A stretch of 64,000 nt of DNA, from NCBI GenBank assembly GCA_950097015.1, contig CATNEN010000002.1:4092001-4156000 (forward strand), given 5' to 3'. The notes beneath the pieces are model-generated. The model was not told the origin of the DNA. It saw only the letters and a list, made by a program, of their open reading frames with translations, and did not search any database. How positions within the stretch are numbered: the stretch's first letter is position 1; each line of letters opens with the position of its first letter. Both the position numbers and the translations under genes were made by a program. Of this stretch, positions 1-64,000 are shown one piece after another. Source of the stretch: Macrostomum hystrix (Eukaryota; Animalia; Platyhelminthes).

Positions 1-369
1 AATCTGCGATAAGCTTTGCGGAAACTGAACACCTTTTTGAATCCCGCTTATCGACCACCACCTTAAAATCCCGTTTTTTTATTTACTTTCCTTTAGGTAG
101 ATCCCAGAAAATGCTATAATTGGCAAAAACTTTTGCCACTTCGCTTCTTTTTTTCGATATTCGCCTGTCACACTCTACGCATACTACTATAATTTGTCCT
201 CATAACCTTATAGCATATATATATCGAATAGATTTTATTATTGTTGTTGTAACCCGCGTCCTAAAAACTTTTCCGTGATAAAATTTTGAATGGCAATCGA
301 ATAAACAAATAATAAAGGTTTATTAAAACTTTCATATCCGGATTTCATACAAAAAGTGAGTGAAAAAGT

Positions 370-975
370 GACTGCTGACTGACTGTTGACTGACTGTTGA
401 CTGGCTGTTGACTGACTGTTGACTGACTGTTGACTGACTGTTGACTGACTGTTGACTGACTGTTGACTGGCTGTTGACTGACTGTTGACTGACTGTTGAC
501 TGACTGTTGACTGACTGTTGACTGACTGTTGACTGACTGCTGACTGACTGTTGACTGACTGTTGACTGGCTGTTGACTGACTGTTGACTGACTGTTGACT
601 GACTGTTGACTGACTGTTGACTGACTGTTGACTGACTGTTGACTGACTGTTGACTGACTGCTGACTGACTGTTGACTGACTGTTGACTGACTGTTGACTG
701 ACTGTTGACTGACTGTTGACTGACTGTTGACTGACTGTTGACTGACTGTTGACTGACTGCTGACTGACTGTTGACTGACTGTTGACTGGCTGTTGACTGA
801 CTGTTGACTGACTGTTGACTGACTGTTGACTGACTGTTGACTGACTGTTGACTGACTGTTGACTGACTGTTGACTGACTGTTGACTGACTGTTGACTGAC
901 TGTTGACTGACTGTTGACTGACTGTTGACTGACTGTTGACTGGCTGTTGACTGGCTGTTGACTGACTGTTGACTG
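370..975. repeat. 11-bp tandem array (GACTGACTGTT)n
   Basis: About 55 near-identical units read directly from the sequence. Confidence 0.97.
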
Positions 976-1230
976 AATGTCTATCGTTTTGAGTTAATTT
1001 TATTAACCTGTTAAGTTGAGATTGACTTAGAAGTTAAAACGGTTCTAAAACTGCTGTTACTTATCTGTTTATCTAGAGTAGTTCTGGCCATAGAAATTTG
1101 CAAATGTCTTCAAGATCTATCTTTTTTAGCCATACTCAAACGACAGTTTTGTGTAGGAGAAAAAGAGACTCAAAGTGCAAAAACCAGTTGCTTGACTGAG
1201 TGGCTAGTCTGCAATTTGCAACTCTTTCAA

Positions 1231-2646
1231 GCGAAGCATGAACGACGAAACACGTGAGCGAAACACAAACGACGAAACACGTGAGCGAAGCATGAACGAC
1301 GAAACACGTGAGCGAAACACAAACGACGAAACACGTGAGCGAAACACAAACGACGAAACACTTAAGCGAAACACAAACGACGAAACACGTGAGCGAAGCA
1401 TGAACGACGAAACACGTGAGCGAAACAAAAACGACGAAACACGTGAGCGAAGCATGAACGACGAAACACTTAAGCGAAACAAAAACGACGAAACACTTAA
1501 GCGAAACACAAACGACGAAACACTTGAGCGAAGCATGAACGACGAAACACGTGAGCGAAACAAAAACGACGAAACACTTAAGCGAAACACAAACGACGAA
1601 ACACTTGAGCGAAGCATGAACGACGAAACACTTAAGCGAAACAAAAACGACGAAACACTTAAGCGAAACACAAACGACGAAACACGTGAGCGAAGCATGA
1701 ACGACGAAACACGTGAGCGAAACAAAAACGACGAAACACGTGAGCGAAGCATGAACGACGAAACACTTAAGCGAAACACAAACGACGAAACACGTGAGCG
1801 AAACACAAACGACGAAACACGTGAGCGAAGCATGAACGACGAAAGACGTGAGCGAAACAAAAACGACGAAACACTTAAGCGAAACACAAACGACGAAACA
1901 CTTGAGCGAAGCATGAACGACGAAACACTTAAGCGAAACAAAAACGACGAAACACTTAAGCGAAACACAAACGACGAAACACGTGAGCGAAGCATGAACG
2001 ACGAAACACGTGAGCGAAACACAAACGACGAAACACGTGAGCGAAACACAAACGACGAAACATTTGAGCGAAGCATGAACGACGAAACACGTGAGCGAAA
2101 CACAAAAGACGAAACACGTGAGCGAAACACAAACGACGAAACACTTAAGCGAAACACAAACGACGAAACACGTGAGCGAAGCATGAACGACGAAACACGT
2201 GAGCGAAACACAAACGACGAAACACGTGAGCGAAACACAAACGACGAAAAATTTGAGCGAAGCATGAACGACGAAACACGTGAGCGAAACACAAAAGACG
2301 AAACACGTGAGCGAAACACAAACGACGAAACACTTAAGCGAAACACAAACGACGAAACACGTGAGCGAAGCATGAACGACGAAACGCGTAAGCGAAACAC
2401 TAACGACGAAACACCCGAGCGAAGCATGAACGACGAAACACTTAAGCAAAACAAAAACGACGAAACACGTGAGCGAAACACAAACGACGAAACATTTGAG
2501 CGAAGCTTGAACGACGAAACACGTAAGCGAAACACAAACGACGAAACACTTGAGAGAAACACAAACGACGAAACACTTGAGCGAAGCATGAACGACGAAA
2601 CACTTGAGCGAAACACAAACGACGAAACACTTGAGCGAAGCATGAA
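1231..2646 (+). repeat. 27-bp tandem array (e.g. ATGAACGACGAAACACGTGAGCGAAGC), open in one + frame (NDETRERNT/NDETRERSM repeats)
   Basis: About 52 units. The unit is 9 codons long, which explains the long ORFs on both strands. Confidence 0.95.
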
Positions 2647-4795
2647 GCCCGTGATAGTTATCCGGACCTGCCAGGCATGCAGCAAAATGTACTTTACTGA
2701 AACTGGCACCTTCAAGCTTGACGAGCAGGCCAAGAGAAAGAAAAGAGATTTGAAGAAGCCTGAGGCAGAGTCCGGCGACAAGGATTGTGCTGAGTCACAG
2801 GAACAGTCAGTCCCCAATAATTTCCCGAAAATCACCTCGGCTAGACTCCGCTTGGCAGATTGGAGTGTGTTTTCTGATCAGCAAGATGTGCTCACTCCGC
2901 AGCAAGCGGAGGGTGTGATCTGCAATTGGCTGCAGAACACAACTGCCTGCATGAAACTACAGGGTGGACAGCTGGAAAACTCGGAGAACGAGGGGCTCTA
3001 TGGCAAGATCATTTTCGACCATCTCGGTAGGTTCAAGCACGAAGTCTACATTGTACATTGCTGATTGGCTGCCGATGGAGTGAAAGGGGGAGTGAAAGGG
3101 GAGTGAAAGGGGTTCTAAAATGGTGAGAAGTTTAACGAAATTTTTCTAACTCTGTCAATTTCAGGTGAGATTTTTGATTTTGATATTTGCCACCTGGACA
3201 TCAAAATGCTCGGCTTGGGCTTTGATAACTGGATGAACACATTGGCTAGCGGAGAGCTCCTTCTCGACATTGTGAACTGCTTAATCAGCAATTGCCATCG
3301 CGACGATAATCCTGATTTGGATATCCAGATAAATGTGAGTTTGCATTAAATATCTTTAAGGTAAAGGATTGTGAGCAGTGAGCAGCGGTATCCTGAGCAG
3401 TGAGCAGTGGTATCCTGAGCAGTGAGCAGTGGTATCCTGAGCAGTGAGCAGTGGTATCCTGAGCAGTGAGCAGTGGTATCCTGAGCAGTGAGCAGTGGTA
3501 TCCTGAGCAGTGAGCAGTGGTATCCTGAGCAGTGAGCAGTGGTATCCTGAGCAGTGAGCAGTGGTATCCTGAGCAGTGAGCAGTGGTATCCTGAGCAGTG
3601 AGCAGTGGTATCCTGAGCAGTGAGCAGTGGTATCCTGAGCAGTGAGCAGTGGTATCCTGAGCAGTGAGCAGTGGTATCCTGAGCAGTGAGCAGTGGTATC
3701 CTGAGCAGTGAGCAGTGGTATCCTGAGCAGTGAGCAGTGGTATCCTGAGCAGTGAGCAGTGGTATCCTGAGCAGTGAGCAGTGGTATCCTGAGCAGTGAG
3801 CAGTGGTATCCTGAGCAGTGAGCAGTGGTATCCTGAGCAGTGAGCAGTGGTATCCTGAGCAGTTGTCATGAATTTATTCCACCTGGAATGCAGATTGTTC
3901 CATCGCAAAAGCTGACCGTGAGACGAATGCTGGACACGGCACCCAACAAGCATGCCGTTTGTTCTTTCCTGCTGAACCACAACTGCCTTATTGAGAAATT
4001 TCTAGACCCAATTCTGGCCATGATTCGCGACATTGGCCTGCCACCGCCAGGCACGAAACCCGGCACTGTTGGCAACATTCGGCAAGCCCTGCACTTATTG
4101 AGGCCTGTGGGGCACAACCTTCTACACTGCACCCATGTATCAAAGGTAAGCGGACATCTATTTACCTCTAGAAGTAGAAGGGTGGGAACCTATGTTTCTT
4201 AGAAAATGTTTATTGGGCTGATTTTCGCCGATAAATCTGCAAATTTAGTGACTGTGTTTGATCGGCACTAAACGTTTGACACTAGTTTCCTTTTTTTATC
4301 ATTATTTTTAAAACATCGATTTCTCTGCGTGCCCTCTAATTGTGCCTAAAAGCGCATTATTCTCCTAAAACAGCAAAACCCACTCGGCAACTCGCTTCCC
4401 ATTTTCTGATCTGTAATTTAGTTAAACTGTTAGTATATTTTGATGAACTCTAAGCATATCTGAGCACATTACTCAGCGCCATTGACACCACCAAGTAGGA
4501 ATGGACATGGAAGGCCCTGATGCTGCTGGTGATGATCCTCATGAGCCTGGTTGGAGATCTGGACTCCGAGCTTCAGCCACTGTTCTGCAGCCTCACTGGT
4601 GAGTTCTGTCCCGATCATCTCATTGTGCCAGAGCTGCAACAAGCGATGAGGGCCATCCGGGAGTCGAACCCAGTGCAGCTGAGAAAGCAGTTTTCCGCGC
4701 AGGAGCTTCTGTGGGCGCTGCCACGGTGGCGCGTGTTGAAGCAAGGAGCGATCGAGTTCAACAGCGTGCTGTACAGTGACTTTGGATCGGATTGA
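1232..4795 (+). CDS. Orphan multi-exon protein of unknown family; possibly disrupted or mis-assembled
   Basis: Exon-like blocks: about 1232/2641-3026 (donor CTCG|GTAGGT, phase 1), about 3166-3335 (TTTCAG|GT GAG, GEIFDFDICHLDIK..), about 3867-4145 (CHEFIPPG..HVSK|GTAAGC) and 4499-4795 (TAG|EWTWKALMLL..SD*). Junctions 1-2 and 3-4 are in phase; junction 2-3 is not. No recognisable domain. Confidence 0.5.
3373..3863. repeat. 22-bp intronic tandem array (GAGCAGTGAGCAGTGGTATCCT)n
   Basis: About 22 essentially identical units abutting the next exon. Confidence 0.97.
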
Positions 4796-5092
4796 AAAAT
4801 CTATAATTGACACTTCTGATGTCCCAATGACCTGTGGAACTGTCTTATATAAAATGTGCTCATTTCCGGTATTGTGTAATCAACTAGTTGCACTGTTAAA
4901 GACTCAAATTCTCTAGAAGCTTATTATCTTGAAATTTGCTTGCTCAAAATTGTCTGATTAAAATTAGAAAGTTTTCTAAGAAATTCGTTGTATGACGTTG
5001 TATGAAGTTAAACGTTGCATGATTTTATTACTAGTTCTTGCTAACAGCTATTAGAAAAAAAGTTCTTAAAGGGACAGAATTAGTCACTGAAA

Positions 5093-5440
5093 GGAGGGTG
5101 AGTTGCAGAGCGGTCTTACGCGTTAGATTTTTCTCGCACCAAGTTCCCTGAGCTCGATTCCGCTACGAGGCCACATTAAATTGTGGCACAGCCGCGGAGA
5201 GAAGGAAGGGGGCTTGTTGTGCAATTCAGCCACTTGAGAGCCAACCTCCAAGGCACAGAGAGAGTGTACACTGCCTGACGATGAGAAAGTCAGGGCAGAT
5301 GTAACACACCTGTGTCTGCCTGCGTACAGTATCTGTGTGAGTGTGTGCTCAGAAGCCAGCGGATGGGCAGAATCGCCTCCACCACGTTTGGGACACCACT
5401 TCTCGGAGGACTCGAAAGTGTGTGTTAGACACGTTGGTGT
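5093..5440 (+). mobile_element. tRNA-headed SINE-like element, family A, copy 1
   Basis: B-box-like GAGCTCGATTCC at 5150-5161. Extended similarity to 56921-57202 (..CCCTGAGCTCGATTCCGC..GAGGCCACAT..CAGCCGCGGAGAGAAGG..GATGAG.AAGTCAGG..CGTACAGTATCTGTGTG). Confidence 0.7.
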
Positions 5441-6066
5441 TCCACTGGTTGTTAGACAACTGTGTGTGCTAGACATTTGCTTGTTATGCCTTGAAGCTTA
5501 GTGTACTCAGGTGGGAAGTTAGTACCTTGAGCACAAGTATCAAGAACAAGGTTTCTCAAGCTTTCACAGTTATCATACAAGTCCGTCTGTCGCTGGCTCT
5601 ATCGGCATCGCTTGTGATCTTAGGAAGCAATTGGCCCAGCAAGTACGCGGCGTTGAAGACGCATGGAGAGTTGGAATTCGTCACGTTGCTACTAGTTACT
5701 CATAGAAGTCAGTGTCTGTCTACGAAAGTAAACTGTATATTGATCATGGTTAACTCAAGTTGGAGAATTAAAAGTTAATTAAGCCAGCATAAAATGAGGA
5801 AAAACACGATGAAGTTCAACAACTCAATGTTTGGCAAATAATTAAACACAAAAATGATATCGATAAAAAGCCATGCCTAAGTTAAATATTTTCTATAAGG
5901 GCATTTTTGTAGAAAATTCATTTTTGATTTAACGCCGAGCAAATCTAAAATCGTCAATCCTAACTTCAATCATCAATTTGAAGAAAAATCTATTAAAACT
6001 ACTGTATCACTGAGTCGATCAGCATCAGTCAGTCGTTCTAAAAAAAGGCGCCATTGTCGCTTATAA

Positions 6067-9000
6067 TTACTCATTGCGACTAGTGAGCCTCACAACGCCC
6101 CGGTCGCCGTCGAGTTCAACAGCGTCGCCAGTCTTAAACGTGGATGTCACCTGTTTGGCCCCGACCACGCAGGGAATGCCGAATTCGCGAGCCACCACGG
6201 CACCGTGCGACAGCAGGCCGCCCTTCTCCGTCACGAGGCCGCTGATGAGCGGGAAGTACGGCGTCCAGCCCACATCCGTGTACGGAACAATCAGAATGTC
6301 GCCCTTCTTAATCTGGGCAGCGTCTTGGAGGCTGCAGATGACCCGGGCCTGCCCGGACACGAAGCCGCGGCTGACCGGCATTCCGGAGACGCTCAGCGCT
6401 TCGACGCTGTCCGCGGTTCGGCCGGCTGGCGAACGTGGGCGCTCCTGATCCGCTAGTAGACCGAATCGCGGGTTGCCCTTGACTAGCTCGGGCAGGTGAA
6501 GGGCGTTCTGGCGTGGCAGAGCAAGCCGGCGTCTCAAAGCCTAGCGAAGTGAATTAGGCATTAGAAGTATTAAATTAGTGCTAGGTTAGCGATGATCTTG
6601 CAGCTGCATGCTCTGCGCACTGATGCATCACTGACGCGCTGCCAACGAAGTGGCGATTCCGAGCTGACCTCAGGGACACTCTAACAGAGGAGTGTACTCC
6701 AGCCTGAATTCTATTGCTAATTCTGTAAATTATTTCACTCACCTTCTTGACAAGGGCGGCCGTGACTTTTCTGTCAACGAGCAAGCCGAGCTCCCGATGA
6801 GTGAAGAAGTAGACCAGATCTGAGTCCGGCACCAGCTCCTCCTTGACCAGCAGTTGGCCCAGGCGTCTATAGCCCTCCTTCATGGCATCGACCATACGGA
6901 TGGAGATGGCCTTGCCCCATTCCCGGCTGGCCACGCCTCTCCTGGCCATTGGAATCAGTGCCTTCACAATGCGACGCGTCAAAGGACTACGCAGCTCGAG
7001 CTGCTCCACAACCTCGTCGATGCTCAGCGCCTCCTTGGCTTCGCGCTCCAATGATCCTGCAGCGATTGTGGCCTGCATCACTGACACAACCTTCTCTGGC
7101 GCTGCGCGCCAGGATAGTTCGCGGAATTCAGCCTCTCGAATGCAGCGAAAACCGTGCCGGTTGATGAAGCCGCGAAAACTCTCGCCAGCAGTGCCGCTCT
7201 CGTGAGACAGCAACCAGTTGGCTGCTTCCTTTGGCGTCATGGCCAGGAAGGCTGAGCAATTAGGAGACTTGGACAGGTCGACAGACAGATTGTGCAGGGC
7301 TGTCGGCACGTCGGCGCTGTAGACATTGTCGCAGTTGGAGAGGCAGAGTGCCAGCTTGCTGAATGTCTTTTCGTTTAGGCCGAACTGTTCATTGAAAATG
7401 TTCACCAGGACCATGCTGTTGACAGCGGACTTGCTAGTGTTAATGATTGTGTCGCACCAGCACTGGGCATAGTCTGGCATGCGAGCGTCGAGCTCCAGGT
7501 ACTGCTCCTTGGCAGTGTACTGCGGTAGCGCGTGGTAGCCGTCCAGGAACTTTCTCTCCCAGGCCTGAGTGAGCTTACTTGACTGCCAGATGACTGCCAT
7601 ATCGCAGATCGCGTTCCACACCTTATCCACCAGGTTGGCCTCGCCGTCCATGTAGCGCCGCAGGTCGTCTCTAGTCGGCTCGTCGAGAGTTCGGCCGAGC
7701 AGAGCGATACAAGCCATGTCGAATTTGCCCAGAAGCGACATTACCTCTGAGCCCAGGCCCAGTTCCATCATGTTGATGAGCAGGTGGTTGGCACTGCAAC
7801 CCAGGCCAGACATTGGCCGGCCAATCTCTGGGATGATGCCGGACTTCGCCGCCTTGTACTTCGTGATACTCCAGTCGACAGCCCGACCGAACGTACTCAA
7901 AGTCAACGGTGTTAGAGCACCGGGACTCATCTCGCCAATATTGGCCGTGGTCATCCAGCCCTCCTTGTAGCTGAACGAGCTGTCAAACTCGTGCATTATG
8001 TCATCTGCTGTTTCCGGACCCATCGCGGTGACTGGACGCACCTGAAGCAGGTGAATCGACTCATTCACCAGCGCGAATTCAACGTCCACTGGAGCTCCAT
8101 AGCGCTTTTCGAGCTCCTCGCCGAGCTCAGCTAGCGCTAGTACTCGCTGGTCCGACAGGCAGCTGATCTTTTCGTCGCTGTGTCTGGTCTCCAGGCCTCC
8201 TGACTCGCCGACCTGCATCACTTCGGATTTTTCCCCCAGCCTGCGCTCCTCGATCGCCTTGTAACCGTCCGGGAATCGGCGCACGGTGAAGGTGTCGGGC
8301 GTCACTAATCCTGACACGACGCTCTCTCCGAGGCCAAAGTTTGCTTCGATCTTCATCACGCTTGAGCAACCGCTGATGGGATCCTGGCTGAAAAGCACAC
8401 CTGCGGCAGTAGCTGGCACCATCTCCTGAACCACCACCGCCATGCTGGCGTCAACGCCCAGCCCGCCACTCTGCCGGTACTGAACTGCTCGATGGGCGAA
8501 CAGCGACGCCCAGCATTCAATGACTTTGCTCGGCAGCTGCTCCCGATTCACACCGAGGAACGTCTCCATCTGGCCGGCGCTGGACGCGCTCGAGCCGTCT
8601 TCGCTAACGCCAGACGAGCGTACGGCAAAACGAACGCCAGTGGAGCCGCTAAAAATTCTATCGACAGTCTTTGTTACAGCCTCCAAGACGGGTGCAGGCA
8701 GGGTGGTAGCGGTGAAAGCTTCCGTCAATGATTTGCATGCCGGTTCAAGCAACGCCTCATCTCCAGAGGTCGCAGTCGCTCTCAAAGCTTGAATGCCCTG
8801 TCTCAGAGAGGAATTAGCTTGAATAAATTGCCGATAAGAGTTTGTCGTCACGACAAAGCCTTTCGGAACTAGAACGTCGCTGCTTCCGCCCTCGCTATTG
8901 AAGATTGCCGTAGCAACAGCCAGCTGAGAGCCTTTGCCTCCAGTCAGGGTTCTCACTCGGCAGTCTTGCTGGTCAAGGTCGACAACAAGAACTTCTTGGT

Positions 9001-10631
9001 TGTTGGGCACATCCGGCACTATCGGCATGGGTAGTGAGGCCTCGGGAGCGCCCTCGAGTGGGCTGTGATGCCAGTAACAGTACTCAGTGATGCCCCATCC
9101 GCGAATACCGTTCACTGTGAATTCGGTGAATCTCTCGAACAGCACACAGCTGGCAGACTGAACGTATAGCGGAATGTTCTCACCGGCCCGCACCTCAACC
9201 TTATAGTCCTTGCCGTTGGCAATGAGTCGCACCTGATAGTTCTTCGGCGGTTCGGTGATTTCGCCCTTCTCCCACAGATTGAAGTCATGAGCGTCCACTG
9301 CGCACTTCTTGCCGTAGGGCAGGTAGATGTAGCCGTACTTCACGTGGGTTGTAGTCTGTGGAATCGACACGGAGCCGAAGCTAAAGAAGCTGCCGTTCTC
9401 AAGGTAGCCAAAGTGGGCAGCGTAGCGATAATATTGTCGCCAGTTGCGCAGACCTGCACAGTTAATTGGATTTATTTAACTGAAATATAGAATAACTCTT
9501 ACGACATAAGCGTCAAGAAAAGTAACGAGACTTAAAGACAAAACCGGCAATCTCCTACCGTAGGAGTGATCCCGATAGGCGCTCATATTGAGATCGTAGC
9601 GCACGTCGCCGACACTCATCTCTCCCGTGATGACGCCCCATTGTTCCAGGTGAACCTGCTCTTCGTTGCGCTTCAGCTTGGCGAAGAACGCCGAGCTCCA
9701 CGCCTCTCTGGCCAGAAACTCGGCCGTAATCTTCGGACTAAGGTCGGTCTTTGAGTCAAACGGATTCACAGAAGCCCGGAATTTGGCTCGGAGGTTCACC
9801 ATCACGTAGTCGTCAAGATTGTGTGACGCTTCCGCCGGCTGCGGCTCCAGCTGAGCTGCGATACCCCGCTTCATCAGGCCGTTATAACGGAGGCTCCAGT
9901 AGGTCATCGGCTCATCGCAGCTGATGGAGAATCCGCCCGCTGACCATGTGTCGGGATGACTGTTGGTCACATGTGTGTTCGGCTGCACCGGGTGCTCCAG
10001 AATAGTGCCGTCCGGCATCCGTATGAGGAACCAGAGCTCAGCTACTCGGTCTGGACGCCTCGCTAGCCGCACAACAATAGCCGGTTTCTCTGACTCGAGC
10101 TCGCCGCCGTAAAAGTACACGGAGTCGATTGACTGCGGGCGTTTGAGGATAAGACCTTCGCGGCTTGAAAACATTGGCTTTTGTTACATGCTCTACTATT
10201 TTATACGATCAATGCGTACGTCGCTTCTAGTCGGGGTACCCAGGAGTGCAACCTAACTCATATCCTACAATAAAAGTCATGCGCTTTTATGCGCTTGGTT
10301 GCAGGAGGCAGCGGAACCTTGGTGAAAGGCGATCCCCCAAACTCACATCCTTGTCATTCTGATCCAACGGTTGTGGCTTCTCGGACTCGTCCCATTTGTT
10401 GAGCAGATCGCGGTCCCAGACTAGCACAGGCTTCTGCCGCCTCTGCCGCCAGGCCCTCAGCCAGAGCAGGCAGTACATCAGCCATTTCTTCAGGCTAAAG
10501 AATTCGCCACCGATAGAGTAGTAGCCGCAGTGCTTCAGCTTGACCGAGCGTCGGTTCCTGAGGTTCTTGCGCAACAGGTGCGTCATCCCCAGCAGAATAA
10601 ACAGGTAGAAAACCAAAGTTGTTATCCACAT
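6067..10631 (-). CDS. PEP-synthase/pyruvate-phosphate-dikinase-family phosphotransferase (rifampicin phosphotransferase/YvkC/PigC-like) with N-terminal TM anchor and an extra N-terminal domain
   Basis: Four phase-consistent exons: 10631-10347, 10132-9559, 9453-6743, 6540-6067. ATP-grasp motifs TGGKG, FAVRSS..ED..AS.AGQ.ET, VVQEMV, EANFGLGESVVSG..TPD, DVEFA..LLQVRPVT. Phospho-His domain TDVGWTPYF..GGLLSHGAVVAREFGIPCVVG. Confidence 0.92.
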
Positions 10632-11144
10632 TATTCGAACTGATTTAGACTTACTGAATCAAGACACTCAATGGCTGACAATAGACTCTCAGTGTCCAAG
10701 TTCAAATGACTCGTGCCACCAGTTTATCAACTGGTCAACCTGGGTTTCGAGTTCGACTTTGAACCCCTCAGTTTTCTGACATTTAGAGCACAACAGGCCT
10801 GACTGGTGTGTACATGTTGCTATTTTTATTTCTTCTAGCAAAATTTCACTTCGGATAAGATATGAGCTAAGCATTAGTCTTTGCTCGCTGAAAAGATTCT
10901 AAAAGACTAAAATTTTATTTGGTTGGCAAAACGGGACACAGTCTGGCGAGAGAATTTTCAGCCTGATAAAAAGAAGACAGCTCAGCCATCGCCGAAGCCA
11001 TGTTGCACCTGCAGACTTAAAAAATTAATCACTTCAAGAACCAGTTGACTAGCCCTTACTTCTTGGCTGTTTGAAATGCAGTTCTCAGCCAGGCACGCTT
11101 GCTCTCTCTGTGGAGTCTACAATTGAGACTAGTTTAAACAGTTT

Positions 11145-11358
11145 TTTTAGCAAGACACTTAACTCTCTGCATGCTACGTTTTACCCAGCTGTTAAATGGG
11201 TTACCTGCATTAACTAGCGTGTTTGAGGGTGGGTGTGGCGTCCCCCCAGTCCATGGACTGAAAAGTTGTACGCAGCCTTCAGATTACGTAGCGCAAAAGC
11301 TGTGGCTGTGCTGTGCTGTGCTACCCAATTGGGGCAGGTGTAACCAATTATTATTAAT
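11145..11358 (+). mobile_element. Dispersed repeat family B, 3' portion with (TTA)-rich tail
   Basis: Shares TAGCAAGAC..CTTAACT, GGGTGTGGCGTCC..AGTCCATGGACTGAA.AGTTGTACGCA and AGCTG.GGCTGT with 50040-50200 (reverse) and 29050-29150. Confidence 0.6.
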
Positions 11359-12461
11359 TAGTTATAAAGGAAGAGTAGAATAAAATTGGGTGAGAATATG
11401 GTAAGAAGGGTGAAAACATGATAAGACACATCGGGATATGGTGAGATGGATGAAAAAAAGTACCAAAACAAATTGTCTTGCTGTGACTGTACAGAGCCCT
11501 TGTGTCTTGTTTTGCATTTTATTTATGCATTGTGTTGAAAAGAAGTAGCTTTTAAAGTATTATTGTTGCTCACTTAGATGGTGTCGAAATTCGTAATGTT
11601 TCGCCCTCGCCAGGCCAAGTAACATGTGATTTCAGCTCGTAGCAATAGTTAACCATTCTGATTGACCAAAAAGGCAACAAAATAAGTAAAATTTATGAAG
11701 TGCAATCAGATAATTTTTACAGTGTCAAAAACTAAGAATTATTTTATCAATTTTCCAGAACAAAATAGAAATAATAAAATAATTTTGTTTAAACAGCATG
11801 AGAGTTACAAACGGCCCAGAATGGGCTTTGATATTCGAATTGCGTAACATGCTACTACATCGCTTCATCGCTAGTAGTATAGGATAAGACGTTACTAAAA
11901 TTGTGGCAGTCAAAAAGCGTAATGAGTTCATATACGAGCATTGGACTAGTAGAATAATCATCAAAAAGTTCTTGGGTTGTTTATTAAGCAAAGAACAACA
12001 ATAAAAATGTTATAATTTACATCTGTCAGATTCAATCAAACGGCGATGGGGCCGATAACTTGCCGAATTTGAACTTCGTGACGTTTTCGAGCGAATACGT
12101 CCCAAAATAAGTTATCAGAGAATCAACAACTAGGAATGATTTTAAGGCTATTTTGGTTTTTTAACAAGTATTTGCTTTTCTGTAAATGTTAGCACGATTT
12201 AAAATTTATAGCAAAGAGTTCCTTTATTACTAATGCAACTGTAAATATTATCGTAGACAAAAGCATCGACGTGAGAGCCTTATTGGATCCGTACTGTTTC
12301 GTATCCCATGGGGTTCTGCTGCTTAAGTCGTCGTACGGGACCAACAACAATATCAAAAAGAATATCGGACTATTTGATAATAAGTTACACAAATATGAAT
12401 AGACAAGCAAGTTTCAAGAAGTGCAAATTCCACATAATAAGCAATCGGATCAAGCCCAGAT

Positions 12462-15400
12462 CTAGAAGGCATCCTCTTCGGCTCCGTTTTCCCCAGTTGA
12501 GAGCTGCAGTCGATCTTCGACCTCTGCATCGACAGCGGATCCGTTAAGACAGTATGCATCGTCCCTGTTATCGCTGACGTTTTCAGGATATTCGCTGGGC
12601 ACCAGCTGCAACGCGCCGCAGCCTTCGCTGCCGATGGAGTTGTTCGACTGGTCCATGTCGATCTCCTGCTCGTCGTTGGCATCGGGATCAACAAGACGAA
12701 GGCGCTTGGCTGTGCCGGCGGGAATGCCCCAGTCTTCCGGCTCGCAGGGAAGTAGCTCAGAATCATCACTGTGTACAAGGGGATCAGGCGGTAGGGAATC
12801 ATAGAATCTCTCGGAATCTCCCGACTCTCTGAATCTCCCGACTCTCTGAATCTCCCGACTCTCTGAATCTCCCGACTCTCTGAATCTCCCGACTCTCTGA
12901 ATCTCCCAATTCTCTGAATCTCCCAATTCTCTGAATCTCCCAATTCTCTGAATCTCCTTACTATCTTTATCTCCCGACTCCCTGAATCTCCCAATTCTCT
13001 GAATCTCCCGACTCTCTGAATCTCCCAATTCTCTGAATCTCCCAATTCTCTGAATCTCCCGACTCTCTGAATCTCCCAATTCTCTGAATCTCCTTACTAT
13101 CTTTATCTCCCGACTCTCTGAATCTCCCAATTCTCTGAATCTCCCGACTCTCTGAATCTCCCGACTCTCTGAATCTCCCGACTCTCTGAATCTCCTTACT
13201 ATCTTTATCTCCCGACTCTCTGAATCTCCCGATTCTCTGAATCTCCCAATTCTCTGAATCTCCCGACTCTCTGAATCTCCCGACTCTCTGAATCTCCCGA
13301 CTCTCTGAATCTCCCGACTCTCTGAATCTCCCGACTCTCTGAATCTCCCAATTCTCTGAATCTCCCGACTCTCTGAATCTCCCAATTCTCTGAATCTCCC
13401 GACTCTCTGAATCTCCCGACTCTCTGAATCTCCCAATTCTCTGAATCTCCCAATTCTCTGAATCTCCCGACTCTCTGAATCTCCCGACTCTCTGAATCTC
13501 CCGACTCTCTGAATCTCCCAATTCTCTGAATCTCCCAATTCTCTGAATCTCCCAATTCTCTGAATCTCCCGACTCTCTGAATCTCCCGACTCTCTGAATC
13601 TCCCAATTCTCTGAATCTCCCGACTCTCTGAATCTCCCGACTCTCTGAATCTCCCGACTCTCTGAATCTCCCGACTCTCTGAATCTCCCGACTCTCTGAA
13701 TCTCCCGACTCTCTGAATCTCCCGACTCTCTGAATCTCCCGACATTCTTAATCCCGCGGATTCTCTGCTGGCTCACCGAAGATCTTCTTTGTATCGCATT
13801 GCCAGCTCCTCCTTGCCTAGCACACTTCCGTCCTGTAAAACGTTTATCATAAGTTTTGTTACTCGTCTGATCGATCTTACTTACAGTAGGGTAGGCAAAC
13901 CGTAAATAATCTACTTGCACTTACATCCGTAGCGTCAGCCGCACTGCCAGGAGATCCAAAACCGCACAGCTCCGCCTTCACTGAGGACCTGGGGTCAACG
14001 AAAATAGAGGCGGATTGATTAGAGAGAAACTGGAGGAAGGCCGTTTGCTGTTTTTCTTAACTCGCGGAGCGAGCAGCGTTGTTTACGATAGACGCGGGAT
14101 GAGACAGTTTGTACTTTTAACTGGCCAAGCGAAATTTCTTTACCTTGTTTTCTGACGGGGCTGTCTATGTATTTGTGTGCATCCCACGCCGTGTTTCTCG
14201 TCCCGTCAACATACGATCTTGCTCTCGTGGCCCCTGCCTCTCTCTCTCTCTCTCTCGTCTCCCTGTTTTGACTCCTCTTCCCTCACCTCCCGTGGGTGTT
14301 TGTGTTGTCCCAGTCAACAACACGCGTCACAAGGGACATGCAGCCTTGTGTGTGGACTGTGGATGCCATGCAGCTGCCTCCCACCCGCCCTGTTTCTGCC
14401 TGTGCATATTAATGTATACAATTATAAATAGTTGCTAACCGATATGTACATTTAGTTTGTCTCTAAGGCGTCAACCAGGTATCCAGTTCATTATTATACC
14501 CTTTCCTTTCTAAACAGAAGGAATGAAGGCTGAGCTAATCCTAGGCAAGAAAACACAGGTAGGTAATTTACAGAGTGCAAGAATTCAAGAATTAGAATTA
14601 ACAGCATCAGCCATGAATGACATTGACCATGATGTTCAGAGTTTGTTTTATTAATATGATCACATGATATATGATAACCTGTTTATGCGTTTAATCCCTT
14701 TTTAGCAACTATCTCTCTATTTTAAACTGTCAATTGGGATTCGAATTAGCAATCCAATCAGTTTAAATTAGTTAATCAAGATCTTCTAAAGACGCAATGA
14801 CCACTTCAATTACGACTGGCCCAGCTGCGGTCAAGAATTGGGTTGAGGCTTTTATTTAGTGCACTGGTGCGATCTAAATTACAATACTAGGACCCCCTTT
14901 GGATTATTGGTTGATGGTTTTGCGGAGGGTAATTGCGCATAACTCGGTACAACTTTGTCTCAGTTTACAGTTGACAAGTGCGCCTCATTATTTCTCACTA
15001 ACGGGTAGAAATTTCCGGAATTTCCAGGTATTGGAACTTACAAAGAATTTCCGCCGCTGCCGCCTCCGCCACCGCCACTGCCGCCGCTGGCTCCTCGTTG
15101 TAGTCGCCGTCGATAGAACTCAGCTTCATCAACAGTCCAAACAGCGCCTTTGACATTTTCGACACGCATGAAGCACTTGTGAAGTGACAGGTTATGACGC
15201 ACTGCGTTCTGTTGGGATCAAAGCAGTTTTGTGAGATTTCAAGTGTTATAATATATGCATGGCATGACTATGAATAGCAAATTCGTTTTATGAAGACAAT
15301 GCGGAATTGCAGCAGCATCTTAACCAATTAGTCTTTTGATAAGTCTTTGTCAGGTCAAATGATATTTTCTCCAATCAAGATATCCAAGTAAATATAAACA

Positions 15401-18400
15401 CAATGTTCTTTGGGTTCCAGTCTAGTTACCACTGATTTAAATAATTGGATGCATGCCATGCCTGTACTGAATTGGGATCATTTTTTGCCAATCTTGATAC
15501 AGAAAAGCGCTATCGAACTATAGCGAAACGTGCAGCAAAGTTAGATGGTCTTTGTTCCAATAGTTAGAGGATGACTAAACGGACGTAAAATCATTGAGGC
15601 TGGGTCTTTGTGCTTTATTGTAAGTGCTACTAAATAATAATTATCAACTTATAAAGCAGGGAGATTATATTTACTGCCATTAAATTGTCGCAGCCTACAG
15701 CCTATGTATTTTTGTGTTACAGCAAATGTAAATAATCTGCTGTTTAAGTATATGGTTAATGGCTTGTGTCGTTCACAATATCATTTTGTCTCATTGTTGC
15801 ATTTAGTATTTTAACTTGGCACATAGTCGTTGTTCTTTGTTCCTTATTCTCCAGTTCAGTAGTATCTTACTTATCGAATAACACTGATTAGACAATCTTC
15901 GAATATTCAAATTAAAATTCAAATTTGCTATTGCATCGCTTTTTGAATTTCCAATTTGCATCTAAATTAAAGGAGGTTAAATTTACTATTCCCACCTTAT
16001 TAGCGCAGCTGGATCACACAGTGACGTCTTATTGTTTATCTAAACATGCGAGTGTAAATAAATGACGGCCTTGATTAATTTTGAAAGACATTTCGTCCAA
16101 AGCCCATTACGCAATAGCACAACAAACAGATTCAGGCATTGACACAATGCAAACAATGCTTGTTTGAGCTATGGAGAAACTGCAATTGAGACAGCTCCTA
16201 GCAATGCAGCCAGCCACAATCAAAATATTGGCCATCCAATATTTTAGGCATAGTCTTTCCATTCCAGTGTAAATATAGATACTTCAGGCTGATCCATGTG
16301 TATAGTGTTTCATATTAATAGAATCGAAACTGGGATCGTGCAGCTGGGGGACGGTCTTAACTGATTGAGGTCGTGTTTGGTTTTGTTAGTGTATATATAA
16401 ATATATTTTTGCTTGATTTGGCCTCTGAGTGTTGGGTAGGCAAGCTGAAAGCTCTCAGAGAGTGGAACATTTACCCAAACAGCGCATGCAAGCTTATGAA
16501 GCTAAATAAGCACTAGAGGGGAGGCCTTGTTCCTTCGCTCGTTCCAAAACCGGAACCAACGCTCTCGGCTCTCGTAGCCAGCCCACCTAGTGGCTTGAAT
16601 GTCTGGAGAATCAACAAAACCTCAGTGCAGGGCCAGAGTAAACAACCACACGCACACACAGAAACACAAACACACTCTGACACAGCACAGACAGCACACT
16701 GCCGTGGGGAAGCTGACAGTTCTTCCTCCAACTACTATTCCGTTCCGTCTTCCCTGATTCCAGCCACCTCACGCCGTGCACCCCTTAAACTGCTGCTGCA
16801 ACTTCCTGCCTCGCTGTTTGTTTGTCGTGCCCAAACAAGCGCTCTACCGCGAGGGGTAGACGGGGGGAGTGGGAGACGAATGGAAGCTCCCTTCCCTATG
16901 GTGTCTGCGTTACTAAATGCGTTGGAGAGGACGGAATGAAAGAAAGAGAAAATATGAAGAATTAGAAGAGAAAAAGTAGCTAAATTAAGTTTTCTTACCA
17001 TGCCGCTGACTACGTTCAATGCGAAATGAACGTAAAACAATGCAGAGTAAGAAAGAAAGAAGACAGAAATACAGACACAATAATAAAGAAGAGGATTGAG
17101 GAAGTTAAGGTGGCAGAATTCAGCAGCAGACGGACCTTTAACTCCAATGGATTCGTTGAAAGTTTGTAGGCTTTAAAGTCAAAGAGGGTCTGATGCGTAC
17201 GATAATATAAATGAGCTTAAAAATGAGTTTAGAAAGATACAATAATGAAAGGTGACGATTGTGTAAATAAATTCCCCTTTGTCTCAGTTACCTGAGGAAC
17301 ATTCACTGGGATTGGCTCACAATTGCTAATAAGTTATGGTCATTAATCTCTAGAAACTCACCTTCCAGGTTGCTTCGTTGCGTCTGAAGAATGCAAAGCT
17401 GCGCTGAAACCAAATGTAGATCTCGTTCAGGGTCAGCTGGCGATTCGGTGACTCAATTATTGCCTGAATAAGAAAATGTGTAAAACAGGTTAAAAAAATT
17501 AGGGAAGGGCTTTTTAATCGAAAATTAAGTTCAGCAAAAGTTGTTTTAAAGGGGGACACATCAAAAGCAGATCAAAGGTCTCTTTAAAATAAATTTTACA
17601 ATCGTTAATCCCTGATTAGCTTACCTGTCTAATAAGTGAGGCGTAGGTGAAAGGCGGTCGAATATCGTTTTTATTGTAGAAGTCACGATTCTTATGAAAA
17701 TCTAAAACAGCAATTTGATTGTTAGAAAATCAGATTTATTTGATGGATAATACACGTGCAAATAAAAACTTCAATTAATCTCATTTTACCAGCATTTTAA
17801 AGCATAGTTAATAACTCATAATCTATTATTCTATTAAGAGTTTTTAGGAAGATATCTGGGAGAGTGGTTTTAATCTTTGCCTTTCTTTAAATGTTCAACT
17901 CTTTGTTAGTTAGCAAACAGAAAGTGCCGTTTAGCTCCTATTTTAATGCTTAATTTAGTGGATCATAATTCAATTTCCTCGTGTATCCAAGACTTGGAAA
18001 TTAGAAAAAATAGCAGAAGATTGCGAACCTCCACCGAGCGGCAGTCCCGCTTTGTCAGGCAATCGACCTCGCCTAGATGCAGCTGCCGCTGCTGTTGCTG
18101 CAGCTGCGGCGGCCGCTGTCGAAGCAATAGAGGTCAATGTCGATGTCGGAACAGCCGCAGACGACGCCGCTGTCGCTGCTGTTGCCACCGGTGTCATCAT
18201 TGAGATAGTGGCGATAGGCTGCACCATCGATGTAGTTGTGACGGCAGACGAGGCTACTGATGCTGCCGCCGCAGCAGCCGCTGCTGCTGCAGCACCGTTC
18301 TGAACCAAACCGCCAATAGGAGAGGCTACAGCAGCAGCCAGCAATGCCGAGTTAAAATAAGTCTGTTGCTGCTGCTGCTGCTGCTGGAGATTCTGATGGT

Positions 18401-19623
18401 GGTTCTGCTGAAGAGATTCGCGCTGCGATATGGTCGTCTGATGGCACGAGGCTGTTGCGGCGGCTGCTGCGGCGGCTGCGGCTGCAGCAGAAGCCTCTCG
18501 AATATGTTTCGTCATAGCAGCCAGTCTGGATCGTTCATCATTAAGCGCAGCCTCCATGGCCCGAACGCAAGCTGACTGCGATCTGAGCTGGCCAACTGAC
18601 GAGTTGTCAAGTGGATGCTCGCGCGACATGTGCGAGGCCAGGTCAGACTGCAGCGGCAGTGAGTTCGGCGATTATAAATCAATAAAATATTATTTTTAGC
18701 TGAGGCAATAGCTTAATAGAGTTTCCAACTAAACCAGAAGGCATCGCTTACCGGGGAGACGCTCCTGTAGGCGCAGCACGGCCACCGGCACTGCCCTGTG
18801 CCACCGGTGGTGAGCGAATCCGCCGGACAGGCGTTTCGCACCAGACCCGACGCCTCCTGCAGTGCTGCAGCCGCTGCTTCCTGCAGGCTGGCGGCGCTGG
18901 CCTGCATCAGCTGCAGACTACGCAGCTTCCACAGAGCCTCCGGGTCATACAAGCAGCCCCAGCCACCCTGACTTAGCATAAGAGCTGCTGCGGCTGCTGA
19001 TGACAACTCTGCTGGAAGGTCGGTCAGGGCAGAAATCTGCTGCTGTTGCTGCTGCTGCCAAAGTTGAATCACTTGGCGTTGCAGTTCCTGCTGATTCGCT
19101 GCAGCTTGAAATTGCTGCTGCTGCTGCTGCTGTTTTGGCACCTGCATGGCAGAATATAGATTATTATCCATAATTATTTTCTTAATTATATAATTTCCAT
19201 CATTATTAGATTATTTTCTAGATAACCCTGAGGTTGTTTCTGCCTAAGGTCTAGTCCTAATATGGTCAGTACGCTTCTGCTCACATTTTATTTCAATGCG
19301 TGTTTTTTAAGTCAACCAACACACTTTACTGAAAATCATTACTGCTGTCCGCGGATATACCAGCCAGCTCTTGTCAGGCAAAGCCAAACAATTTCATTGC
19401 TAGCTAGTCAGCTGAGTGTATCTATCTACCAGCTGATATGCTGGTGGATAAAAATACATCAGTTATTGGGGCCGACTAGTTCGCTGTATGTCTAGTTTCT
19501 TCTTACCTGAAGGCAGTCTGGACTAACGGAGCTAGACGCAGATGACTTGACAGACAAATTTACTGAATGCTGCTGCTGCTGCTGCTGAAGATGATGCTGA
19601 CTGAGGTCCATAATCAGGTGCAT
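12462..19623 (-). CDS. FoxP: Forkhead box P transcription factor (about 645 aa as modelled)
   Basis: Phase-consistent exons 19623-19507, 19141-18752, 18647-18029, 17701-17625, 17463-17362, 15208-15042, 13988-13925, 13832-13777, 12807-12462. PolyQ tracts; C2H2 finger [15 protein letters not shown] with adjacent zipper; forkhead [12 protein letters not shown]|[20 protein letters not shown]|[28 protein letters not shown]. The N-terminus may extend further upstream. Confidence 0.95.
12808..13742. repeat. 16-bp tandem array (TCTCTGAATCTCCCGA)n filling the last FoxP intron
   Basis: About 58 units; source of the spurious [16 protein letters not shown] ORFs. Confidence 0.97.
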
Positions 19624-20207
19624 TTGGATCCTAGATCAGCAGTATGCAGTTTTCGATGCTTTCTGCTCCTTATTAGGAATAAAATCAAGCTGAGCGAACA
19701 ATAACCGCTTGAAGTGACTGTTTTCAAAAACGTTCAATTAAAAAGGAACGCTACGATGCTCTACGATGGAGTCCACGTATCTGGCGATGTCTTTCTATTT
19801 CTCCAGTGTTCCGTATCTGTCTGTTGGACTGTCTTTCTCCTCTCTTTTTTCTTTACCTTTTAGCTTTTAATTGATCAGCGGAATATTTAAAATGCGCGCC
19901 TCGGGCCGGTTTTGGTTGTGTATTTATGTTGTGTGTGTTGTTTCGTCCACACACAGAACTCGTTTTTGGAATTGGGGAGAGAAAGAGAGAGAGTGGGGTA
20001 GGAGGTTGGTGAGGGGAGGGATCAAGATTGGAGCGCTGCAGTGTTTGGCTGCGGCGGGGAGGTAAGGGGTTGAGGTGGATGCGATGCAAAAAACGCATTT
20101 TGAAAGGGCCTCCTCGCGTAGTTAGACCCACGGAGGGGTTGGCCTGGGCTGGAGGTGGCTTGCGAGAGGGGCGGAGGTGGAGGTTGTCGGCCGGTTGCCT
20201 GTTTTCA

Positions 20208-22580
20208 GGGTAAACAGTGGGGCTGAGGCCACGGTAAATAACTGGGTAAACAGGCATATGGATTGGTATTTACACTGTGTGTGCGGGGCGCCCCTCTCCC
20301 GATAAATGCTTATCTCGCGCTCAGGCCTCGCCTCCTCCACCCCAGCTCCAACCCTCGGGCGCTGAATAAACAACACAAACAGGCGACTGTTGGGTTTTTG
20401 CTTTGCTTGCTTGAAGCTTTGGGCTTGGGGACTACGATTTTGCTTTGCTTTGCTTTTGGGCGTTTTTGGGCCGTTTGGACCAAGTGGAAGCAAGCCGGAG
20501 ACAGAACAGGATGCGGGATTTTTCTAGCGTTAGTTTCGTTTTTATCCCTATAAAGCATGCAGGTGAAGACAACAAAACTTAGGGCTGCTGGATGGTAGCA
20601 TGACGTCAAAGTAATGGAAATACCCCTTTTATTAATGGACCGCCTGTCTGAGTGGTTGCTGTGTAGACCGTATGCATTGTTGCACTTTAATTTACAAAGG
20701 AATGGCAAAGCATGCTTAATAATTTTGAAAAAACGCACGTTCTTCTGGCTATTTTCAGCAATAGAGTTTTCGGTTCGGAAAAGAAAAAATCAACTCGATC
20801 AACTTATCAACTAAACCTGTTAGAAGTGACACTAAACAAGATTATCAGAAATCTGAATCTGACGGACGGTTGCAGTTCTATCCTGGCTTCCCTTTTTCAT
20901 GAAACGGATTACAGTTACAGCCTGCAGAGACAAAAACAAAAACTCGAATAGGAATCGCTCAAGTCACTCAGACTTCTTATAACTTCTTAGGGTCTGTGGT
21001 GGTGGTAGGAAACTAAAAGTGAAGAGTGAGTACAAACCGCTAACAACACGTTTTCTGTTTTGAGGTCTGATTATCGACAGTGCGTCATTCACCCGGTCTC
21101 ACCGCCACCCTAAAATTTTTAACCTGCCGATCAAAGACTTTTGCCTTAATTTTAATACGCGTCGCCACTTGCCACGGCTTCGGTGCCGATGCCAACGGCA
21201 ATAAATCCTTTTGTTCTAAGTCTTTGCTCACTCATCTGCTGCGATCTGGAGAAAAATAACTCGCTACACGATGATGAATCACGATCTCGATTGCAGAGTG
21301 CAATATGAATAAAATCTCTATACTTATAACAAAAACTATCCACGTATAGAACTGGGTAGTGCCGTCTTCGTGCGAACTTGCATTTTTTGTTAAAGTGCCA
21401 GTGTGTGTAAGCCAAGGCTCATGAACTCTGAATTCTCCAATTAACAAGTACTTCCTATTTGACTATTTTAAGTCCTCCCCTGCAACAGCTTTCTCTCGTC
21501 AATACTGAACTTTACTAGTATTTTGAGTCTGACTCGAGGTTCAGGTAACAGAACTTTGTTTCCGGAACAAAACTGGAGGTTGCACGAGAAAAGTTATAAA
21601 TTTATAATAATTTGTTATTAGATATTACATAACAAACATATTGTTATGTTTGATCGGTTTAAGTTAGAATTCCCCAAGTTGATTCGTTAGCATTCAAGAC
21701 TCAGAGTCAGTACAGTAGTTACAGTTAGTTACAATGATCCTATGGTTAAGTTAGTAATTTATATTTGAACGATTTCTAGCTTGTTCGTTACCAAATGCGC
21801 CGCGTAAACACTTCATGCTTTGAGTGCTGCAGTTGATTTTAATGGTTAGTTATACATTTTACAATGGAGCATTAAATGAAAAAAGAAAGGAACACAAGCA
21901 AACACACGTAAGCAAAGCAAGCAGGCCCCGATAGTTCATTTTAAGTTTAGTTTAGTTTAGTTAGTTAAATGCAAAGCAGGCAGGAGGCCTTCCTGCGTCA
22001 ATAATGTGTGTATATTTGAGGCTTGCTTCTTGGGGCTGAACGCTGAAGGTTTGTGTATACCTTGTGTGTTGTGTCTTGTGTATGTGTGTGTCAGTGTGTC
22101 GCTGGTTTGTGAGTCAACAAGGTAAACAAAATGAGAGAGAAAGAAAGGAAGGCCCCATGGGGGGTCCCCGCAGGCACGGCCTAGGAGGTTAGACTTGAAC
22201 GCCTGAGTAATCAATAACTTTCCTGCCTCAGCGCCTCTCCCACCAACCCCCTCTCGGTTCACTCCTTATTTGCAGCGCTCGCTGTTTACTGGGGTGGTGG
22301 GTGGTTTTTTAGTTTTTAGCGCTTGCGTAGCCAGCGCGTTTGTAATGGAGGGGTTATTGATCGAAAGCGGCCCCACCCCAGACCCGCCACCCCAAAATCT
22401 AACCTAAACAAGCAGCTTTCCCTCAACAAAGGCCTCCCCCTGCCTCAGCCGCCCCACGGCCCAGCGAGTTAAACAAACAATCGGAGCGGGGAGAAGGCCG
22501 GCAGCCCCGTTCAGTCAGCCTCTTTCCTTTCCTTCTTCGCTTCATGCCTCCCCTCTCTAACTAAACAAACAAAAATAATT
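20208..22580. promoter_or_regulatory. Putative FoxP upstream regulatory region rich in forkhead-type motifs
   Basis: GTAAACA at 20210, 20246, 21804, 22122 and 22283 (reverse); GTAAATA at 20234; ATAAACA at 20366; GC-rich promoter-like stretch 22260-22740. Confidence 0.45.
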
Positions 22581-23364
22581 TGTGTCCACTTTTTATGCCT
22601 GCGCCTCACTGCCTGCCTGCAAATTAAAATTTCCAAGCCCAAACAGGACTGAAAGTTTTTCCACGTCCATTTTCTAAGTTTCATGCACTCTGCTGTGCGC
22701 TCTACGCCTGCGCACATGCGCTTGGCCTCTCTCTCGCTTCTTTGCTTATTTTTTGCTTCTATTGTTCATTTTCTAAATTCTTTTATAAGGGATTTTTTTG
22801 TATTTTTTTAGTTTTCGCTAACGGCATTAGGTTTAGCAGGATAATTCTTAGCGCTAAGCTGCTGACTGACTCCAAAGTCTCAAATTTTGTTGTCCATCAA
22901 TCATCATTCATTATTCAATTTGGAAATTTGTCACTTTACCTAGCAGTTTTTTACCTTTGATCCTTTGAAGCGATTTTTTAACTGATGGGAGTATGGTAAT
23001 CGCTTGAAATAAATTTAGGGTGTTTTCTATTGTAAAATAAACAATAATCGTATCATTGATTTGTCAGCTAGCCTACTTAAAGTAGATTGAACCACAATCC
23101 TCTATTTACAGATTAAAAACACTGGCCTCAAACACCAAATAGTGCATGGTTTGCAGACCTTATATTTCACCGATTTCGAAAACAGATTGGCTAGAGAAAA
23201 ATTAACTCGTTAATTTACAACCAGCAACCACAGTGAAACACTAACTTTAAACTACAATGTGGAACTAATACGAACGGCAAAAGGTGATGTAATAGTGTTG
23301 TCTAAATATTTTTGCTGTCTTTTATTTTAATTTCCCGCCTATCTTTTTATTCGTTCCATGTCTG

Positions 23365-24830
23365 TCTATTTAATTGGTTTCCTATGGGTCTTTTGGACTG
23401 GTTCCCTGTAGGTCTTTTGGATTGGTTCCCTGTGGGTCTTTTGGATTGGTTTCCTGTGGGTCTTTTGGATTGGTTCCCTGTAGGTCTTTTGGATTGGTTC
23501 CCTGTGGGTCTTTTGGATTGGTTCCCTGTGGGTCTTTTGGATTGGTTCCCTGTGGGTCTTTTGGATTGGTTCGATGTGGGTCTTTAGGATTGGTTTCCTG
23601 TTGATCTTTTGAATTGGTTCCCTGTGGGTCTTTTGGAGTGGTTTCCTGTTGATCTTTTGGATTGGTTCCCTGTGGGTCTTTTGGATTGGTTCCCTGTAGG
23701 TCTTTTTGATTGGTTCCCTGTAGGTCTTTTTGATTGGTTCCCTGTGGGTCTTTTGGATTGGTTTCCTGTCTATCTTTTAGATTGGTTTCCTGTGGGTCTT
23801 TTGGATTGGTTCGATGTGGGTCTTTTGGATTGGTTCGATGTGGGTCATTTGGATTGGTTCCCTGTGGGTCTTTTGGAGTGGTTTCCTGTCTATCTTTTAG
23901 ATTGGTTCCCTGTGGGTCTTTTGGATTGGTTCGATGTGGGTCTTTTGGATTGGTTCCCTGTAGGTCTTTAGGATTGGTTCCCTGTGGGTCCTTTGGATTT
24001 GTTCCCTGTGGGTCTTTTGGATTGGTTCCCTGTGGGTCTTTTGGATTGGTTTCCTGTGGGTCTTTTGGATTGGTTCCCTATGGGTCTTTTGGATTGGTTT
24101 CCTATTGAAATTTTGGATTGGTTCCCTGTGGGTCTTTTGGATTGGTTTCCAATTGAAATTTTGGATTAGTTCCCTGTAGGTCTTTTGGATTGGTTCCCTG
24201 TGGGTCTTTTGGATTGGTTCCCTATGGGTCTTTTGGATTGGTTTCCTGTAGGTCTTTTGGATTGGTTCCCTGTGGCTCTTTTGGATTGGTTCCCTATTGG
24301 TCTTTTGGATTGGTTTCCTATTGAAATTTTGGATTGGTTACCTGTGGGTCTTTTGGATTGGTTCCCTATGGGTCTTTTGGATTGGTTTCCTATGGGTCTT
24401 TTGGATTGGTTCCCTATGGGTCTTTTGGATTGGTTTCCTATTGAAATTTTGGATTGGTTACCTGTGGGTCTTTTGGATTGGTTTCCTGTGGGTCTTTTGG
24501 ATTGGTTTCCTGTGGGTCTTTTGGATTGGTTCCCTGTGGGTCTTTTGGATTGGTTCCCTATGGGTCTTTTGGATTGGTTTCCTGTAGGTCTTTTGGATTG
24601 GTTCCCTGTGGCTCTTTTGGATTGGTTCCCTATTGGTCTTTTGGATTGGTTTCCTATTGAAATTTTGGATTGGTTCCCTGTTGATCTTTTGGATTGGTTC
24701 CCTATGGGTCTTTTGGATTGGTTTCCTATTGAAATTTTGGATTGGTTACCTGTGGGTCTTTTGGATTGGTTTCCTGTGGATCTTTTGGATTGGTTTCCTG
24801 TGGGTCTTTTGGATTGGTCCTTGTCTATTT
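23365..24830. repeat. 24-bp tandem array (CTTTTGGATTGGTTCCCTGTGGGT)n
   Basis: About 60 variant units; source of the LLDWFPVG ORFs. Confidence 0.97.
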
Positions 24831-25079
24831 TTTGTATTGGTTTCCCGTCTGTCTGCTTAAACTGCCTACTTCAAAGTTTGCGGACTTTTGCAGGGCATAG
24901 TAAATTTTACATGCATTTCATATTAAGAGCGTACTATGAGTAGCGAGTTACTTCACTTCTGGCATAAATCGAAGTAAAAATCAAAATGAAGCAAGTGCTG
25001 CTAAAGGAAGTTGCCAGATTGAAAATCAATAATCAGAATTTTCTAAGCATGCAAATTAAGCTTAAACAATAGAGGAAAG

Positions 25080-25323
25080 AATTTTCACTTTTAGCATCCT
25101 TTTGTCCCCCCCGTTGCTTCCTATTGGCTCGTCAATGCCATTGACGAACGCGTTTTATTATTTTCTATTCCATAAACAATTAAAATAAAAATAAATGCCT
25201 GTAACTCTGGCAGCGAAGGGCATGTCAGCTTGTTAAGGTTGCTGCTAGAAAATGCGTTCGTCTATGGCATTAACCAGCCAATAGGAATAACCGCGGGGGA
25301 CAAGGATGCTAAAAGTGAAAATT
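25080..25323. repeat. Imperfect inverted repeat (about 75-bp arms, about 95-bp spacer)
   Basis: 25080-25155 (AATTTTCACTTTTAGCATCCTT..CTATTGGCT.GT.AATGCCAT.GACGAACGC) is the reverse complement of about 25250-25323. Confidence 0.85.
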
Positions 25324-25476
25324 GGTCGAAATAGCTGGCTCAGAATAGCCATTATGTTCTTTCCTCCATGGCTCAAAAACTTGAACACTTGAGTGTTCAT
25401 GTACGACTTCTTGAGATTAGTCTGTGGCTCAGGGATGAAGTAGAAGACATTAGAGCTCTGCCTGCCTTCCTTATAA

Positions 25477-28400
25477 CTAGCTCGTTGCTTGATAGCCGAC
25501 ACCGCAGCGTCTTGTAAAGTTGATGTTGCTCTCGTAGTCGAGAAATTTGGAAGCTCGCAGTGGATCTTTATTGTCCGTAAGTGTCGGAGCCTGTTGGTTA
25601 TCGATCGGTTTTTAGATGCTTGGATTGCTTGTTCTATACTTAATAATATTTTTTTTAACTTTTGCAAGTGACAGTATATTCCCGATCAGACTAGAGAAGG
25701 GTTCTGATTATATCATGTTGGTATTCTCGCAGTACTCTTTATAGCTACACAAACGAGTGCGTAGTTAATGCTTACTTTCAAATCAAATGATCTCACATGT
25801 TGGGAACTTTTCTAGAGCGCCCAATTTAGCAGGAGAATCTACCGCAGAATGATATGATTTAGCTGGAGCTCTCACCTGCAGGAAGATGCCCAACATGCCC
25901 ACAACGCTCGATAGGCCGAAGCAGTATAGAAAGATCCTGTCCAAAATCAGAGCAATGTACTTCCACTCCTCCTCAGTGTTAGAGACTGTCTCATTCTCCC
26001 GGATGCGTCTGGCGATGGAGCGGACGCCGCGCAGCGCTGACAGAATATTGGCCACGCACTCCCGATCTGCCCGACTGGCCCCGGGCAGATGGTAGCGACG
26101 AAGCCGACGAGACAGGCTGCTTCTTCTGCTGCCGCTGCCAGTGGCTCCGGAATCACTGTCGCTGTCCCCTAAGTGATAGAGCACTTCAATTCATTGAAGG
26201 AAAACCTTCTTGAAGGCAAACCTGCTTGAAGGCAAACCTTCTTGAAGGCAAACCTGCTTGAAGGCAAACCTGCTTGAAGGCAAACCTTCTTGAAGGCAAA
26301 CCTTCTTGAAGGCAAACCTGCTTGAAGGCAAACCTTCTTGAAGGCAAACCTTCTTGAAGGCAAACCTTCTTGAAGGCAAACCTTCTTGAAGGCAAACCTT
26401 CTTGAAGGCAAACCTTCTTGAAGGCAAACCTTCTTGAAGGCAAACCTTCTTGAAGGCAAACCTTCTTGAAGGCAAACCTTCTTGAAGGCAAACCTTCTTG
26501 AAGGCAAACCTTCTTGAAGGCAAACCTTCTTGAAGGCCAACTAAAGATACCTGAACGAGGCTCACCATCGTCATCTAAGGTTGATCGCGACAGTGTGTCA
26601 TCCACGAGCTTATCCTCTCCATCGCCAATGTCGGGCCGATCCATCAACAGCGGCCCAGGCAGCACCTGCAGAAATAGCCGCTTGGCCCAGACCGGCACCC
26701 TGTAGATGTCTGGGGGACTGTAGCGAACGTTTAGCACCACGGTGGACACGAACAGGGACAGGCTGATGAGGATCATTGTGAACAGCAGGTACTTTGTGAT
26801 CAGCGGCACAACAAGAGAAGTTGTGGGCGTCAGGTCGAACACCAGCAGTAGAAACACAGTCAAGGCAAGTAGGATGAAAGTGCTCAATGTCATCTTCTCT
26901 TGCGTGTCGGAGGGCAGCAGAAACACGAAGCTGGTCAGACAGCTGATGGCAATGCAGGGTGCAATCAGGTTTGTACCATAGAATAGGGGCTGACGACGAA
27001 ACGTCACGCTGTGGTGTTTGGGATAGGCGGTGTATGTAATTATACGAATAATTAAATGGTTATAACTCAGCTTTATTGTAGTAAAAATGTACAGTAGAAA
27101 GCGAAGGAAGCTGTATATGTTATTTATTTGTTAAGCTAATCCCAATCGCCTCAACACCTTCAATGGGCTTTAACTGGAAGCATAGCGACGCTGCCCGCCC
27201 ATCAAAAATATTTGGCTCTCTAACTATGCATCGATTGCATAAAAATGCCACAACCTCCCACACTCACAGGAACGTGATGTCAAGGTAGGGCTCAACGCAA
27301 CAGGCGTATTTCACAATGTTCCTAGTTGCTGACACCCGCATTAGGTCCCACTCAGCGCTCTCCACATAGTCCGCCAAATCGATTGCGTAGTCGATATCCG
27401 ATTCGCAGTTGTCGAAATTGCGCCGATTTCTACCCTCGTCGTCGGCTTTCTGAGCCACGTGCCGCATGTCAATATGCAGGCCGTGGTAGGTCCACGTGCC
27501 CATCTTCAGCTTGCAGTCCTGCGTGTCGAATGGGAAGAATTCAACGTTGATGTCGCAGGAGCTGTCGTAGGTGATTGGTGGCTTCCACACTACGAGGCCT
27601 TTGTGGTTGACTTTGACTCTGGTGGAGGTGGCGCTCAGGTCCCAGTTGGTGCCAGTGCTGCAAGGTGGGGCAGTCATGCGTTTCGTGTCCTCAGTGAACT
27701 TCAGTTAACTTAAATCCATTCAGTAAGCAGCTAAATTTGATGCCCTAGGCTTAGGATTACTTTAATCCTCCCCTCCCCTAAACCTTTTACACTCTTGAAT
27801 CCTTCACTCCCCTGAATCCTTTACACTGTTGAATCCTCCCCTCCCCTGAATCCTTTACACTCTTGAATCCTCCCCTCCCCTGAATCCTCCCCTCCCATGA
27901 ATCCTCCCCTCCCCTGAATCCTCCCCTCCCCTGAATCCTCCCCTCCCCTGAATCCTCCCCTCCCCTGAATCCTCCCCTCCCATGAATCCTTCACTCTCCT
28001 GAATCCTTCACTCTCCTGAATCCTTCACTCTCCTGAATCCTCCTCTCTCCTGAATCCTCCCCTCCCATGAATCCTCCCCTCCCCTGAATCCTCCCCTCCC
28101 ATGAATCCTCCCCTCCCCTGAATCCTCCCCTCCCCTGAATCCTCCCCTCCCATGAATCCTCCCCTCCCCTGAATCCTCCCCTCCCATGAATCCTTCACTC
28201 TCCTGAATCCTTCACTCTCCTGAATCCTTCACTCTCCTGAATCCTCCTCTCTCCTGAATCCTCCCCTCCCATGAATCCTCCCCTCCCCTGAATCCTCCCC
28301 TCCCATGAATCCTCCCCTCCCCTGAATCCTCCCCTCCCCTGAATCCTCCCCTCCCATGAATCCTCCCCTCCCCTGAATCCTCCCCTCCCATGAATCCTTC

Positions 28401-29465
28401 ACTCTCCTGAATCCTTCACTCTCCTGAATCCTTCACTCTCCTGAATCCTCCTCTCTCCTGAATCCCAAACTCTCTTGAATCCTTCCCTTTCCTGAATCCT
28501 ACACTCTCCTAATCCCTCACTCTCCTGTGCTTCCAATGCGAGTTGAAATTACCATGGAGGTGATGCATGGGCTCCTAGTTTTTTGAATCGATAATAAGTC
28601 ACGCTGCTCCACTCACTTTGAGTACAAAACCACATCCGGTGTCCACAGGGCATCGGACGGCAGGATAATCTTGCTGATACCGTCATAGTCATTGGGGTCC
28701 CAGCGGAAGAAGGGATCGTGCCATTCCTGATAAACCCACAGGTTGAGCGATATTATCTGGTTCTTCTCGTCCACATTCATCAGCTGGACCAGACTGAGAT
28801 TCATGTACATTATCACTGGCTCGGAGACATTCGCTACTGGCCTGGCATACTTGTAGCCCTCGCGATTAGTGTAGAACCTTTTGTATAGCTGGTCCAGCGA
28901 TGGATCAACGTCACTAGCTGGTAATGGTACAAGCGGAAAATGTAAAAAACCAAACGTTCTTTTATTTTTTACCCTCCTATACCTATAGTACTTCGTACCC
29001 AGCTGTGAGATTGGTACCAGCATCAGCTAGGGTAGAAATTAAGGTAGGCTTGGCCAGTGTCCAGTGTACGGACTGAACAGTTGTACACGTGGCGCCTTTG
29101 GAAGCGTCACACATTAGCTGCGGCTGTGGCTGCACACGTGGCCATTTGGCCTAGGTGTCATTTCTGTCTATCCATCTATCTATAGGTTCGTTTTAAATAG
29201 TTGTACTTCGTTTTGGAGACTTTTCACTTCAATATGGTTGTTAGTCATAACTTCTGGAATGTACGTCTTTGGAGCCAGTGTACTCTGCGGCTTGCGTAAT
29301 CTTTAAGTTTAAACCAAAGGTTCCAAGTAAAACTAATTAGTCAATCAAATTCTCACCTGCTGGTTGAACAACTTTGCACAGGAGCAACAGGTAAGTGACT
29401 GCAAGCAGTACCAGCCATTTCTTGCCACACAGCAGGTGACCAAAATGATCAAACTCCGAAGCCAT
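25477..29465 (-). CDS. Nicotinic acetylcholine receptor alpha-type subunit
   Basis: Exons 29465-29357 (signal peptide), 28917-28617, 27657-27268, 27008-26566 (or alternative donor 26551), 26168-25876, 25590-25477; all phases match. Cys-loop CDINVEFFPFDTQDC; loop B WTYHG; vicinal cysteines KYACCVEPY; M2 QEKMTLS..LLALTVFLLL; M4 DRIFLYCF; tail FLQAPTL. Confidence 0.95.
26196..26537. repeat. 16-bp intronic array (GAAGGCAAACCTTCTT)n in the nAChR gene
   Basis: About 21 units lying between the donor at 26565 and the acceptor at 26169. Confidence 0.96.
27765..28510. repeat. 17-bp intronic array (CCTGAATCCTCCCCTCC)n with 204-bp higher-order period
   Basis: Variant block CATGAATCCTTCACTCTC recurs at 27981, 28185 and 28389. 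Confidence 0.95.
29050..29150 (+). mobile_element. Dispersed repeat family B fragment (nAChR intron 1)
   Basis: GGACTGAACAGTTGTAC..TAGCTGCGGCTGT shared with 11250-11310 and 50040-50115 (reverse). Confidence 0.5.
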
Positions 29466-30723
29466 GCAGTGCTGAACTTAGACTGCTGCTAAGTCTGACG
29501 GAAGCATTAAGCCTTCCATTGCTTCTGGAAGTGAAACATCTACCGCAGATAATAACAGCAAGGAGCCAAAAGTTAACAGAATACCGATTCCGTTTAAACT
29601 TTGAGTACAGCCCACTAATAAGCCACTAAAGAGAGAAAAGAAAGAGAGAGAAGCTTGAGTCCACATTGCAGCCTAGTACACTATCCCTCATTTACTGTTG
29701 GCCTCTCAATGTCTCTCGCTAAAGCCCAGCTCCACCCTGCCTGCACCCCTGCACTGACCAACCATCAGCAGCCATACCTGTTGGCGGAGAAGAACTGGCA
29801 AGTAAGACAGAGAGAACTAGCTCTATTAACTATGGAATAATAAAGCCAGATGCAGAAAATTACGGTACTTCAAGCAGACTATCAACAACCCCGCGACATC
29901 AACCTGTCTGCCCGCCTCTCTTTCTCGCTCTCTCACCTCCGAGCAATTAGCTTTACTACGAGCTATATGACAAAAAACGTTTCAAGAAATGGCCGTGTAT
30001 GCTGATGAAAGTCTCATCGCCTCATTTTCATGCCACGATATACCTGCTCTTCGGTTTCTCCTATCTGTCAGGTGTGCTCTGTGTTGTTCTCAGCTCGTTA
30101 CTGTTCCTCACTAAATGGCTATAGTCAGGTCCATCGCTAATTCATCCTTGTGTTTTTTTTAATTAAGATCAATGGTAAGATTCTGAGAAAACTAGACGAT
30201 AACCTATAGACGATGTCTATGGCTTTTATTTGATTCGTATAGACTGTAGGTGACGTCTATAGATTGTTGATAGTGTTTATCCATAGACCGAATGTGATAT
30301 ATCATTAGGTTCTAGTGGATGTCTATAGCTTTTTTGTGATGCCTATTGATTTGGCGTCTATAGATTGCATGTCATATCTATAGCTGAATCCTACACTTTG
30401 TGAATCCTGCACAAGTCTATAGATGAGGCCTACAGATTGTAGGCGACATCGATAGCTTTTAGAAGAGGTCTATAGATTTTTGTTAGTGTCTATAGATTGT
30501 ATGTGTTGTCTAGAAACTGTAGGTGGATACGGGTAGAAAAGTGCTAATGCATATTGTTGTATTCTTGAAGTAACGAATACAGAGATTCCGATTGTAGTGT
30601 TGGTAAATGTAAGTATAGCGCCGAAAGGAGCACTCGGCAGTCGACTGGATAAGCGTGTATTTGTAACAGCAGTATTATTAAATACTGGAAAGGTCTTGAG
30701 TGTGTGCACCGCGCGGGGGTTTC

Positions 30724-30849
30724 TATTTATAGCCTGGGGAGCGAGTGGGAGAACTTTCTAGAAAGTTCTCATAGATAGCCCGCGGGGGAGGCGCAGAGAA
30801 GATTCTGGAAACAACAGAGTGTTATAACAAGTGGTAGAAAGTTCTAGAA
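30724..30849 (-). promoter_or_regulatory. Heat-shock promoter: TATA box plus three perfect heat-shock elements
   Basis: TATAAATA on the - strand at 30731-30724. HSE1 AGAACTTTCTAGAAAGTTCT at 30750-30769 (4 nGAAn units); HSE2 GAAgaTTCtgGAA at 30798-30810; HSE3 GAAagTTCtaGAA at 30837-30849. Confidence 0.85.
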
Positions 30850-31964
30850 AACTATTTACGGAATTATCGTAACGAAACCCACAACACATATTCTGAGGAC
30901 TTCAATAGTGAATTACATTAGAACCATTGTTGTATTTTAGCTTGCGAAGTAATTTTCAGATAAAGAACAAGTCTGTGAACATGAAACATGGAAATGCATA
31001 AATTTCTGTTAATCTAAGAGTACAAAAACTCGACATACTGATAACGAATTGTCTGGAAAAGTCTTTAAAATAAAAAAAGATAAACATATTATTTATAGAA
31101 CAGGTATAAACTCTACTAGTTTGTTATCATGTTTGCTAACGCATGGTACGCCCCGGTCGAAAACCAACTTTTTTTCGTTTTGCTAATTTTATTCGCGCAA
31201 ACGTGAATCATACCTCAAGTTCCCCCACGCCTGTACATCATAGGGTGTACAGTGATATTCTAGCTATTAGAACATTCTACAAGGTACTAGAAAGCATGGC
31301 CCAATTGCGTGCGACCTGAAGTAAATATCGAGTCACAAAACCTTAAAAAATATGTACACTCATCCCTCCAATCCGTTGCAAGAACAAAAAAACGCAACAT
31401 TCATGGACAGTGACAGAGAAACATGGAGAGGCGTGAGCCGTACATATTTGGTTCCATGTTGCTTTTGTTAAGCAGCCATATTTTTTTGCTATTATAGCAA
31501 ATTACCAACCGTTTCATATTCCAAATCAGTTTATTTAAAAGCTCTATTGTCTGCAATTCTCTGTCACTGCAACTGCGATTTAGAAACAACACAGGTAAGC
31601 AATCTATGAACTGTCGCTTTTTATGACATTCTCGAGGTGCGATAAATTGAAAATAGTCTTAGCATCGTGTGTGTATATCATTTCATTGAGTTCTTGATTG
31701 TAATCGGCATGTATGTATTGCTTTAAAATTATGTACTCGTAATGCAAGATAGAAAGCTAAAGACTTGTTTTCTACCGTTACTAAGGACGCTTATCTAGGC
31801 TTGTTAAGTCCACCAGACCACCGAGCGCTGTGGCTTAGTGTCTGGTCTAACGTAGTTGTCGGATTATAATCCTCCAATTCTTCGCCTCTTTTGGGCCTTC
31901 GCCTTCGTCTTACGTTTTCATGTACTTTTAGTCCCCTTAACACATTAGTTGCAGCTAACCTTAT

Positions 31965-32140
31965 TTAATCCCCTGCTTGGCCCGGCCTATTGGCTATTAA
32001 TTCTAATTTATTATTTAATCGGCCTAGGCCGTTAAATGATTTAACGGCCTAGGCCGATTAAACATATAGTCTATGGTCACAGTTGCTGTAAACAGTTTTA
32101 GTAGTGCAATCTCGGGAGCCGGGCCAAGCTTTAGGATTAA
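31965..32140. mobile_element. Fold-back/MITE-like element with TTAA ends and an internal 49-bp palindrome
   Basis: TTAATCC..GCTTGGCCCGGC at 31965-31986 inverted to GCCGGGCCAAGC..GGATTAA at 32118-32140. Perfect 24-bp arms 32014-32037 / 32039-32062. Confidence 0.6.
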
Positions 32141-32145
32141 ATACT

Positions 32146-32271
32146 ATAATACCCCCTGAACTCGTTGTCTATGGCCTAGGAACGCTTCGGACTGCGCTTC
32201 TGGGCCTCGGCCCAAGAAACGCGTCCTCAGCCGTTCGTAGGCCAAAGACAACGAGTTCAGGGGGGTATTAT
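32146..32271. mobile_element. MITE-like element with about 38-bp terminal inverted repeats
   Basis: ATAATACCCCCTGAACTCGTTGTCTATGGCCTAGGAAC versus the reverse complement of the right end: two substitutions and one extra G. Confidence 0.75.
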
Positions 32272-32535
32272 TCTATACTTATTGTCTGTGACCTCATCAT
32301 TTGCGTTTACCACTTTTATATCTATGTACAAGACCACCTCTCCGTTACAGGTCTCAAGCGTGTCCATGTTCCTTTCTTTCTGCTTAAACTTTTTGCTTCC
32401 ACTGCCACTAAATAAACTCTATCCAAACTGCTAATTAGTTTGTTGTCCAAGCGACAGTACACTTAACTAGTTAAACATTTATGTAGTCAATAGATGGTAG
32501 TAACAGAATATCGAATTAACATCACCCACAGCAAA

Positions 32536-35023
32536 ATGGCCAGTAATTTGAAGCGATGCGACAGTTGCAGCCGGGAAATGAGCCATTGCGCCACGATCTA
32601 CTGCTTCAAGTGCGACAAGTCCTTCGATAAAGCTTTCGTTGTGAGCGATGGTTTAACTGGCACTGTTAAATGCCCAGAGTGCCGAGGTAGTTCTAATCTT
32701 TCTGAGATGCCAGATGACACTGGTTTGCTGTGCAAGTACTGCTTGGACGAAGCTTCAGTGAGTCTTCAGCGCTATGGTGCTTCTCAGGGCGAGAAGATTT
32801 TGTTAGTAATAATACATCAGAAATAATAATAAATAAGAAGTAATAATATTGGCTTCCATTTTGTTAACATTGCAGACTGACTCGCCAACAAGTCTCCAAG
32901 ACAAAGTGGATAGGCTCGCTCTTTCACTACCAAGTGGCAATTTGGTCGATGAAAATCGAGCAGTGCCATCAGTGCAACGCGCCTTGTCATTGCCGGCGCC
33001 CGGAGGTCGCAGTGACGAGATGGAATCCCTGCTGGGCCTGTGTCATCGCTGCAGCCTGAAGTATGTCATCACTGACGATGCTGCGCTTTGTCCATCGTGC
33101 AATCAACAGGCTGATGACTTTGAGACAGCGCAGCAGCCCATTGCCTCGGCAGCTTCGAACTCGCGGGCGTCGTTGAAACCTACCGGCGACTGCTTGGGTG
33201 ACGGGGACGTTGCCAGTAGCAACGCTGTGAGTCCCTGACAAAAAAAAAAGACGATTGAGTTATTAATAATAATAATAACCATTATCGTTTGTATGCACAG
33301 CGAGTTAGAGATACAATTCAGACTACTGACAACAGTAGAAAAGCAATTGCCTCCTCGCTGGCTGCGGGTCACTGTCACCAAATGATGTGCCATTGCCTGC
33401 AGCCCTCCGGCAGTTATTATTATTACTAAGTCTTTAAGCGTCCCACTCGAATTTTCGCTCATCAAAAAATTCTTCTTCCAGCTCGGCAGGATTCCGGACT
33501 ATGCCAGGGAGCTGTGGCGATTTGTGCCCTGCATTTGCCACAACAATGAGCCAGACTGCTTCGAACTGCGTAAGAGCCAGTCGGGCTCCAGGTCATTCTA
33601 CTGTCATGACTGCCAGCAGCCATACGCGAAGAGCTTGTTCGATCAGGAACTCTCCTGTGCCAAGTGTCCTAAGTGCAACAGCGGTAACGTGGAGGTTGAC
33701 AACATTCACCCCCAGGAGGAAGTGGTCGCGTGCTTTTTCTGCGACTCGGAAATCTCCAAGCGTCGAATTGACAAGCATTGCGCTCAGCTGCAGAGTGAGG
33801 TTCAAGACGAATTCAAAGGGGACGAACAGGTGCGCAGGATGGAAAGCCACTGCAATAAGTGTGGTAAGGCGGGAATCGAAATCAAGGTCGATATGCACAA
33901 TGGAGGCTTGTGGTTAGTTCAGGTTTGCGACAAGTGCGGCAGCAAGGAACCGATCTGCGAGATCGATGCGGAGCAGACATTGGAGGAGCACTCGCGCAGT
34001 TTGAATTCAGTAGACGAGGTGCCTGAAGGATTTGAAGAGCTGGCCCAGTGCTGCTGCGGTCTTGCTCAGCTGCACCCAGTCGATGGTGATCGGGACGACA
34101 ACCTTCTGGTTTGCTCCTGCAGGCTGGCCAGGTGCTTCAACCTGGCTGAATGTCGCAGCCCGAAAATTCCGAAAACCGTCCAGGAGCTCAGGAGCGTTCT
34201 GCCCGCTTACTCCAGTGGAGCCATGGGGCAGCGATTCCAGACCGTGCGGGTGCAAGATCCTGCCAGACTGAAACCCGGCGATCATTTGCACTTCCACAGA
34301 CAGTTTTACGAGCATCACGCGATTGTCGTGGATGTGCTTCGAAATGAGCAGAAGGTAGCTCTGGCTGAGTACACCGGTGAGCTGGATAGCCGAACAGCCA
34401 TTGCGGCGATAAGTTCTGCTGCGAAGGGCCAAGTCGCTCGTACCCTGCTGCCGTTCCGGGACATTGTGCAGTGCGCAAGTCTGGTGGAGTACCGCAACCT
34501 GGACTGCTTCTCGCCCACTGTTGTGGTCCAGCGGGCTTTGAGTCGTCTAGGCGAGCAAGAGTACTCCATTGGCACGCGGAACTGCGAGCACTTCAGCAGC
34601 TGGGCCAAGACTGGACTGGACGTGTCGCGGCAGGTTGACCGGTTCAAGGAAGGCGCGGCGAAGGCTCTGGAGAATCCGTTGATCGACAAGATTCTGGGAA
34701 AAGTGGCCGCTCTTGCGGCTGGCAAACCTGGGGTCGGCATCTGTGTAGGCATTGTGGAGGATCTGCGCAATGAGCTGCTGCAGCTGGTCCGCTTGAAGAA
34801 AGATGCGTCGAGTCAGTTTCTGAAGTGCATGCTTCGCCTGGGCATCAAGTGGAGCATCCGCGGCTTGCCGCTACTGCTGACTGTGTTAACTCGCAATGTA
34901 AAACTCCTGCCGCTCCTGCCAAAACTGGATGCGAATTTAATCAAGCCAGCCGCAGAGTCGCTTGTGCAGTGGATTCTGCCGATTGAGGACAAGACTAACG
35001 ACAATCCGGATGGCAAAAAGTAG
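32536..35023 (+). CDS. Multi-zinc-ribbon (many CxxC) protein with C-terminal LRAT/PLAAT (permuted NlpC/P60) domain, about 704 aa
   Basis: Three phase-0 exons: 32536-32757, 32876-33226, 33482-35023. H-box GDHLHFHRQFYEHHAIV and NC motif RNCEHFSSWAKTG; hydrophobic C-terminal tail. Confidence 0.85.
33345..33426 (+). mobile_element. 5'-truncated family A SINE-like copy with (TTA)n tail
   Basis: TGTCACCAAATGATGTGCCATTGCC..GCCCTCC..TTATTATTATTA matches 57149-57202. Confidence 0.75.
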
Positions 35024-35489
35024 CTGGCTTGTCATTGAGTGTTTGGAAATCGATTTGAAAGTATCGATTTATTATATTTTTGTTTTGTCGTTCGTTCTGC
35101 TGTCCAGAGTTCACGCTTTATTGTTCCTAACTTTGTTACATTAAAAAATTACCATTTAATGTACGCTCCTGTATACTCGTAGCCAAATAGTTAAAGTGCG
35201 AAAATTTTTCTTTAATTCGAAAAGCTGATTTTCACTAGTGTCATTTCTTACTAAGACTATTTAGTCTGCAATAACATATTTTGCTTACATTAGCCAAGTA
35301 TTTTAATCAAGATACTCGTATATCAAATGCCAGACACGGATAAAGCAACCAGACTTTTCCAAGGAATAATTTACAACTTGTCGTAAGAGCACAGCAAAAC
35401 CGGAAAATTATTAAATTGCCGAAGTGATGTCACACACTGAGTGTTCGTATTTCACAGTTTCTCGCAGTCGCCTCCTGTCCACTCTTCAC

Positions 35490-36375
35490 AAGCTTATCTC
35501 ACTGACTGCTGCCATATAGTAACGGAGAACTAGATGAGGTCAGCTTATCTCACTGACTGCTGCCATACGTAACGGAGAACTAGTTGAGGTCAGCTTATCT
35601 CACTGACTGCTGCCATATAGTAACGGAGAACTAGATGAGGTCAGCTTATCTCACTGACTGCTGCCATATAGTAACGGAGAACTAGATGAGGTCAGCTTAT
35701 CTCACTGACTGCTGCCATATAGTAACGGAGAACTAGTTGAGGTCAGCTTATCTCACTGACTGCTGCCATATAGTAACGGAGAACTAGATGAGGTCAGCTT
35801 ATCTCACTGACTGCTGCCATATAGTAACGGAGAACTAGATGAGGTCAGCTTATCTCACTGACTTCTCCCATATAGTAACGGAGAACTAGATGAGGTCAGC
35901 TTATCTCACTGGCTGCTGCCATATAGTAACGGAGAACTAGATGAGGTCAGCTTATCTCACTGACTTCTCCCATATAGTAACGGAGAACTAGATGAGGTCA
36001 GCTTATCTCACTGGCTGCTGCCATATAGTAACGGAGAACTAGTTGAGGTCAGCTTATCTCACTGGCTGCTGCCATATAGTAACGGAGAACTAGTTGAGGT
36101 CAGCTTATCTCACTGACTGCTGCCATATAGTAACGGAGAACTAGATGAGGTCAGCTTATCTCACTGACTGCTGCCATATAGTAACGGAGAACTAGATGAG
36201 GTCAGCTTATCTCACTGACTGCTGCCATATAGTAACGGAGAACTAGATGAGGTCAGCTTATCTCACTGACTGCTGCCATATAGTAACGGAGAACTAGATG
36301 AGGTCAGCTTATCTCACTGACTGCTGCCATATAGTAACGGAGAACTAGATGAGGTCAGCTTATCTCACTGACTGC
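35490..36375. repeat. 51-bp tandem array (GTCAGCTTATCTCACTGACTGCTGCCATATAGTAACGGAGAACTAGATGAG)n
   Basis: About 17 highly similar units. Confidence 0.97.
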
Positions 36376-36414
36376 TGCCACAGCTGCAGTTGCCTCTCTG
36401 GCCTTCAGATTGCT

Positions 36415-36915
36415 CCTCACCCTCTCTCTCACCCTCTCTCACCCTCTCTCATTCTCTCTATCACCCTTTCTCACCCTCTCTCACCCTCTCTCACCCTCTC
36501 TCTCACCCTTTCTCACCCTCTCTATCACCCTTTCTCACCCTCTCTCCTCTTCTCACCCTCTTTTACCCTTTCTCACCCTCTCTCACCCTCTCTCTCATTC
36601 TCTCTATCACCCTCCCTTTCTTGCCCTCTCTCCTCTTCTCACCCTCTTTTACCCTTTCTCACCCTCTCTCACCCTCTCTCTCATTCTCTCTATCACCCTC
36701 CCTTTCTTACCCTCTCTCCTCTTCTCTCACCCTCTCTGTCATTCTCTCTATCACCCTCTCTCACCCTCTCTCACCCTCTCACTCATTCTCTCTATCACCC
36801 TCTCTTACCCTCTCTCCTCTTCTCACCCTCTCTCACCCTCTCTATCACCCTCTTTTACCCTCTCTCACCCTCTCTATCACCCTCTTTTACCCGCTCTCTC
36901 CCTCTCTCTCTCTCT
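36415..36915. repeat. CT-rich low-complexity array (CACCCTCTCT-based)
   Basis: Nearly pure pyrimidine on the + strand; a related patch lies at 37205-37270. Confidence 0.9.
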
Positions 36916-37039
36916 CAGGCCAGCACCGGCGTCTCGTACGACCGAGTCAGTGCCACGGAGTTTTGTGAGTGTGGATTGAGTTGCCGGGCGCTGCCGAATC
37001 GATTACGATATGTTGAGATTGAAAGCTGGATTTGAACAA

Positions 37040-37149
37040 GCGCCTATAGCCTAATGGCTAGAGCGCTAGGCTAGACTCTACTGATAAGCTCCAATAAGAG
37101 CGAAACGCGTCTGGAGTTGCCTTGGTTCGAATCCTGATTTCAATTTTTT
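37040..37149 (+). pseudogene. tRNA-like Pol III-type unit (A box, B box, T-run); probably a tRNA pseudogene or SINE head
   Basis: A box TAGCCTAATGG at 37047-37057, B box GGTTCGAATCC at 37124-37134, TTTTTT at 37144-37149. Acceptor and T stems do not pair properly. Confidence 0.4.
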
Positions 37150-37959
37150 CGATACATATCGGAATCGATTCCAACATTAGATTTTTGAATTTTAATGGGC
37201 AGTGTCCTCTCTCCTCTCTCCCGCTCTCTCTCCATCTCTCACCCTTTCTCACCCTCTCTCTCATTCTCTCTCATCAATCTGTGAGGATATAATCCCAAAC
37301 TGGCAGGATATAATCCCAAACTGTCAGGATATAGTCCCAATCGGAGAGGATTGAATCCCAATTTGGGAGGATATAATCCCAAACTTGGATTGCTAGACTA
37401 GAGGATTGAATCTTAAACTTAGTGGATTATACTGAAGAGTGTGCGAACTGGAAATTACCTTGGCGTGAAGTGCCAATTGATTACAGACCGGTTACTTAAA
37501 CGTTACTTGCACGGAGAAGAGACAGTATACTTTTTGGACGTCACAACCAATCAGCCAGCCCCTCATTCCGATTTGAATTCCCTGACTCCCTGACTGACTG
37601 ACTGACTGACTGACTGACTGACTTAAACGTTACTTAAACGTGTCAGCATCAATGTTTTATTTTAACACAAACATGAATTTCATTTCCATTACGATTTCGG
37701 AGCAAGCGAAATTCGGAGGCCACGAATATGCTTTAAAAATTACAGGGCAAAGAAAATTTCCAATGTAAATATGGAATTACAGTATAATAATTATTTGCAC
37801 AAATTCAAGAGTCTGGGGTATGAGTCAGCAGATAGAAAAGGTTCTATGCACAGGATTTTGCATTGCACGAGTGGATCAAACTTAACATCACCAAGACTTC
37901 GATCAGAATTCGATAAATCTCTGAGAATTCGACGAACCACTAAAATAATTAGACAAGCC

Positions 37960-39620
37960 TCTAAGAATTCTGCGAACTTCTAAGAATTCGACGAACTTCT
38001 AAGAATTCTGTGAACTTCTAAGAATTCGACGAACTTCTAAGAATTCTGTGAACTTCTAAGAATTCTGCGAACTTCTAGGAATTCTGCGAACTTCTAAGAA
38101 TTCGACGAACTTCTAAGAATTCTGCGAACTTCTAAGAATTCGACGAACTTCTAAGAATTCTGTGAACTTCTAAGAATTCGACGAACTTCTAAGAATTCTG
38201 TGAACTTCTAAGAATTCTGCGAACTTCTAGGAATTCTGCGAACTTCTAAGAATTCGCCGAACTTCTAAGAATTCTGCGAACTTCTAGGAATTCTGCGAAC
38301 TTCTAAGAATTCGACGAACTTCTAAGAATTCTGCGAACTTCTAAGAATTCGACGAACTTCTAAGAATTCTGTGAACTTCTAAGAATTCGACGAACTTCTA
38401 AGAATTCTGTGAACTTCTAAGAATTCTGCGAACTTCTAGGAATTCTGCGAACTTCTAAGAATTCGACGAACTTCTAAGAATTCTGCGAACTTCTAAGAAT
38501 TCGACGAACTTCTAAGAATTCGACGAACTTCTAAGAATTCTGTGAACTTCTAAGAATTCGACGAACTTCTAAGAATTCTGTGAACTTCTAAGAATTCTGC
38601 GAACTTCTAGGAATTCTGCGAACTTCTAAGAATTCTGCGAACTTCTAAGAATTCTGCGAACTTCTAAGAATTCGACGAACTTCTAAGAATTCTGTGAACT
38701 TCTAAGAATTCGACGAACTTCTAAGAATTCTGTGAACTTCTAAGAATTCTGCGAACTTCTAGGAATTCTGCGAACTTCTAAGAATTCGACGAACTTCTAA
38801 GAATTCTGCGAACTTCTAGGAATTCTGCGAACTTCTAAGAATTCGACGAACTTCTAAGAATTCTGCGAACTTCTAAGAATTCGATGAACTTCTAAGAATT
38901 CTGCGAACTTCTAAGAATTCTGTGAACTTCTAAAAATTCGACGAACTTCTAAGAATTCTGCGAACTTCTAAGAATTCGACGAACTTCTAAGAATTCTGTG
39001 AACTTCTAAGAATTCGACGAACTTCTAAGAATTCTGCGAACTTCTAAGAATTCGACGAACTTCTAAGAATTCTGTGAACTTCTAAGAATTCGACGAACTT
39101 CTAAGAATTCTGTGAACTTCTAAGAATTCTGCGAACTTCTAGCAATTCTGTGAACTTCTAAGAATTCTGCGAACTTCTAGCAATTCTGCGAACTTCTAAG
39201 AATTCGACGAACTTCTAAGAATTCTGTGAACTTCTAAGAATTCTGCGAACTTCTAGGAATTCTGTGAACTTCTAAGAATTCGACGAACTTCTAAGAATTC
39301 TGCGAACTTCTAAGAATTCGACGAACTTCTAAGAATTCGACGAACTTCTAAGAATTCGACGAACTTCTAAGAATTCTGTGAACTTCTAAGAATTCTGCGA
39401 ACTTCTAAGAATTCTGCGAACTTCTAGGAATTCTGCGAACTTCTAAGAATTCGACGAACTTCTGAGAATTCGACGAACTTCTGAGAATTCGACGAACTTC
39501 TGAGAATTCGACGAACTTCTAAGAATTCGACGAACTTCTAAGAATTCAACTAACCACTCAAAGAATTCGACGAACCACAGAGAATTTGACGAACCACTGA
39601 GAATTCGACGAACCACTCAG
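37960..39620. repeat. 19-bp satellite (AAGAATTCGACGAACTTCT)n with 152-bp higher-order period
   Basis: About 85 units with an EcoRI site in nearly every unit. The CTAGG variant recurs at 38075/38227 and 38284/38436 (8 x 19 bp). Confidence 0.97.
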
Positions 39621-40061
39621 AGACTTCCACGAATCACGGAACCGACGCCTTAAATCGACAATGCACAATCTTGGATGTGGGATTGCAAATTTACTTACGA
39701 TTGCGTACAATTTACGACATGTTGGTAGGTTTACGAAAAGCGAGCGGAACAAGTTTTACAAGCCAATTAACAAGCACGTGAGAACTCTGACTTGGGCCAG
39801 AGACACTACGCGAGGGCAAATCAACTGCAAGCTGAGACAGAACGAGAGGTAGGACCTTACTGCAGATGGACCGAAAATCAAGTAAATGACAGCAAAAAAT
39901 ACTAGGCCACTAACTCAACCTCGGAAATTAGTTCAAAGGTGTAAAAACGAGATGAAAATAAAGTCTAGTTTTTTTTGCAAATGGATTCCCTAAACGCACG
40001 AAGCTAACTCTTTTACAAAGCCTGTCTATGACGATTTAAGATCTAACCGGGTGACAACATG

Positions 40062-40485
40062 TCTAACAGATTCATATCGTGTCTAACAGATTCATGTCGT
40101 GTCTAACAGATTCATGTCGTGTCTAACAGATTCATGTCGTGTCTAACAGATTCATGTCGTGTCTAACAGATTCATGTCTGGTCTAACAGATTCATGTCGT
40201 GTCTATCAGAATCATATCGTGTCTAACAGATTCATGTCGTGTCTAACAGAATCATATCGTGTCTAACAGATTCATGTCGTGTCTAACAGATTCATATCGT
40301 GTCTAACAGAATCATGTCGTGTCTAACAGAATCATATCGTGTCTAACAGATTCATGTCTGGTCTAACAGATTCATGTCGTGTCTAACAGAATCATGTCGT
40401 GTCTAACAGATTCATGTCGTGTCTAACAGATTCATGTCATGTCTAACAGATTCATGTCGTGTCTAACAGATTCATGTCGTGTCTA
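40062..40485. repeat. 20-bp tandem array (GTCTAACAGATTCATGTCGT)n
   Basis: About 21 units. Confidence 0.96.
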
Positions 40486-40621
40486 ATTAACGGTTTGAGT
40501 AACCCCTGTCTAACAGACTAGTTACCTGCCTAACTGACAGTTTAATTCTTCAAAGCACATTTACAAAAGTGTTTGTCAAAGCATCAGCATCGAACACGCA
40601 TATAAACAAGCGAAGCAGTCG

Positions 40622-43600
40622 TCATCGGCATCTGTGCGTCTCGTGTCGCTGGACGCACTTCTCGCAGTGCACCCTGATGGGGTTGTACAACATGCTGCAG
40701 TTGCACCAGCCCTCCTGCCTCACCAGCAGGCTATCAAAGTTGTGCCTGCCGCAGCACAGGTGGGTGCAGGAGCCGCGCTCGCTGTGGCCTCTGGTGTTGT
40801 TGCACTGCCTGCCAGACACTCCGTGGTAGCCGTTGGACCAATTGGACTCGCAGAAGGACGGCGGAGCTCGGTGATATGCCAGGAGGCGCTTCTTCACCCG
40901 GCGGGACTGGCCGCTTTTGAAGTCGTAGCTGGTCAGGCGCGGCTGTCCGCCGCTTCGGCCGCTCCGGGAGCCTCTGCCTGGACGACGCTGACGACGGCGT
41001 CGAGTGCGCGACGTCGACGATGACGGTTTAGCTGGCGGCGCTGGGTTCACGTAGAACGAGCGCTGGAAAAGCGAGTGCAGATTTCGCTCGATGTGGCCGG
41101 AGCTGCGGGTCAGGCCGCGGATGCAGAACCGCTTCGTGCAGGAGCCGCTGATGCCCAAGCAGTTGCAGATTTGGGTCTGGCTGCTTCTGGCCACCTGCGG
41201 ATGAATTGGGATTCGACAGCTCTGGGATTAGGATTTGACATCTGGGATTGGGATTCGACAGCTCTGGGATTAGGATTTGACATCTGGGATTGGGATTCGA
41301 CAGCTCTGGGATTAGGATTTGACATCTGAGATTGGGATTCGATAGCTCCGGGATTAGGATTTGACAACTCTGGAATTAGGATTCGACAGCTCTGGGGTCT
41401 GGGATTCGACAGCTCTGGGGTCTGGTATTCCACAGCCCTGGGATTGGTATTCGAAAGCTCTGGGATTTCTGCTTCGACAGTTCTAGGATTTGAAAACGAA
41501 GCTCACCAGGTGTCCGACCCTCCTGTTGTGGAAGTTTACCAGCTCGCTCATTTCGGCATCCTCCAGCGCCGCCCGCCGGTTGTCCCCGAAGAATTGGCGA
41601 ACCCGGCGGCTGGCCTGGCCGAGATTGTCGTCGCAGGTCGGGATCGTCGGCCTGCCGTATTTCTCACCGATTTTCTCAGGATCCAGCGCTCGCAGAGCTC
41701 CGGAATCAACTTCGGCTGCGGCGCTGCGCCTCGATCGACGACTGCCTTGACGCCCGGCGCCGCCGCCCGACCTGCGGCTGAAGCACTGGCACTCCAGGCC
41801 CGGTTGACCCCGACGGCAGGCCATTACGAGCTCCTCGACAGCCTTGCTGACAGTGATGGCCCACACAAAGCCGGCCTGTGGATAGCCTGGGTTGAAGGAG
41901 ATGCCAGTCTGCTGACATGTGCGACGAATGTTCAATGAAATCCCAGTTTCAATGAAATCCCAGTTTCAATGAAATCCCAGTTTCAATGAAATCCCAGTTT
42001 CAATGAAATCCCAGTTTCAATGAAACACCAGATTTCCTGAAATCCCAGATTTCCTGAAATCCCAGATTTCCTGAAATCCCAGATTTCCTGAAATCCCAGA
42101 TTTCCTGAAATCCCAGATTTCCTGAAATCCCAGATTTCCTGAAATCCCAGATTTCCTGAAATCCCAGACTTACTGCAATCCCAGATTTCCTTAAATCCCA
42201 GATTTCCTGAAATCCTAGACTTACTGCAATCCTAGATTTACTGCAATCCCAGATTACCTAAAATCCCAGATTTCCTGAAATCCTAGATTTACTGCAATCC
42301 CAGATTTACTGCAATCCCAGATTTACCGCAATCCCAGATTTACTGAAATCCCAGATTTCCTGAAATCCTAGATTTACTGCAATCCAAAATTTGCTGAAAT
42401 CCCAGTTTCACTGAAATCCAAGATTTCCTAAAATCCCAGATTTACTGAAATCCCAGTTTCACTGAAATCCCAGTTTCACTGAAATCCCATATTTCCTCAT
42501 CAGAAAGTCGAAAATCGCTACTTACTATGCACCCAGAAAAGTAGAATATAAGAATATTTCTGAAACAGAACTTCTCATACAGTCAGGTCAGATTGGTTCA
42601 CCCAAGCCCAGGATTTCTTCAGAAGCGGCATTGCGCAAGCGAACCTTGGCAGATTTATGGAACTTGAAATCAAGTGATTTCTTATCTTTAAAAAATGGCT
42701 GTAAAGTCGACCGAAGTGTCGCAATTCGCAGCGACTGATAAGAGGCCTCACTGGTTTGTTTGGGAGGCCTAATCTACACTTCTTGTTTAGCCAAAAGTTG
42801 ATTTACAACCATGGACACACACGCACAATTGCAGAGGTCTTTGTCCCCACCTCCCGGCTTGGCCCATTTTTATAGTTTGGTCACGGTCGGCTGATAACAA
42901 TAAAAATCAATTTATGAGCCGTGTGCTTTCTATAGGAAATCTGACATACGGACCGGGGCCCATAGGATTGCATAATCAGCTTGGTTTATGCCTGTGTGGA
43001 CAGGGCCAGCCACCCTGATGCCATATCGGTATCCTAGTTAGGGATAAAATAGACTAAAATAAAACTGCAGAAATCCCATTTTGATAGCGTTCGAAAGCTA
43101 AAAGGGTGGGTTAAACATGGAAATCATACTTTCTCACCATCGCGAATTTGCATCTCAATCTTTCACCCACTAACTCTCTCTCCTCTCACATGTCATCTGT
43201 CCATCCTACCCTCCCACTTCTCACCTCTCTCCTCTCGCCTCTCATTTCTCTCCTCTCACCTCTCATTTCTCTCCTCCCACTTCTCACCTCTCACCTCTCG
43301 CCTCTCATTTCTCTCCTCTCACCTCTCATTTCTCTCCTCCCACTTCTCACCTCTCACCTCTCGCCTCTCACATGTCATCTGTCAATCCTACCCTCCCACT
43401 TCTCACCTCTCTCCTCTCGACTCTCATTTCTCTCCTCTCGCCTCTCATTTCTCTCCTCTCGCCTCTCATTTCTCTCCTCCCACTTCTCACCTCTCACCTC
43501 TCGCCTCTCATTTCTCTCCTCTCAACTCTCATTTCTCTCCTCCCACTTCTCACCTCTCACCTCTCGCCTCTCATTTCTCTCCTCTCACCTCTCATTTCTC

Positions 43601-45264
43601 TCCTCCCACTTCTCACCTCTCACCTCTCGCCTCTCACATGTCATCTGTCAATCCTACCCTCCCACTTCTCACCTCTCTCCTCTCGACTCTCATTTCTCTC
43701 CTCTCGCCTCTCATTTCTCTCCTCTCGCCTCTCATTTCTCTCCTCCCACTTCTCACCTCTCGTCTCTCATTTCTCTCCTCTCGCCTCTCATTTCTCTCCT
43801 CCCACTTCTCACGTCTCTCCTCTCACCTCTCATTTCTCTCCTCCCACTTCTCACCTCTCTCCTCTCACATGTCATCTGTCCATCCTCTCCTCCCACTTCT
43901 CACCTCTCGTCTCTCATTTCTCTCCTCTCGCCTCTCATTTCTCTCCTCCCACTTCTCACCTCTCTCCTCTCGCCTCTCATTTGTCTCCTCCCCTCTCTCC
44001 TCTCTCACCTGTATTGAGGAACTGACTTTCTTACCTCTAACTCCCTCTCCTCTTACCACTCCTCACCTCTAATCTCTCTCCTCTCCCATGTCACCTCTTA
44101 ACTCTCACCTTTCTCCTCTCATCTCTCACCTCTCACCTCTCCGCTCTCTCACCTGTATTGAGGAACTGGTGATGGAAGGTGCAGTTCCAGCGCTCATCTC
44201 GAAACATGAGCTGGCAGGTGCGGTAGCCGTTCAGCAGGCCGGTGTGCACCAGGCGGTCGGCCAAGCTGCCTCCACCGTCCCGACAGTAGCGGGCGAGCCA
44301 GGAGCTGTCCAGGCCGCGGGCATCGACACCCGTGCACACTGTGTCTGGCGTGCTGCTCAGAAAGTGCAGGAAAGTGCTGGAGTCCATTGTGCTCATTGGA
44401 TAAGAGCGAAAGCTGCTGCTGCTGCTGCTGCTGAAGTTATCGTAGAAAGCCTGGCTGCTGTGTATTGACAGTTGTGATAGATTTATGAACGATAGAGTTG
44501 TGAACGTTTTCTCGTAATTTTCGTAATCCTTATCCATTAATAAATCTCCCTATCGTATTTTTTCCCATTATCGCCATCCTACCCTCTCCCCATTATCCCT
44601 ATCCAGCCATCTCCCCATTATCCCTATCCAGCCCTCTCACCATTATCCCTATCCAGCCCTCTCCCCATTTCCCTATCCAGCCATCTCCCCATTATCCCTA
44701 TCCAGCCCTCTCCCCATTATCCCTATCCAGCCATCTCCCCATTATCCCTATCCAGCACTCTCCCCATTATCCCTATCTAGCCATCTCCCCATTATCCCTA
44801 TCCAGCACTCTCCCCATTATCCCAATCCAGCCCTCTCCCCATTATCCCTATCCAGCCCTCTCCCCATTATCGCCATCCTACCCTCTCCCCATTATCCCTA
44901 TCCAGCACTCTCCCTATTATCCCTATCTTACCCTCTCCCCCATTATCCCTATCCAGCCCTCTCCCCATTATCCCTATCCAGCCATCTCCCCATTATCCCT
45001 ATCCAGCACTCTCCCCATTCTCCCATCTCAGCCACCATATTCTCACCCCACAGCCTGCTGGCACAGAGTCACCAGAGTCCAGATGGCAGCCAGCAGGGCA
45101 ACGAGGCCCAGTTGTCGGCATCCGCCGCAGCCTCCAGCAGGTCTCGACGCTTGTGTCGGCTTCTCGTTCTCTACGTCAGCTCCGGCACTCGCTGGCCGAG
45201 TGTCCTCCATCTGAGTCGGCCTTCTTTGCCGCAACACTCGAATCGCCTCGTCCGCATTCGCCAT
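40622..45264 (-). CDS. Wnt: Divergent Wnt-family ligand
   Basis: Exons 45264-45047, 44457-44153, 41886-41507, 41194-40622; all phases match. Motifs [66 protein letters not shown]. Subfamily not assignable by eye. Confidence 0.92.
41204..41480. repeat. 42-bp intronic array (Wnt intron 3), degenerate distally
   Basis: GGGATTCGACAGCTCTGGGATTAGGATTTGACATCTGGGATT at 41208, 41250 and onward. Confidence 0.9.
41931..42495. repeat. 17-bp intronic array (AATGAAATCCCAGTTTC / CCTGAAATCCCAGATTT)n
   Basis: Two related sub-blocks with a 17-bp period. Confidence 0.95.
43160..44150. repeat. CT-rich complex array in Wnt intron 2
   Basis: Units built of CTCTCATTTCTCTCCTCTCGC and CCCACTTCTCAC. Confidence 0.93.
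44565..45020. repeat. 25-bp intronic array (CCCTATCCAGCCCTCTCCCCATTAT)n
   Basis: About 18 units in Wnt intron 1. Confidence 0.95.
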
Positions 45265-45780
45265 TCGCGAAATTTTGAAGGTTTCAAAAGTAGAAATTTA
45301 TTTTTATTCGGCGATAGGATCTTGCCTAGGCACGCAATATTCTGGCATTTAATGAAAGTTGAATAATCTATGGGAAAATTCTCCCACTGTGTTCACCTGC
45401 CCGCTGGTTCTGTTAATCTTGCCGGAGATTTTTCGCTAGAAACCCTCGCCTATTCAACGCTTCATGATTTTCAATTTCCGACCGACTGACTGCTCCGATT
45501 GGCTGCGGGCTAACAGCCAATGAGAGACGCGCTTCGATTGACTAAAATATATTGGACCATGTTTGGTAGGAGCTCTGGTATTTTGTTAAACAGCACTAGT
45601 CTGATTAAGCAGTTCTTTCATGATTCAAGCAATGATTGATTTATGGAGGCCGATGTCAATGCATAGGAAAATCAAATCAGGGCACATTGCCCACAACCAG
45701 GACGGCTATATTTAGCCGAACCGCTGCAGTGCTGGGCTAGCGAATGAACTGCCTGCTCTAATCTCTATGATCATCAGCTA

Positions 45781-47000
45781 AGTTATCCCATTCCAATCTT
45801 ACCGCAGCCATCAGTTATCCCATTCCAATCTTACCGCAGTCATCAGTTATCCCATTCCAATCTCACCGCAGTCAGCAGTTATCCCATTCCAATCTCACCG
45901 CAGTCAGCAGTTATCCCATTCCAATCTCACCGCAGTCAGCAGTTATCCCATTCCAATCTCACCTCAGTCAGCAGTTATCCCATTCCAATCTTACCTCAGT
46001 CATCAGTTATCCCATTCCAATCTCACCGCAGTCATCAGTTATCCCATTCCAATCTTACCGCAGTCATCAGTTATCCCATTCCAATCTCACCGCAGTCAGC
46101 AGTTATCCCATTCCAATCTTACCTCAGTCAGCAGTTATCCCATGCCAATCTCACCGCAGTCAGCAGTTATCCCATTCCAATCTCACCGCAGTCATCAGTT
46201 ATCCCATTCCAATCTTACCTCAGTCATCAGTTATCCCATTCCAATCTCACCGCAGTCATCAGTTATCCCATTTCAATCTCACCGCAGTCATCAGTTATCC
46301 CATTCCAATCTCACCGCAGTCATCAGTTATCCCATTCCAATCTCACCGCAGTCAGCAGTTATCCCATTCCAATCTCACCTCAGTCAGCAGTTATCCCATT
46401 CCAATCTTACCTCAGTCAGCAGTTATCCCATTCCAATCTTACCTCAGTCATCAGTTATCCCATTCCAATCTCACCGCAGTCAGCAGTTATCCCATTCCAA
46501 TCTCACCGCAGTCAGCAGTTATCCCATTCCAATCTCACCTCAGTCAGCAGTTATCCCATTCCAATCTTACCTCAGTCAGCAGTTATCCCATTCTAATCTT
46601 ACCTCAGTCATCAGTTATCCCATTCCAATCTTACCTCAGTCAGCAGTTATCCCATTCCAATCTTACCTCAGTCATCAGTTATCCCATTCCAATCTTACCT
46701 CAGTCAGCAGTTATCCCATTCCAATCTTACCTCAGTCATCAGTTATCCCATTCCAATCTTACCTCAGTCAGCAGTTATCCCATTCCAATCTTACCTCAGT
46801 CAGCAGTTATCCCATTCCAATCTCACCTCAGTCAGCAGTTATCCCATGCCAATCTTACCTCAGTCAGCAGTTATCCCATTCCAATCTTACCTCAGTCAGC
46901 AGTTATCCTATGCCAATCTTACCAAATAATCAGTTGTCAAACTCCAATCTTACCAAATAATCAGTTGTCAAACTCCAATCTTACCAAATAATCAGTTATC
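45781..47000. repeat. 32-bp tandem array (AGTTATCCCATTCCAATCTCACCGCAGTCAGC)n
   Basis: About 38 units. Confidence 0.97.
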
Positions 47001-47077
47001 CAATTCCAATCTTCCCCGATCAACAAATATCCTTTGCCAGACTTTAGAAAAAAGGCATTTTCATAAACAGTTAAAAC

Positions 47078-47424
47078 TGCAGAATGGCAGAAGTTGGTGT
47101 GCCAACAGCACAGGTCTGACCAGACTTGAATTCAAAGCATTCTAAACAGAATGGCAGAAGTTGGTGTGCCAACAGCACAGGTCTGACCAGACTTGAAGTC
47201 AAAGCATTCTAAACAGAATGGCAGAAGTTGGTGTGCCAACAGCACAGGTCTGACCAGACTTGAAGTCAAAGCATTCTAAACAGAATGGCAGAAGTTGGTG
47301 TGCCAACAGCACAGGTCTGACAAGACTTGAATTCAAAGCATTCTAAACAGAATGGCAGAAGTTGGTGTGCCAACAGCACAGGTCTGACCAGACTTGAAGT
47401 CAAAGCATTCTAAACAGAATGGCA
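47078..47424. repeat. 67-bp tandem array, about 5 copies
   Basis: AGAATGGCAGAAGTTGGTGTGCCAACAGCACAGGTCTGACCAGACTTGAA.TCAAAGCATTCTAAAC starts at 47081, 47148 and onward. Confidence 0.95.
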
Positions 47425-47767
47425 CAGCACATTGCAGTTTATTAAATAAAAAACATATAAAACTACAACAATAGCACTAAAAAGAAATTAAAATGCAAGT
47501 TTTTATTAATTCATTGCTTAAACAATTGAGCTGTTGACTGATGTACCTAAATAGGTAATTAAAAAGATAAGAAAATAAATTGAATACCAGTTTGTGCTCT
47601 ACAGTTGAAAATGCAAGTGCTGCCTAGGACAGGATGGGAAATCATGGGATGCAAAATCAGATAGGGATAATGACTGACTCACTGAACAAAATGCTGCCTT
47701 AAATTATTTACAGGGACTAAGATCATTGCCTATATACCAAGCATGATTTGGGGTCATCACTAAATGC

Positions 47768-48123
47768 CATCTGGGTTATGAGGTGGTCGTCACTATCATC
47801 TGGGTCATGAGGTGGTCGTCACTATCATCTGGGTCATGAGGTGGTCGTCACTATCATCTGGGTCATGAGGTGGTCGTCACTATCATCTGGGTCATGAGGT
47901 GGTCGTCACTATCATCTGGGTCATGAGGTGGTCGTCACTATCATCTGGGTCATGAGGTGGTCGTCACTATCATCTGGGTCATGAGGTGGTCGTCACTATC
48001 ATCTGGGTCATGAGGTGGTCGTCACTATCATCTGGGTCATGAGGTGGTCGTCACTATCATCTGGGTCATGAGGTGGTCGTCACTATCATCTGGGTCATGA
48101 GGTGGTCGTCACTATCATCTGGG
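47768..48123. repeat. 29-bp tandem array (GGTCATGAGGTGGTCGTCACTATCATCTG)n
   Basis: About 12 nearly identical units. Confidence 0.97.
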
Positions 48124-48228
48124 TGATTATGTGGGTCGCCCGCAGTGCAGTGAAATAAGTGAGAACAATAAATGAAGAGTCAAGTGGGTGCTAGAAGTAC
48201 AAAAGTTTGATAAGTGCTGACGGTGCCG

Positions 48229-51200
48229 TCAATCAAAGTCCAAGTGCTTTCGCTTCGGCATATTGTCCTCCTCTGAAGTCACTTCTCTGGAATAGGGAAA
48301 CAGTGGTTGGATGGAGGGTTCAGTTTGACTTCAAAGGGCATAATTCCTTAAAATCACATTAATTTCTTAGCAAGTTTTCGAAAATCCTTAAACACCATCC
48401 CTAATTACCCAAAACATTCCCATTTCACTGTCCTAAACATCCCTATTGATAGTCCCTAATCCCTTTAGACAGTCCCTAATCCCTTTAGACAGTCCTTAAT
48501 ATCATAAGACAGTCCCTAATCCCTTTAGACAGTCCCTAATCCCTTTAGACAGTCCTTAATATCATAAGACAGTCCCTAATCCCTTTAGACAGTCCCTAAT
48601 CCCTTTAGACAGTCCTTAATATCATAAGACAGTCCCTAATCCCTTTAGACAGTCCTTAATCCCTTTAGACAGTCCTTAATATCATAAGACAGTCCCTAAT
48701 CCCTTTAGACAGTCCTTAATCCCTTTAGACAGTTCTTAATCCCTTTAGACAGTCCCTAATACCTTTAGACAGTTCTTAATCCCTTTAGACAGTCCCTAAT
48801 ACCTTTAGACAGTCCCTAATCCCGTACAACAGTCCTTAATCCCTTTAGACAGTCCCTAATCCCGTACAACAGTCCTTAATCCCTTTAGACAGTCCCTAAT
48901 CCCGTACAACAGTCCCTAATCCCTTTAGACCGTCCCTAATTCCGTACAAGTCCCTAATCCCATTAAACAGTCCCAAATTCTATAAAACTCGAGTTAACGA
49001 TTCCCCAACCAGTTGACTCATTTGATAAGTCCACACTCACTTTGCACTGATGGGCCTCTTACGCCCGACTCCGCCAGCGCTGGCGCTGGCGCCTCTGCTG
49101 CCACCGGAGAAATAAGCCGGGCCGTCTGGCGCGAAAGGTTTCAGCGGGCCCCGGTGCGGCACCCAGGTGAGCGGCTTGGAAAGGCTGGACTGCAGGTCGA
49201 ATTTGGGCCGTTTGGCTGCAAACAAAAATGACCGACCTAACAAGTTAGTGCGTTATCGCAGGCTATAGGTAAAAGTTGGGGTCAGTTTTTAGAAACAGCG
49301 GCAGCAGCATCAGCATCAGCAGCAGCAGCAGATTCAAATTGGAAATCTACGGACCGCACATAGTAGGGTTACGGGAGACAGATGATGGATGACAATAGCT
49401 GGCAGTTTTGAAGTCAGGTTAGACAGCTAGGAACAGGGCTCGCAATCATTCATCAAAACCGATGCATATGGACTGTAGGGCAGCAGTTTTGGCACTGACA
49501 CTCTTGGCAGTCGTTGCGTTGCAGTGAACGCAGTGCTATGTGTGTGAGTGTGCGCGCGAGAAAGTCATTTTTGACTGATCTGTGCGATGCGGCAAATGGA
49601 CGGTCTGCGAGCCGCTCATTCATCATCGGAGCTGGTTGAAGAAGCAAAGTCTGAAGGCTCCTTCAAGTTCCAATGCTGCAGGAAAACAAGAATCAAGCAG
49701 CCTAACTACCTTGCTCTTCAAACACGGGAGGCAGAACAGATTTGTTGCAAGGCATTGTTAAAGCAGTTGCTGGCTGTATTATATACACATTCTTTGACAA
49801 CCGAAGTGAAGCCACCGAGTGTCTGAATAGACCCCAAGTACTGATGGAATGCCAAGAACTATTGAATCTCATGGTCGTGCAGCTTATCTGAAGGCGATTA
49901 AACTAGGACAACCTTTTGAGCCATTGAAGCACAGATGCAGGGATCCGTTGAAGTGGGCTGGGAAAGTCGGATTCCAGCGTAGAAAATAAACCATTGCCAA
50001 GTGTAGCTCGTCTGCTACAGTTCTAGTGCAAAGACACTTCAAGTGCTGCCAAGGAACAGCCGCAGCTATTGAAAGGCGCTTCAGAACGATGCGTACAACT
50101 GTTCAGTCCATGGACTTATGGACGCCACACCCATCCTTAATTACCCTGCAACACAAACAGCTCAATGATCTGAAGCAATGCACAGTTAAGTCTTGCTATA
50201 GGTGACAACTCGTTCCAGCGGAGTCGTGAATCGAACCCCCATTGGGTTTATAGTATTAAAATATACCCAAGAGTTGCCTTCGCATATAGAGGAGCAGAAG
50301 GGCATTATCATAAAGTTCACGGAGGGCGCGGGTGTCTTAACTATCCCCAGGGACTGAGATTCGAACTCCAGACCGCACGATTACAGGAATCTGAATGTTC
50401 AAACCGCAGGAATACAAGCTGCCTACAGAGATAGGCGGGGCAGTCACTCACAGCCAGAGCCAGGTGTGTAAGCGCTGCGGCAGACGTGCGTTCTGACGGA
50501 GCCTGGACTAGCCAAGGCCAGCGGCTGCAGCGGCGTAGACGGAGGCGGCGGCGGTGGCGGCGGCGGGCTGGTCTGCGTGACAGCGGCCCGTCCCTGCGGT
50601 GTGGAGGTGACCTGGCGAGTCTCGAGTTGAGCTCGGCTGATGACTGGCTGGCTGAGCAGGTAGGTGGCCCTGGCAGCTTTGCGGGCCTGATAGTCGGCCA
50701 GGGACTCCTGAAGTCTGGCTGCGTTGCGCGCGTGAATGGCGGCAAAGTTTGGCGCGGAGCTGCCAGTTTTGACGGCGGCCGTAGCCGGAAGAGCAGCGAC
50801 TGAAGCTGCCGAGTCTGCGTCATCTTCGACAACGTAGAAGCAGGAGTGGGCACTGTGCTGGCTCACCTGGCCAGGTGAGTAGTCTGACGGCTGCGCGTTC
50901 TCCTTCTGGCTGTCGTTGATTTGGTGACGCGGAGACTCCGGCGCCATGGCGCTGTCGTCGGTTAGGAGGGACGAGGCGACAGCTGCATTTTCAGCGGCCT
51001 CACTGGCAACCGATGCCTGCTCGGCCTCTTTAACGTTCTTAGACAGTCTTGAAACGCCGTCAGCTGTCACATCAGCCTTGACAGCTATCACATCATCCTT
51101 GTCAGCTGTCATATCGACCTTGTCAGCTGTCACATCAGCCTTGTCAGCTGTAACATCAGCCTCGTCAGCTGTCATATCGACCTTGTCAGCTTTCATTTCA

Positions 51201-51940
51201 GCCTTGTCAGCTGTCATATCAGCCTTGTCAGCTGTCATATCAGCCTTGTCAGCTGTCATATCAGTCTTGTCAGCTGGCACATCAGCCTTGTCAGCTGTCA
51301 TATCGACCTTGTCAGCTTTCATATCAGCCTTGTAAGCTGTCCTATCAGCCCTGTAAGCTGTCACATCAGCCTTGTCAGCTGTCACACCAGCCTTGTCAGC
51401 TGTCACACCAGCCTTGTCAGCTGTCACATCAGCCTTGTCAGCTGTCATATCAATCTTTTCCGGTGGCATATCGGCATTTTCTGCTGTTTTGTTGGTCTTG
51501 TGAGAAGTGACGACATCATTTCTAGATGTTAAACCAGCATTGTCAGCTGTCATTTCAGTTTTGTCAGCTGTCATCTCAATCTTGCTAGCCAATTTAGGAT
51601 AGAAATTTTCCTCAGCCGAGTCCTCTGAGATTCGCTTTGAAGCTGATGGCTGCGGAGGCGATTTCAAGGGCCGATTTCTACCGCCGAATTTTTTAGCCCC
51701 ACCTCGACGAGTGGCGCGACTTCCAGACGGTGACGTGTCTTGACCCTCAGCATCAGCAGGCGCTGCATCCGCTGCTTCGGCTGACTCGGCGGCCAAGGCC
51801 AGAGCAATCTGGCTTGAAAAGACTTGCAGAGAGTCGCGCAACTTGCAAGCCTTGCGTCGCCCTTTAACGCCGAAATGCTTGGCCCAACGACGCAGTTCGG
51901 CGTAGCTCAGGCTCGACACCAAATCGCTTTCAGACGACAT
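48229..51940 (-). CDS. NUSAP1: Nucleolar and spindle-associated protein 1 (NuSAP/Mink) homologue
   Basis: Exons 51940-50452, 49215-49041, 48286-48229; phases match. N-terminal SAP-like SLSYAELRRWAKHFGVK; PNFAAIHARN..QESLADYQARK (cf. PNFKKLHE..MESID.Y..RK); KFDLQSSLSKPLTWVPHRGPLKPF (cf. [23 protein letters not shown]). Confidence 0.85.
48445..48965. repeat. 20-bp intronic array (AGACAGTCCCTAATCCCTTT)n
   Basis: About 26 units in the last NuSAP intron. Confidence 0.96.
50040..50412 (-). mobile_element. tRNA-headed SINE-like element, family B (NuSAP intron 1)
   Basis: The - strand reads GGTCTGGAGTTCGAATCTCAGTCCCTGGG (B box); the body is shared with 11145-11320 and 29050-29150. Confidence 0.6.
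51058..51455 (-). repeat. In-frame 21-bp coding repeat (ADKADVT-type heptads, about 18 copies) inside NuSAP exon 1
   Basis: Continuous ORF 50444-51958 with conserved NuSAP motifs on both sides of the repeat. Confidence 0.9.
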
Positions 51941-52479
51941 GCCTGAAATCAGAAACATTGATCAGAAACTAATTTAGCTTTTCACACAAAATGATTAAAT
52001 ACGCACCATACACTACCTGTGAGTAGGAGTAACTAAATTTTACTAGAATAAATAATAAAAACACTTAAAAGCCACACAGAAAGAAAGTATTTTTTCAATG
52101 AAATCAAGCAGCTCAAAGCAGCTTATATTTAATTAAACAAATGAACAACACAACGAAGATTTTGAAATTAAACAAGCAATAAATAGCCTCATTAAAAAAC
52201 AACTTCAGAAAAGCGCAAACATTTTTGTCATTAAAATTTAATACAAAAAACTCCGTTTATCAATCAAACTAAAAAAAGCGACGAGCAGACACAGGTAAGA
52301 TCAGCAGTTATTGTGTGACCGATTTAAACACGCCTAGAAGCAAGCGTAGGAATCGCATGCAGAAATTAGGGCGTGCATTACAGCAAAGATAAGCACCTTA
52401 AATGGCAGATCCATGAGTACAAAGCTGAGCAGTAATATGTTTTTGTATTATATGGAAGCAGTCTGATAAAAGTCACTAA

Positions 52480-53112
52480 TCACCTAATCATCTAATCATC
52501 TAATCACCTAATCATCTAATCACCTAATCACCTAATCATCTAATCACCGAATCATCTAATCACCGAATCATCTAATCACCGAATCATCTAATCACCGAAT
52601 CATCTAATCACCTAATCACCTAATCATCTAATCACCGAATCATCTAATCACCTAATCACCTAATCATCTAATCATCTAATCACCTAATCATCTAATCACC
52701 TAATCACCGAATCACCTAATCATCTAATCACCGAATCATCTAATCACCTAACCATCTAATCATCTAATCACCGAATCATCTAATCACCGAATCATCTAAT
52801 CACATAATCATCTAATCACCTAATCATCTAATCACCGAATCATCTAATCACTTAATCACCCAATCATCTAATCACCTAATCATCTAATCACCTAATCATC
52901 TAATCACCTAATCATCTAATCATCTAATCACCTAATCATCTAATCACCTAATCATCTAATCACCGAATCATCTAATCACCTAATCAGTAGTGAAATAAAG
53001 CTAATCACCTAATCATCTAATCACCTAATCACCTAATCATCTAATCACCGAATCATCTAATCACCTAATCATCAAATCACCGAATCATCTAATCACCTAA
53101 TCATCTAATCAC
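52480..53112. repeat. 8-bp array (TAATCACC/TAATCATC/GAATCATC)n
   Basis: Read directly from the sequence. Confidence 0.96.
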
Positions 53113-53964
53113 CGCCACTAACAAAACCTAAAAAAGCTTCGAAAAAACAACCAATGAGATCGTAAAAAACCGGACATTAAACTTATATAAAAAAATGTAA
53201 AACGGGATCCTAAGCGTTACAAACTTATTAAAAACACGGAAGACTGCGTAGCGACAAAATTATTCGATTGTCTTACAAGTATAAGAAAAGAAGTCAGCAG
53301 CATCGGAAGTAAAGTGACAAACTGTCATACAAACACGATTATTTTTAACTTGACTTCTTGCCGATATGTAGCGAAAGCTATAAGTTTAGTAGTAATAAAG
53401 CAAAAATTGACAGACACTACTGGCAGTAGGCGCATCAAACAAAACTGCGAATTTATTTAAAAGAGTGACGCAAATATTTTTTAAGCTTCCAGCTGTTAAA
53501 ATAGTTACGAATTATAAATCACTACTTCATTAGACACCAGCAGGCTAATAAAACTGTACTTACTTAATACTTCGAGTAATAAGTACACAGATCGAAAAAT
53601 AAATAAACAAAATAGTGCTCATTTACTACAATCATACAATTATCGCTGTTACAGTGTTGACTTAGTCATGCTTTAGAAGCTAAAATGGGACAATTTACTG
53701 AAGTTTAAAGTTAGCACAATAAAGGACAGCTAAAGGATTTTAATCAATTTTAAACACAACAAAAACTGCGTCAACAGCCATTTCTGTTAGAAATTACTGA
53801 TTAAAAATTATGACCAAACAATTAGATCATTTTGGGAGGCGGTAACAAAAGTTACACAATACCGGGTCACGAGAAAACTTTGAGCTATGACCAATGATAG
53901 TCACTTATTGAGGTCAGCTTTGGGCAATAACCATATGGAATCAATAATTTTATGACTTATGACC

Positions 53965-54500
53965 AATAATTATGATTTATTGTTGTTAAGGCCAGGCCTA
54001 TGACCAATAATATGACTTATTGTTGTTAAGGCCAGGCCTATGACCAATAATTATGACTTATTGTTGTTAAGGCCAGGCCTATGACCAATAATATGACTTA
54101 TTGTTGTTAAGGCCAGGCCTATGACCAATAATATGACTTATTGTTGTTAAGGCCAGGCCTATGACCAATAATTATGACTTATTGTTGTTAAGGCCAGGCC
54201 TATGACCAATAATTATGACTTATTGTTGTTAAGGCCAGGCCTATGACCAATAATATGACTTATTGTTGTTAAGGCCAGGCCTATGACCAATAATTATGAC
54301 TTATTGTTGTTAAGGCCAGGCCTATGACCAATAATATGACTTATTGTTGTTAAGGCCAGGCCTATGATCAATAATATGACTTATTTTTGTTAGGGCCAGG
54401 CCTATGACCAATAATATGACTTATTGTTGTTAAGGCCAGGCCTATGACCAATAATATGACTTATTGTTGTTAAGGCCAGGCCTATGACCATTAACATGAC
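53965..54500. repeat. 40/41-bp tandem array (TTGTTGTTAAGGCCAGGCCTATGACCAATAATATGACTTA)n
   Basis: About 13 units. Confidence 0.96.
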
Positions 54501-54805
54501 TCATTGTGTTTAAAGATGGGCTAATGACCAATCATGATGACCCATCGAGTTGCCATTTAAGGCCATGACCAATTAGAGTGAAATCGTCCTAGTCAGAATG
54601 AGGGCTATGACAAATAGTAGCGACACGCTGGGCTCAGGGTGAAATAAAGCTATAACAAAATGATCCATCGCAATCGAGGTAGGTCAATGACCAACTGATT
54701 ACAGGTTACTGAATGACAATCCAAGTAGAAAAATAAAACCCTCATTGTATTGTTGGTTACGAATCAAACTGCAATGACAGTGAATGTAACGAATCCCAAC
54801 AGTGC

Positions 54806-57800
54806 TCACAGGTGAGTGAGCCGAGGCGGAGCTGGTGTGCTCATCTTGAGCAGCTGATCCAGGCAGTCTGAGCTGCGCGGACAGAGCAGCGACTCTGGCG
54901 AGTTGTCATTCGCCCCAGACGATGCGGCACTAGCCGAGGAAGTCGAAGAGAACAGGCCGCCAAGCCGATGCTTGCGAATCTTCACCTTGCCGGCCAGGGT
55001 CAGCGGGTTCGGAGCACGCAGCTTGGCCGCGTGGGTGTCGGCGCCGACTAGGGCGACGAAATTCGACGACAGGTGGCGACGGAGCAGCGACTTCTCGGCC
55101 GGAATAGACAGCAGGGCGGCCAGCAGGTCGCAGGTGAAGCGCGGCTCGAGGGCCAGTAAGGCGCCATGTACACCGGAGCCGCGCAGGTTGACAGCGTATT
55201 CGGCGAGGTCGGCTTGACGGAGCCACTCCATCACCTGCGGGGTGAGATTTTGGTGGTTATAGAGATCTATGGAGTTAGATTTTGGTTGTTATAGAGATCT
55301 ATGGGTGAGATTTTGATGGTTATATAGATCAATGGGGTGAGATTTTGATGGTTATATAGATCAATGGGGTGAGATTTTGATGGTTATAGAGATCTATGGG
55401 GTGAGATTTTGATGGCTATATAGATCTATGGGGTGAGATTTTGATAGCTATAGAGATCTATGGGATAGTTATTCATGGCAAAATATTATTATAATAACTT
55501 CTGGACAGAGATAAACAGGAAACCAAAGGAATATTGGAGCCAATGAAGTCACCTGGTGACTGGTCCACCTGTTCAGGTCGGCGCTAGTCCCAGCCCGCCT
55601 GACCAGGGCGTCGAGTTGCCAGTCAACCATTCGCATGACTTGAATGCCTCGCTTGAGGCTGTGCGCGTGCAGCTGGCTGGTGATGCGCAGAGTCTGCATG
55701 TCGGCCAGGCGCAGATTGTCTAACAGAATCGGATCGGCAGCCGCGGCAGCGAATGCGTCAGTGTGCTGGCGAAGGCCTAGATCGTCCAGCCAGCGAGCCA
55801 CATTGAAGTCCGGCCTTTGATAGTTAAGGTAACGGATGTAATCGGACATTTTTCCCAGGACTAAGATTCGAACACCAGACCCTCGCTAGGATTAGAAACA
55901 GACCTCGGCAGCTATTAGTTCAAAGGGCGGAGAATTTTGATCCATATGGTGGACTTTCACAAAAATCGGTCATTCGGTTTGGGAGCTGTTGCGAAGAAGG
56001 CAGCGGGTATTTGAAATATCCCGTGGTCTATCTACTGTTTAGGGCCAACAATCAAACTCCAGACTTCAAACACTGGCAAAAAACTCCCTATAAAAAACCT
56101 CAGATAGTCGTCAAGGCAGCCGCCTCTAGTCTCCAAGTCGATGGCAAGCCGCAGTTTTCGTAGGTGCAGCGGATGGCGCAGCTGCAGGCTCCTGTCCAGC
56201 TCCTTGTCGCTGCTAGACAGCAGTCGGGCTCCGCGCCAACCGTCGGACACAACGGCTGTGACGTACATGTCGAGGCGGAGGTCGGCGAACCAGCGGGCCA
56301 GCCGATGCGAGTCCCACTGGGCGAAGGCCGCGCCCGTTGGCGACAGAGGCGCCGACAGAAGGCGAGGCGGCGATGCTACGGCTACGCCGGCTGCTGAAGT
56401 CGACGAAGCTCCGGCAGCGCAGTTGCCGCCGACAGTTGACCGCAAGTTTCCGCCTCGCTGAATACCACCGCTTCTAGTATTGCTGCCTTTCTTCCAGCGC
56501 ATCGAGGCCACGAACTTTCTGAAGCCGCCGCCACCGCCGCGACTGCTTGGCGCCGAGGTCGGCAGCGGACGGAGCATCATCTGGCGACGCCTGGCTTCGG
56601 CCTCAGCAGCGGCTGCTTCAGCAACACTGACGCTGTTATTGTTATTGCCGCTGCTTGTAGTTGTGTCTGGCGCTACGAACGTGTTAGACGGACTCGAGGC
56701 TGGTGAGGTCTGAGCAGCAGCAGCAGCAGCAGCAGCTGAGCCGCTTTGTCGCTGAGGCTGAGGCGTTGAGAAGTACGATCCATCGGCTGCATTGATATAG
56801 GTTGAATTAGGTAAAGTGAAAGTCACATGACTGACCAGCAAAAAAACGTAATTTGTAATTAATGTGACCAGATAGAGTGATCATACTTTTAACAGAGTTG
56901 ATACAGAAAGATAGAATGAGGGGGTGAGTGGGAGAGCGGCTAACGCGTTTGCCTCTTGCACCAAGGTCCCTGAGCTCGATTCCGCGGCGAGGCCACATTT
57001 ATTTGGGGCGCAGCCGCGGAGAGAAGGCTAACCCTCTTGCGATGAGGAAGTCAGGTGTACACTTGTCTGATGTACACTTCCGTGTGCCTTCGTACAGTAT
57101 CTGTGTGCGTGTGCCTCCAAAATTGCCTACAAAACGGGCAGGGTCTAGTGTCACCAAATGATGTGCCATTGCCCGTAGCCCTCCTGCAAATTATTATTAT
57201 TAAAGCAGAATGAGAAGGTAGAAAAATCTTAAAAGTTCAGTAGTCTCACAGTAGCCAGGAAAGCTTCTATCGGACTGGGTGGCAGAACTAGCTGGCATGC
57301 CGTGAACCATGGCTGTGGGTTTCTTAGCGCCTGTATCAGCGGCAACAGAAGCAGCAACAGCAGCAGCAGACGAAGAGGAGACTGCATTTTCTCTGGCATT
57401 GCTACTAGAAGAAGGTAGCCGAGGGCTCTTGGAGGTTTTAAGCTGATCGAGTTCGAGTCGCAGACTAGCAAGTTCAGCCCTGAGGCTGGCATTCTCAGAT
57501 TCCAGCTCAACAACTCGACGCTTCAAATCGACCCCAGTTGCAGGCACGGGCGATGATGGCGGAAGTTCATGCGCCAACTGGCGAACAAATCTGGCATTCT
57601 CGGCGCCGGCGGCCCGGAAAATGCCGCGCACATCGGACAGGTCTGTCATGCAGGACCGCAGCTGGTCCAGCAGTTCCAAGGCTTTAGTCGGCTGATCCGT
57701 TGGAGGCTGCTGACTGCCGGCGAATGTTGTCGACGAAGTTGGCACATCGTCTAGACTGTCGGACATCAAATCCTCCAGTGTGGAAGTCAAATATGCGTTG

Positions 57801-57916
57801 CCCTGATTTGAAGGCAGAGCAGTGCCGCCGCTGTTACCATGGTTTCCATTGCTGTAGAACTGCTGGCTATAAAACTGATTGAGCTGATTCTGAGAGGCCG
57901 GGTTTGACATTGCCAT
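54806..57916 (-). CDS. PPFIBP: Liprin-beta-like triple-SAM scaffold protein (kazrin is the less likely alternative)
   Basis: Exons about 57940/57916-57250, 56786-56099, 55814-55553, 55234-54806; phases match. SAM1 FAQWDSHRLARW..HPLHLRKLRLA; SAM2 VARWLDDLGL..LHAHSLKRGIQV; SAM3 VMEWLRQADLAEYAVNLRGSGVHG..LEPRF..LLRRHL. The 5' and 3' ends are uncertain. Confidence 0.85.
55242..55463. repeat. 32-bp intronic array (GAGATTTTGATGGTTATATAGATCTATGGGGT)n
   Basis: About 7 units abutting the acceptor at 55235. Confidence 0.93.
55852..55915 (-). mobile_element. Family B tRNA-like head fragment
   Basis: The - strand reads GGTCTGGTGTTCGAATCTTAGTCCTGGG, matching 50345-50385. Confidence 0.5.
56921..57202 (+). 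mobile_element. Apparently full-length family A SINE-like element (tRNA head, TTA tail), antisense in a liprin-beta intron
   Basis: GAGAGCGGCTAACGCGTTTGCCTC..GGTCCCTGAGCTCGATTCC head; (TTA)4 tail; homologous to 5093-5440 and 33345-33426. Confidence 0.75.
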
Positions 57917-58871
57917 TTCGATTCTGTCAGCCAGGAATTCTTAGCTAGCTGAAAATAAATAAAACAACAATTATATCCGGGAATTACAAACTGAATATGC
58001 ATGTTCTCTAAGACTTTATAATACAAATAAAATTGGGCTCTTGTATTTGACTGGTAGTAACTTATGACATCAGTTTAAAACAATCGAGGTCATGAGTTCG
58101 AACTTCAATCAAAAGGAAGCAATTTATATATGAACATCAACTTAATTACTTGTACTGTACAGTTGTACAGTCATCATATTGTCTATCATAGCTGACAACT
58201 ATAATAGATAAAATGTCAAATGAAGATTCAAAAATTGTATTACTTCCAAATTTTCTTAGGTTTCTTTAATTTTACTATAAATATTATTTTGTCACTGCAA
58301 TATTTAGAATGGCTATAGAAAAAATGTAAATATTTCTACTTATATAAGTGAATATCACTAACTTGAAGCCTAGCCGCTGTCTTGGCTAGGCCCTATATGG
58401 CAAAGTTAGTGATAAAGAGTGAAAGTATATGTAAAATCTTATATATATATATTTAAAGCTAAAAATTATTTTACAGCCTATTGGCTAATCTCACCTTACC
58501 AAGGAGCTTATAGAGTGACTGTTCACTGTCATAGAAATCACAGGTGATTGAATATTTGTCCTGACTATAAAACCAAATAAACTTTTGTACAAAAACAAGA
58601 GCTCAAAATCAAAAGAAGAAATAACTAGGCCCTATACATTATAAAATGGCCAAGACTCTCAATGTAACTTTTATATTTAAAGTTTATGTACAGATGCCAT
58701 ATATGCAGCTGAAAGTGAAATGAAGGCCCAGCAAATTAAGTCCCTAGTTGTAGTTGCAACAATTGACTGACTTAAGTCAAAATAAATCAAAGAGACCAAG
58801 GGACAAATATGGGAAAAGAAAGTGCAAAGAGAGTGAAAAAACCATTGAGAATAAGGATGTGATGCTATTCC

Positions 58872-59344
58872 GGCAATGTTCTACTTCCGTTTGTTATATT
58901 ATTTTTTGTTTGCAAACGACCGATAACGACAAAAACAAGTTTAACGGTAACAAAAAGTCAGTAGTTTGGTCAGACAGTTCTGAAAAGTCTTGGTCAGTCT
59001 TTCTTCTTTCAAACCGGGTAATAGTGCCTAATCCAGTAGAGGAGGGCACCGAAGCTATTCTTGGGGTATAGACAGCGCCATAAGAATTCTTCGAGGTGGC
59101 TTTCGAATAGAGCAGCACTCGTGCCATGCATTTGACATAGCTTGGCCTTCGCAAAATCTTCAGCTGCAGAATTTCTGTGCCTTAGCTTCCTGTTCCCCCA
59201 TATTTGCCAGATTTTGCCATAGACATAGATCCAAGTGTCAAGTCACGGCAAAGCCACATCAGCACAACTTTTCAAACTCAGAATGCACGTGTGGCACGAA
59301 TTTAAACGAAAAAATAATATAACGAACGGAAGTAGAATATTGCC
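58872..59344 (-). mobile_element. Non-autonomous Merlin (IS1016/IS1595-like) DNA transposon, 473 bp, with transposase remnant
   Basis: Exact 8-bp TSD GCTATTCC (58864-58871 and 59345-59352). TIRs of about 40 bp start GGCAAT (2 mismatches in the first 36 bp). An internal - strand frame reads AKAKLCQMHGTSAALFESHLEEFLWRCLYPKNSFGALLYWIRHYYPV*, typical of the ISXO2/Merlin C-terminus. Confidence 0.88.
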
Positions 59345-61147
59345 GCTATTCCATTATATTATTCTATGTACTATTCTATATTGTTATAATCCTATTATAT
59401 TATATTATTCAATTTTTTGTGTTTTATTTAAATGGAAGCAAATTTTAGTATTTTTATAGCCGAAACATCCCAAGCTATTTAAATTGCAACATCAACAATA
59501 TGAGAAATATGAAACAAAAAGAAACTAACTAAGTAAAAGTAAAAGAAACCTTAGTCCAAAAAATTCTAAATATATTTATTTATTTATAAAACTTTTTTTT
59601 TAATCTAAAACCTAAATTCGTGTTAGGCCCTAAAAACAAAACCTAGACAATGTTATTATTATAATTATAAATAAATAAATATAGTAAGTCCTGCCTATAT
59701 TAGTTACTGCTATCTAAAAAATCATGCGTATATTAATTTCAAGCAGCCACCAAACAAAACAAAAAAAATGCGAAATATTTAAAATGCGACCTAAATGAAT
59801 GACGTACTTTCCTAATATGGATATGCTGTGTTGACAATCAAATACTAAGCTAAGCTTGACTTTTAAGTTGGCTTTTTAGTTTAAGTAAGTAAGTCTACAA
59901 AGAAGTATAATAAAACTATAAACATTAAAGTAATAAACAAGGTTGACAATACATTTTCAAGTGATAACTAGTCATACGTGTTTAAGTGTAGATCAGTTTT
60001 GACGGGCTCAAAATTTGTCATGTTTTCTGAAATTTAAAAGCACGAGAAAAAATAAACAAAAAATAACTAACAAACGCGCAGGTAACAGGCTCTTTTATTA
60101 GAAATAAAAATTGAATCACCTGAGATGTTAAATATTTTTCAATTGTGTAGTCTATATTTTTGTAGAAATAGAACTGAAAATTGCTTGCCTTACTTTGCCT
60201 TTACTTTTTTCTTGCAAGGTAAATTTACTTAATTCTTTTTTATCATCGTCTAATATTTTGCCTTTTCTATTCAGAATAAGATATATCTCGTCAATCTTAA
60301 GATATCTATAAAGGAGTGACGAGGTCACGAACTTTCTGTATTCATGTAGATTGTAGAATATGCTGCAATAACATGCAAATGTTATCTCGTAAAGCGTTGC
60401 ATCTGATTTGCTGCGTCCTAATAAAAATGCAGTAAAGTTATTTTTGGAGGGCTCTGAGGCGCTGGCGAGTTATATTTAGGGACAGAAGACCCTTTCAGCT
60501 AGCAAAGGAAGGTTCGCCGATCCCGCTACATTCCTATAGGCACACACGCACACGATTATTCTGTTCTCTGCACGCTGCAGGCGCACATTCACAGAGGGTT
60601 GTAAATCTGTCGCGTCAGGCAGTGTATCAGACATCAGGCTGCACTCGAGGTAAAAATTGCACAATTTAAGCCCCAAATTAAGCCTTTTCTATGCGGCTGC
60701 GCCCGAGATTAACGTGCACCTTTGCTGCGAAATCTCAGGAATGTTGTACGAGAGGTAAACTGACTCTGGAATGTTTAGCATTTGTAAAAAATCTGGACCT
60801 TCATGGTACTCAATTTGCCGAGAAGCTTAATGGAATTATAATTAGTTATTATATAAATCATAAATCCGTATTATAAATCCGTATTTCTTGCTTACTTCGC
60901 GATGACAAGTAATACGTGTCCTTTATTTAAACCACGTTAAAAATGGTTAAAACTTTACTTAAAACTCTTTAAGTAGATAGATTCCGTAGTTCACGAAAAA
61001 ACTTTTTTATGTTAAGATTCGAGAGTTATTATTTTAACCTGATTGTAGGATATAAAATGTTTAGACATCTTTCATTAACGGTAGTTTATGTTAACAATCG
61101 TTCACTACGGCCAGATAAGCATGCCAGGCTCTGAGAGTATAGCCTCA

Positions 61148-62265
61148 TCATCGACCCCAGCCTCTGTGCTGCTCCTGCGAGCTGGCGGTCCCCGGCTGAA
61201 TGCGGTGCCTGAGGAACCACCTGACAGCCAACGGCGACCGAAGCTGAAAATTAAGCAAAAGTACCAATGGTACTTGAGTTGGCTTGAATAATCAAGGTAT
61301 TGGAGAATATAATAAAAAAATTTATGCTGCGATCTAAAAAAGGTTCAAAAGGATTTATGACATGAATTTTTTAATAATCCTGGGATCTGGGAGATTGAAG
61401 TAATAATCCTGGGATCTGGGAGATTGAAGTAATAATCCTGGGATCTGGGAGATTGAAGTAATAATCCTGGGATCTAAGAAATTGAAGTAATAATCCTGGG
61501 ATCTGGGAGATTGAAGTAATAATCCTGGGATCTAAGAAATTGAAGTAATAATCCTGGGATCAGGGAGATTAAAGTAATAATCCTGGGATCTGGGAGATTG
61601 AAGTAATAATCCTGGGATCTGGGAGATTGAAGAAATAATCCTGGGATCTGGGAGATTGAAGTAATAATCCTGCGATCTGGGAGATTGAAGTAATAATCCT
61701 AAGATCTGGGAGATTGAAGAAATAATCCAGGGATCTAGGGGATTGAAGTAATAATCCTGGGATCTGGGAGATTGAAGTAATAATCCTGGGATCTGGGAGA
61801 TTGAAGTAATAATCCTGGGATCTGGGAGATTGAAGTAATAATCCTGGGATCTGGGAGATTGAAGTAATAATCCTGGGATCAGGGAGATTGAAGTAATAAT
61901 CCTGGGATCAGGGAGATTGAAGTAATAATCCTGGGATCAGGGAGATTGAAGTAATAATCCTGGGATCTGGGAGAGTGAAGGATCAATCTCGGGATTTGGG
62001 GAGATTGAAGTAATAATCCTGGAATCTGGGAGAATAGATATAGATATTGGGCAGATAATTTAAGCTTGTCTCTCACCTCCTCATTGGGCCTATTCTGCTC
62101 AAGATCCCTCTCGCCAGACGAGCTGCCAGTCAAGATCCTGTCATCACCGTCATCAGCCAGCAGCCGATGATCAACAAGATCAGCAGAGCCAAGAGAAGCA
62201 GCTGTTACACAAGCAAACAGCCCAGATGCCCCTAGAATCATAGCCAATAGACTCAACGGACTCAT
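61148..62265 (-). CDS. Candidate secreted neuropeptide precursor (94 aa; C-terminal ..QHRGW-GR*)
   Basis: Exon 62265-62077 has a signal peptide (MSPLSLLAMILGASGLFACVTAA) and an acidic spacer, with donor GAG|GTGAGA (phase 0). Exon 61243-61148 follows TTTTCAG and ends in the amidation signal G-R-stop. Confidence 0.55.
61372..62030. repeat. 29-bp intronic array (TGGGAGATTGAAGTAATAATCCTGGGATC)n
   Basis: About 22 units. Confidence 0.96.
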
Positions 62266-62924
62266 GCCGGTGTGTTAGTACTTTGAGCAGGCAGTTCTCT
62301 ACGCAGCGAGAAATATATATTTTACAATTCAGTCATCGACAGGCCATATTTATAGGGATAATTCTAGTGTGCCATCGCAATAACAGGTGCGGATGCTTTC
62401 AAGAAATGGAAATTCACACATCTTGAATGCTAGCAGTTTTGAGTAGAATAGTTTCACAATGGCCAGTTGAATAATTGAGCGCCTGACACTAATTACAGGT
62501 TGCACTGTTGCATATACGATAACTAGTTAGGCCTGAAATACCTACAACACTCGAGACCAATGCCAGCTGGATGTCAATAATTTAAACAAAACAAAACAGA
62601 TAAAATCCGGGTGTTAGAGTTTCAAATAAGTTATCAAACACGTGCTTTTTTCTCATCCACTCATCCATCAAATTTCAATTTCATTAGATTTAATATGAAA
62701 TATTTAAGCAGCTCTTATAATTATCCGTAATAATTAGAATGGCAAACAAAACATTGAACAGCGCAACAGAAGATAAACAGGCGGACACAGTGTTAGGAAA
62801 AGCAAATAAATTGTCAAATGTCAATTAAGATATCTAGAGCAAAAGTAAACAAGGTAAAACATTTTGCATTCTGTAGATAATTAAAATAGCTGGGTTAAAG
62901 TAGTTCAGCCCTAATCACTACACC

Positions 62925-63590
62925 ATCTCAAATAATCTCAGATCCAAGCCTTGAAGAATTTGAGATCCCCATCTCAAAGGATCGAAGATCCCATCTCAAA
63001 GTATCTGAGATCCCCATCTCAAAGGATCGAAGATCCCATCTCAAAGGATCTAAGATCCCCATCTCAAAGGATCTGAGAATCCCATCTGAAAGGATCTGAG
63101 ATCCCGATCTTAAAGGATCTGAAATCCCCATCTCAAAGGATCTGAGAATCTCATCTCAAAGGATCTGAAATCCCCATCTCAAAGGATCTGAGAATCTCAT
63201 CTCAAAGGATCTGAAATCCCCATCTCAAAGGATCTGAAATCCCCATCTCAAAGGATCTGAGAATCTCATCTCAAAGGATCTGAGAATACCATCTCAAAGA
63301 ATCTGAGAATCCCATCTCAAAGGATCTGAGAATACCATCTCAAAGAATCTGAGAATCCCATCTTAAAGGATCTGAGAATCCCATCTGAAAGGATCTGAGA
63401 ATCCCATCTGAAAGGACCTGAGAATCCCATCTGAAAGGATCTGAGATCCCATCTCAAAGGATCTGAGATCCCAATCTCAAAGGATCTGAGATCCCTATCT
63501 TAAAGGATCTGAGATCCCATCTCAAACGATCTAAGATCCCCATCTCAAGGGATCTGAGATCCTATCTCAATCGATCCTAGATCCCAACCT
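62925..63590. repeat. 22-23-bp array (GATCCCATCTCAAAGGATCTGA)n
   Basis: About 29 variant units. Confidence 0.95.
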
Positions 63591-64000
63591 TCGATACTGT
63601 GGGATTTCTTTAAACTAGCTGGGAGCCGAAAGAAAACATAAACATAAAGGCAAAAATATTCAGAAAACGTGAATAAAATAGCAGAACAGAAGAAAAGAAA
63701 CGAGGTCCCAAGAAGCTTCACTGTGTTACTCACAGTAGCAAATGATACATTTTCAGAAATGTCTCGGCGCAGACAAATAAACTGCCATGGGATTGATTTG
63801 GACAAGCAAAGTAACGGCAGTTAGCAGTAGGCAGGACAGACAGAAACAAACCAAATACAATTACAACAGCTAATAAAATATATGAAGAGCTGCTTTCGCA
63901 AATTTCCATAATAGAAATTTATGATTGCTCAAAACGTGCTAGAATAAATCGGCCAAATTTTTTAGTTCTTAAAATCCACTAAGTTCAATAGTTGAACTTG

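What the first reader, a model, noticed from the sequence alone, without database searches (positions are those of the whole stretch)
6067..10631. Intron-bearing animal gene for a rifampicin-phosphotransferase/PEP-synthase-like enzyme with a membrane anchor and extra N-terminal domain
Seen: complete ATP-grasp, central and phospho-His modules with intact catalytic motifs (SHGAVVARE); an N-terminal hydrophobic helix (WITTLVFYLFILLG); an additional aromatic-rich domain of about 300 aa (DSVYFYG..EQWG..RDHSYGLRNW); and three spliceosomal introns, which argue against bacterial contamination. Established: this domain order (ATP-grasp, substrate domain, C-terminal His domain) is that of bacterial RPH, YvkC and PigC rather than classical PPDK. 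Similar uncharacterised proteins occur patchily in invertebrates, and I know of no demonstrated substrate for them. Inference: a membrane-bound small-molecule dikinase (xenobiotic, pigment or lipid chemistry), possibly of ancient horizontal origin. The N-terminal domain may be a CrtC/AttH-like beta-barrel.
Basis: partly seen in the sequence, partly recalled or inferred. Interest (0 to 1): 0.7.

Follow-up and report, generated by a model that had tools for sequence, protein, structure and literature searches.

The report
Animal kinase–phosphate-lyase fusion enzyme gene
This flatworm gene, shared by most invertebrate groups, encodes a membrane-anchored enzyme that fuses a bacterial-type ATP-driven small-molecule kinase to a domain related to a bacterial phosphate-eliminating steroid lyase, which points to an unrecognised ATP-powered dehydration step in animal lipid chemistry.

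Summary
A four-exon, three-intron (all GT-AG) minus-strand gene at 10631-6067 encodes about 1347 aa. It has an N-terminal membrane helix, a roughly 320-aa beta domain, and a complete RPH-type dikinase (ATP-grasp, central "Rph_4th" domain, C-terminal phospho-His domain) with every catalytic residue of Listeria RPH conserved. One correction: exon 2 starts at 10132, not at the ATG at 10174.

New here:
- The N-domain has the AttH/CrtC fold (Z 22-25). Its only sequence-level match among solved structures is 25-phosphosteroid lyase (E 1.4e-5), and they share the RD(H/R)S(Y/W)G motif.
- In at least 21 prokaryotic loci (Asgard archaea and six bacterial phyla), a homologue of the N-domain sits directly upstream of a dikinase, often overlapping it by 4 bp.
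- In both trees the animal sequences fall with these prokaryotic pairs. The animal gene is therefore a fused, intron-invaded descendant of a prokaryotic two-gene cassette.
- Mycobacteria fuse the same lyase-like domain to an unrelated APH/EcKL kinase.

Best reading (about 50%): a bifunctional ATP-dependent dehydratase that phosphorylates a lipophilic alcohol and then eliminates the phosphate. The substrate is unknown.

The family is pan-bilaterian and annotated, but I found no published function. The scan had not noted this gene before.

The parts
10347..10631 (-). Exon 1 (95 codons, starts at ATG 10631). It holds the membrane anchor, a basic stretch, an amphipathic helix and an acidic linker ending NDKD.
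   Evidence: It is 82% identical to residues 1-94 of M. lignano P0001. The donor is AAGGAT|GTGAGT. An in-frame stop lies upstream of the ATG.
10572..10628 (-). Predicted transmembrane helix, residues 2-20 (WITTLVFYLFILLGMTHLL). The following RKNLRNRRSVKLKH stretch predicts an N-out, C-in-cytosol orientation.
   Evidence: Mean Kyte-Doolittle value 1.87, with 7 K/R and no D/E in the next 16 residues. A hydrophobic N-terminal helix is present in nearly all 40 aligned animal homologues. AF2 models helix 2-33.
10133..10346 (-). Intron 1, 214 nt, GT-AG, phase 0.
   Evidence: M. lignano has a 522-nt intron at the same position that cannot be aligned.
9559..10132 (-). Exon 2. It encodes the first lobe (DUF7065-like) of the AttH/25-phosphosteroid-lyase-like domain, with the motifs IDSVYFYG and HLEQWG and the first half of RDHSYG.
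   Evidence: 87% identical to P0001 residues 95-283. The motifs are shared with the prokaryotic partner proteins and with 25-PSL.
9559..9574 (-). Codons for R-D-H-S-Y and the first base of G in the RDHSYG motif. The Asp codon is at 9571-9569. The motif continues after intron 2 at 9453-9440 (G-LRNW).
   Evidence: The motif aligns with RDRSWGVR of 25-phosphosteroid lyase. The product-complex entry 9G4C carries Asn at this Asp. The motif is invariant in 22 prokaryotic partner proteins and kept in the non-arthropod animals.
9454..9558 (-). Intron 2, 105 nt, GT-AG, phase 1, 34% GC.
   Evidence: M. lignano has an intron at the same position.
6743..9453 (-). Exon 3 (903 codons plus 2 bases). It encodes the second lobe of the N-domain, the ATP-grasp domain and the central substrate domain.
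   Evidence: 85% identical to P0001 over 100% of its length.
9077..9415 (-). Second lobe of the N-domain (DUF7064-like), with the motif FTVNGIRGWGITEY.
   Evidence: Pfam DUF7064 scores E 0.0056 and 17.4 bits here, below the 24.7 cut-off. The amphioxus orthologue scores 36.5 bits, above the cut-off. Fold match, motif.
7985..8947 (-). ATP-grasp (PPDK_N) domain. The GGKG lysine codon is at 8935-8933.
   Evidence: PF01326 E 7e-73. The equivalents of RPH-Lm K22, R117, E297, Q309 and R311 are conserved and invariant in 35 aligned sequences.
6743..7984 (-). Central helical substrate-binding domain (RPH 'RIF-binding'-type, PF27448 Rph_4th), including REWGK, which matches RPH-Lm R666-E667-...-K670.
   Evidence: phmmer aligns residues 726-890 to RPH-Lm 537-713. 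PF27448 is precomputed in the orthologues. The AF2 model aligns to 5HV1 over about 950 columns. R687 and E688 are invariant.
6541..6742 (-). Intron 3, 202 nt, GT-AG, phase 0.
   Evidence: M. lignano has a 205-nt intron at the same position that cannot be aligned.
6067..6540 (-). Exon 4 (157 codons plus stop TAA). It encodes a linker and the phospho-histidine swivel domain. The catalytic His codon is at 6207-6205 (LLSHGAVVARE).
   Evidence: PF00391 E 6e-26. It aligns to RPH-Lm 764-865, with the His matching His825. 76% identical to the C-terminus of P0001.

Best explanation
What is shown: the gene encodes a single-pass, membrane-anchored, two-enzyme fusion that descends from a prokaryotic two-gene cassette.

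What is inferred: the C-terminal 900 residues work like rifampicin phosphotransferase. The ATP-grasp domain loads the beta-phosphate of ATP onto the swivelling histidine (ATP gives AMP + Pi). The His domain then carries the phosphate to the central helical domain, where it is transferred to a hydroxyl group of a bound lipophilic small molecule.

Also inferred: the N-terminal AttH-fold domain, a homologue of 25-phosphosteroid lyase, takes the phosphoester and eliminates phosphate, giving a C=C bond. The net reaction is an ATP-driven, irreversible dehydration of an otherwise unreactive alcohol, probably a tertiary or isoprenoid-type one.

The N-terminal helix would hold the enzyme on the cytosolic face of a membrane, probably the ER, where such substrates dissolve. 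The substrate is not known. Sterol or isoprenoid side-chain alcohols are the leading guess, by analogy with every characterised member of the N-domain's superfamily.
For: 1. Dikinase machinery is intact.
- PPDK_N scores E 7e-73 and PEP-utilizers E 6e-26.
- The best solved relative is RPH-Lm.
- K22, R117, E297, Q309, R311, R666, E667, K670 and H825 of RPH-Lm are all conserved, and all but the K670 equivalent (at least 90%) are invariant across animals, cassette partners and bacterial RPH-type enzymes. Their roles are taken from PMC4844700.

2. N-domain identity.
- The AF2 model has pLDDT 90.
- Z is 24.8 to AttH 2ICH, 23.3 to kievitone hydratase and 22 to 25-PSL. Foldseek's top hit is 25-PSL at E 1e-13.
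- A profile of the domain finds 25-PSL as the only significant solved sequence (E 1.4e-5). The match covers D..YF, (Y/F).Q.G, RD.S(Y/W)G.R and FT.NG..G.G..EF. The product-complex entry differs from wild type by D to N in that motif.

3. Functional linkage.
- In 19 loci from six bacterial phyla and Heimdallarchaea, the N-domain homologue is followed on the same strand by an 800-aa dikinase, with a gap under 60 bp or a 4-bp overlap, and no other conserved neighbour.
- Two further clade members chosen from the tree also have it. Three RPH-type enzymes outside the clade do not.

4. Both halves give congruent trees. Animals are monophyletic (SH-aLRT 98 and 93) and fall inside the cassette clade (100).

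5. Independent fusion evidence. Mycolicibacterium fuses an EcKL/APH kinase to DUF7065+DUF7064. In Sterolibacterium, a separate 'phosphotransferase family' kinase (25-HSK) feeds 25-PSL (PMC8449060).

6. Thermodynamic sense. Tertiary phosphoesters have a transfer potential at or above that of ATP, so the simple kinase reaction is reversible (PMC8449060). Dikinase chemistry (AMP + Pi) would make it irreversible. This last step is inference.
Against: - No activity, substrate or expression data exist for any member.
- The role of the motif Asp in 25-PSL is inferred only from the D-to-N variant in PDB 9G4C. The structure paper was not in the library.
- Similarity to 25-PSL is remote (13-16% identity). 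The hydratases and the non-acid/base pericyclases of the same fold score equally well by Z.
- All arthropod sequences and most asteroid sequences have lost the Asp yet keep the domain, so at least there it does something else.
- RPH-type enzymes such as PigC/HapC can already couple phosphorylation to C-O cleavage without a partner.
- No conserved third gene hints at a pathway.
- Membrane topology is predicted only.
Confidence: 0.5

Rival explanations
1. Kinase only. The protein is a membrane-bound small-molecule O-phosphotransferase, used for xenobiotic or metabolite inactivation as in RPH or flavonoid phosphate synthetase. The AttH-fold domain serves only as a lipocalin-like pocket that captures or delivers the hydrophobic substrate or product.
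For: - The catalytic set of the dikinase is complete.
- The cassette is self-contained and mobile across phyla, like a resistance gene.
- Pericyclases with the same fold do no acid/base chemistry.
- Arthropods and asteroids lost the motif Asp but keep the domain and all dikinase residues.
Against: - RDHSYG(K/x)RDW, HYEQ.G and the other motifs shared with 25-PSL are invariant in all 22 prokaryotic partner proteins and conserved from flatworm to manta ray. That is more than a passive binding pocket needs.
- The same domain is fused to an unrelated kinase in mycobacteria.
Confidence: 0.22
2. Hydratase first. The N-domain hydrates an isoprenoid-type double bond to a tertiary alcohol, as CrtC, kievitone hydratase and AttH do. 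The dikinase then phosphorylates that alcohol. This pulls an unfavourable hydration forward and yields a phospho-lipid as the end product.
For: - Fold matches to AttH and kievitone hydratase are the top Z scores.
- These enzymes make tertiary alcohols (PMC5805349, PMC12402844, bioRxiv 10.1101/2025.10.20.683597).
- The gene order, N-domain before kinase, fits the reaction order.
Against: - At sequence level only the lyase, not the hydratases, is detected.
- The tertiary phosphoester would be a very high-energy, labile end product (PMC8449060).
Confidence: 0.12
3. Phosphate as a leaving group for something other than elimination. After phosphorylation, the N-domain generates a carbocation that is cyclised or captured by a nucleophile. 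This would be terpene-cyclase-like, tocopherol-cyclase-like or PigC-like condensation.
For: - Tocopherol cyclase Pfam hits occur in related Atlas clusters.
- Pericyclases share the fold.
- PigC/HapC use phosphorylation to drive a condensation (PMC13534948).
Against: There is no specific evidence for it. The closest relative by sequence performs a plain elimination.
Confidence: 0.1
4. It is a conventional PEP synthase (pyruvate, water dikinase), as many database names say.
For: Database names say so. NCBIfam PEP-synthase models hit the ATP-grasp and His domains.
Against: - All NCBIfam scores are far below the cut-offs, for example 230 against 598.
- There is no PEP-utilizers_C TIM barrel.
- The His domain is C-terminal.
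- True PEP synthases fall outside in the tree.
- RPH enzymes do not use pyruvate (PMC4844700).
Confidence: 0.01
5. It is bacterial contamination or a very recent transfer, not a functional animal gene.
For: The coding GC (54-64%) is above the flanks (about 43%).
Against: - Three spliceosomal introns are present.
- The four-exon structure is conserved with M. lignano, with diverged introns.
- The neighbours are animal genes.
- Orthologues across Bilateria give a tree that roughly follows species relationships.
Confidence: 0.01

Closest known systems
Rifampicin phosphotransferase RPH-Lm (Listeria monocytogenes; PDB 5FBS/5FBT/5FBU, 5HV1)
   Same: - It has the same three-domain order: ATP-grasp, helical substrate domain, C-terminal swivel His.
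- All mutationally defined residues are conserved (K22, R117, R666, E667, K670, H825).
- The predicted fold aligns over about 950 columns at E 1e-43.
- The expected chemistry is therefore ATP + R-OH giving AMP + Pi + R-O-phosphate.
   Different: - Identity is only 22-31%. The NCBIfam RPH equivalog score is 250 against a cut-off of 999.
- The central domain is barely alignable by sequence (12.9 bits).
- RPH has no membrane anchor, no AttH-fold domain and no partner gene.
- Animals have no obvious reason to inactivate rifamycins.
25-phosphosteroid lyase (25-PSL) with 25-hydroxysteroid kinase (25-HSK) of Sterolibacterium denitrificans (PDB 9FZN, 9G2I, 9G4C; PMC8449060)
   Same: - The N-domain is the only solved-structure relative detectable by sequence (E 1.4e-5). 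It shares four motifs, including RD.S(Y/W)G.R, and the same fold at Z 22.
- The logic is the same: a kinase makes a phosphoester and the AttH-fold enzyme eliminates phosphate, giving an ATP-dependent dehydration.
   Different: - There the kinase is a separate 43-kDa 'phosphotransferase family' enzyme that makes ADP and is fully reversible, and its gene is not next to the lyase gene.
- Here the kinase is an RPH-type dikinase (AMP + Pi), fused in one chain and membrane-anchored.
- Identity to 25-PSL is only 13-16%.
Prokaryotic DUF7064/DUF7065 + RPH-type dikinase two-gene cassette (e.g. Breznakiella homolactica L003, Ca. Heimdallarchaeum L016/L018); as far as I could find, undescribed
   Same: - Both halves are the closest relatives of the two halves of the animal protein, in the same order.
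- The N-domain motifs are identical (RDHSYG.R.W, HYEQ.G).
- Identity is 28-31% over more than 600 aa of the dikinase, including the central domain.
   Different: - These are two separate, translationally coupled ORFs with no membrane helix and no introns.
- The hosts are mostly anaerobes from guts and sediments.
- Their function is equally unknown.
Mycobacterial EcKL/APH kinase-DUF7065-DUF7064 fusion proteins (L022-L024)
   Same: A small-molecule kinase is fused to the same lyase-like domain. This supports a general kinase-plus-phosphate-lyase partnership.
   Different: The kinase fold is unrelated. The kinase is N-terminal rather than C-terminal. The DUF7064 part is the outgroup in the N-domain tree.
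AttH / CrtC / kievitone hydratase and fungal decalin-forming pericyclases (2ICH, 7A0T, Fsa2, Phm7, CghA)
   Same: They share the two-lobe beta fold at Z 22-25 over about 270 residues. All act on lipophilic isoprenoid or polyketide substrates. The hydratases interconvert C=C and tertiary C-OH.
   Different: - No sequence-level similarity was detected.
- They need no ATP or kinase partner.
- The pericyclases do no acid/base chemistry.
ACAD10/ACAD11 and class III/IV lanthipeptide synthetases
   Same: These are animal (ACAD10/11) or bacterial single polypeptides that phosphorylate a hydroxyl and then eliminate the phosphate to make a double bond (PMC11342911, PMC13504147). They are a precedent for the proposed logic.
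   Different: Both the kinase and the eliminating domains have unrelated folds, and the substrates differ (4-hydroxyacyl-CoA; Ser/Thr in peptides).

Membership tests
RPH-type (RPH/YvkC/PigC) PEP-utilising dikinases | N-terminal ATP-grasp (PPDK_N) with the nucleotide-binding Lys and Arg (RPH-Lm K22, R117) and E297/Q309/R311 | tested here: met
   PF01326 E 7e-73. The residues align and are invariant in 35 sequences.
RPH-type (RPH/YvkC/PigC) PEP-utilising dikinases | Central helical substrate domain (PF27448 Rph_4th) in place of a PEP/pyruvate TIM barrel, with the R666-E667...K670 phosphate network | tested here: met
   PF27448 is precomputed in orthologue P0001 and in bacterial relatives. REWGK aligns to REYPK. 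The AF2 model aligns to 5HV1 along its whole length. No PF02896 hit.
RPH-type (RPH/YvkC/PigC) PEP-utilising dikinases | C-terminal swivel domain with the catalytic histidine | tested here: met
   PF00391 E 6e-26. The His in LLSHGAVVARE aligns to RPH-Lm His825.
Rifamycin-inactivating phosphotransferase (functional equivalog) | Score above the NCBIfam equivalog cut-off (NF041857, 999 bits); rifamycin 21-OH phosphorylation | tested here: not met
   The score is 250.5 bits for exon 3 and 111.7 for exon 4. In the tree it lies outside the clade holding annotated RPHs. Activity cannot be tested here.
Prodigiosin ligase PigC/RedH | Score above the NCBIfam equivalog cut-offs (1300/1350 bits) | tested here: not met
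   The scores are 203 and 185 bits.
PEP synthase (pyruvate, water dikinase) | Central His domain followed by a C-terminal PEP-utilizers_C TIM barrel; score above NF005057/TIGR01418 cut-offs | tested here: not met
   There is no PF02896 hit and the His domain is C-terminal. The scores are 230 against 598 and 228 against 740. True PEP synthases serve as the outgroup in the trees.
AttH/CrtC/25-PSL superfamily (Pfam DUF7065 + DUF7064) | Two-lobe beta fold | tested here: met
   The AF2 model of orthologue residues 1-450 has pLDDT 90. Z is 24.8 to 2ICH, 23.3 to 7A0Q and 22.0 to 9G2I over 265-282 residues; the next unrelated hit has Z 8.8.
AttH/CrtC/25-PSL superfamily (Pfam DUF7065 + DUF7064) | Pfam DUF7064 hit above the gathering score | tested here: inconclusive
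   The window's exon 3 scores 17.4 bits against 24.7. The amphioxus orthologue scores 36.5 bits, and partner protein P0122 scores 28.9 bits. The exons were not joined, so the whole domain was never scored for the window itself.
25-phosphosteroid lyase-like phosphate lyases | Sequence-level homology to 25-PSL, including the RD.S(W/Y)G.R motif with the Asp that is replaced in the 9G4C complex | tested here: met
   Profile A2 against PDB sequences gives 9FZN at E 1.4e-5 with three aligned motif blocks. The window carries RDHSYG|LRNW.
25-phosphosteroid lyase-like phosphate lyases | Phosphate elimination from a tertiary phosphoester | not testable with these tools
   This needs an enzyme assay. The catalytic role of the Asp is my inference from the PDB variant, because the paper was not in the library.
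DUF7064/65 + dikinase cassette lineage | Both halves fall in the clade of genes that occur as adjacent pairs | tested here: met
   Dikinase tree: animals plus 18 cassette dikinases have SH-aLRT 100, and with four more cassette members also 100. N-domain tree: animals plus cassette have 99. Pairing was found in 21 of 21 clade members examined and in 0 of 3 outside.

The most novel reading that the evidence does not exclude
Bilaterian animals inherited, from a single ancient transfer of a prokaryotic two-gene cassette, a fused ER-membrane enzyme that carries out an ATP-dependent dehydration of sterol or isoprenoid tertiary alcohols. An example would be 25-hydroxysterols giving delta-24 or delta-25 sterols, or hydroxylated carotenoid or terpenoid end groups giving alkenes. 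This would be an oxygen-independent lipid-editing reaction not known in animal metabolism. It would be the metazoan counterpart of the 25-HSK/25-PSL step of anaerobic bacterial cholesterol degradation. In this reading, arthropods and starfish later converted the lyase half to another use.
Probability: 0.18. Interest if true: 0.88.

Novelty: new variant of a known kind. Interest (0 to 1): 0.72.

Why it matters
This 1300-aa enzyme family is present in most bilaterian phyla, often in several copies. It carries three misleading database names: PEP synthase, rifampicin phosphotransferase-like and PigC-like. I could find no demonstrated function for it.

This work makes three links. The extra domain is related to a phosphate-eliminating lyase whose structure was released only in 2026. 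The two halves form a translationally coupled gene pair in Asgard archaea and six bacterial phyla. The same lyase-like domain is fused independently to an unrelated kinase in mycobacteria.

Together these turn an orphan into a concrete, testable hypothesis: kinase plus phosphate lyase equals ATP-driven dehydratase. The predictions are specific. The Asp-to-Asn mutant should accumulate the phosphoester. One ATP should give AMP plus 2 Pi per alkene.

The finding also gives a clean case of an operon-to-fusion gene transfer into early animals. It defines a previously undescribed prokaryotic cassette whose soluble proteins are easier to assay than the animal enzyme. If the substrate is a sterol or isoprenoid, it would add a new reaction type to animal lipid metabolism.

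Tried and rejected
Comparative intron evidence was used instead.
- Word search with the N-domain alone found only two proteins. One of them, P0122, led to the cassette.
- The search for related loci with the 14-sequence alignment A2 failed for lack of a conserved stretch. A 5-sequence alignment worked.
- The first tree, with the mixture model, did not finish in two 300-s runs. I used LG+G4 quick searches, so support values are SH-aLRT only and should be read with that limit.
- In tree 1 the L028 row was a wrong-frame ORF (branch length 4.3, no Pfam hit). It was corrected in tree 2.
- The search for a conserved third gene around the cassette found none. A DUF1295/steroid-reductase-like gene next to one locus (L017) is a single case.
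- L020 and L021 (Bacteroidota) carry the N-domain homologue with no kinase nearby.
- Literature searches for animal members, for DUF7064/DUF7065/PF27448, for the M. lignano locus tag and for the 25-PSL structure paper gave nothing usable.
- The exhaustive protein search was not run. It was flagged as costly and returns no names. As a result, absence from non-bilaterian animals and other eukaryotes was not tested.
- Conventional PEP synthase and contamination were considered and rejected (see the rival explanations).
- I could not inspect model coordinates, so clustering of the motif residues around a pocket was not checked.

Full report
**Scope and constraints.** Each exon was searched by reference: window:10347-10631:-, 9560-10132:-, 6743-9451:- and 6070-6540:-. 

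- The best database hit of the 903-aa exon 3 is a 1344-aa hypothetical protein of Macrostomum lignano (P0001; 85% identity, 100% coverage). Exons 1, 2 and 4 match its residues 1-94, 95-283 and 1187-1343.
Exon 1 ends ...NDKD and exon 2 starts SIDSVYFYG, so the acceptor is cccgcag|TCA at 10133/10132. The ATG at 10174 is intronic.
- The resulting model has exons 10631-10347, 10132-9559, 9453-6743 and 6540-6067. Its introns are 214, 105 and 202 nt, all GT-AG. The total is 4044 nt, or 1347 aa.
- The M. lignano gene (L034) has the same four exons. Exon DNA is 77-80% identical, while introns 1 and 3 (522 and 205 nt there) do not align at all. This is the pattern expected of real exons and introns, and it stands in for the missing RNA data.
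- Neighbouring ORFs encode a FOXP coiled-coil domain and a Cys-loop channel membrane region. The gene therefore sits in ordinary animal DNA.
My data agree only so far as showing a congener of M. lignano.

**2. The C-terminal 900 residues are an RPH-type dikinase.**
- Pfam finds PPDK_N (E 7e-73) and PEP-utilizers (E 6e-26), and no PEP-utilizers_C.
- NCBIfam models for RPH, 'PRK06241' PEP-synthase-like proteins, PigC and RedH all hit, but far below their cut-offs. The protein is not an equivalog of any named enzyme.
- Among solved structures the best match is Listeria RPH, for the ATP-grasp domain (E 2e-50), for part of the central domain and for the His domain (E 1.5e-27).
- Read against the mutational study of RPH-Lm (PMC4844700), the equivalents of K22, R117, E297, Q309, R311, R666, E667, K670 and H825 are all present. 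All but the K670 equivalent, which is kept in at least 90% of sequences, are invariant in an alignment of 15 animal, 10 cassette and 10 other bacterial sequences.
- An AF2 model of the orthologue's residues 440-1344 (pLDDT 88) aligns to RPH-Lm over about 950 columns (E 1e-43). PEP synthase and PPDK match only through the ATP-grasp and His domains.
- The orthologues carry the newer Pfam family PF27448 ('Rph_4th') for the central domain, as bacterial RPH-type proteins do.

**3. The N-terminus.**
- Residues 2-20 are strongly hydrophobic (mean Kyte-Doolittle 1.87) and are followed by seven basic residues. This predicts a signal-anchor with the catalytic domains in the cytosol, where ATP is available.
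- A comparable helix heads nearly all 40 aligned animal homologues.

**4. The extra domain.**
- AF2 on the orthologue's residues 1-450 with 40 homologues gave a confident model (pLDDT 90, pTM 0.86). It shows three helices followed by a two-lobe beta domain (residues 95-411).
- Foldseek's best hits are 25-phosphosteroid lyase (9FZN/9G4C/9G2I, E 1e-13). Kievitone hydratase, AttH and the fungal decalin pericyclases follow.
- The second-look aligner gives Z 21.7-24.8 for all of these over 265-282 residues. The next, unrelated hit has Z 8.8.
- A sequence profile of the domain finds exactly one significant solved protein, 25-PSL (E 1.4e-5). It aligns three blocks: D..YF(N); (Y/F).Q.G...RD(H/R)S(Y/W)G.R; and FT(V/L)NG..G.G..EF.
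- The chain of the product complex 9G4C differs from the native chain by Asp to Asn inside RDRSWG. I take this as a sign that this Asp is catalytic. That is an inference, since the paper is not in the library. The window encodes RDHSYG|LRNW, split by intron 2.

**5. The two halves are a prokaryotic gene pair.**
- One of the two word-search hits for the N-domain, P0122 (358 aa, 28% identical), lies on a metagenomic contig. Its gene ends 5 bp before a 799-aa PPDK_N/Rph_4th/PEP-utilizers gene. That gene aligns with exon 3 at 30% identity over 660 residues, central domain included.
- A scan of one genome per prokaryotic species, using the motifs HQ.HYEQ and RDHSYG.RD, returned 26 loci.
- In 18 of them (L003-L019 and L028), the homologue is followed on the same strand by an 800-aa dikinase gene, with a gap under 60 bp or a 4-bp overlap. 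The hosts are:
  - Breznakiella and Treponema (Spirochaetota)
  - several Bacillota, including Christensenellaceae
  - an Actinomycetota MAG
  - Bacteroidales
  - Polyangiales
  - two complete Heimdallarchaeum chromosomes
- No other gene is conserved around the pair.
- Two Bacteroidota loci have the N-domain gene alone.
- The mycobacterial hits are 660-aa proteins in which an EcKL/APH kinase domain is fused to DUF7065+DUF7064. An Atlas fold search had also flagged this architecture.

**6. Phylogeny.** All trees are LG+G4 with SH-aLRT support only; the mixture-model runs did not finish.

Dikinase tree (97 rows; PEP-synthase ATP-grasp as outgroup):
- The 35 animal rows are monophyletic (98).
- Their sister is the clade of 18 cassette dikinases (100), and together they have support of 100.
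- The next branch out (100) holds L028 and three unnamed metagenomic proteins.
- I then looked up two of those three. Both have a DUF7064/65 gene upstream with a 4-bp overlap.
- Three RPH-type enzymes outside the clade, including one annotated as rifamycin-inactivating, have none.

N-domain tree:
- It has the same shape, down to the internal groupings. Animals have support of 93, the cassette 99 and the union 99, with L028 outside and the mycobacterial fusions as outgroup.

Conclusions from the trees:
- The two halves have travelled together.
- The animal gene is nested among prokaryotic pairs. The simplest history is one transfer of the pair into an early animal, followed by fusion, gain of a membrane helix and gain of introns.
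- The donor is unresolved.
- Within animals the trees roughly follow taxonomy. The top 120 hits include flatworm, annelids, molluscs, priapulid, all arthropod subphyla, echinoderms, hemichordates, amphioxus and a manta ray. I did not test non-bilaterians.

**7. Mechanism.**
- Shown: an intact RPH-type phosphotransfer apparatus; a 25-PSL-like domain with conserved motifs; and tight genetic coupling of the two in prokaryotes.
- Inferred: the dikinase phosphorylates a hydroxyl of a lipophilic molecule (ATP gives AMP + Pi), and the N-domain eliminates the phosphate to give an alkene.
- Precedent 1: Sterolibacterium dehydrates 25-hydroxysteroids this way, using a separate kinase and 25-PSL (PMC8449060, PMC11061730).
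- Precedent 2: mycobacteria fuse the lyase-like domain to that other kinase type.
- Precedent 3: ACAD10/11 and lanthipeptide synthetases are one-chain kinase-eliminases.
- The finding that a tertiary steroid phosphoester has a transfer potential at or above that of ATP, which makes 25-HSK fully reversible (PMC8449060), gives a reason why a dikinase would be a better partner. That reasoning is mine.

**8. Caveats.**
- The similarity to 25-PSL is remote.
- Hydratases and non-catalytic-acid pericyclases share the fold.
- Arthropods, most starfish and one unnamed sequence have lost the motif Asp (RQRRWG, KSRQSG and similar) while keeping all dikinase residues. The domain must therefore serve another role there.
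- The substrate is unknown, and no neighbour gene helps to identify it.
- I rate the dehydratase reading at about 0.5. The rivals are kinase-only with a binding domain at 0.22, hydratase-then-kinase at 0.12, and other leaving-group chemistry at 0.10.

**9. Novelty.** The protein family is already in databases under three different borrowed names, so the gene itself is not new. I found no paper on its function in eight full-text searches, and none on the prokaryotic cassette or on DUF7064/DUF7065. The combination of an RPH-type dikinase with a 25-PSL-like lyase, as an operon in prokaryotes and as a fusion in animals, is a new variant of the known kinase-plus-phosphate-lyase dehydration principle.

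Noticed in passing
L022:4492-6471, L023:4492-6471, L024 (Mycolicibacterium/Mycobacterium): These are 660-aa proteins that fuse an EcKL/APH small-molecule kinase domain (residues 40-287) to DUF7065+DUF7064. That is an independent kinase-to-25-PSL-like fusion, possibly a one-chain version of the Sterolibacterium 25-HSK/25-PSL pair.
   Followed up: partly
Alignment (animal homologues P0037-P0112): All arthropod sequences, most starfish sequences and the unnamed P0030 have lost the Asp of the RDHSYG motif (for example RQRRWG, KSRQSG, KERLIC). They keep every dikinase catalytic residue. In the N-domain tree the starfish sit with sea urchins, so the loss happened at least twice.
   Followed up: partly
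L017:10203-11084: In one Clostridia MAG, a DUF1295 / steroid 5-alpha-reductase-like membrane protein gene lies about 0.8 kb downstream of the cassette, with one unannotated 262-aa gene between them. This is a single-locus hint towards a lipid or isoprenoid substrate.
   Followed up: no
L020:3112-4200 and L021:226-1326 (Bacteroidota MAGs): These are close homologues of the cassette's N-domain protein, with all motifs intact, but no kinase gene lies within 6 kb. In L020 an SDR reductase and an acyltransferase lie upstream.
   Followed up: partly
window 17973-18629 (-): This ORF has a FOXP coiled-coil domain (E 3.5e-8) and is probably an exon of a FOXP-type transcription factor gene.
   Followed up: no
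window 26189-27007 (-): This ORF has the transmembrane region of a Cys-loop neurotransmitter-gated ion channel (E 1.3e-32).
   Followed up: no
window 1136-3064, both strands: Three long ORFs (437, 543 and 608 aa) overlap on opposite strands in a stretch with a strong A-over-T bias (AT skew 0.15-0.27). The 608-aa one has no Pfam hit. It may be a low-complexity or repeat-derived sequence.
   Followed up: no
window 12001-14000 and 42001-46000: These are stretches of strongly negative GC skew (-0.31, and -0.33 to -0.52). The first holds overlapping minus-strand ORFs (12353-13920) without Pfam hits. They remain unexplained.
   Followed up: no
P0023 (Mobula birostris): A manta ray carries a full-length, motif-intact member (1351 aa) that groups with amphioxus. 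The family therefore reached early vertebrates and was presumably lost in bony vertebrates. I saw no other vertebrate among the top 120 hits.
   Followed up: no
PDB 9GOJ: HpeI of Rhodococcus rhodochrous GD02 is a stand-alone ATP-grasp subunit and the next-best solved relative of the ATP-grasp domain. It may be another example of PEP-synthase-like enzymes that phosphorylate small-molecule hydroxyl groups, but that reading comes from my own memory and was not checked here.
   Followed up: no

Follow-up and report, generated by a model that had tools for sequence, protein, structure and literature searches.

A heat-shock promoter without a heat-shock gene

Within a 64,000-nucleotide stretch of the Macrostomum hystrix genome (hereafter, the window) lies what looks like an hsp70-style heat-shock promoter with no heat-shock protein encoded downstream, which raises the question of what such a promoter belongs to. 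An earlier note on this DNA had offered three answers: (a) a heat-induced long non-coding RNA of about 500 nt, (b) a stress-inducible alternative promoter of a nicotinic acetylcholine receptor (nAChR)-like gene, or (c) a heat-responsive promoter brought in by a transposon or a solo long terminal repeat (LTR). Our analysis supports the third, with exact LTR boundaries, a target-site duplication and 51 copies in the genome, whereas the first two did not hold as independent explanations and the accompanying claim of novelty had to be given up. The orphan promoter is very probably the U3 region of a solo LTR of a young Ty3/gypsy retrotransposon, acting as a heat-inducible promoter driven by heat-shock factor (HSF). 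The apparent oddity of a heat-shock promoter without a heat-shock gene is thereby resolved as a transposon remnant.

By motif search, three perfect heat-shock elements (HSEs) and a TATAAATA box were found on the minus strand between window positions 30724 and 30849 (Table 1), in agreement with the earlier note in the number of HSEs and in the distance of the box from the proximal one. The palindrome of four nGAAn units described there is perfect and extends further than stated, to 22 bp (30749-30770), enclosing the four-unit HSE. Such arrays of three, three and four alternating inverted nGAAn units near a TATA box are what is expected of an HSF-dependent promoter. From the spacing, transcription is predicted to start near position 30700, around LTR position 185 and about 30 bp past the TATAAATA box. 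Downstream, the largest open reading frame (ORF) encodes 79 amino acids and an AATAAA signal is present at 30230-30225, both as previously described.

The three-unit HSE pattern matched five times in the window against 1.2 matches expected from shuffles, and only one of the five (at 15008) lies outside the LTR cluster. When one mismatch was allowed, 42 matches were obtained compared to 26 +/- 6 expected by chance, 17 of them from one tandem repeat. The 'weaker HSE-like sites' previously pointed out at 31046-31058 and 31270-31282 are one-mismatch matches only and, since chance supplies about 26 of these per window, are not meaningful.

Table 1. Coordinates of the solo LTR, its promoter motifs and its surroundings (window positions), and domains of the element ORF (residues)
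Feature	Position	Strand	Remarks
Solo LTR	30555-30886	minus	332 bp; TGTTG...CAACA termini; from genome repeat search and boundary comparison
Target-site duplication ATATG, upstream copy	30887-30891	minus	5 bases before TGTTG
Target-site duplication ATATG, downstream copy	30550-30554	minus	5 bases after CAACA; equal to upstream copy
Distal HSE	30837-30849	minus	three perfect units; LTR positions 38-50
Middle HSE	30798-30810	minus	three perfect units; LTR positions 77-89
Proximal HSE	30751-30768	minus	four perfect units; LTR positions 119-136
TATAAATA box	30731-30724	minus	18 bp below palindrome core; LTR position 156
Degenerate CTATAGAC minisatellite	30204-30495	minus	single-copy flank; pre-existing target DNA, outside the element
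nAChR-like exon 1	29357-29578	minus	ATG at 29465; 5' end at 29565-29578 in contigs of four runs
zf-CCHC (Pfam)	residue 230		element ORF
RVT_1 (Pfam)	residues 546-671		element ORF
RNase H (Pfam)	residues 735-869		element ORF
Integrase_H2C2 (Pfam)	residues 985-1039		element ORF
rve (Pfam)	residues 1073-1145		element ORF

The promoter is the U3 region of a solo LTR

A genomic copy-number search of 30150-31300, one of the checks that the earlier note had proposed, gave a clear answer: the only part repeated in the M. hystrix genome is the segment that we delimit as the LTR (about 335 bp in the search), which recurs at 97-100% identity in at least 40 places, and the flanks (30150-30552 and 30887-31700) are single copy. 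The segment is arranged as U3 with the HSEs and the TATA box, followed by R and U5, and it is bounded on both sides by the same five bases, ATATG. No second LTR was found by motif search in the 64-kb window, and the window LTR matches both LTRs of a full-length copy (L021, on C29) without a single difference. One LTR with matching ATATG on both sides in otherwise unique DNA identifies a solo LTR; the HSE cluster with its TATA box is not the promoter of a host gene. As an alternative to solo status, a heterozygous full-length insertion may have been collapsed to one LTR by the assembler.

The following history would account for the site. A young Ty3/gypsy element would have inserted about 1 kb upstream of the nAChR-like gene, duplicating the 5-bp target ATATG, after which its two LTRs would have recombined with loss of the internal part. 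Because the solo LTR keeps the promoter intact, it should fire on heat shock, and transcription would then read through U5 into the flank.

A young Ty3/gypsy family with a putative heat-shock promoter

Searching the whole genome with a 34-nt pattern around the palindrome revealed 51 LTRs that carry the central HSE: 21 same-strand pairs, one further LTR on contig C11 and 8 singles. Two of the 21 pairs have a shortened internal region, and one, on C35/C36, is an assembly duplicate; in the further shortened pair on C11, the partner LTR was found only by the genome repeat search. The LTR copies are 97-100% identical to the window LTR. Most occur in pairs on the same strand, with 4.73 kb from one start to the next, giving about 22 two-LTR elements of about 5.1 kb each. 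Six of the singles, the window copy included, are flanked by perfect 5-bp duplications, so that the genome holds at least six solo LTRs. Another of the 8 singles is the 5' LTR of a truncated copy, since a primer-binding site follows it, and one has no matching duplication. The duplicated copy (G000:C36:1-6674 and G000:C35:1579313-1587370) is the same element in the same flanks and is probably a separately assembled haplotype of the kind that the genome paper warns of (PMC10468722).

Full-length copies show the anatomy of the superfamily. The three copies L021-L023 are flanked by 5-bp duplications (ATTAC, ATAAC and AGTGG, respectively), a polypurine tract GGTGGGGAGG adjoins the 3' LTR, and an 18-nt primer-binding site starts 9 nt after the 5' LTR and is complementary to the 3' end plus CCA of the host tRNA-Ser(AGA/CGA). 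The gag-pol ORF is uninterrupted over 1,420 codons in one of three copies read and falls into two pieces in the other two. Its domains are listed in Table 1; an aspartic protease was not detected in this ORF by Pfam search at E <= 0.01. With TG...CA termini, a fixed duplication length, the primer-binding site, the polypurine tract and this domain order, the family belongs to Ty3/gypsy (Metaviridae).

Comparison of the two LTRs within single elements gave identities of 332/332, 332/332, 333/333 and 330/332 (99.4-100%). Together with the identity of the window LTR to the LTRs of the C29 copy, this indicates that the family moved very recently. Among 34 LTR hits read, some of which are one copy fetched under two locus ids, the TATAAATA box is kept in all and the complete set of HSE arrays in 32. 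Per site, the HSEs and TATA box differ between copies 3.6 times less often than the rest of the LTR (4 in 52 nt compared to 78 in 280 nt), a figure that rests on related copies and not on independent events.

Likeness to the host hsp70 promoter

The genome has four intronless hsp70 genes on contig C33, and HSF DNA-binding domains are encoded at at least four loci. The hsp70 HSE arrays lie at -353, -272 and -206/-201 (the last with four units), followed by TATAAAA at -174. The LTR shares with this promoter the number of arrays, the four units of the proximal one and a TATA box 14-18 bp further on, and differs from it in HSE spacing (39 and 42 bp, compared to 81 and 66 bp in hsp70). Capture of the promoter from hsp70 was considered and rejected: when the LTR was compared by BLAST with the sequences upstream of the four hsp70 genes, the HSE motifs alone matched, the best match being 16 bp. 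Judging from this alignment, the likeness is best regarded as mimicry or convergence, and no evidence of capture was obtained.

Heat-induced Ty3 elements of Macrostomum lignano as precedent

The earlier note had taken any of its three options to be a novel heat-stress unit. That claim does not survive comparison with the literature, as HSE-bearing, heat-induced Ty3 elements have already been described, and tested by HSE mutation, in M. lignano (PMC12801592). There, exposure to 37 degrees C induces HSE-bearing Ty3 families more than 250-fold in a matter of minutes; one of them, a Mag family of 19 copies, has three HSEs (PMC12801592). Mutation of the HSEs in an LTR of the Mag family abolished induction of a reporter, and an M. 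lignano LTR is already in use as a heat-inducible transgene promoter (PMC12801592; bioRxiv 10.1101/2024.12.18.629116).

The closest published counterpart of the M. hystrix family is the Mag family just mentioned, Mlig-id115|Mag (Ustyantsev et al., Mob DNA 2025, PMC12801592). Host genus, superfamily, an LTR design of three canonical HSEs followed by a TATA box, a copy number of about 20 and the occurrence of solo LTRs near genes are the same, and its HSE form nTTCnaGAAnnTTC fits all three arrays of the M. hystrix LTR. The host species differs, the comparison is one of layout, and heat induction of the M. hystrix LTR is proposed by analogy only. The public proteins nearest to the M. hystrix family pol, found by protein search in a snail, sponges and contigs, have 63-76% identity to it, and M. 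lignano pol is not among the best 120 hits. Close orthology to Mlig-id115 is unproven, as the search of public data gave no protein above 65-76% identity. Membership of the Mag clade is hinted at, indirectly, by the single gag-pol ORF, the size of about 5 kb and the nearest Atlas clusters, named 'K02A2.6-like'. The published M. hystrix genome paper makes no mention of LTRs or retrotransposons (PMC10468722), and no description of the HSE-bearing family was found in the literature searched, its kind being known from M. lignano. With M. hystrix, a second and fairly distant species of Macrostomum is now seen to have LTR retrotransposons that copy the host heat-shock promoter.

By analogy with the M. 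lignano Ty3 families, we infer that HSF binds the LTR and that heat induces it, the start site being predicted from spacing: HSF trimers would bind the LTRs under heat stress and thereby cause a burst of element transcription. The 332-bp LTR is accordingly a compact candidate for a heat-inducible promoter in M. hystrix transgenesis, as judged from the M. lignano LTR reporter.

Similar designs are known further afield. In ONSEN/ATCOPIA78 of Arabidopsis and other Brassicaceae, HSEs in the LTR are likewise bound by heat-shock factors and trigger transcription on heating; since ONSEN is a Ty1/copia element of a plant host, the likeness is one of convergence and not of kinship. Helitron1_CE of Caenorhabditis elegans likewise disperses HSF sites over the genome of an animal, although this transposon family is of the rolling-circle DNA type and not an LTR element. 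The hsr-omega locus of Drosophila and human Satellite III share with the present site a heat-shock promoter without protein-coding sequence downstream, but they are host loci with long tandem repeats that function in nuclear stress bodies, whereas here an LTR adjoins a unique intergenic minisatellite.

Does the LTR respond to heat at this locus?

The strongest rival to the reading as a working heat-inducible promoter, though still an improbable one, is that the LTR is not heat-responsive in vivo, being silenced or in need of other factors, so that its HSEs have no measurable effect at the locus. Small-RNA pathways often silence solo LTRs. Nor is the presence of HSEs by itself a guarantee of induction, since two HSE-bearing copia families of M. 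lignano, each with a single HSE, are not induced (PMC12801592). Against this, every M. lignano family with two or more HSEs is strongly induced (PMC12801592), and the M. hystrix LTR has three arrays including the four-unit palindrome, at an hsp70-like distance from the TATA box; nearly every copy retains them, in a family that clearly transposed very recently.

Neighbouring genes and the possibility of co-option

The transcript evidence that we could draw on consists of contigs of four public runs from one study, unstranded and of unrecorded kind; we consider them RNA-like because they are spliced. In these contigs the nAChR-like exon 1 is spliced from 29357 to 28917 in frame, which agrees with the ATG assigned to the gene by the earlier note, and the downstream exons match Neur_chan_LBD and Neur_chan_memb (Pfam). 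A splice acceptor placed at 29472 in that note is contradicted by the contigs of all four runs, which run unspliced across this position. On the other side of the LTR, a divergent LRAT-like gene starts near 32500, about 1.6 kb away. A neighbouring exon is 84% identical to an M. lignano protein, the next best match being 39%.

These positions bear on the idea that the solo LTR has been co-opted as a stress-inducible alternative promoter or enhancer of the nAChR-like or the divergent LRAT-like gene, which we regard as more improbable still than a silent LTR. In its favour, the LTR, 977 bp upstream of the mapped 5' end of the nAChR-like gene, points the same way as that gene, and HSEs work in either orientation. 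ONSEN insertions make neighbouring Arabidopsis genes heat-responsive. In M. lignano, moreover, two solo LTRs of HSE families lie less than 2 kb from mildly heat-induced genes (PMC12801592). On the other hand, none of the contigs that begin at the nAChR 5' end is linked to the LTR, and selection can hardly be argued for so recent an insertion, the LTR being 100% identical to that of a full-length copy. Option (b) falls as an independent explanation, with no LTR-nAChR junction in the contigs, and an effect on the receptor gene would at most be a side effect of the LTR.

Two repeats were noticed beside these genes. A 16-bp tandem repeat of 21.8 copies with 97% matches occupies 26194-26541, after the nAChR transmembrane exon; it stays in the same open frame and would encode a 16-residue peptide seven times, and may be either a coding repeat of the cytoplasmic loop or intron sequence. 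The other, in intergenic DNA upstream of the LRAT-like gene at 32013-32062, has about 1.9 copies of a palindrome-centred 25-bp unit that contains GGCCTAGGCC.

The downstream flank

No contig of the four runs joins the LTR to either flank; LTR contigs run into internal sequence of other element copies. Nor do the contigs show a start near 30700, contigs being unable to show starts, strand or induction. Low-depth contigs cover 30244-30521, exactly between the LTR end and the AATAAA signal, and stop short of the LTR. They fit a read-through RNA from the LTR to the AATAAA, but only as a hint, and the signal may be background, since equally low-depth contigs occur upstream of the LTR at 31125-31300.

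The flank is occupied by the CTATAGAC minisatellite, whose core occurs in 7 minus-strand copies within 290 bp and once on the plus strand at 30204. The array is not special, because the reversed control pattern is as common: CTATAGAC-core arrays number about 530 per strand genome-wide, compared to about 720-770 for the control. Compared to shuffles, the putative 493-nt read-through RNA has the better fold (z = -4.1), a score to which we give no weight as the palindromic CTATAGAC repeats explain the fold. A search of Rfam with 29000-32000 on both strands gave no match at E <= 1.

That a host gene for a heat-induced long non-coding RNA of about 500 nt, of the hsr-omega/SatIII type, lies here behind a merely LTR-like promoter is hardly credible: the short downstream ORF, the AATAAA, the contigs leading up to it and the fold score speak for it, but the promoter lies in a precisely bounded LTR, flanked by a target-site duplication, which is one of about 50 near-identical copies attached to gag-pol ORFs in a family of mobile elements, Rfam offers no match, the low-depth signal recurs on the other side of the LTR and the fold is driven by the minisatellite. 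Option (a) is thus discarded as a separate gene and retained as, at most, a side effect. With the solo LTR as the source, it is plausible that an RNA of about 500 nt arises as its by-product; a non-coding RNA of about 480 nt would then end near the AATAAA at 30230, and any effect on the nAChR-like gene would be a by-product in the same sense.

Probable repeated gain of HSEs by transposons

Six of the public relatives, 63-76% identical in amino acids, were compared for HSEs. The canonical HSE is absent in four and present as one array in the putative U3 in two, so that the HSEs are not a conserved trait of the lineage and were gained sporadically. The M. hystrix genome has a second, unrelated Ty3/gypsy family (L049:1442-5451, at G000:C1:11587400-11594200, and L050), whose pol is 28% identical to that of the main one. 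Its LTRs, of 257 bp, hold three HSE arrays ending about 20 bp before TATAAATA, which suggests that this promoter design was gained independently within a single genome. A third repeat family (L046:2480-2600, L047 and L048), present at 15 or more sites on G000:C1, is a unit of about 3.3 kb with internal tandem repeats and without an ORF of 150 or more amino acids, and in it a TATAAAA box is preceded, at about 70 bp, by a perfect five-unit HSE. The sharing of this design by two unrelated Ty3 families and the third repeat supports repeated convergent gain.

Perfect four-unit HSEs number 163 genome-wide, compared to 24 for the reversed control, and about 50 of the 163 are the exact 18-mer of the proximal HSE described here. 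Among the first 50 listed, 38 belong to the three repeat families. Most of the strongest HSF motifs in the M. hystrix genome thus seem to be transposon-borne. The wider proposition that transposons supply most of the strongest HSF sites of this species, and that solo LTRs serve as ready-made heat switches of host genes, is rather unlikely. If it were true, heat would trigger a read-through RNA across the 1-kb region upstream of the nicotinic-receptor gene or, alternatively, would regulate this gene or the divergent LRAT-like gene, and the locus would exemplify how a transposon had rewired the heat-shock regulon of an animal, very recently and perhaps not in all individuals. The solo LTRs offer natural test cases for the rewiring of heat-shock responses by transposons.

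In other LTR families of the genome (L051, L052 and L054; G000:C1:13731050-13731350 and others), the LTR ends in ...CAACAA and is directly followed by the same tRNA-Ser primer-binding site. The tRNA-Ser genes themselves were found by pattern search. In one of these families, the complementarity extends into the T arm of the tRNA.
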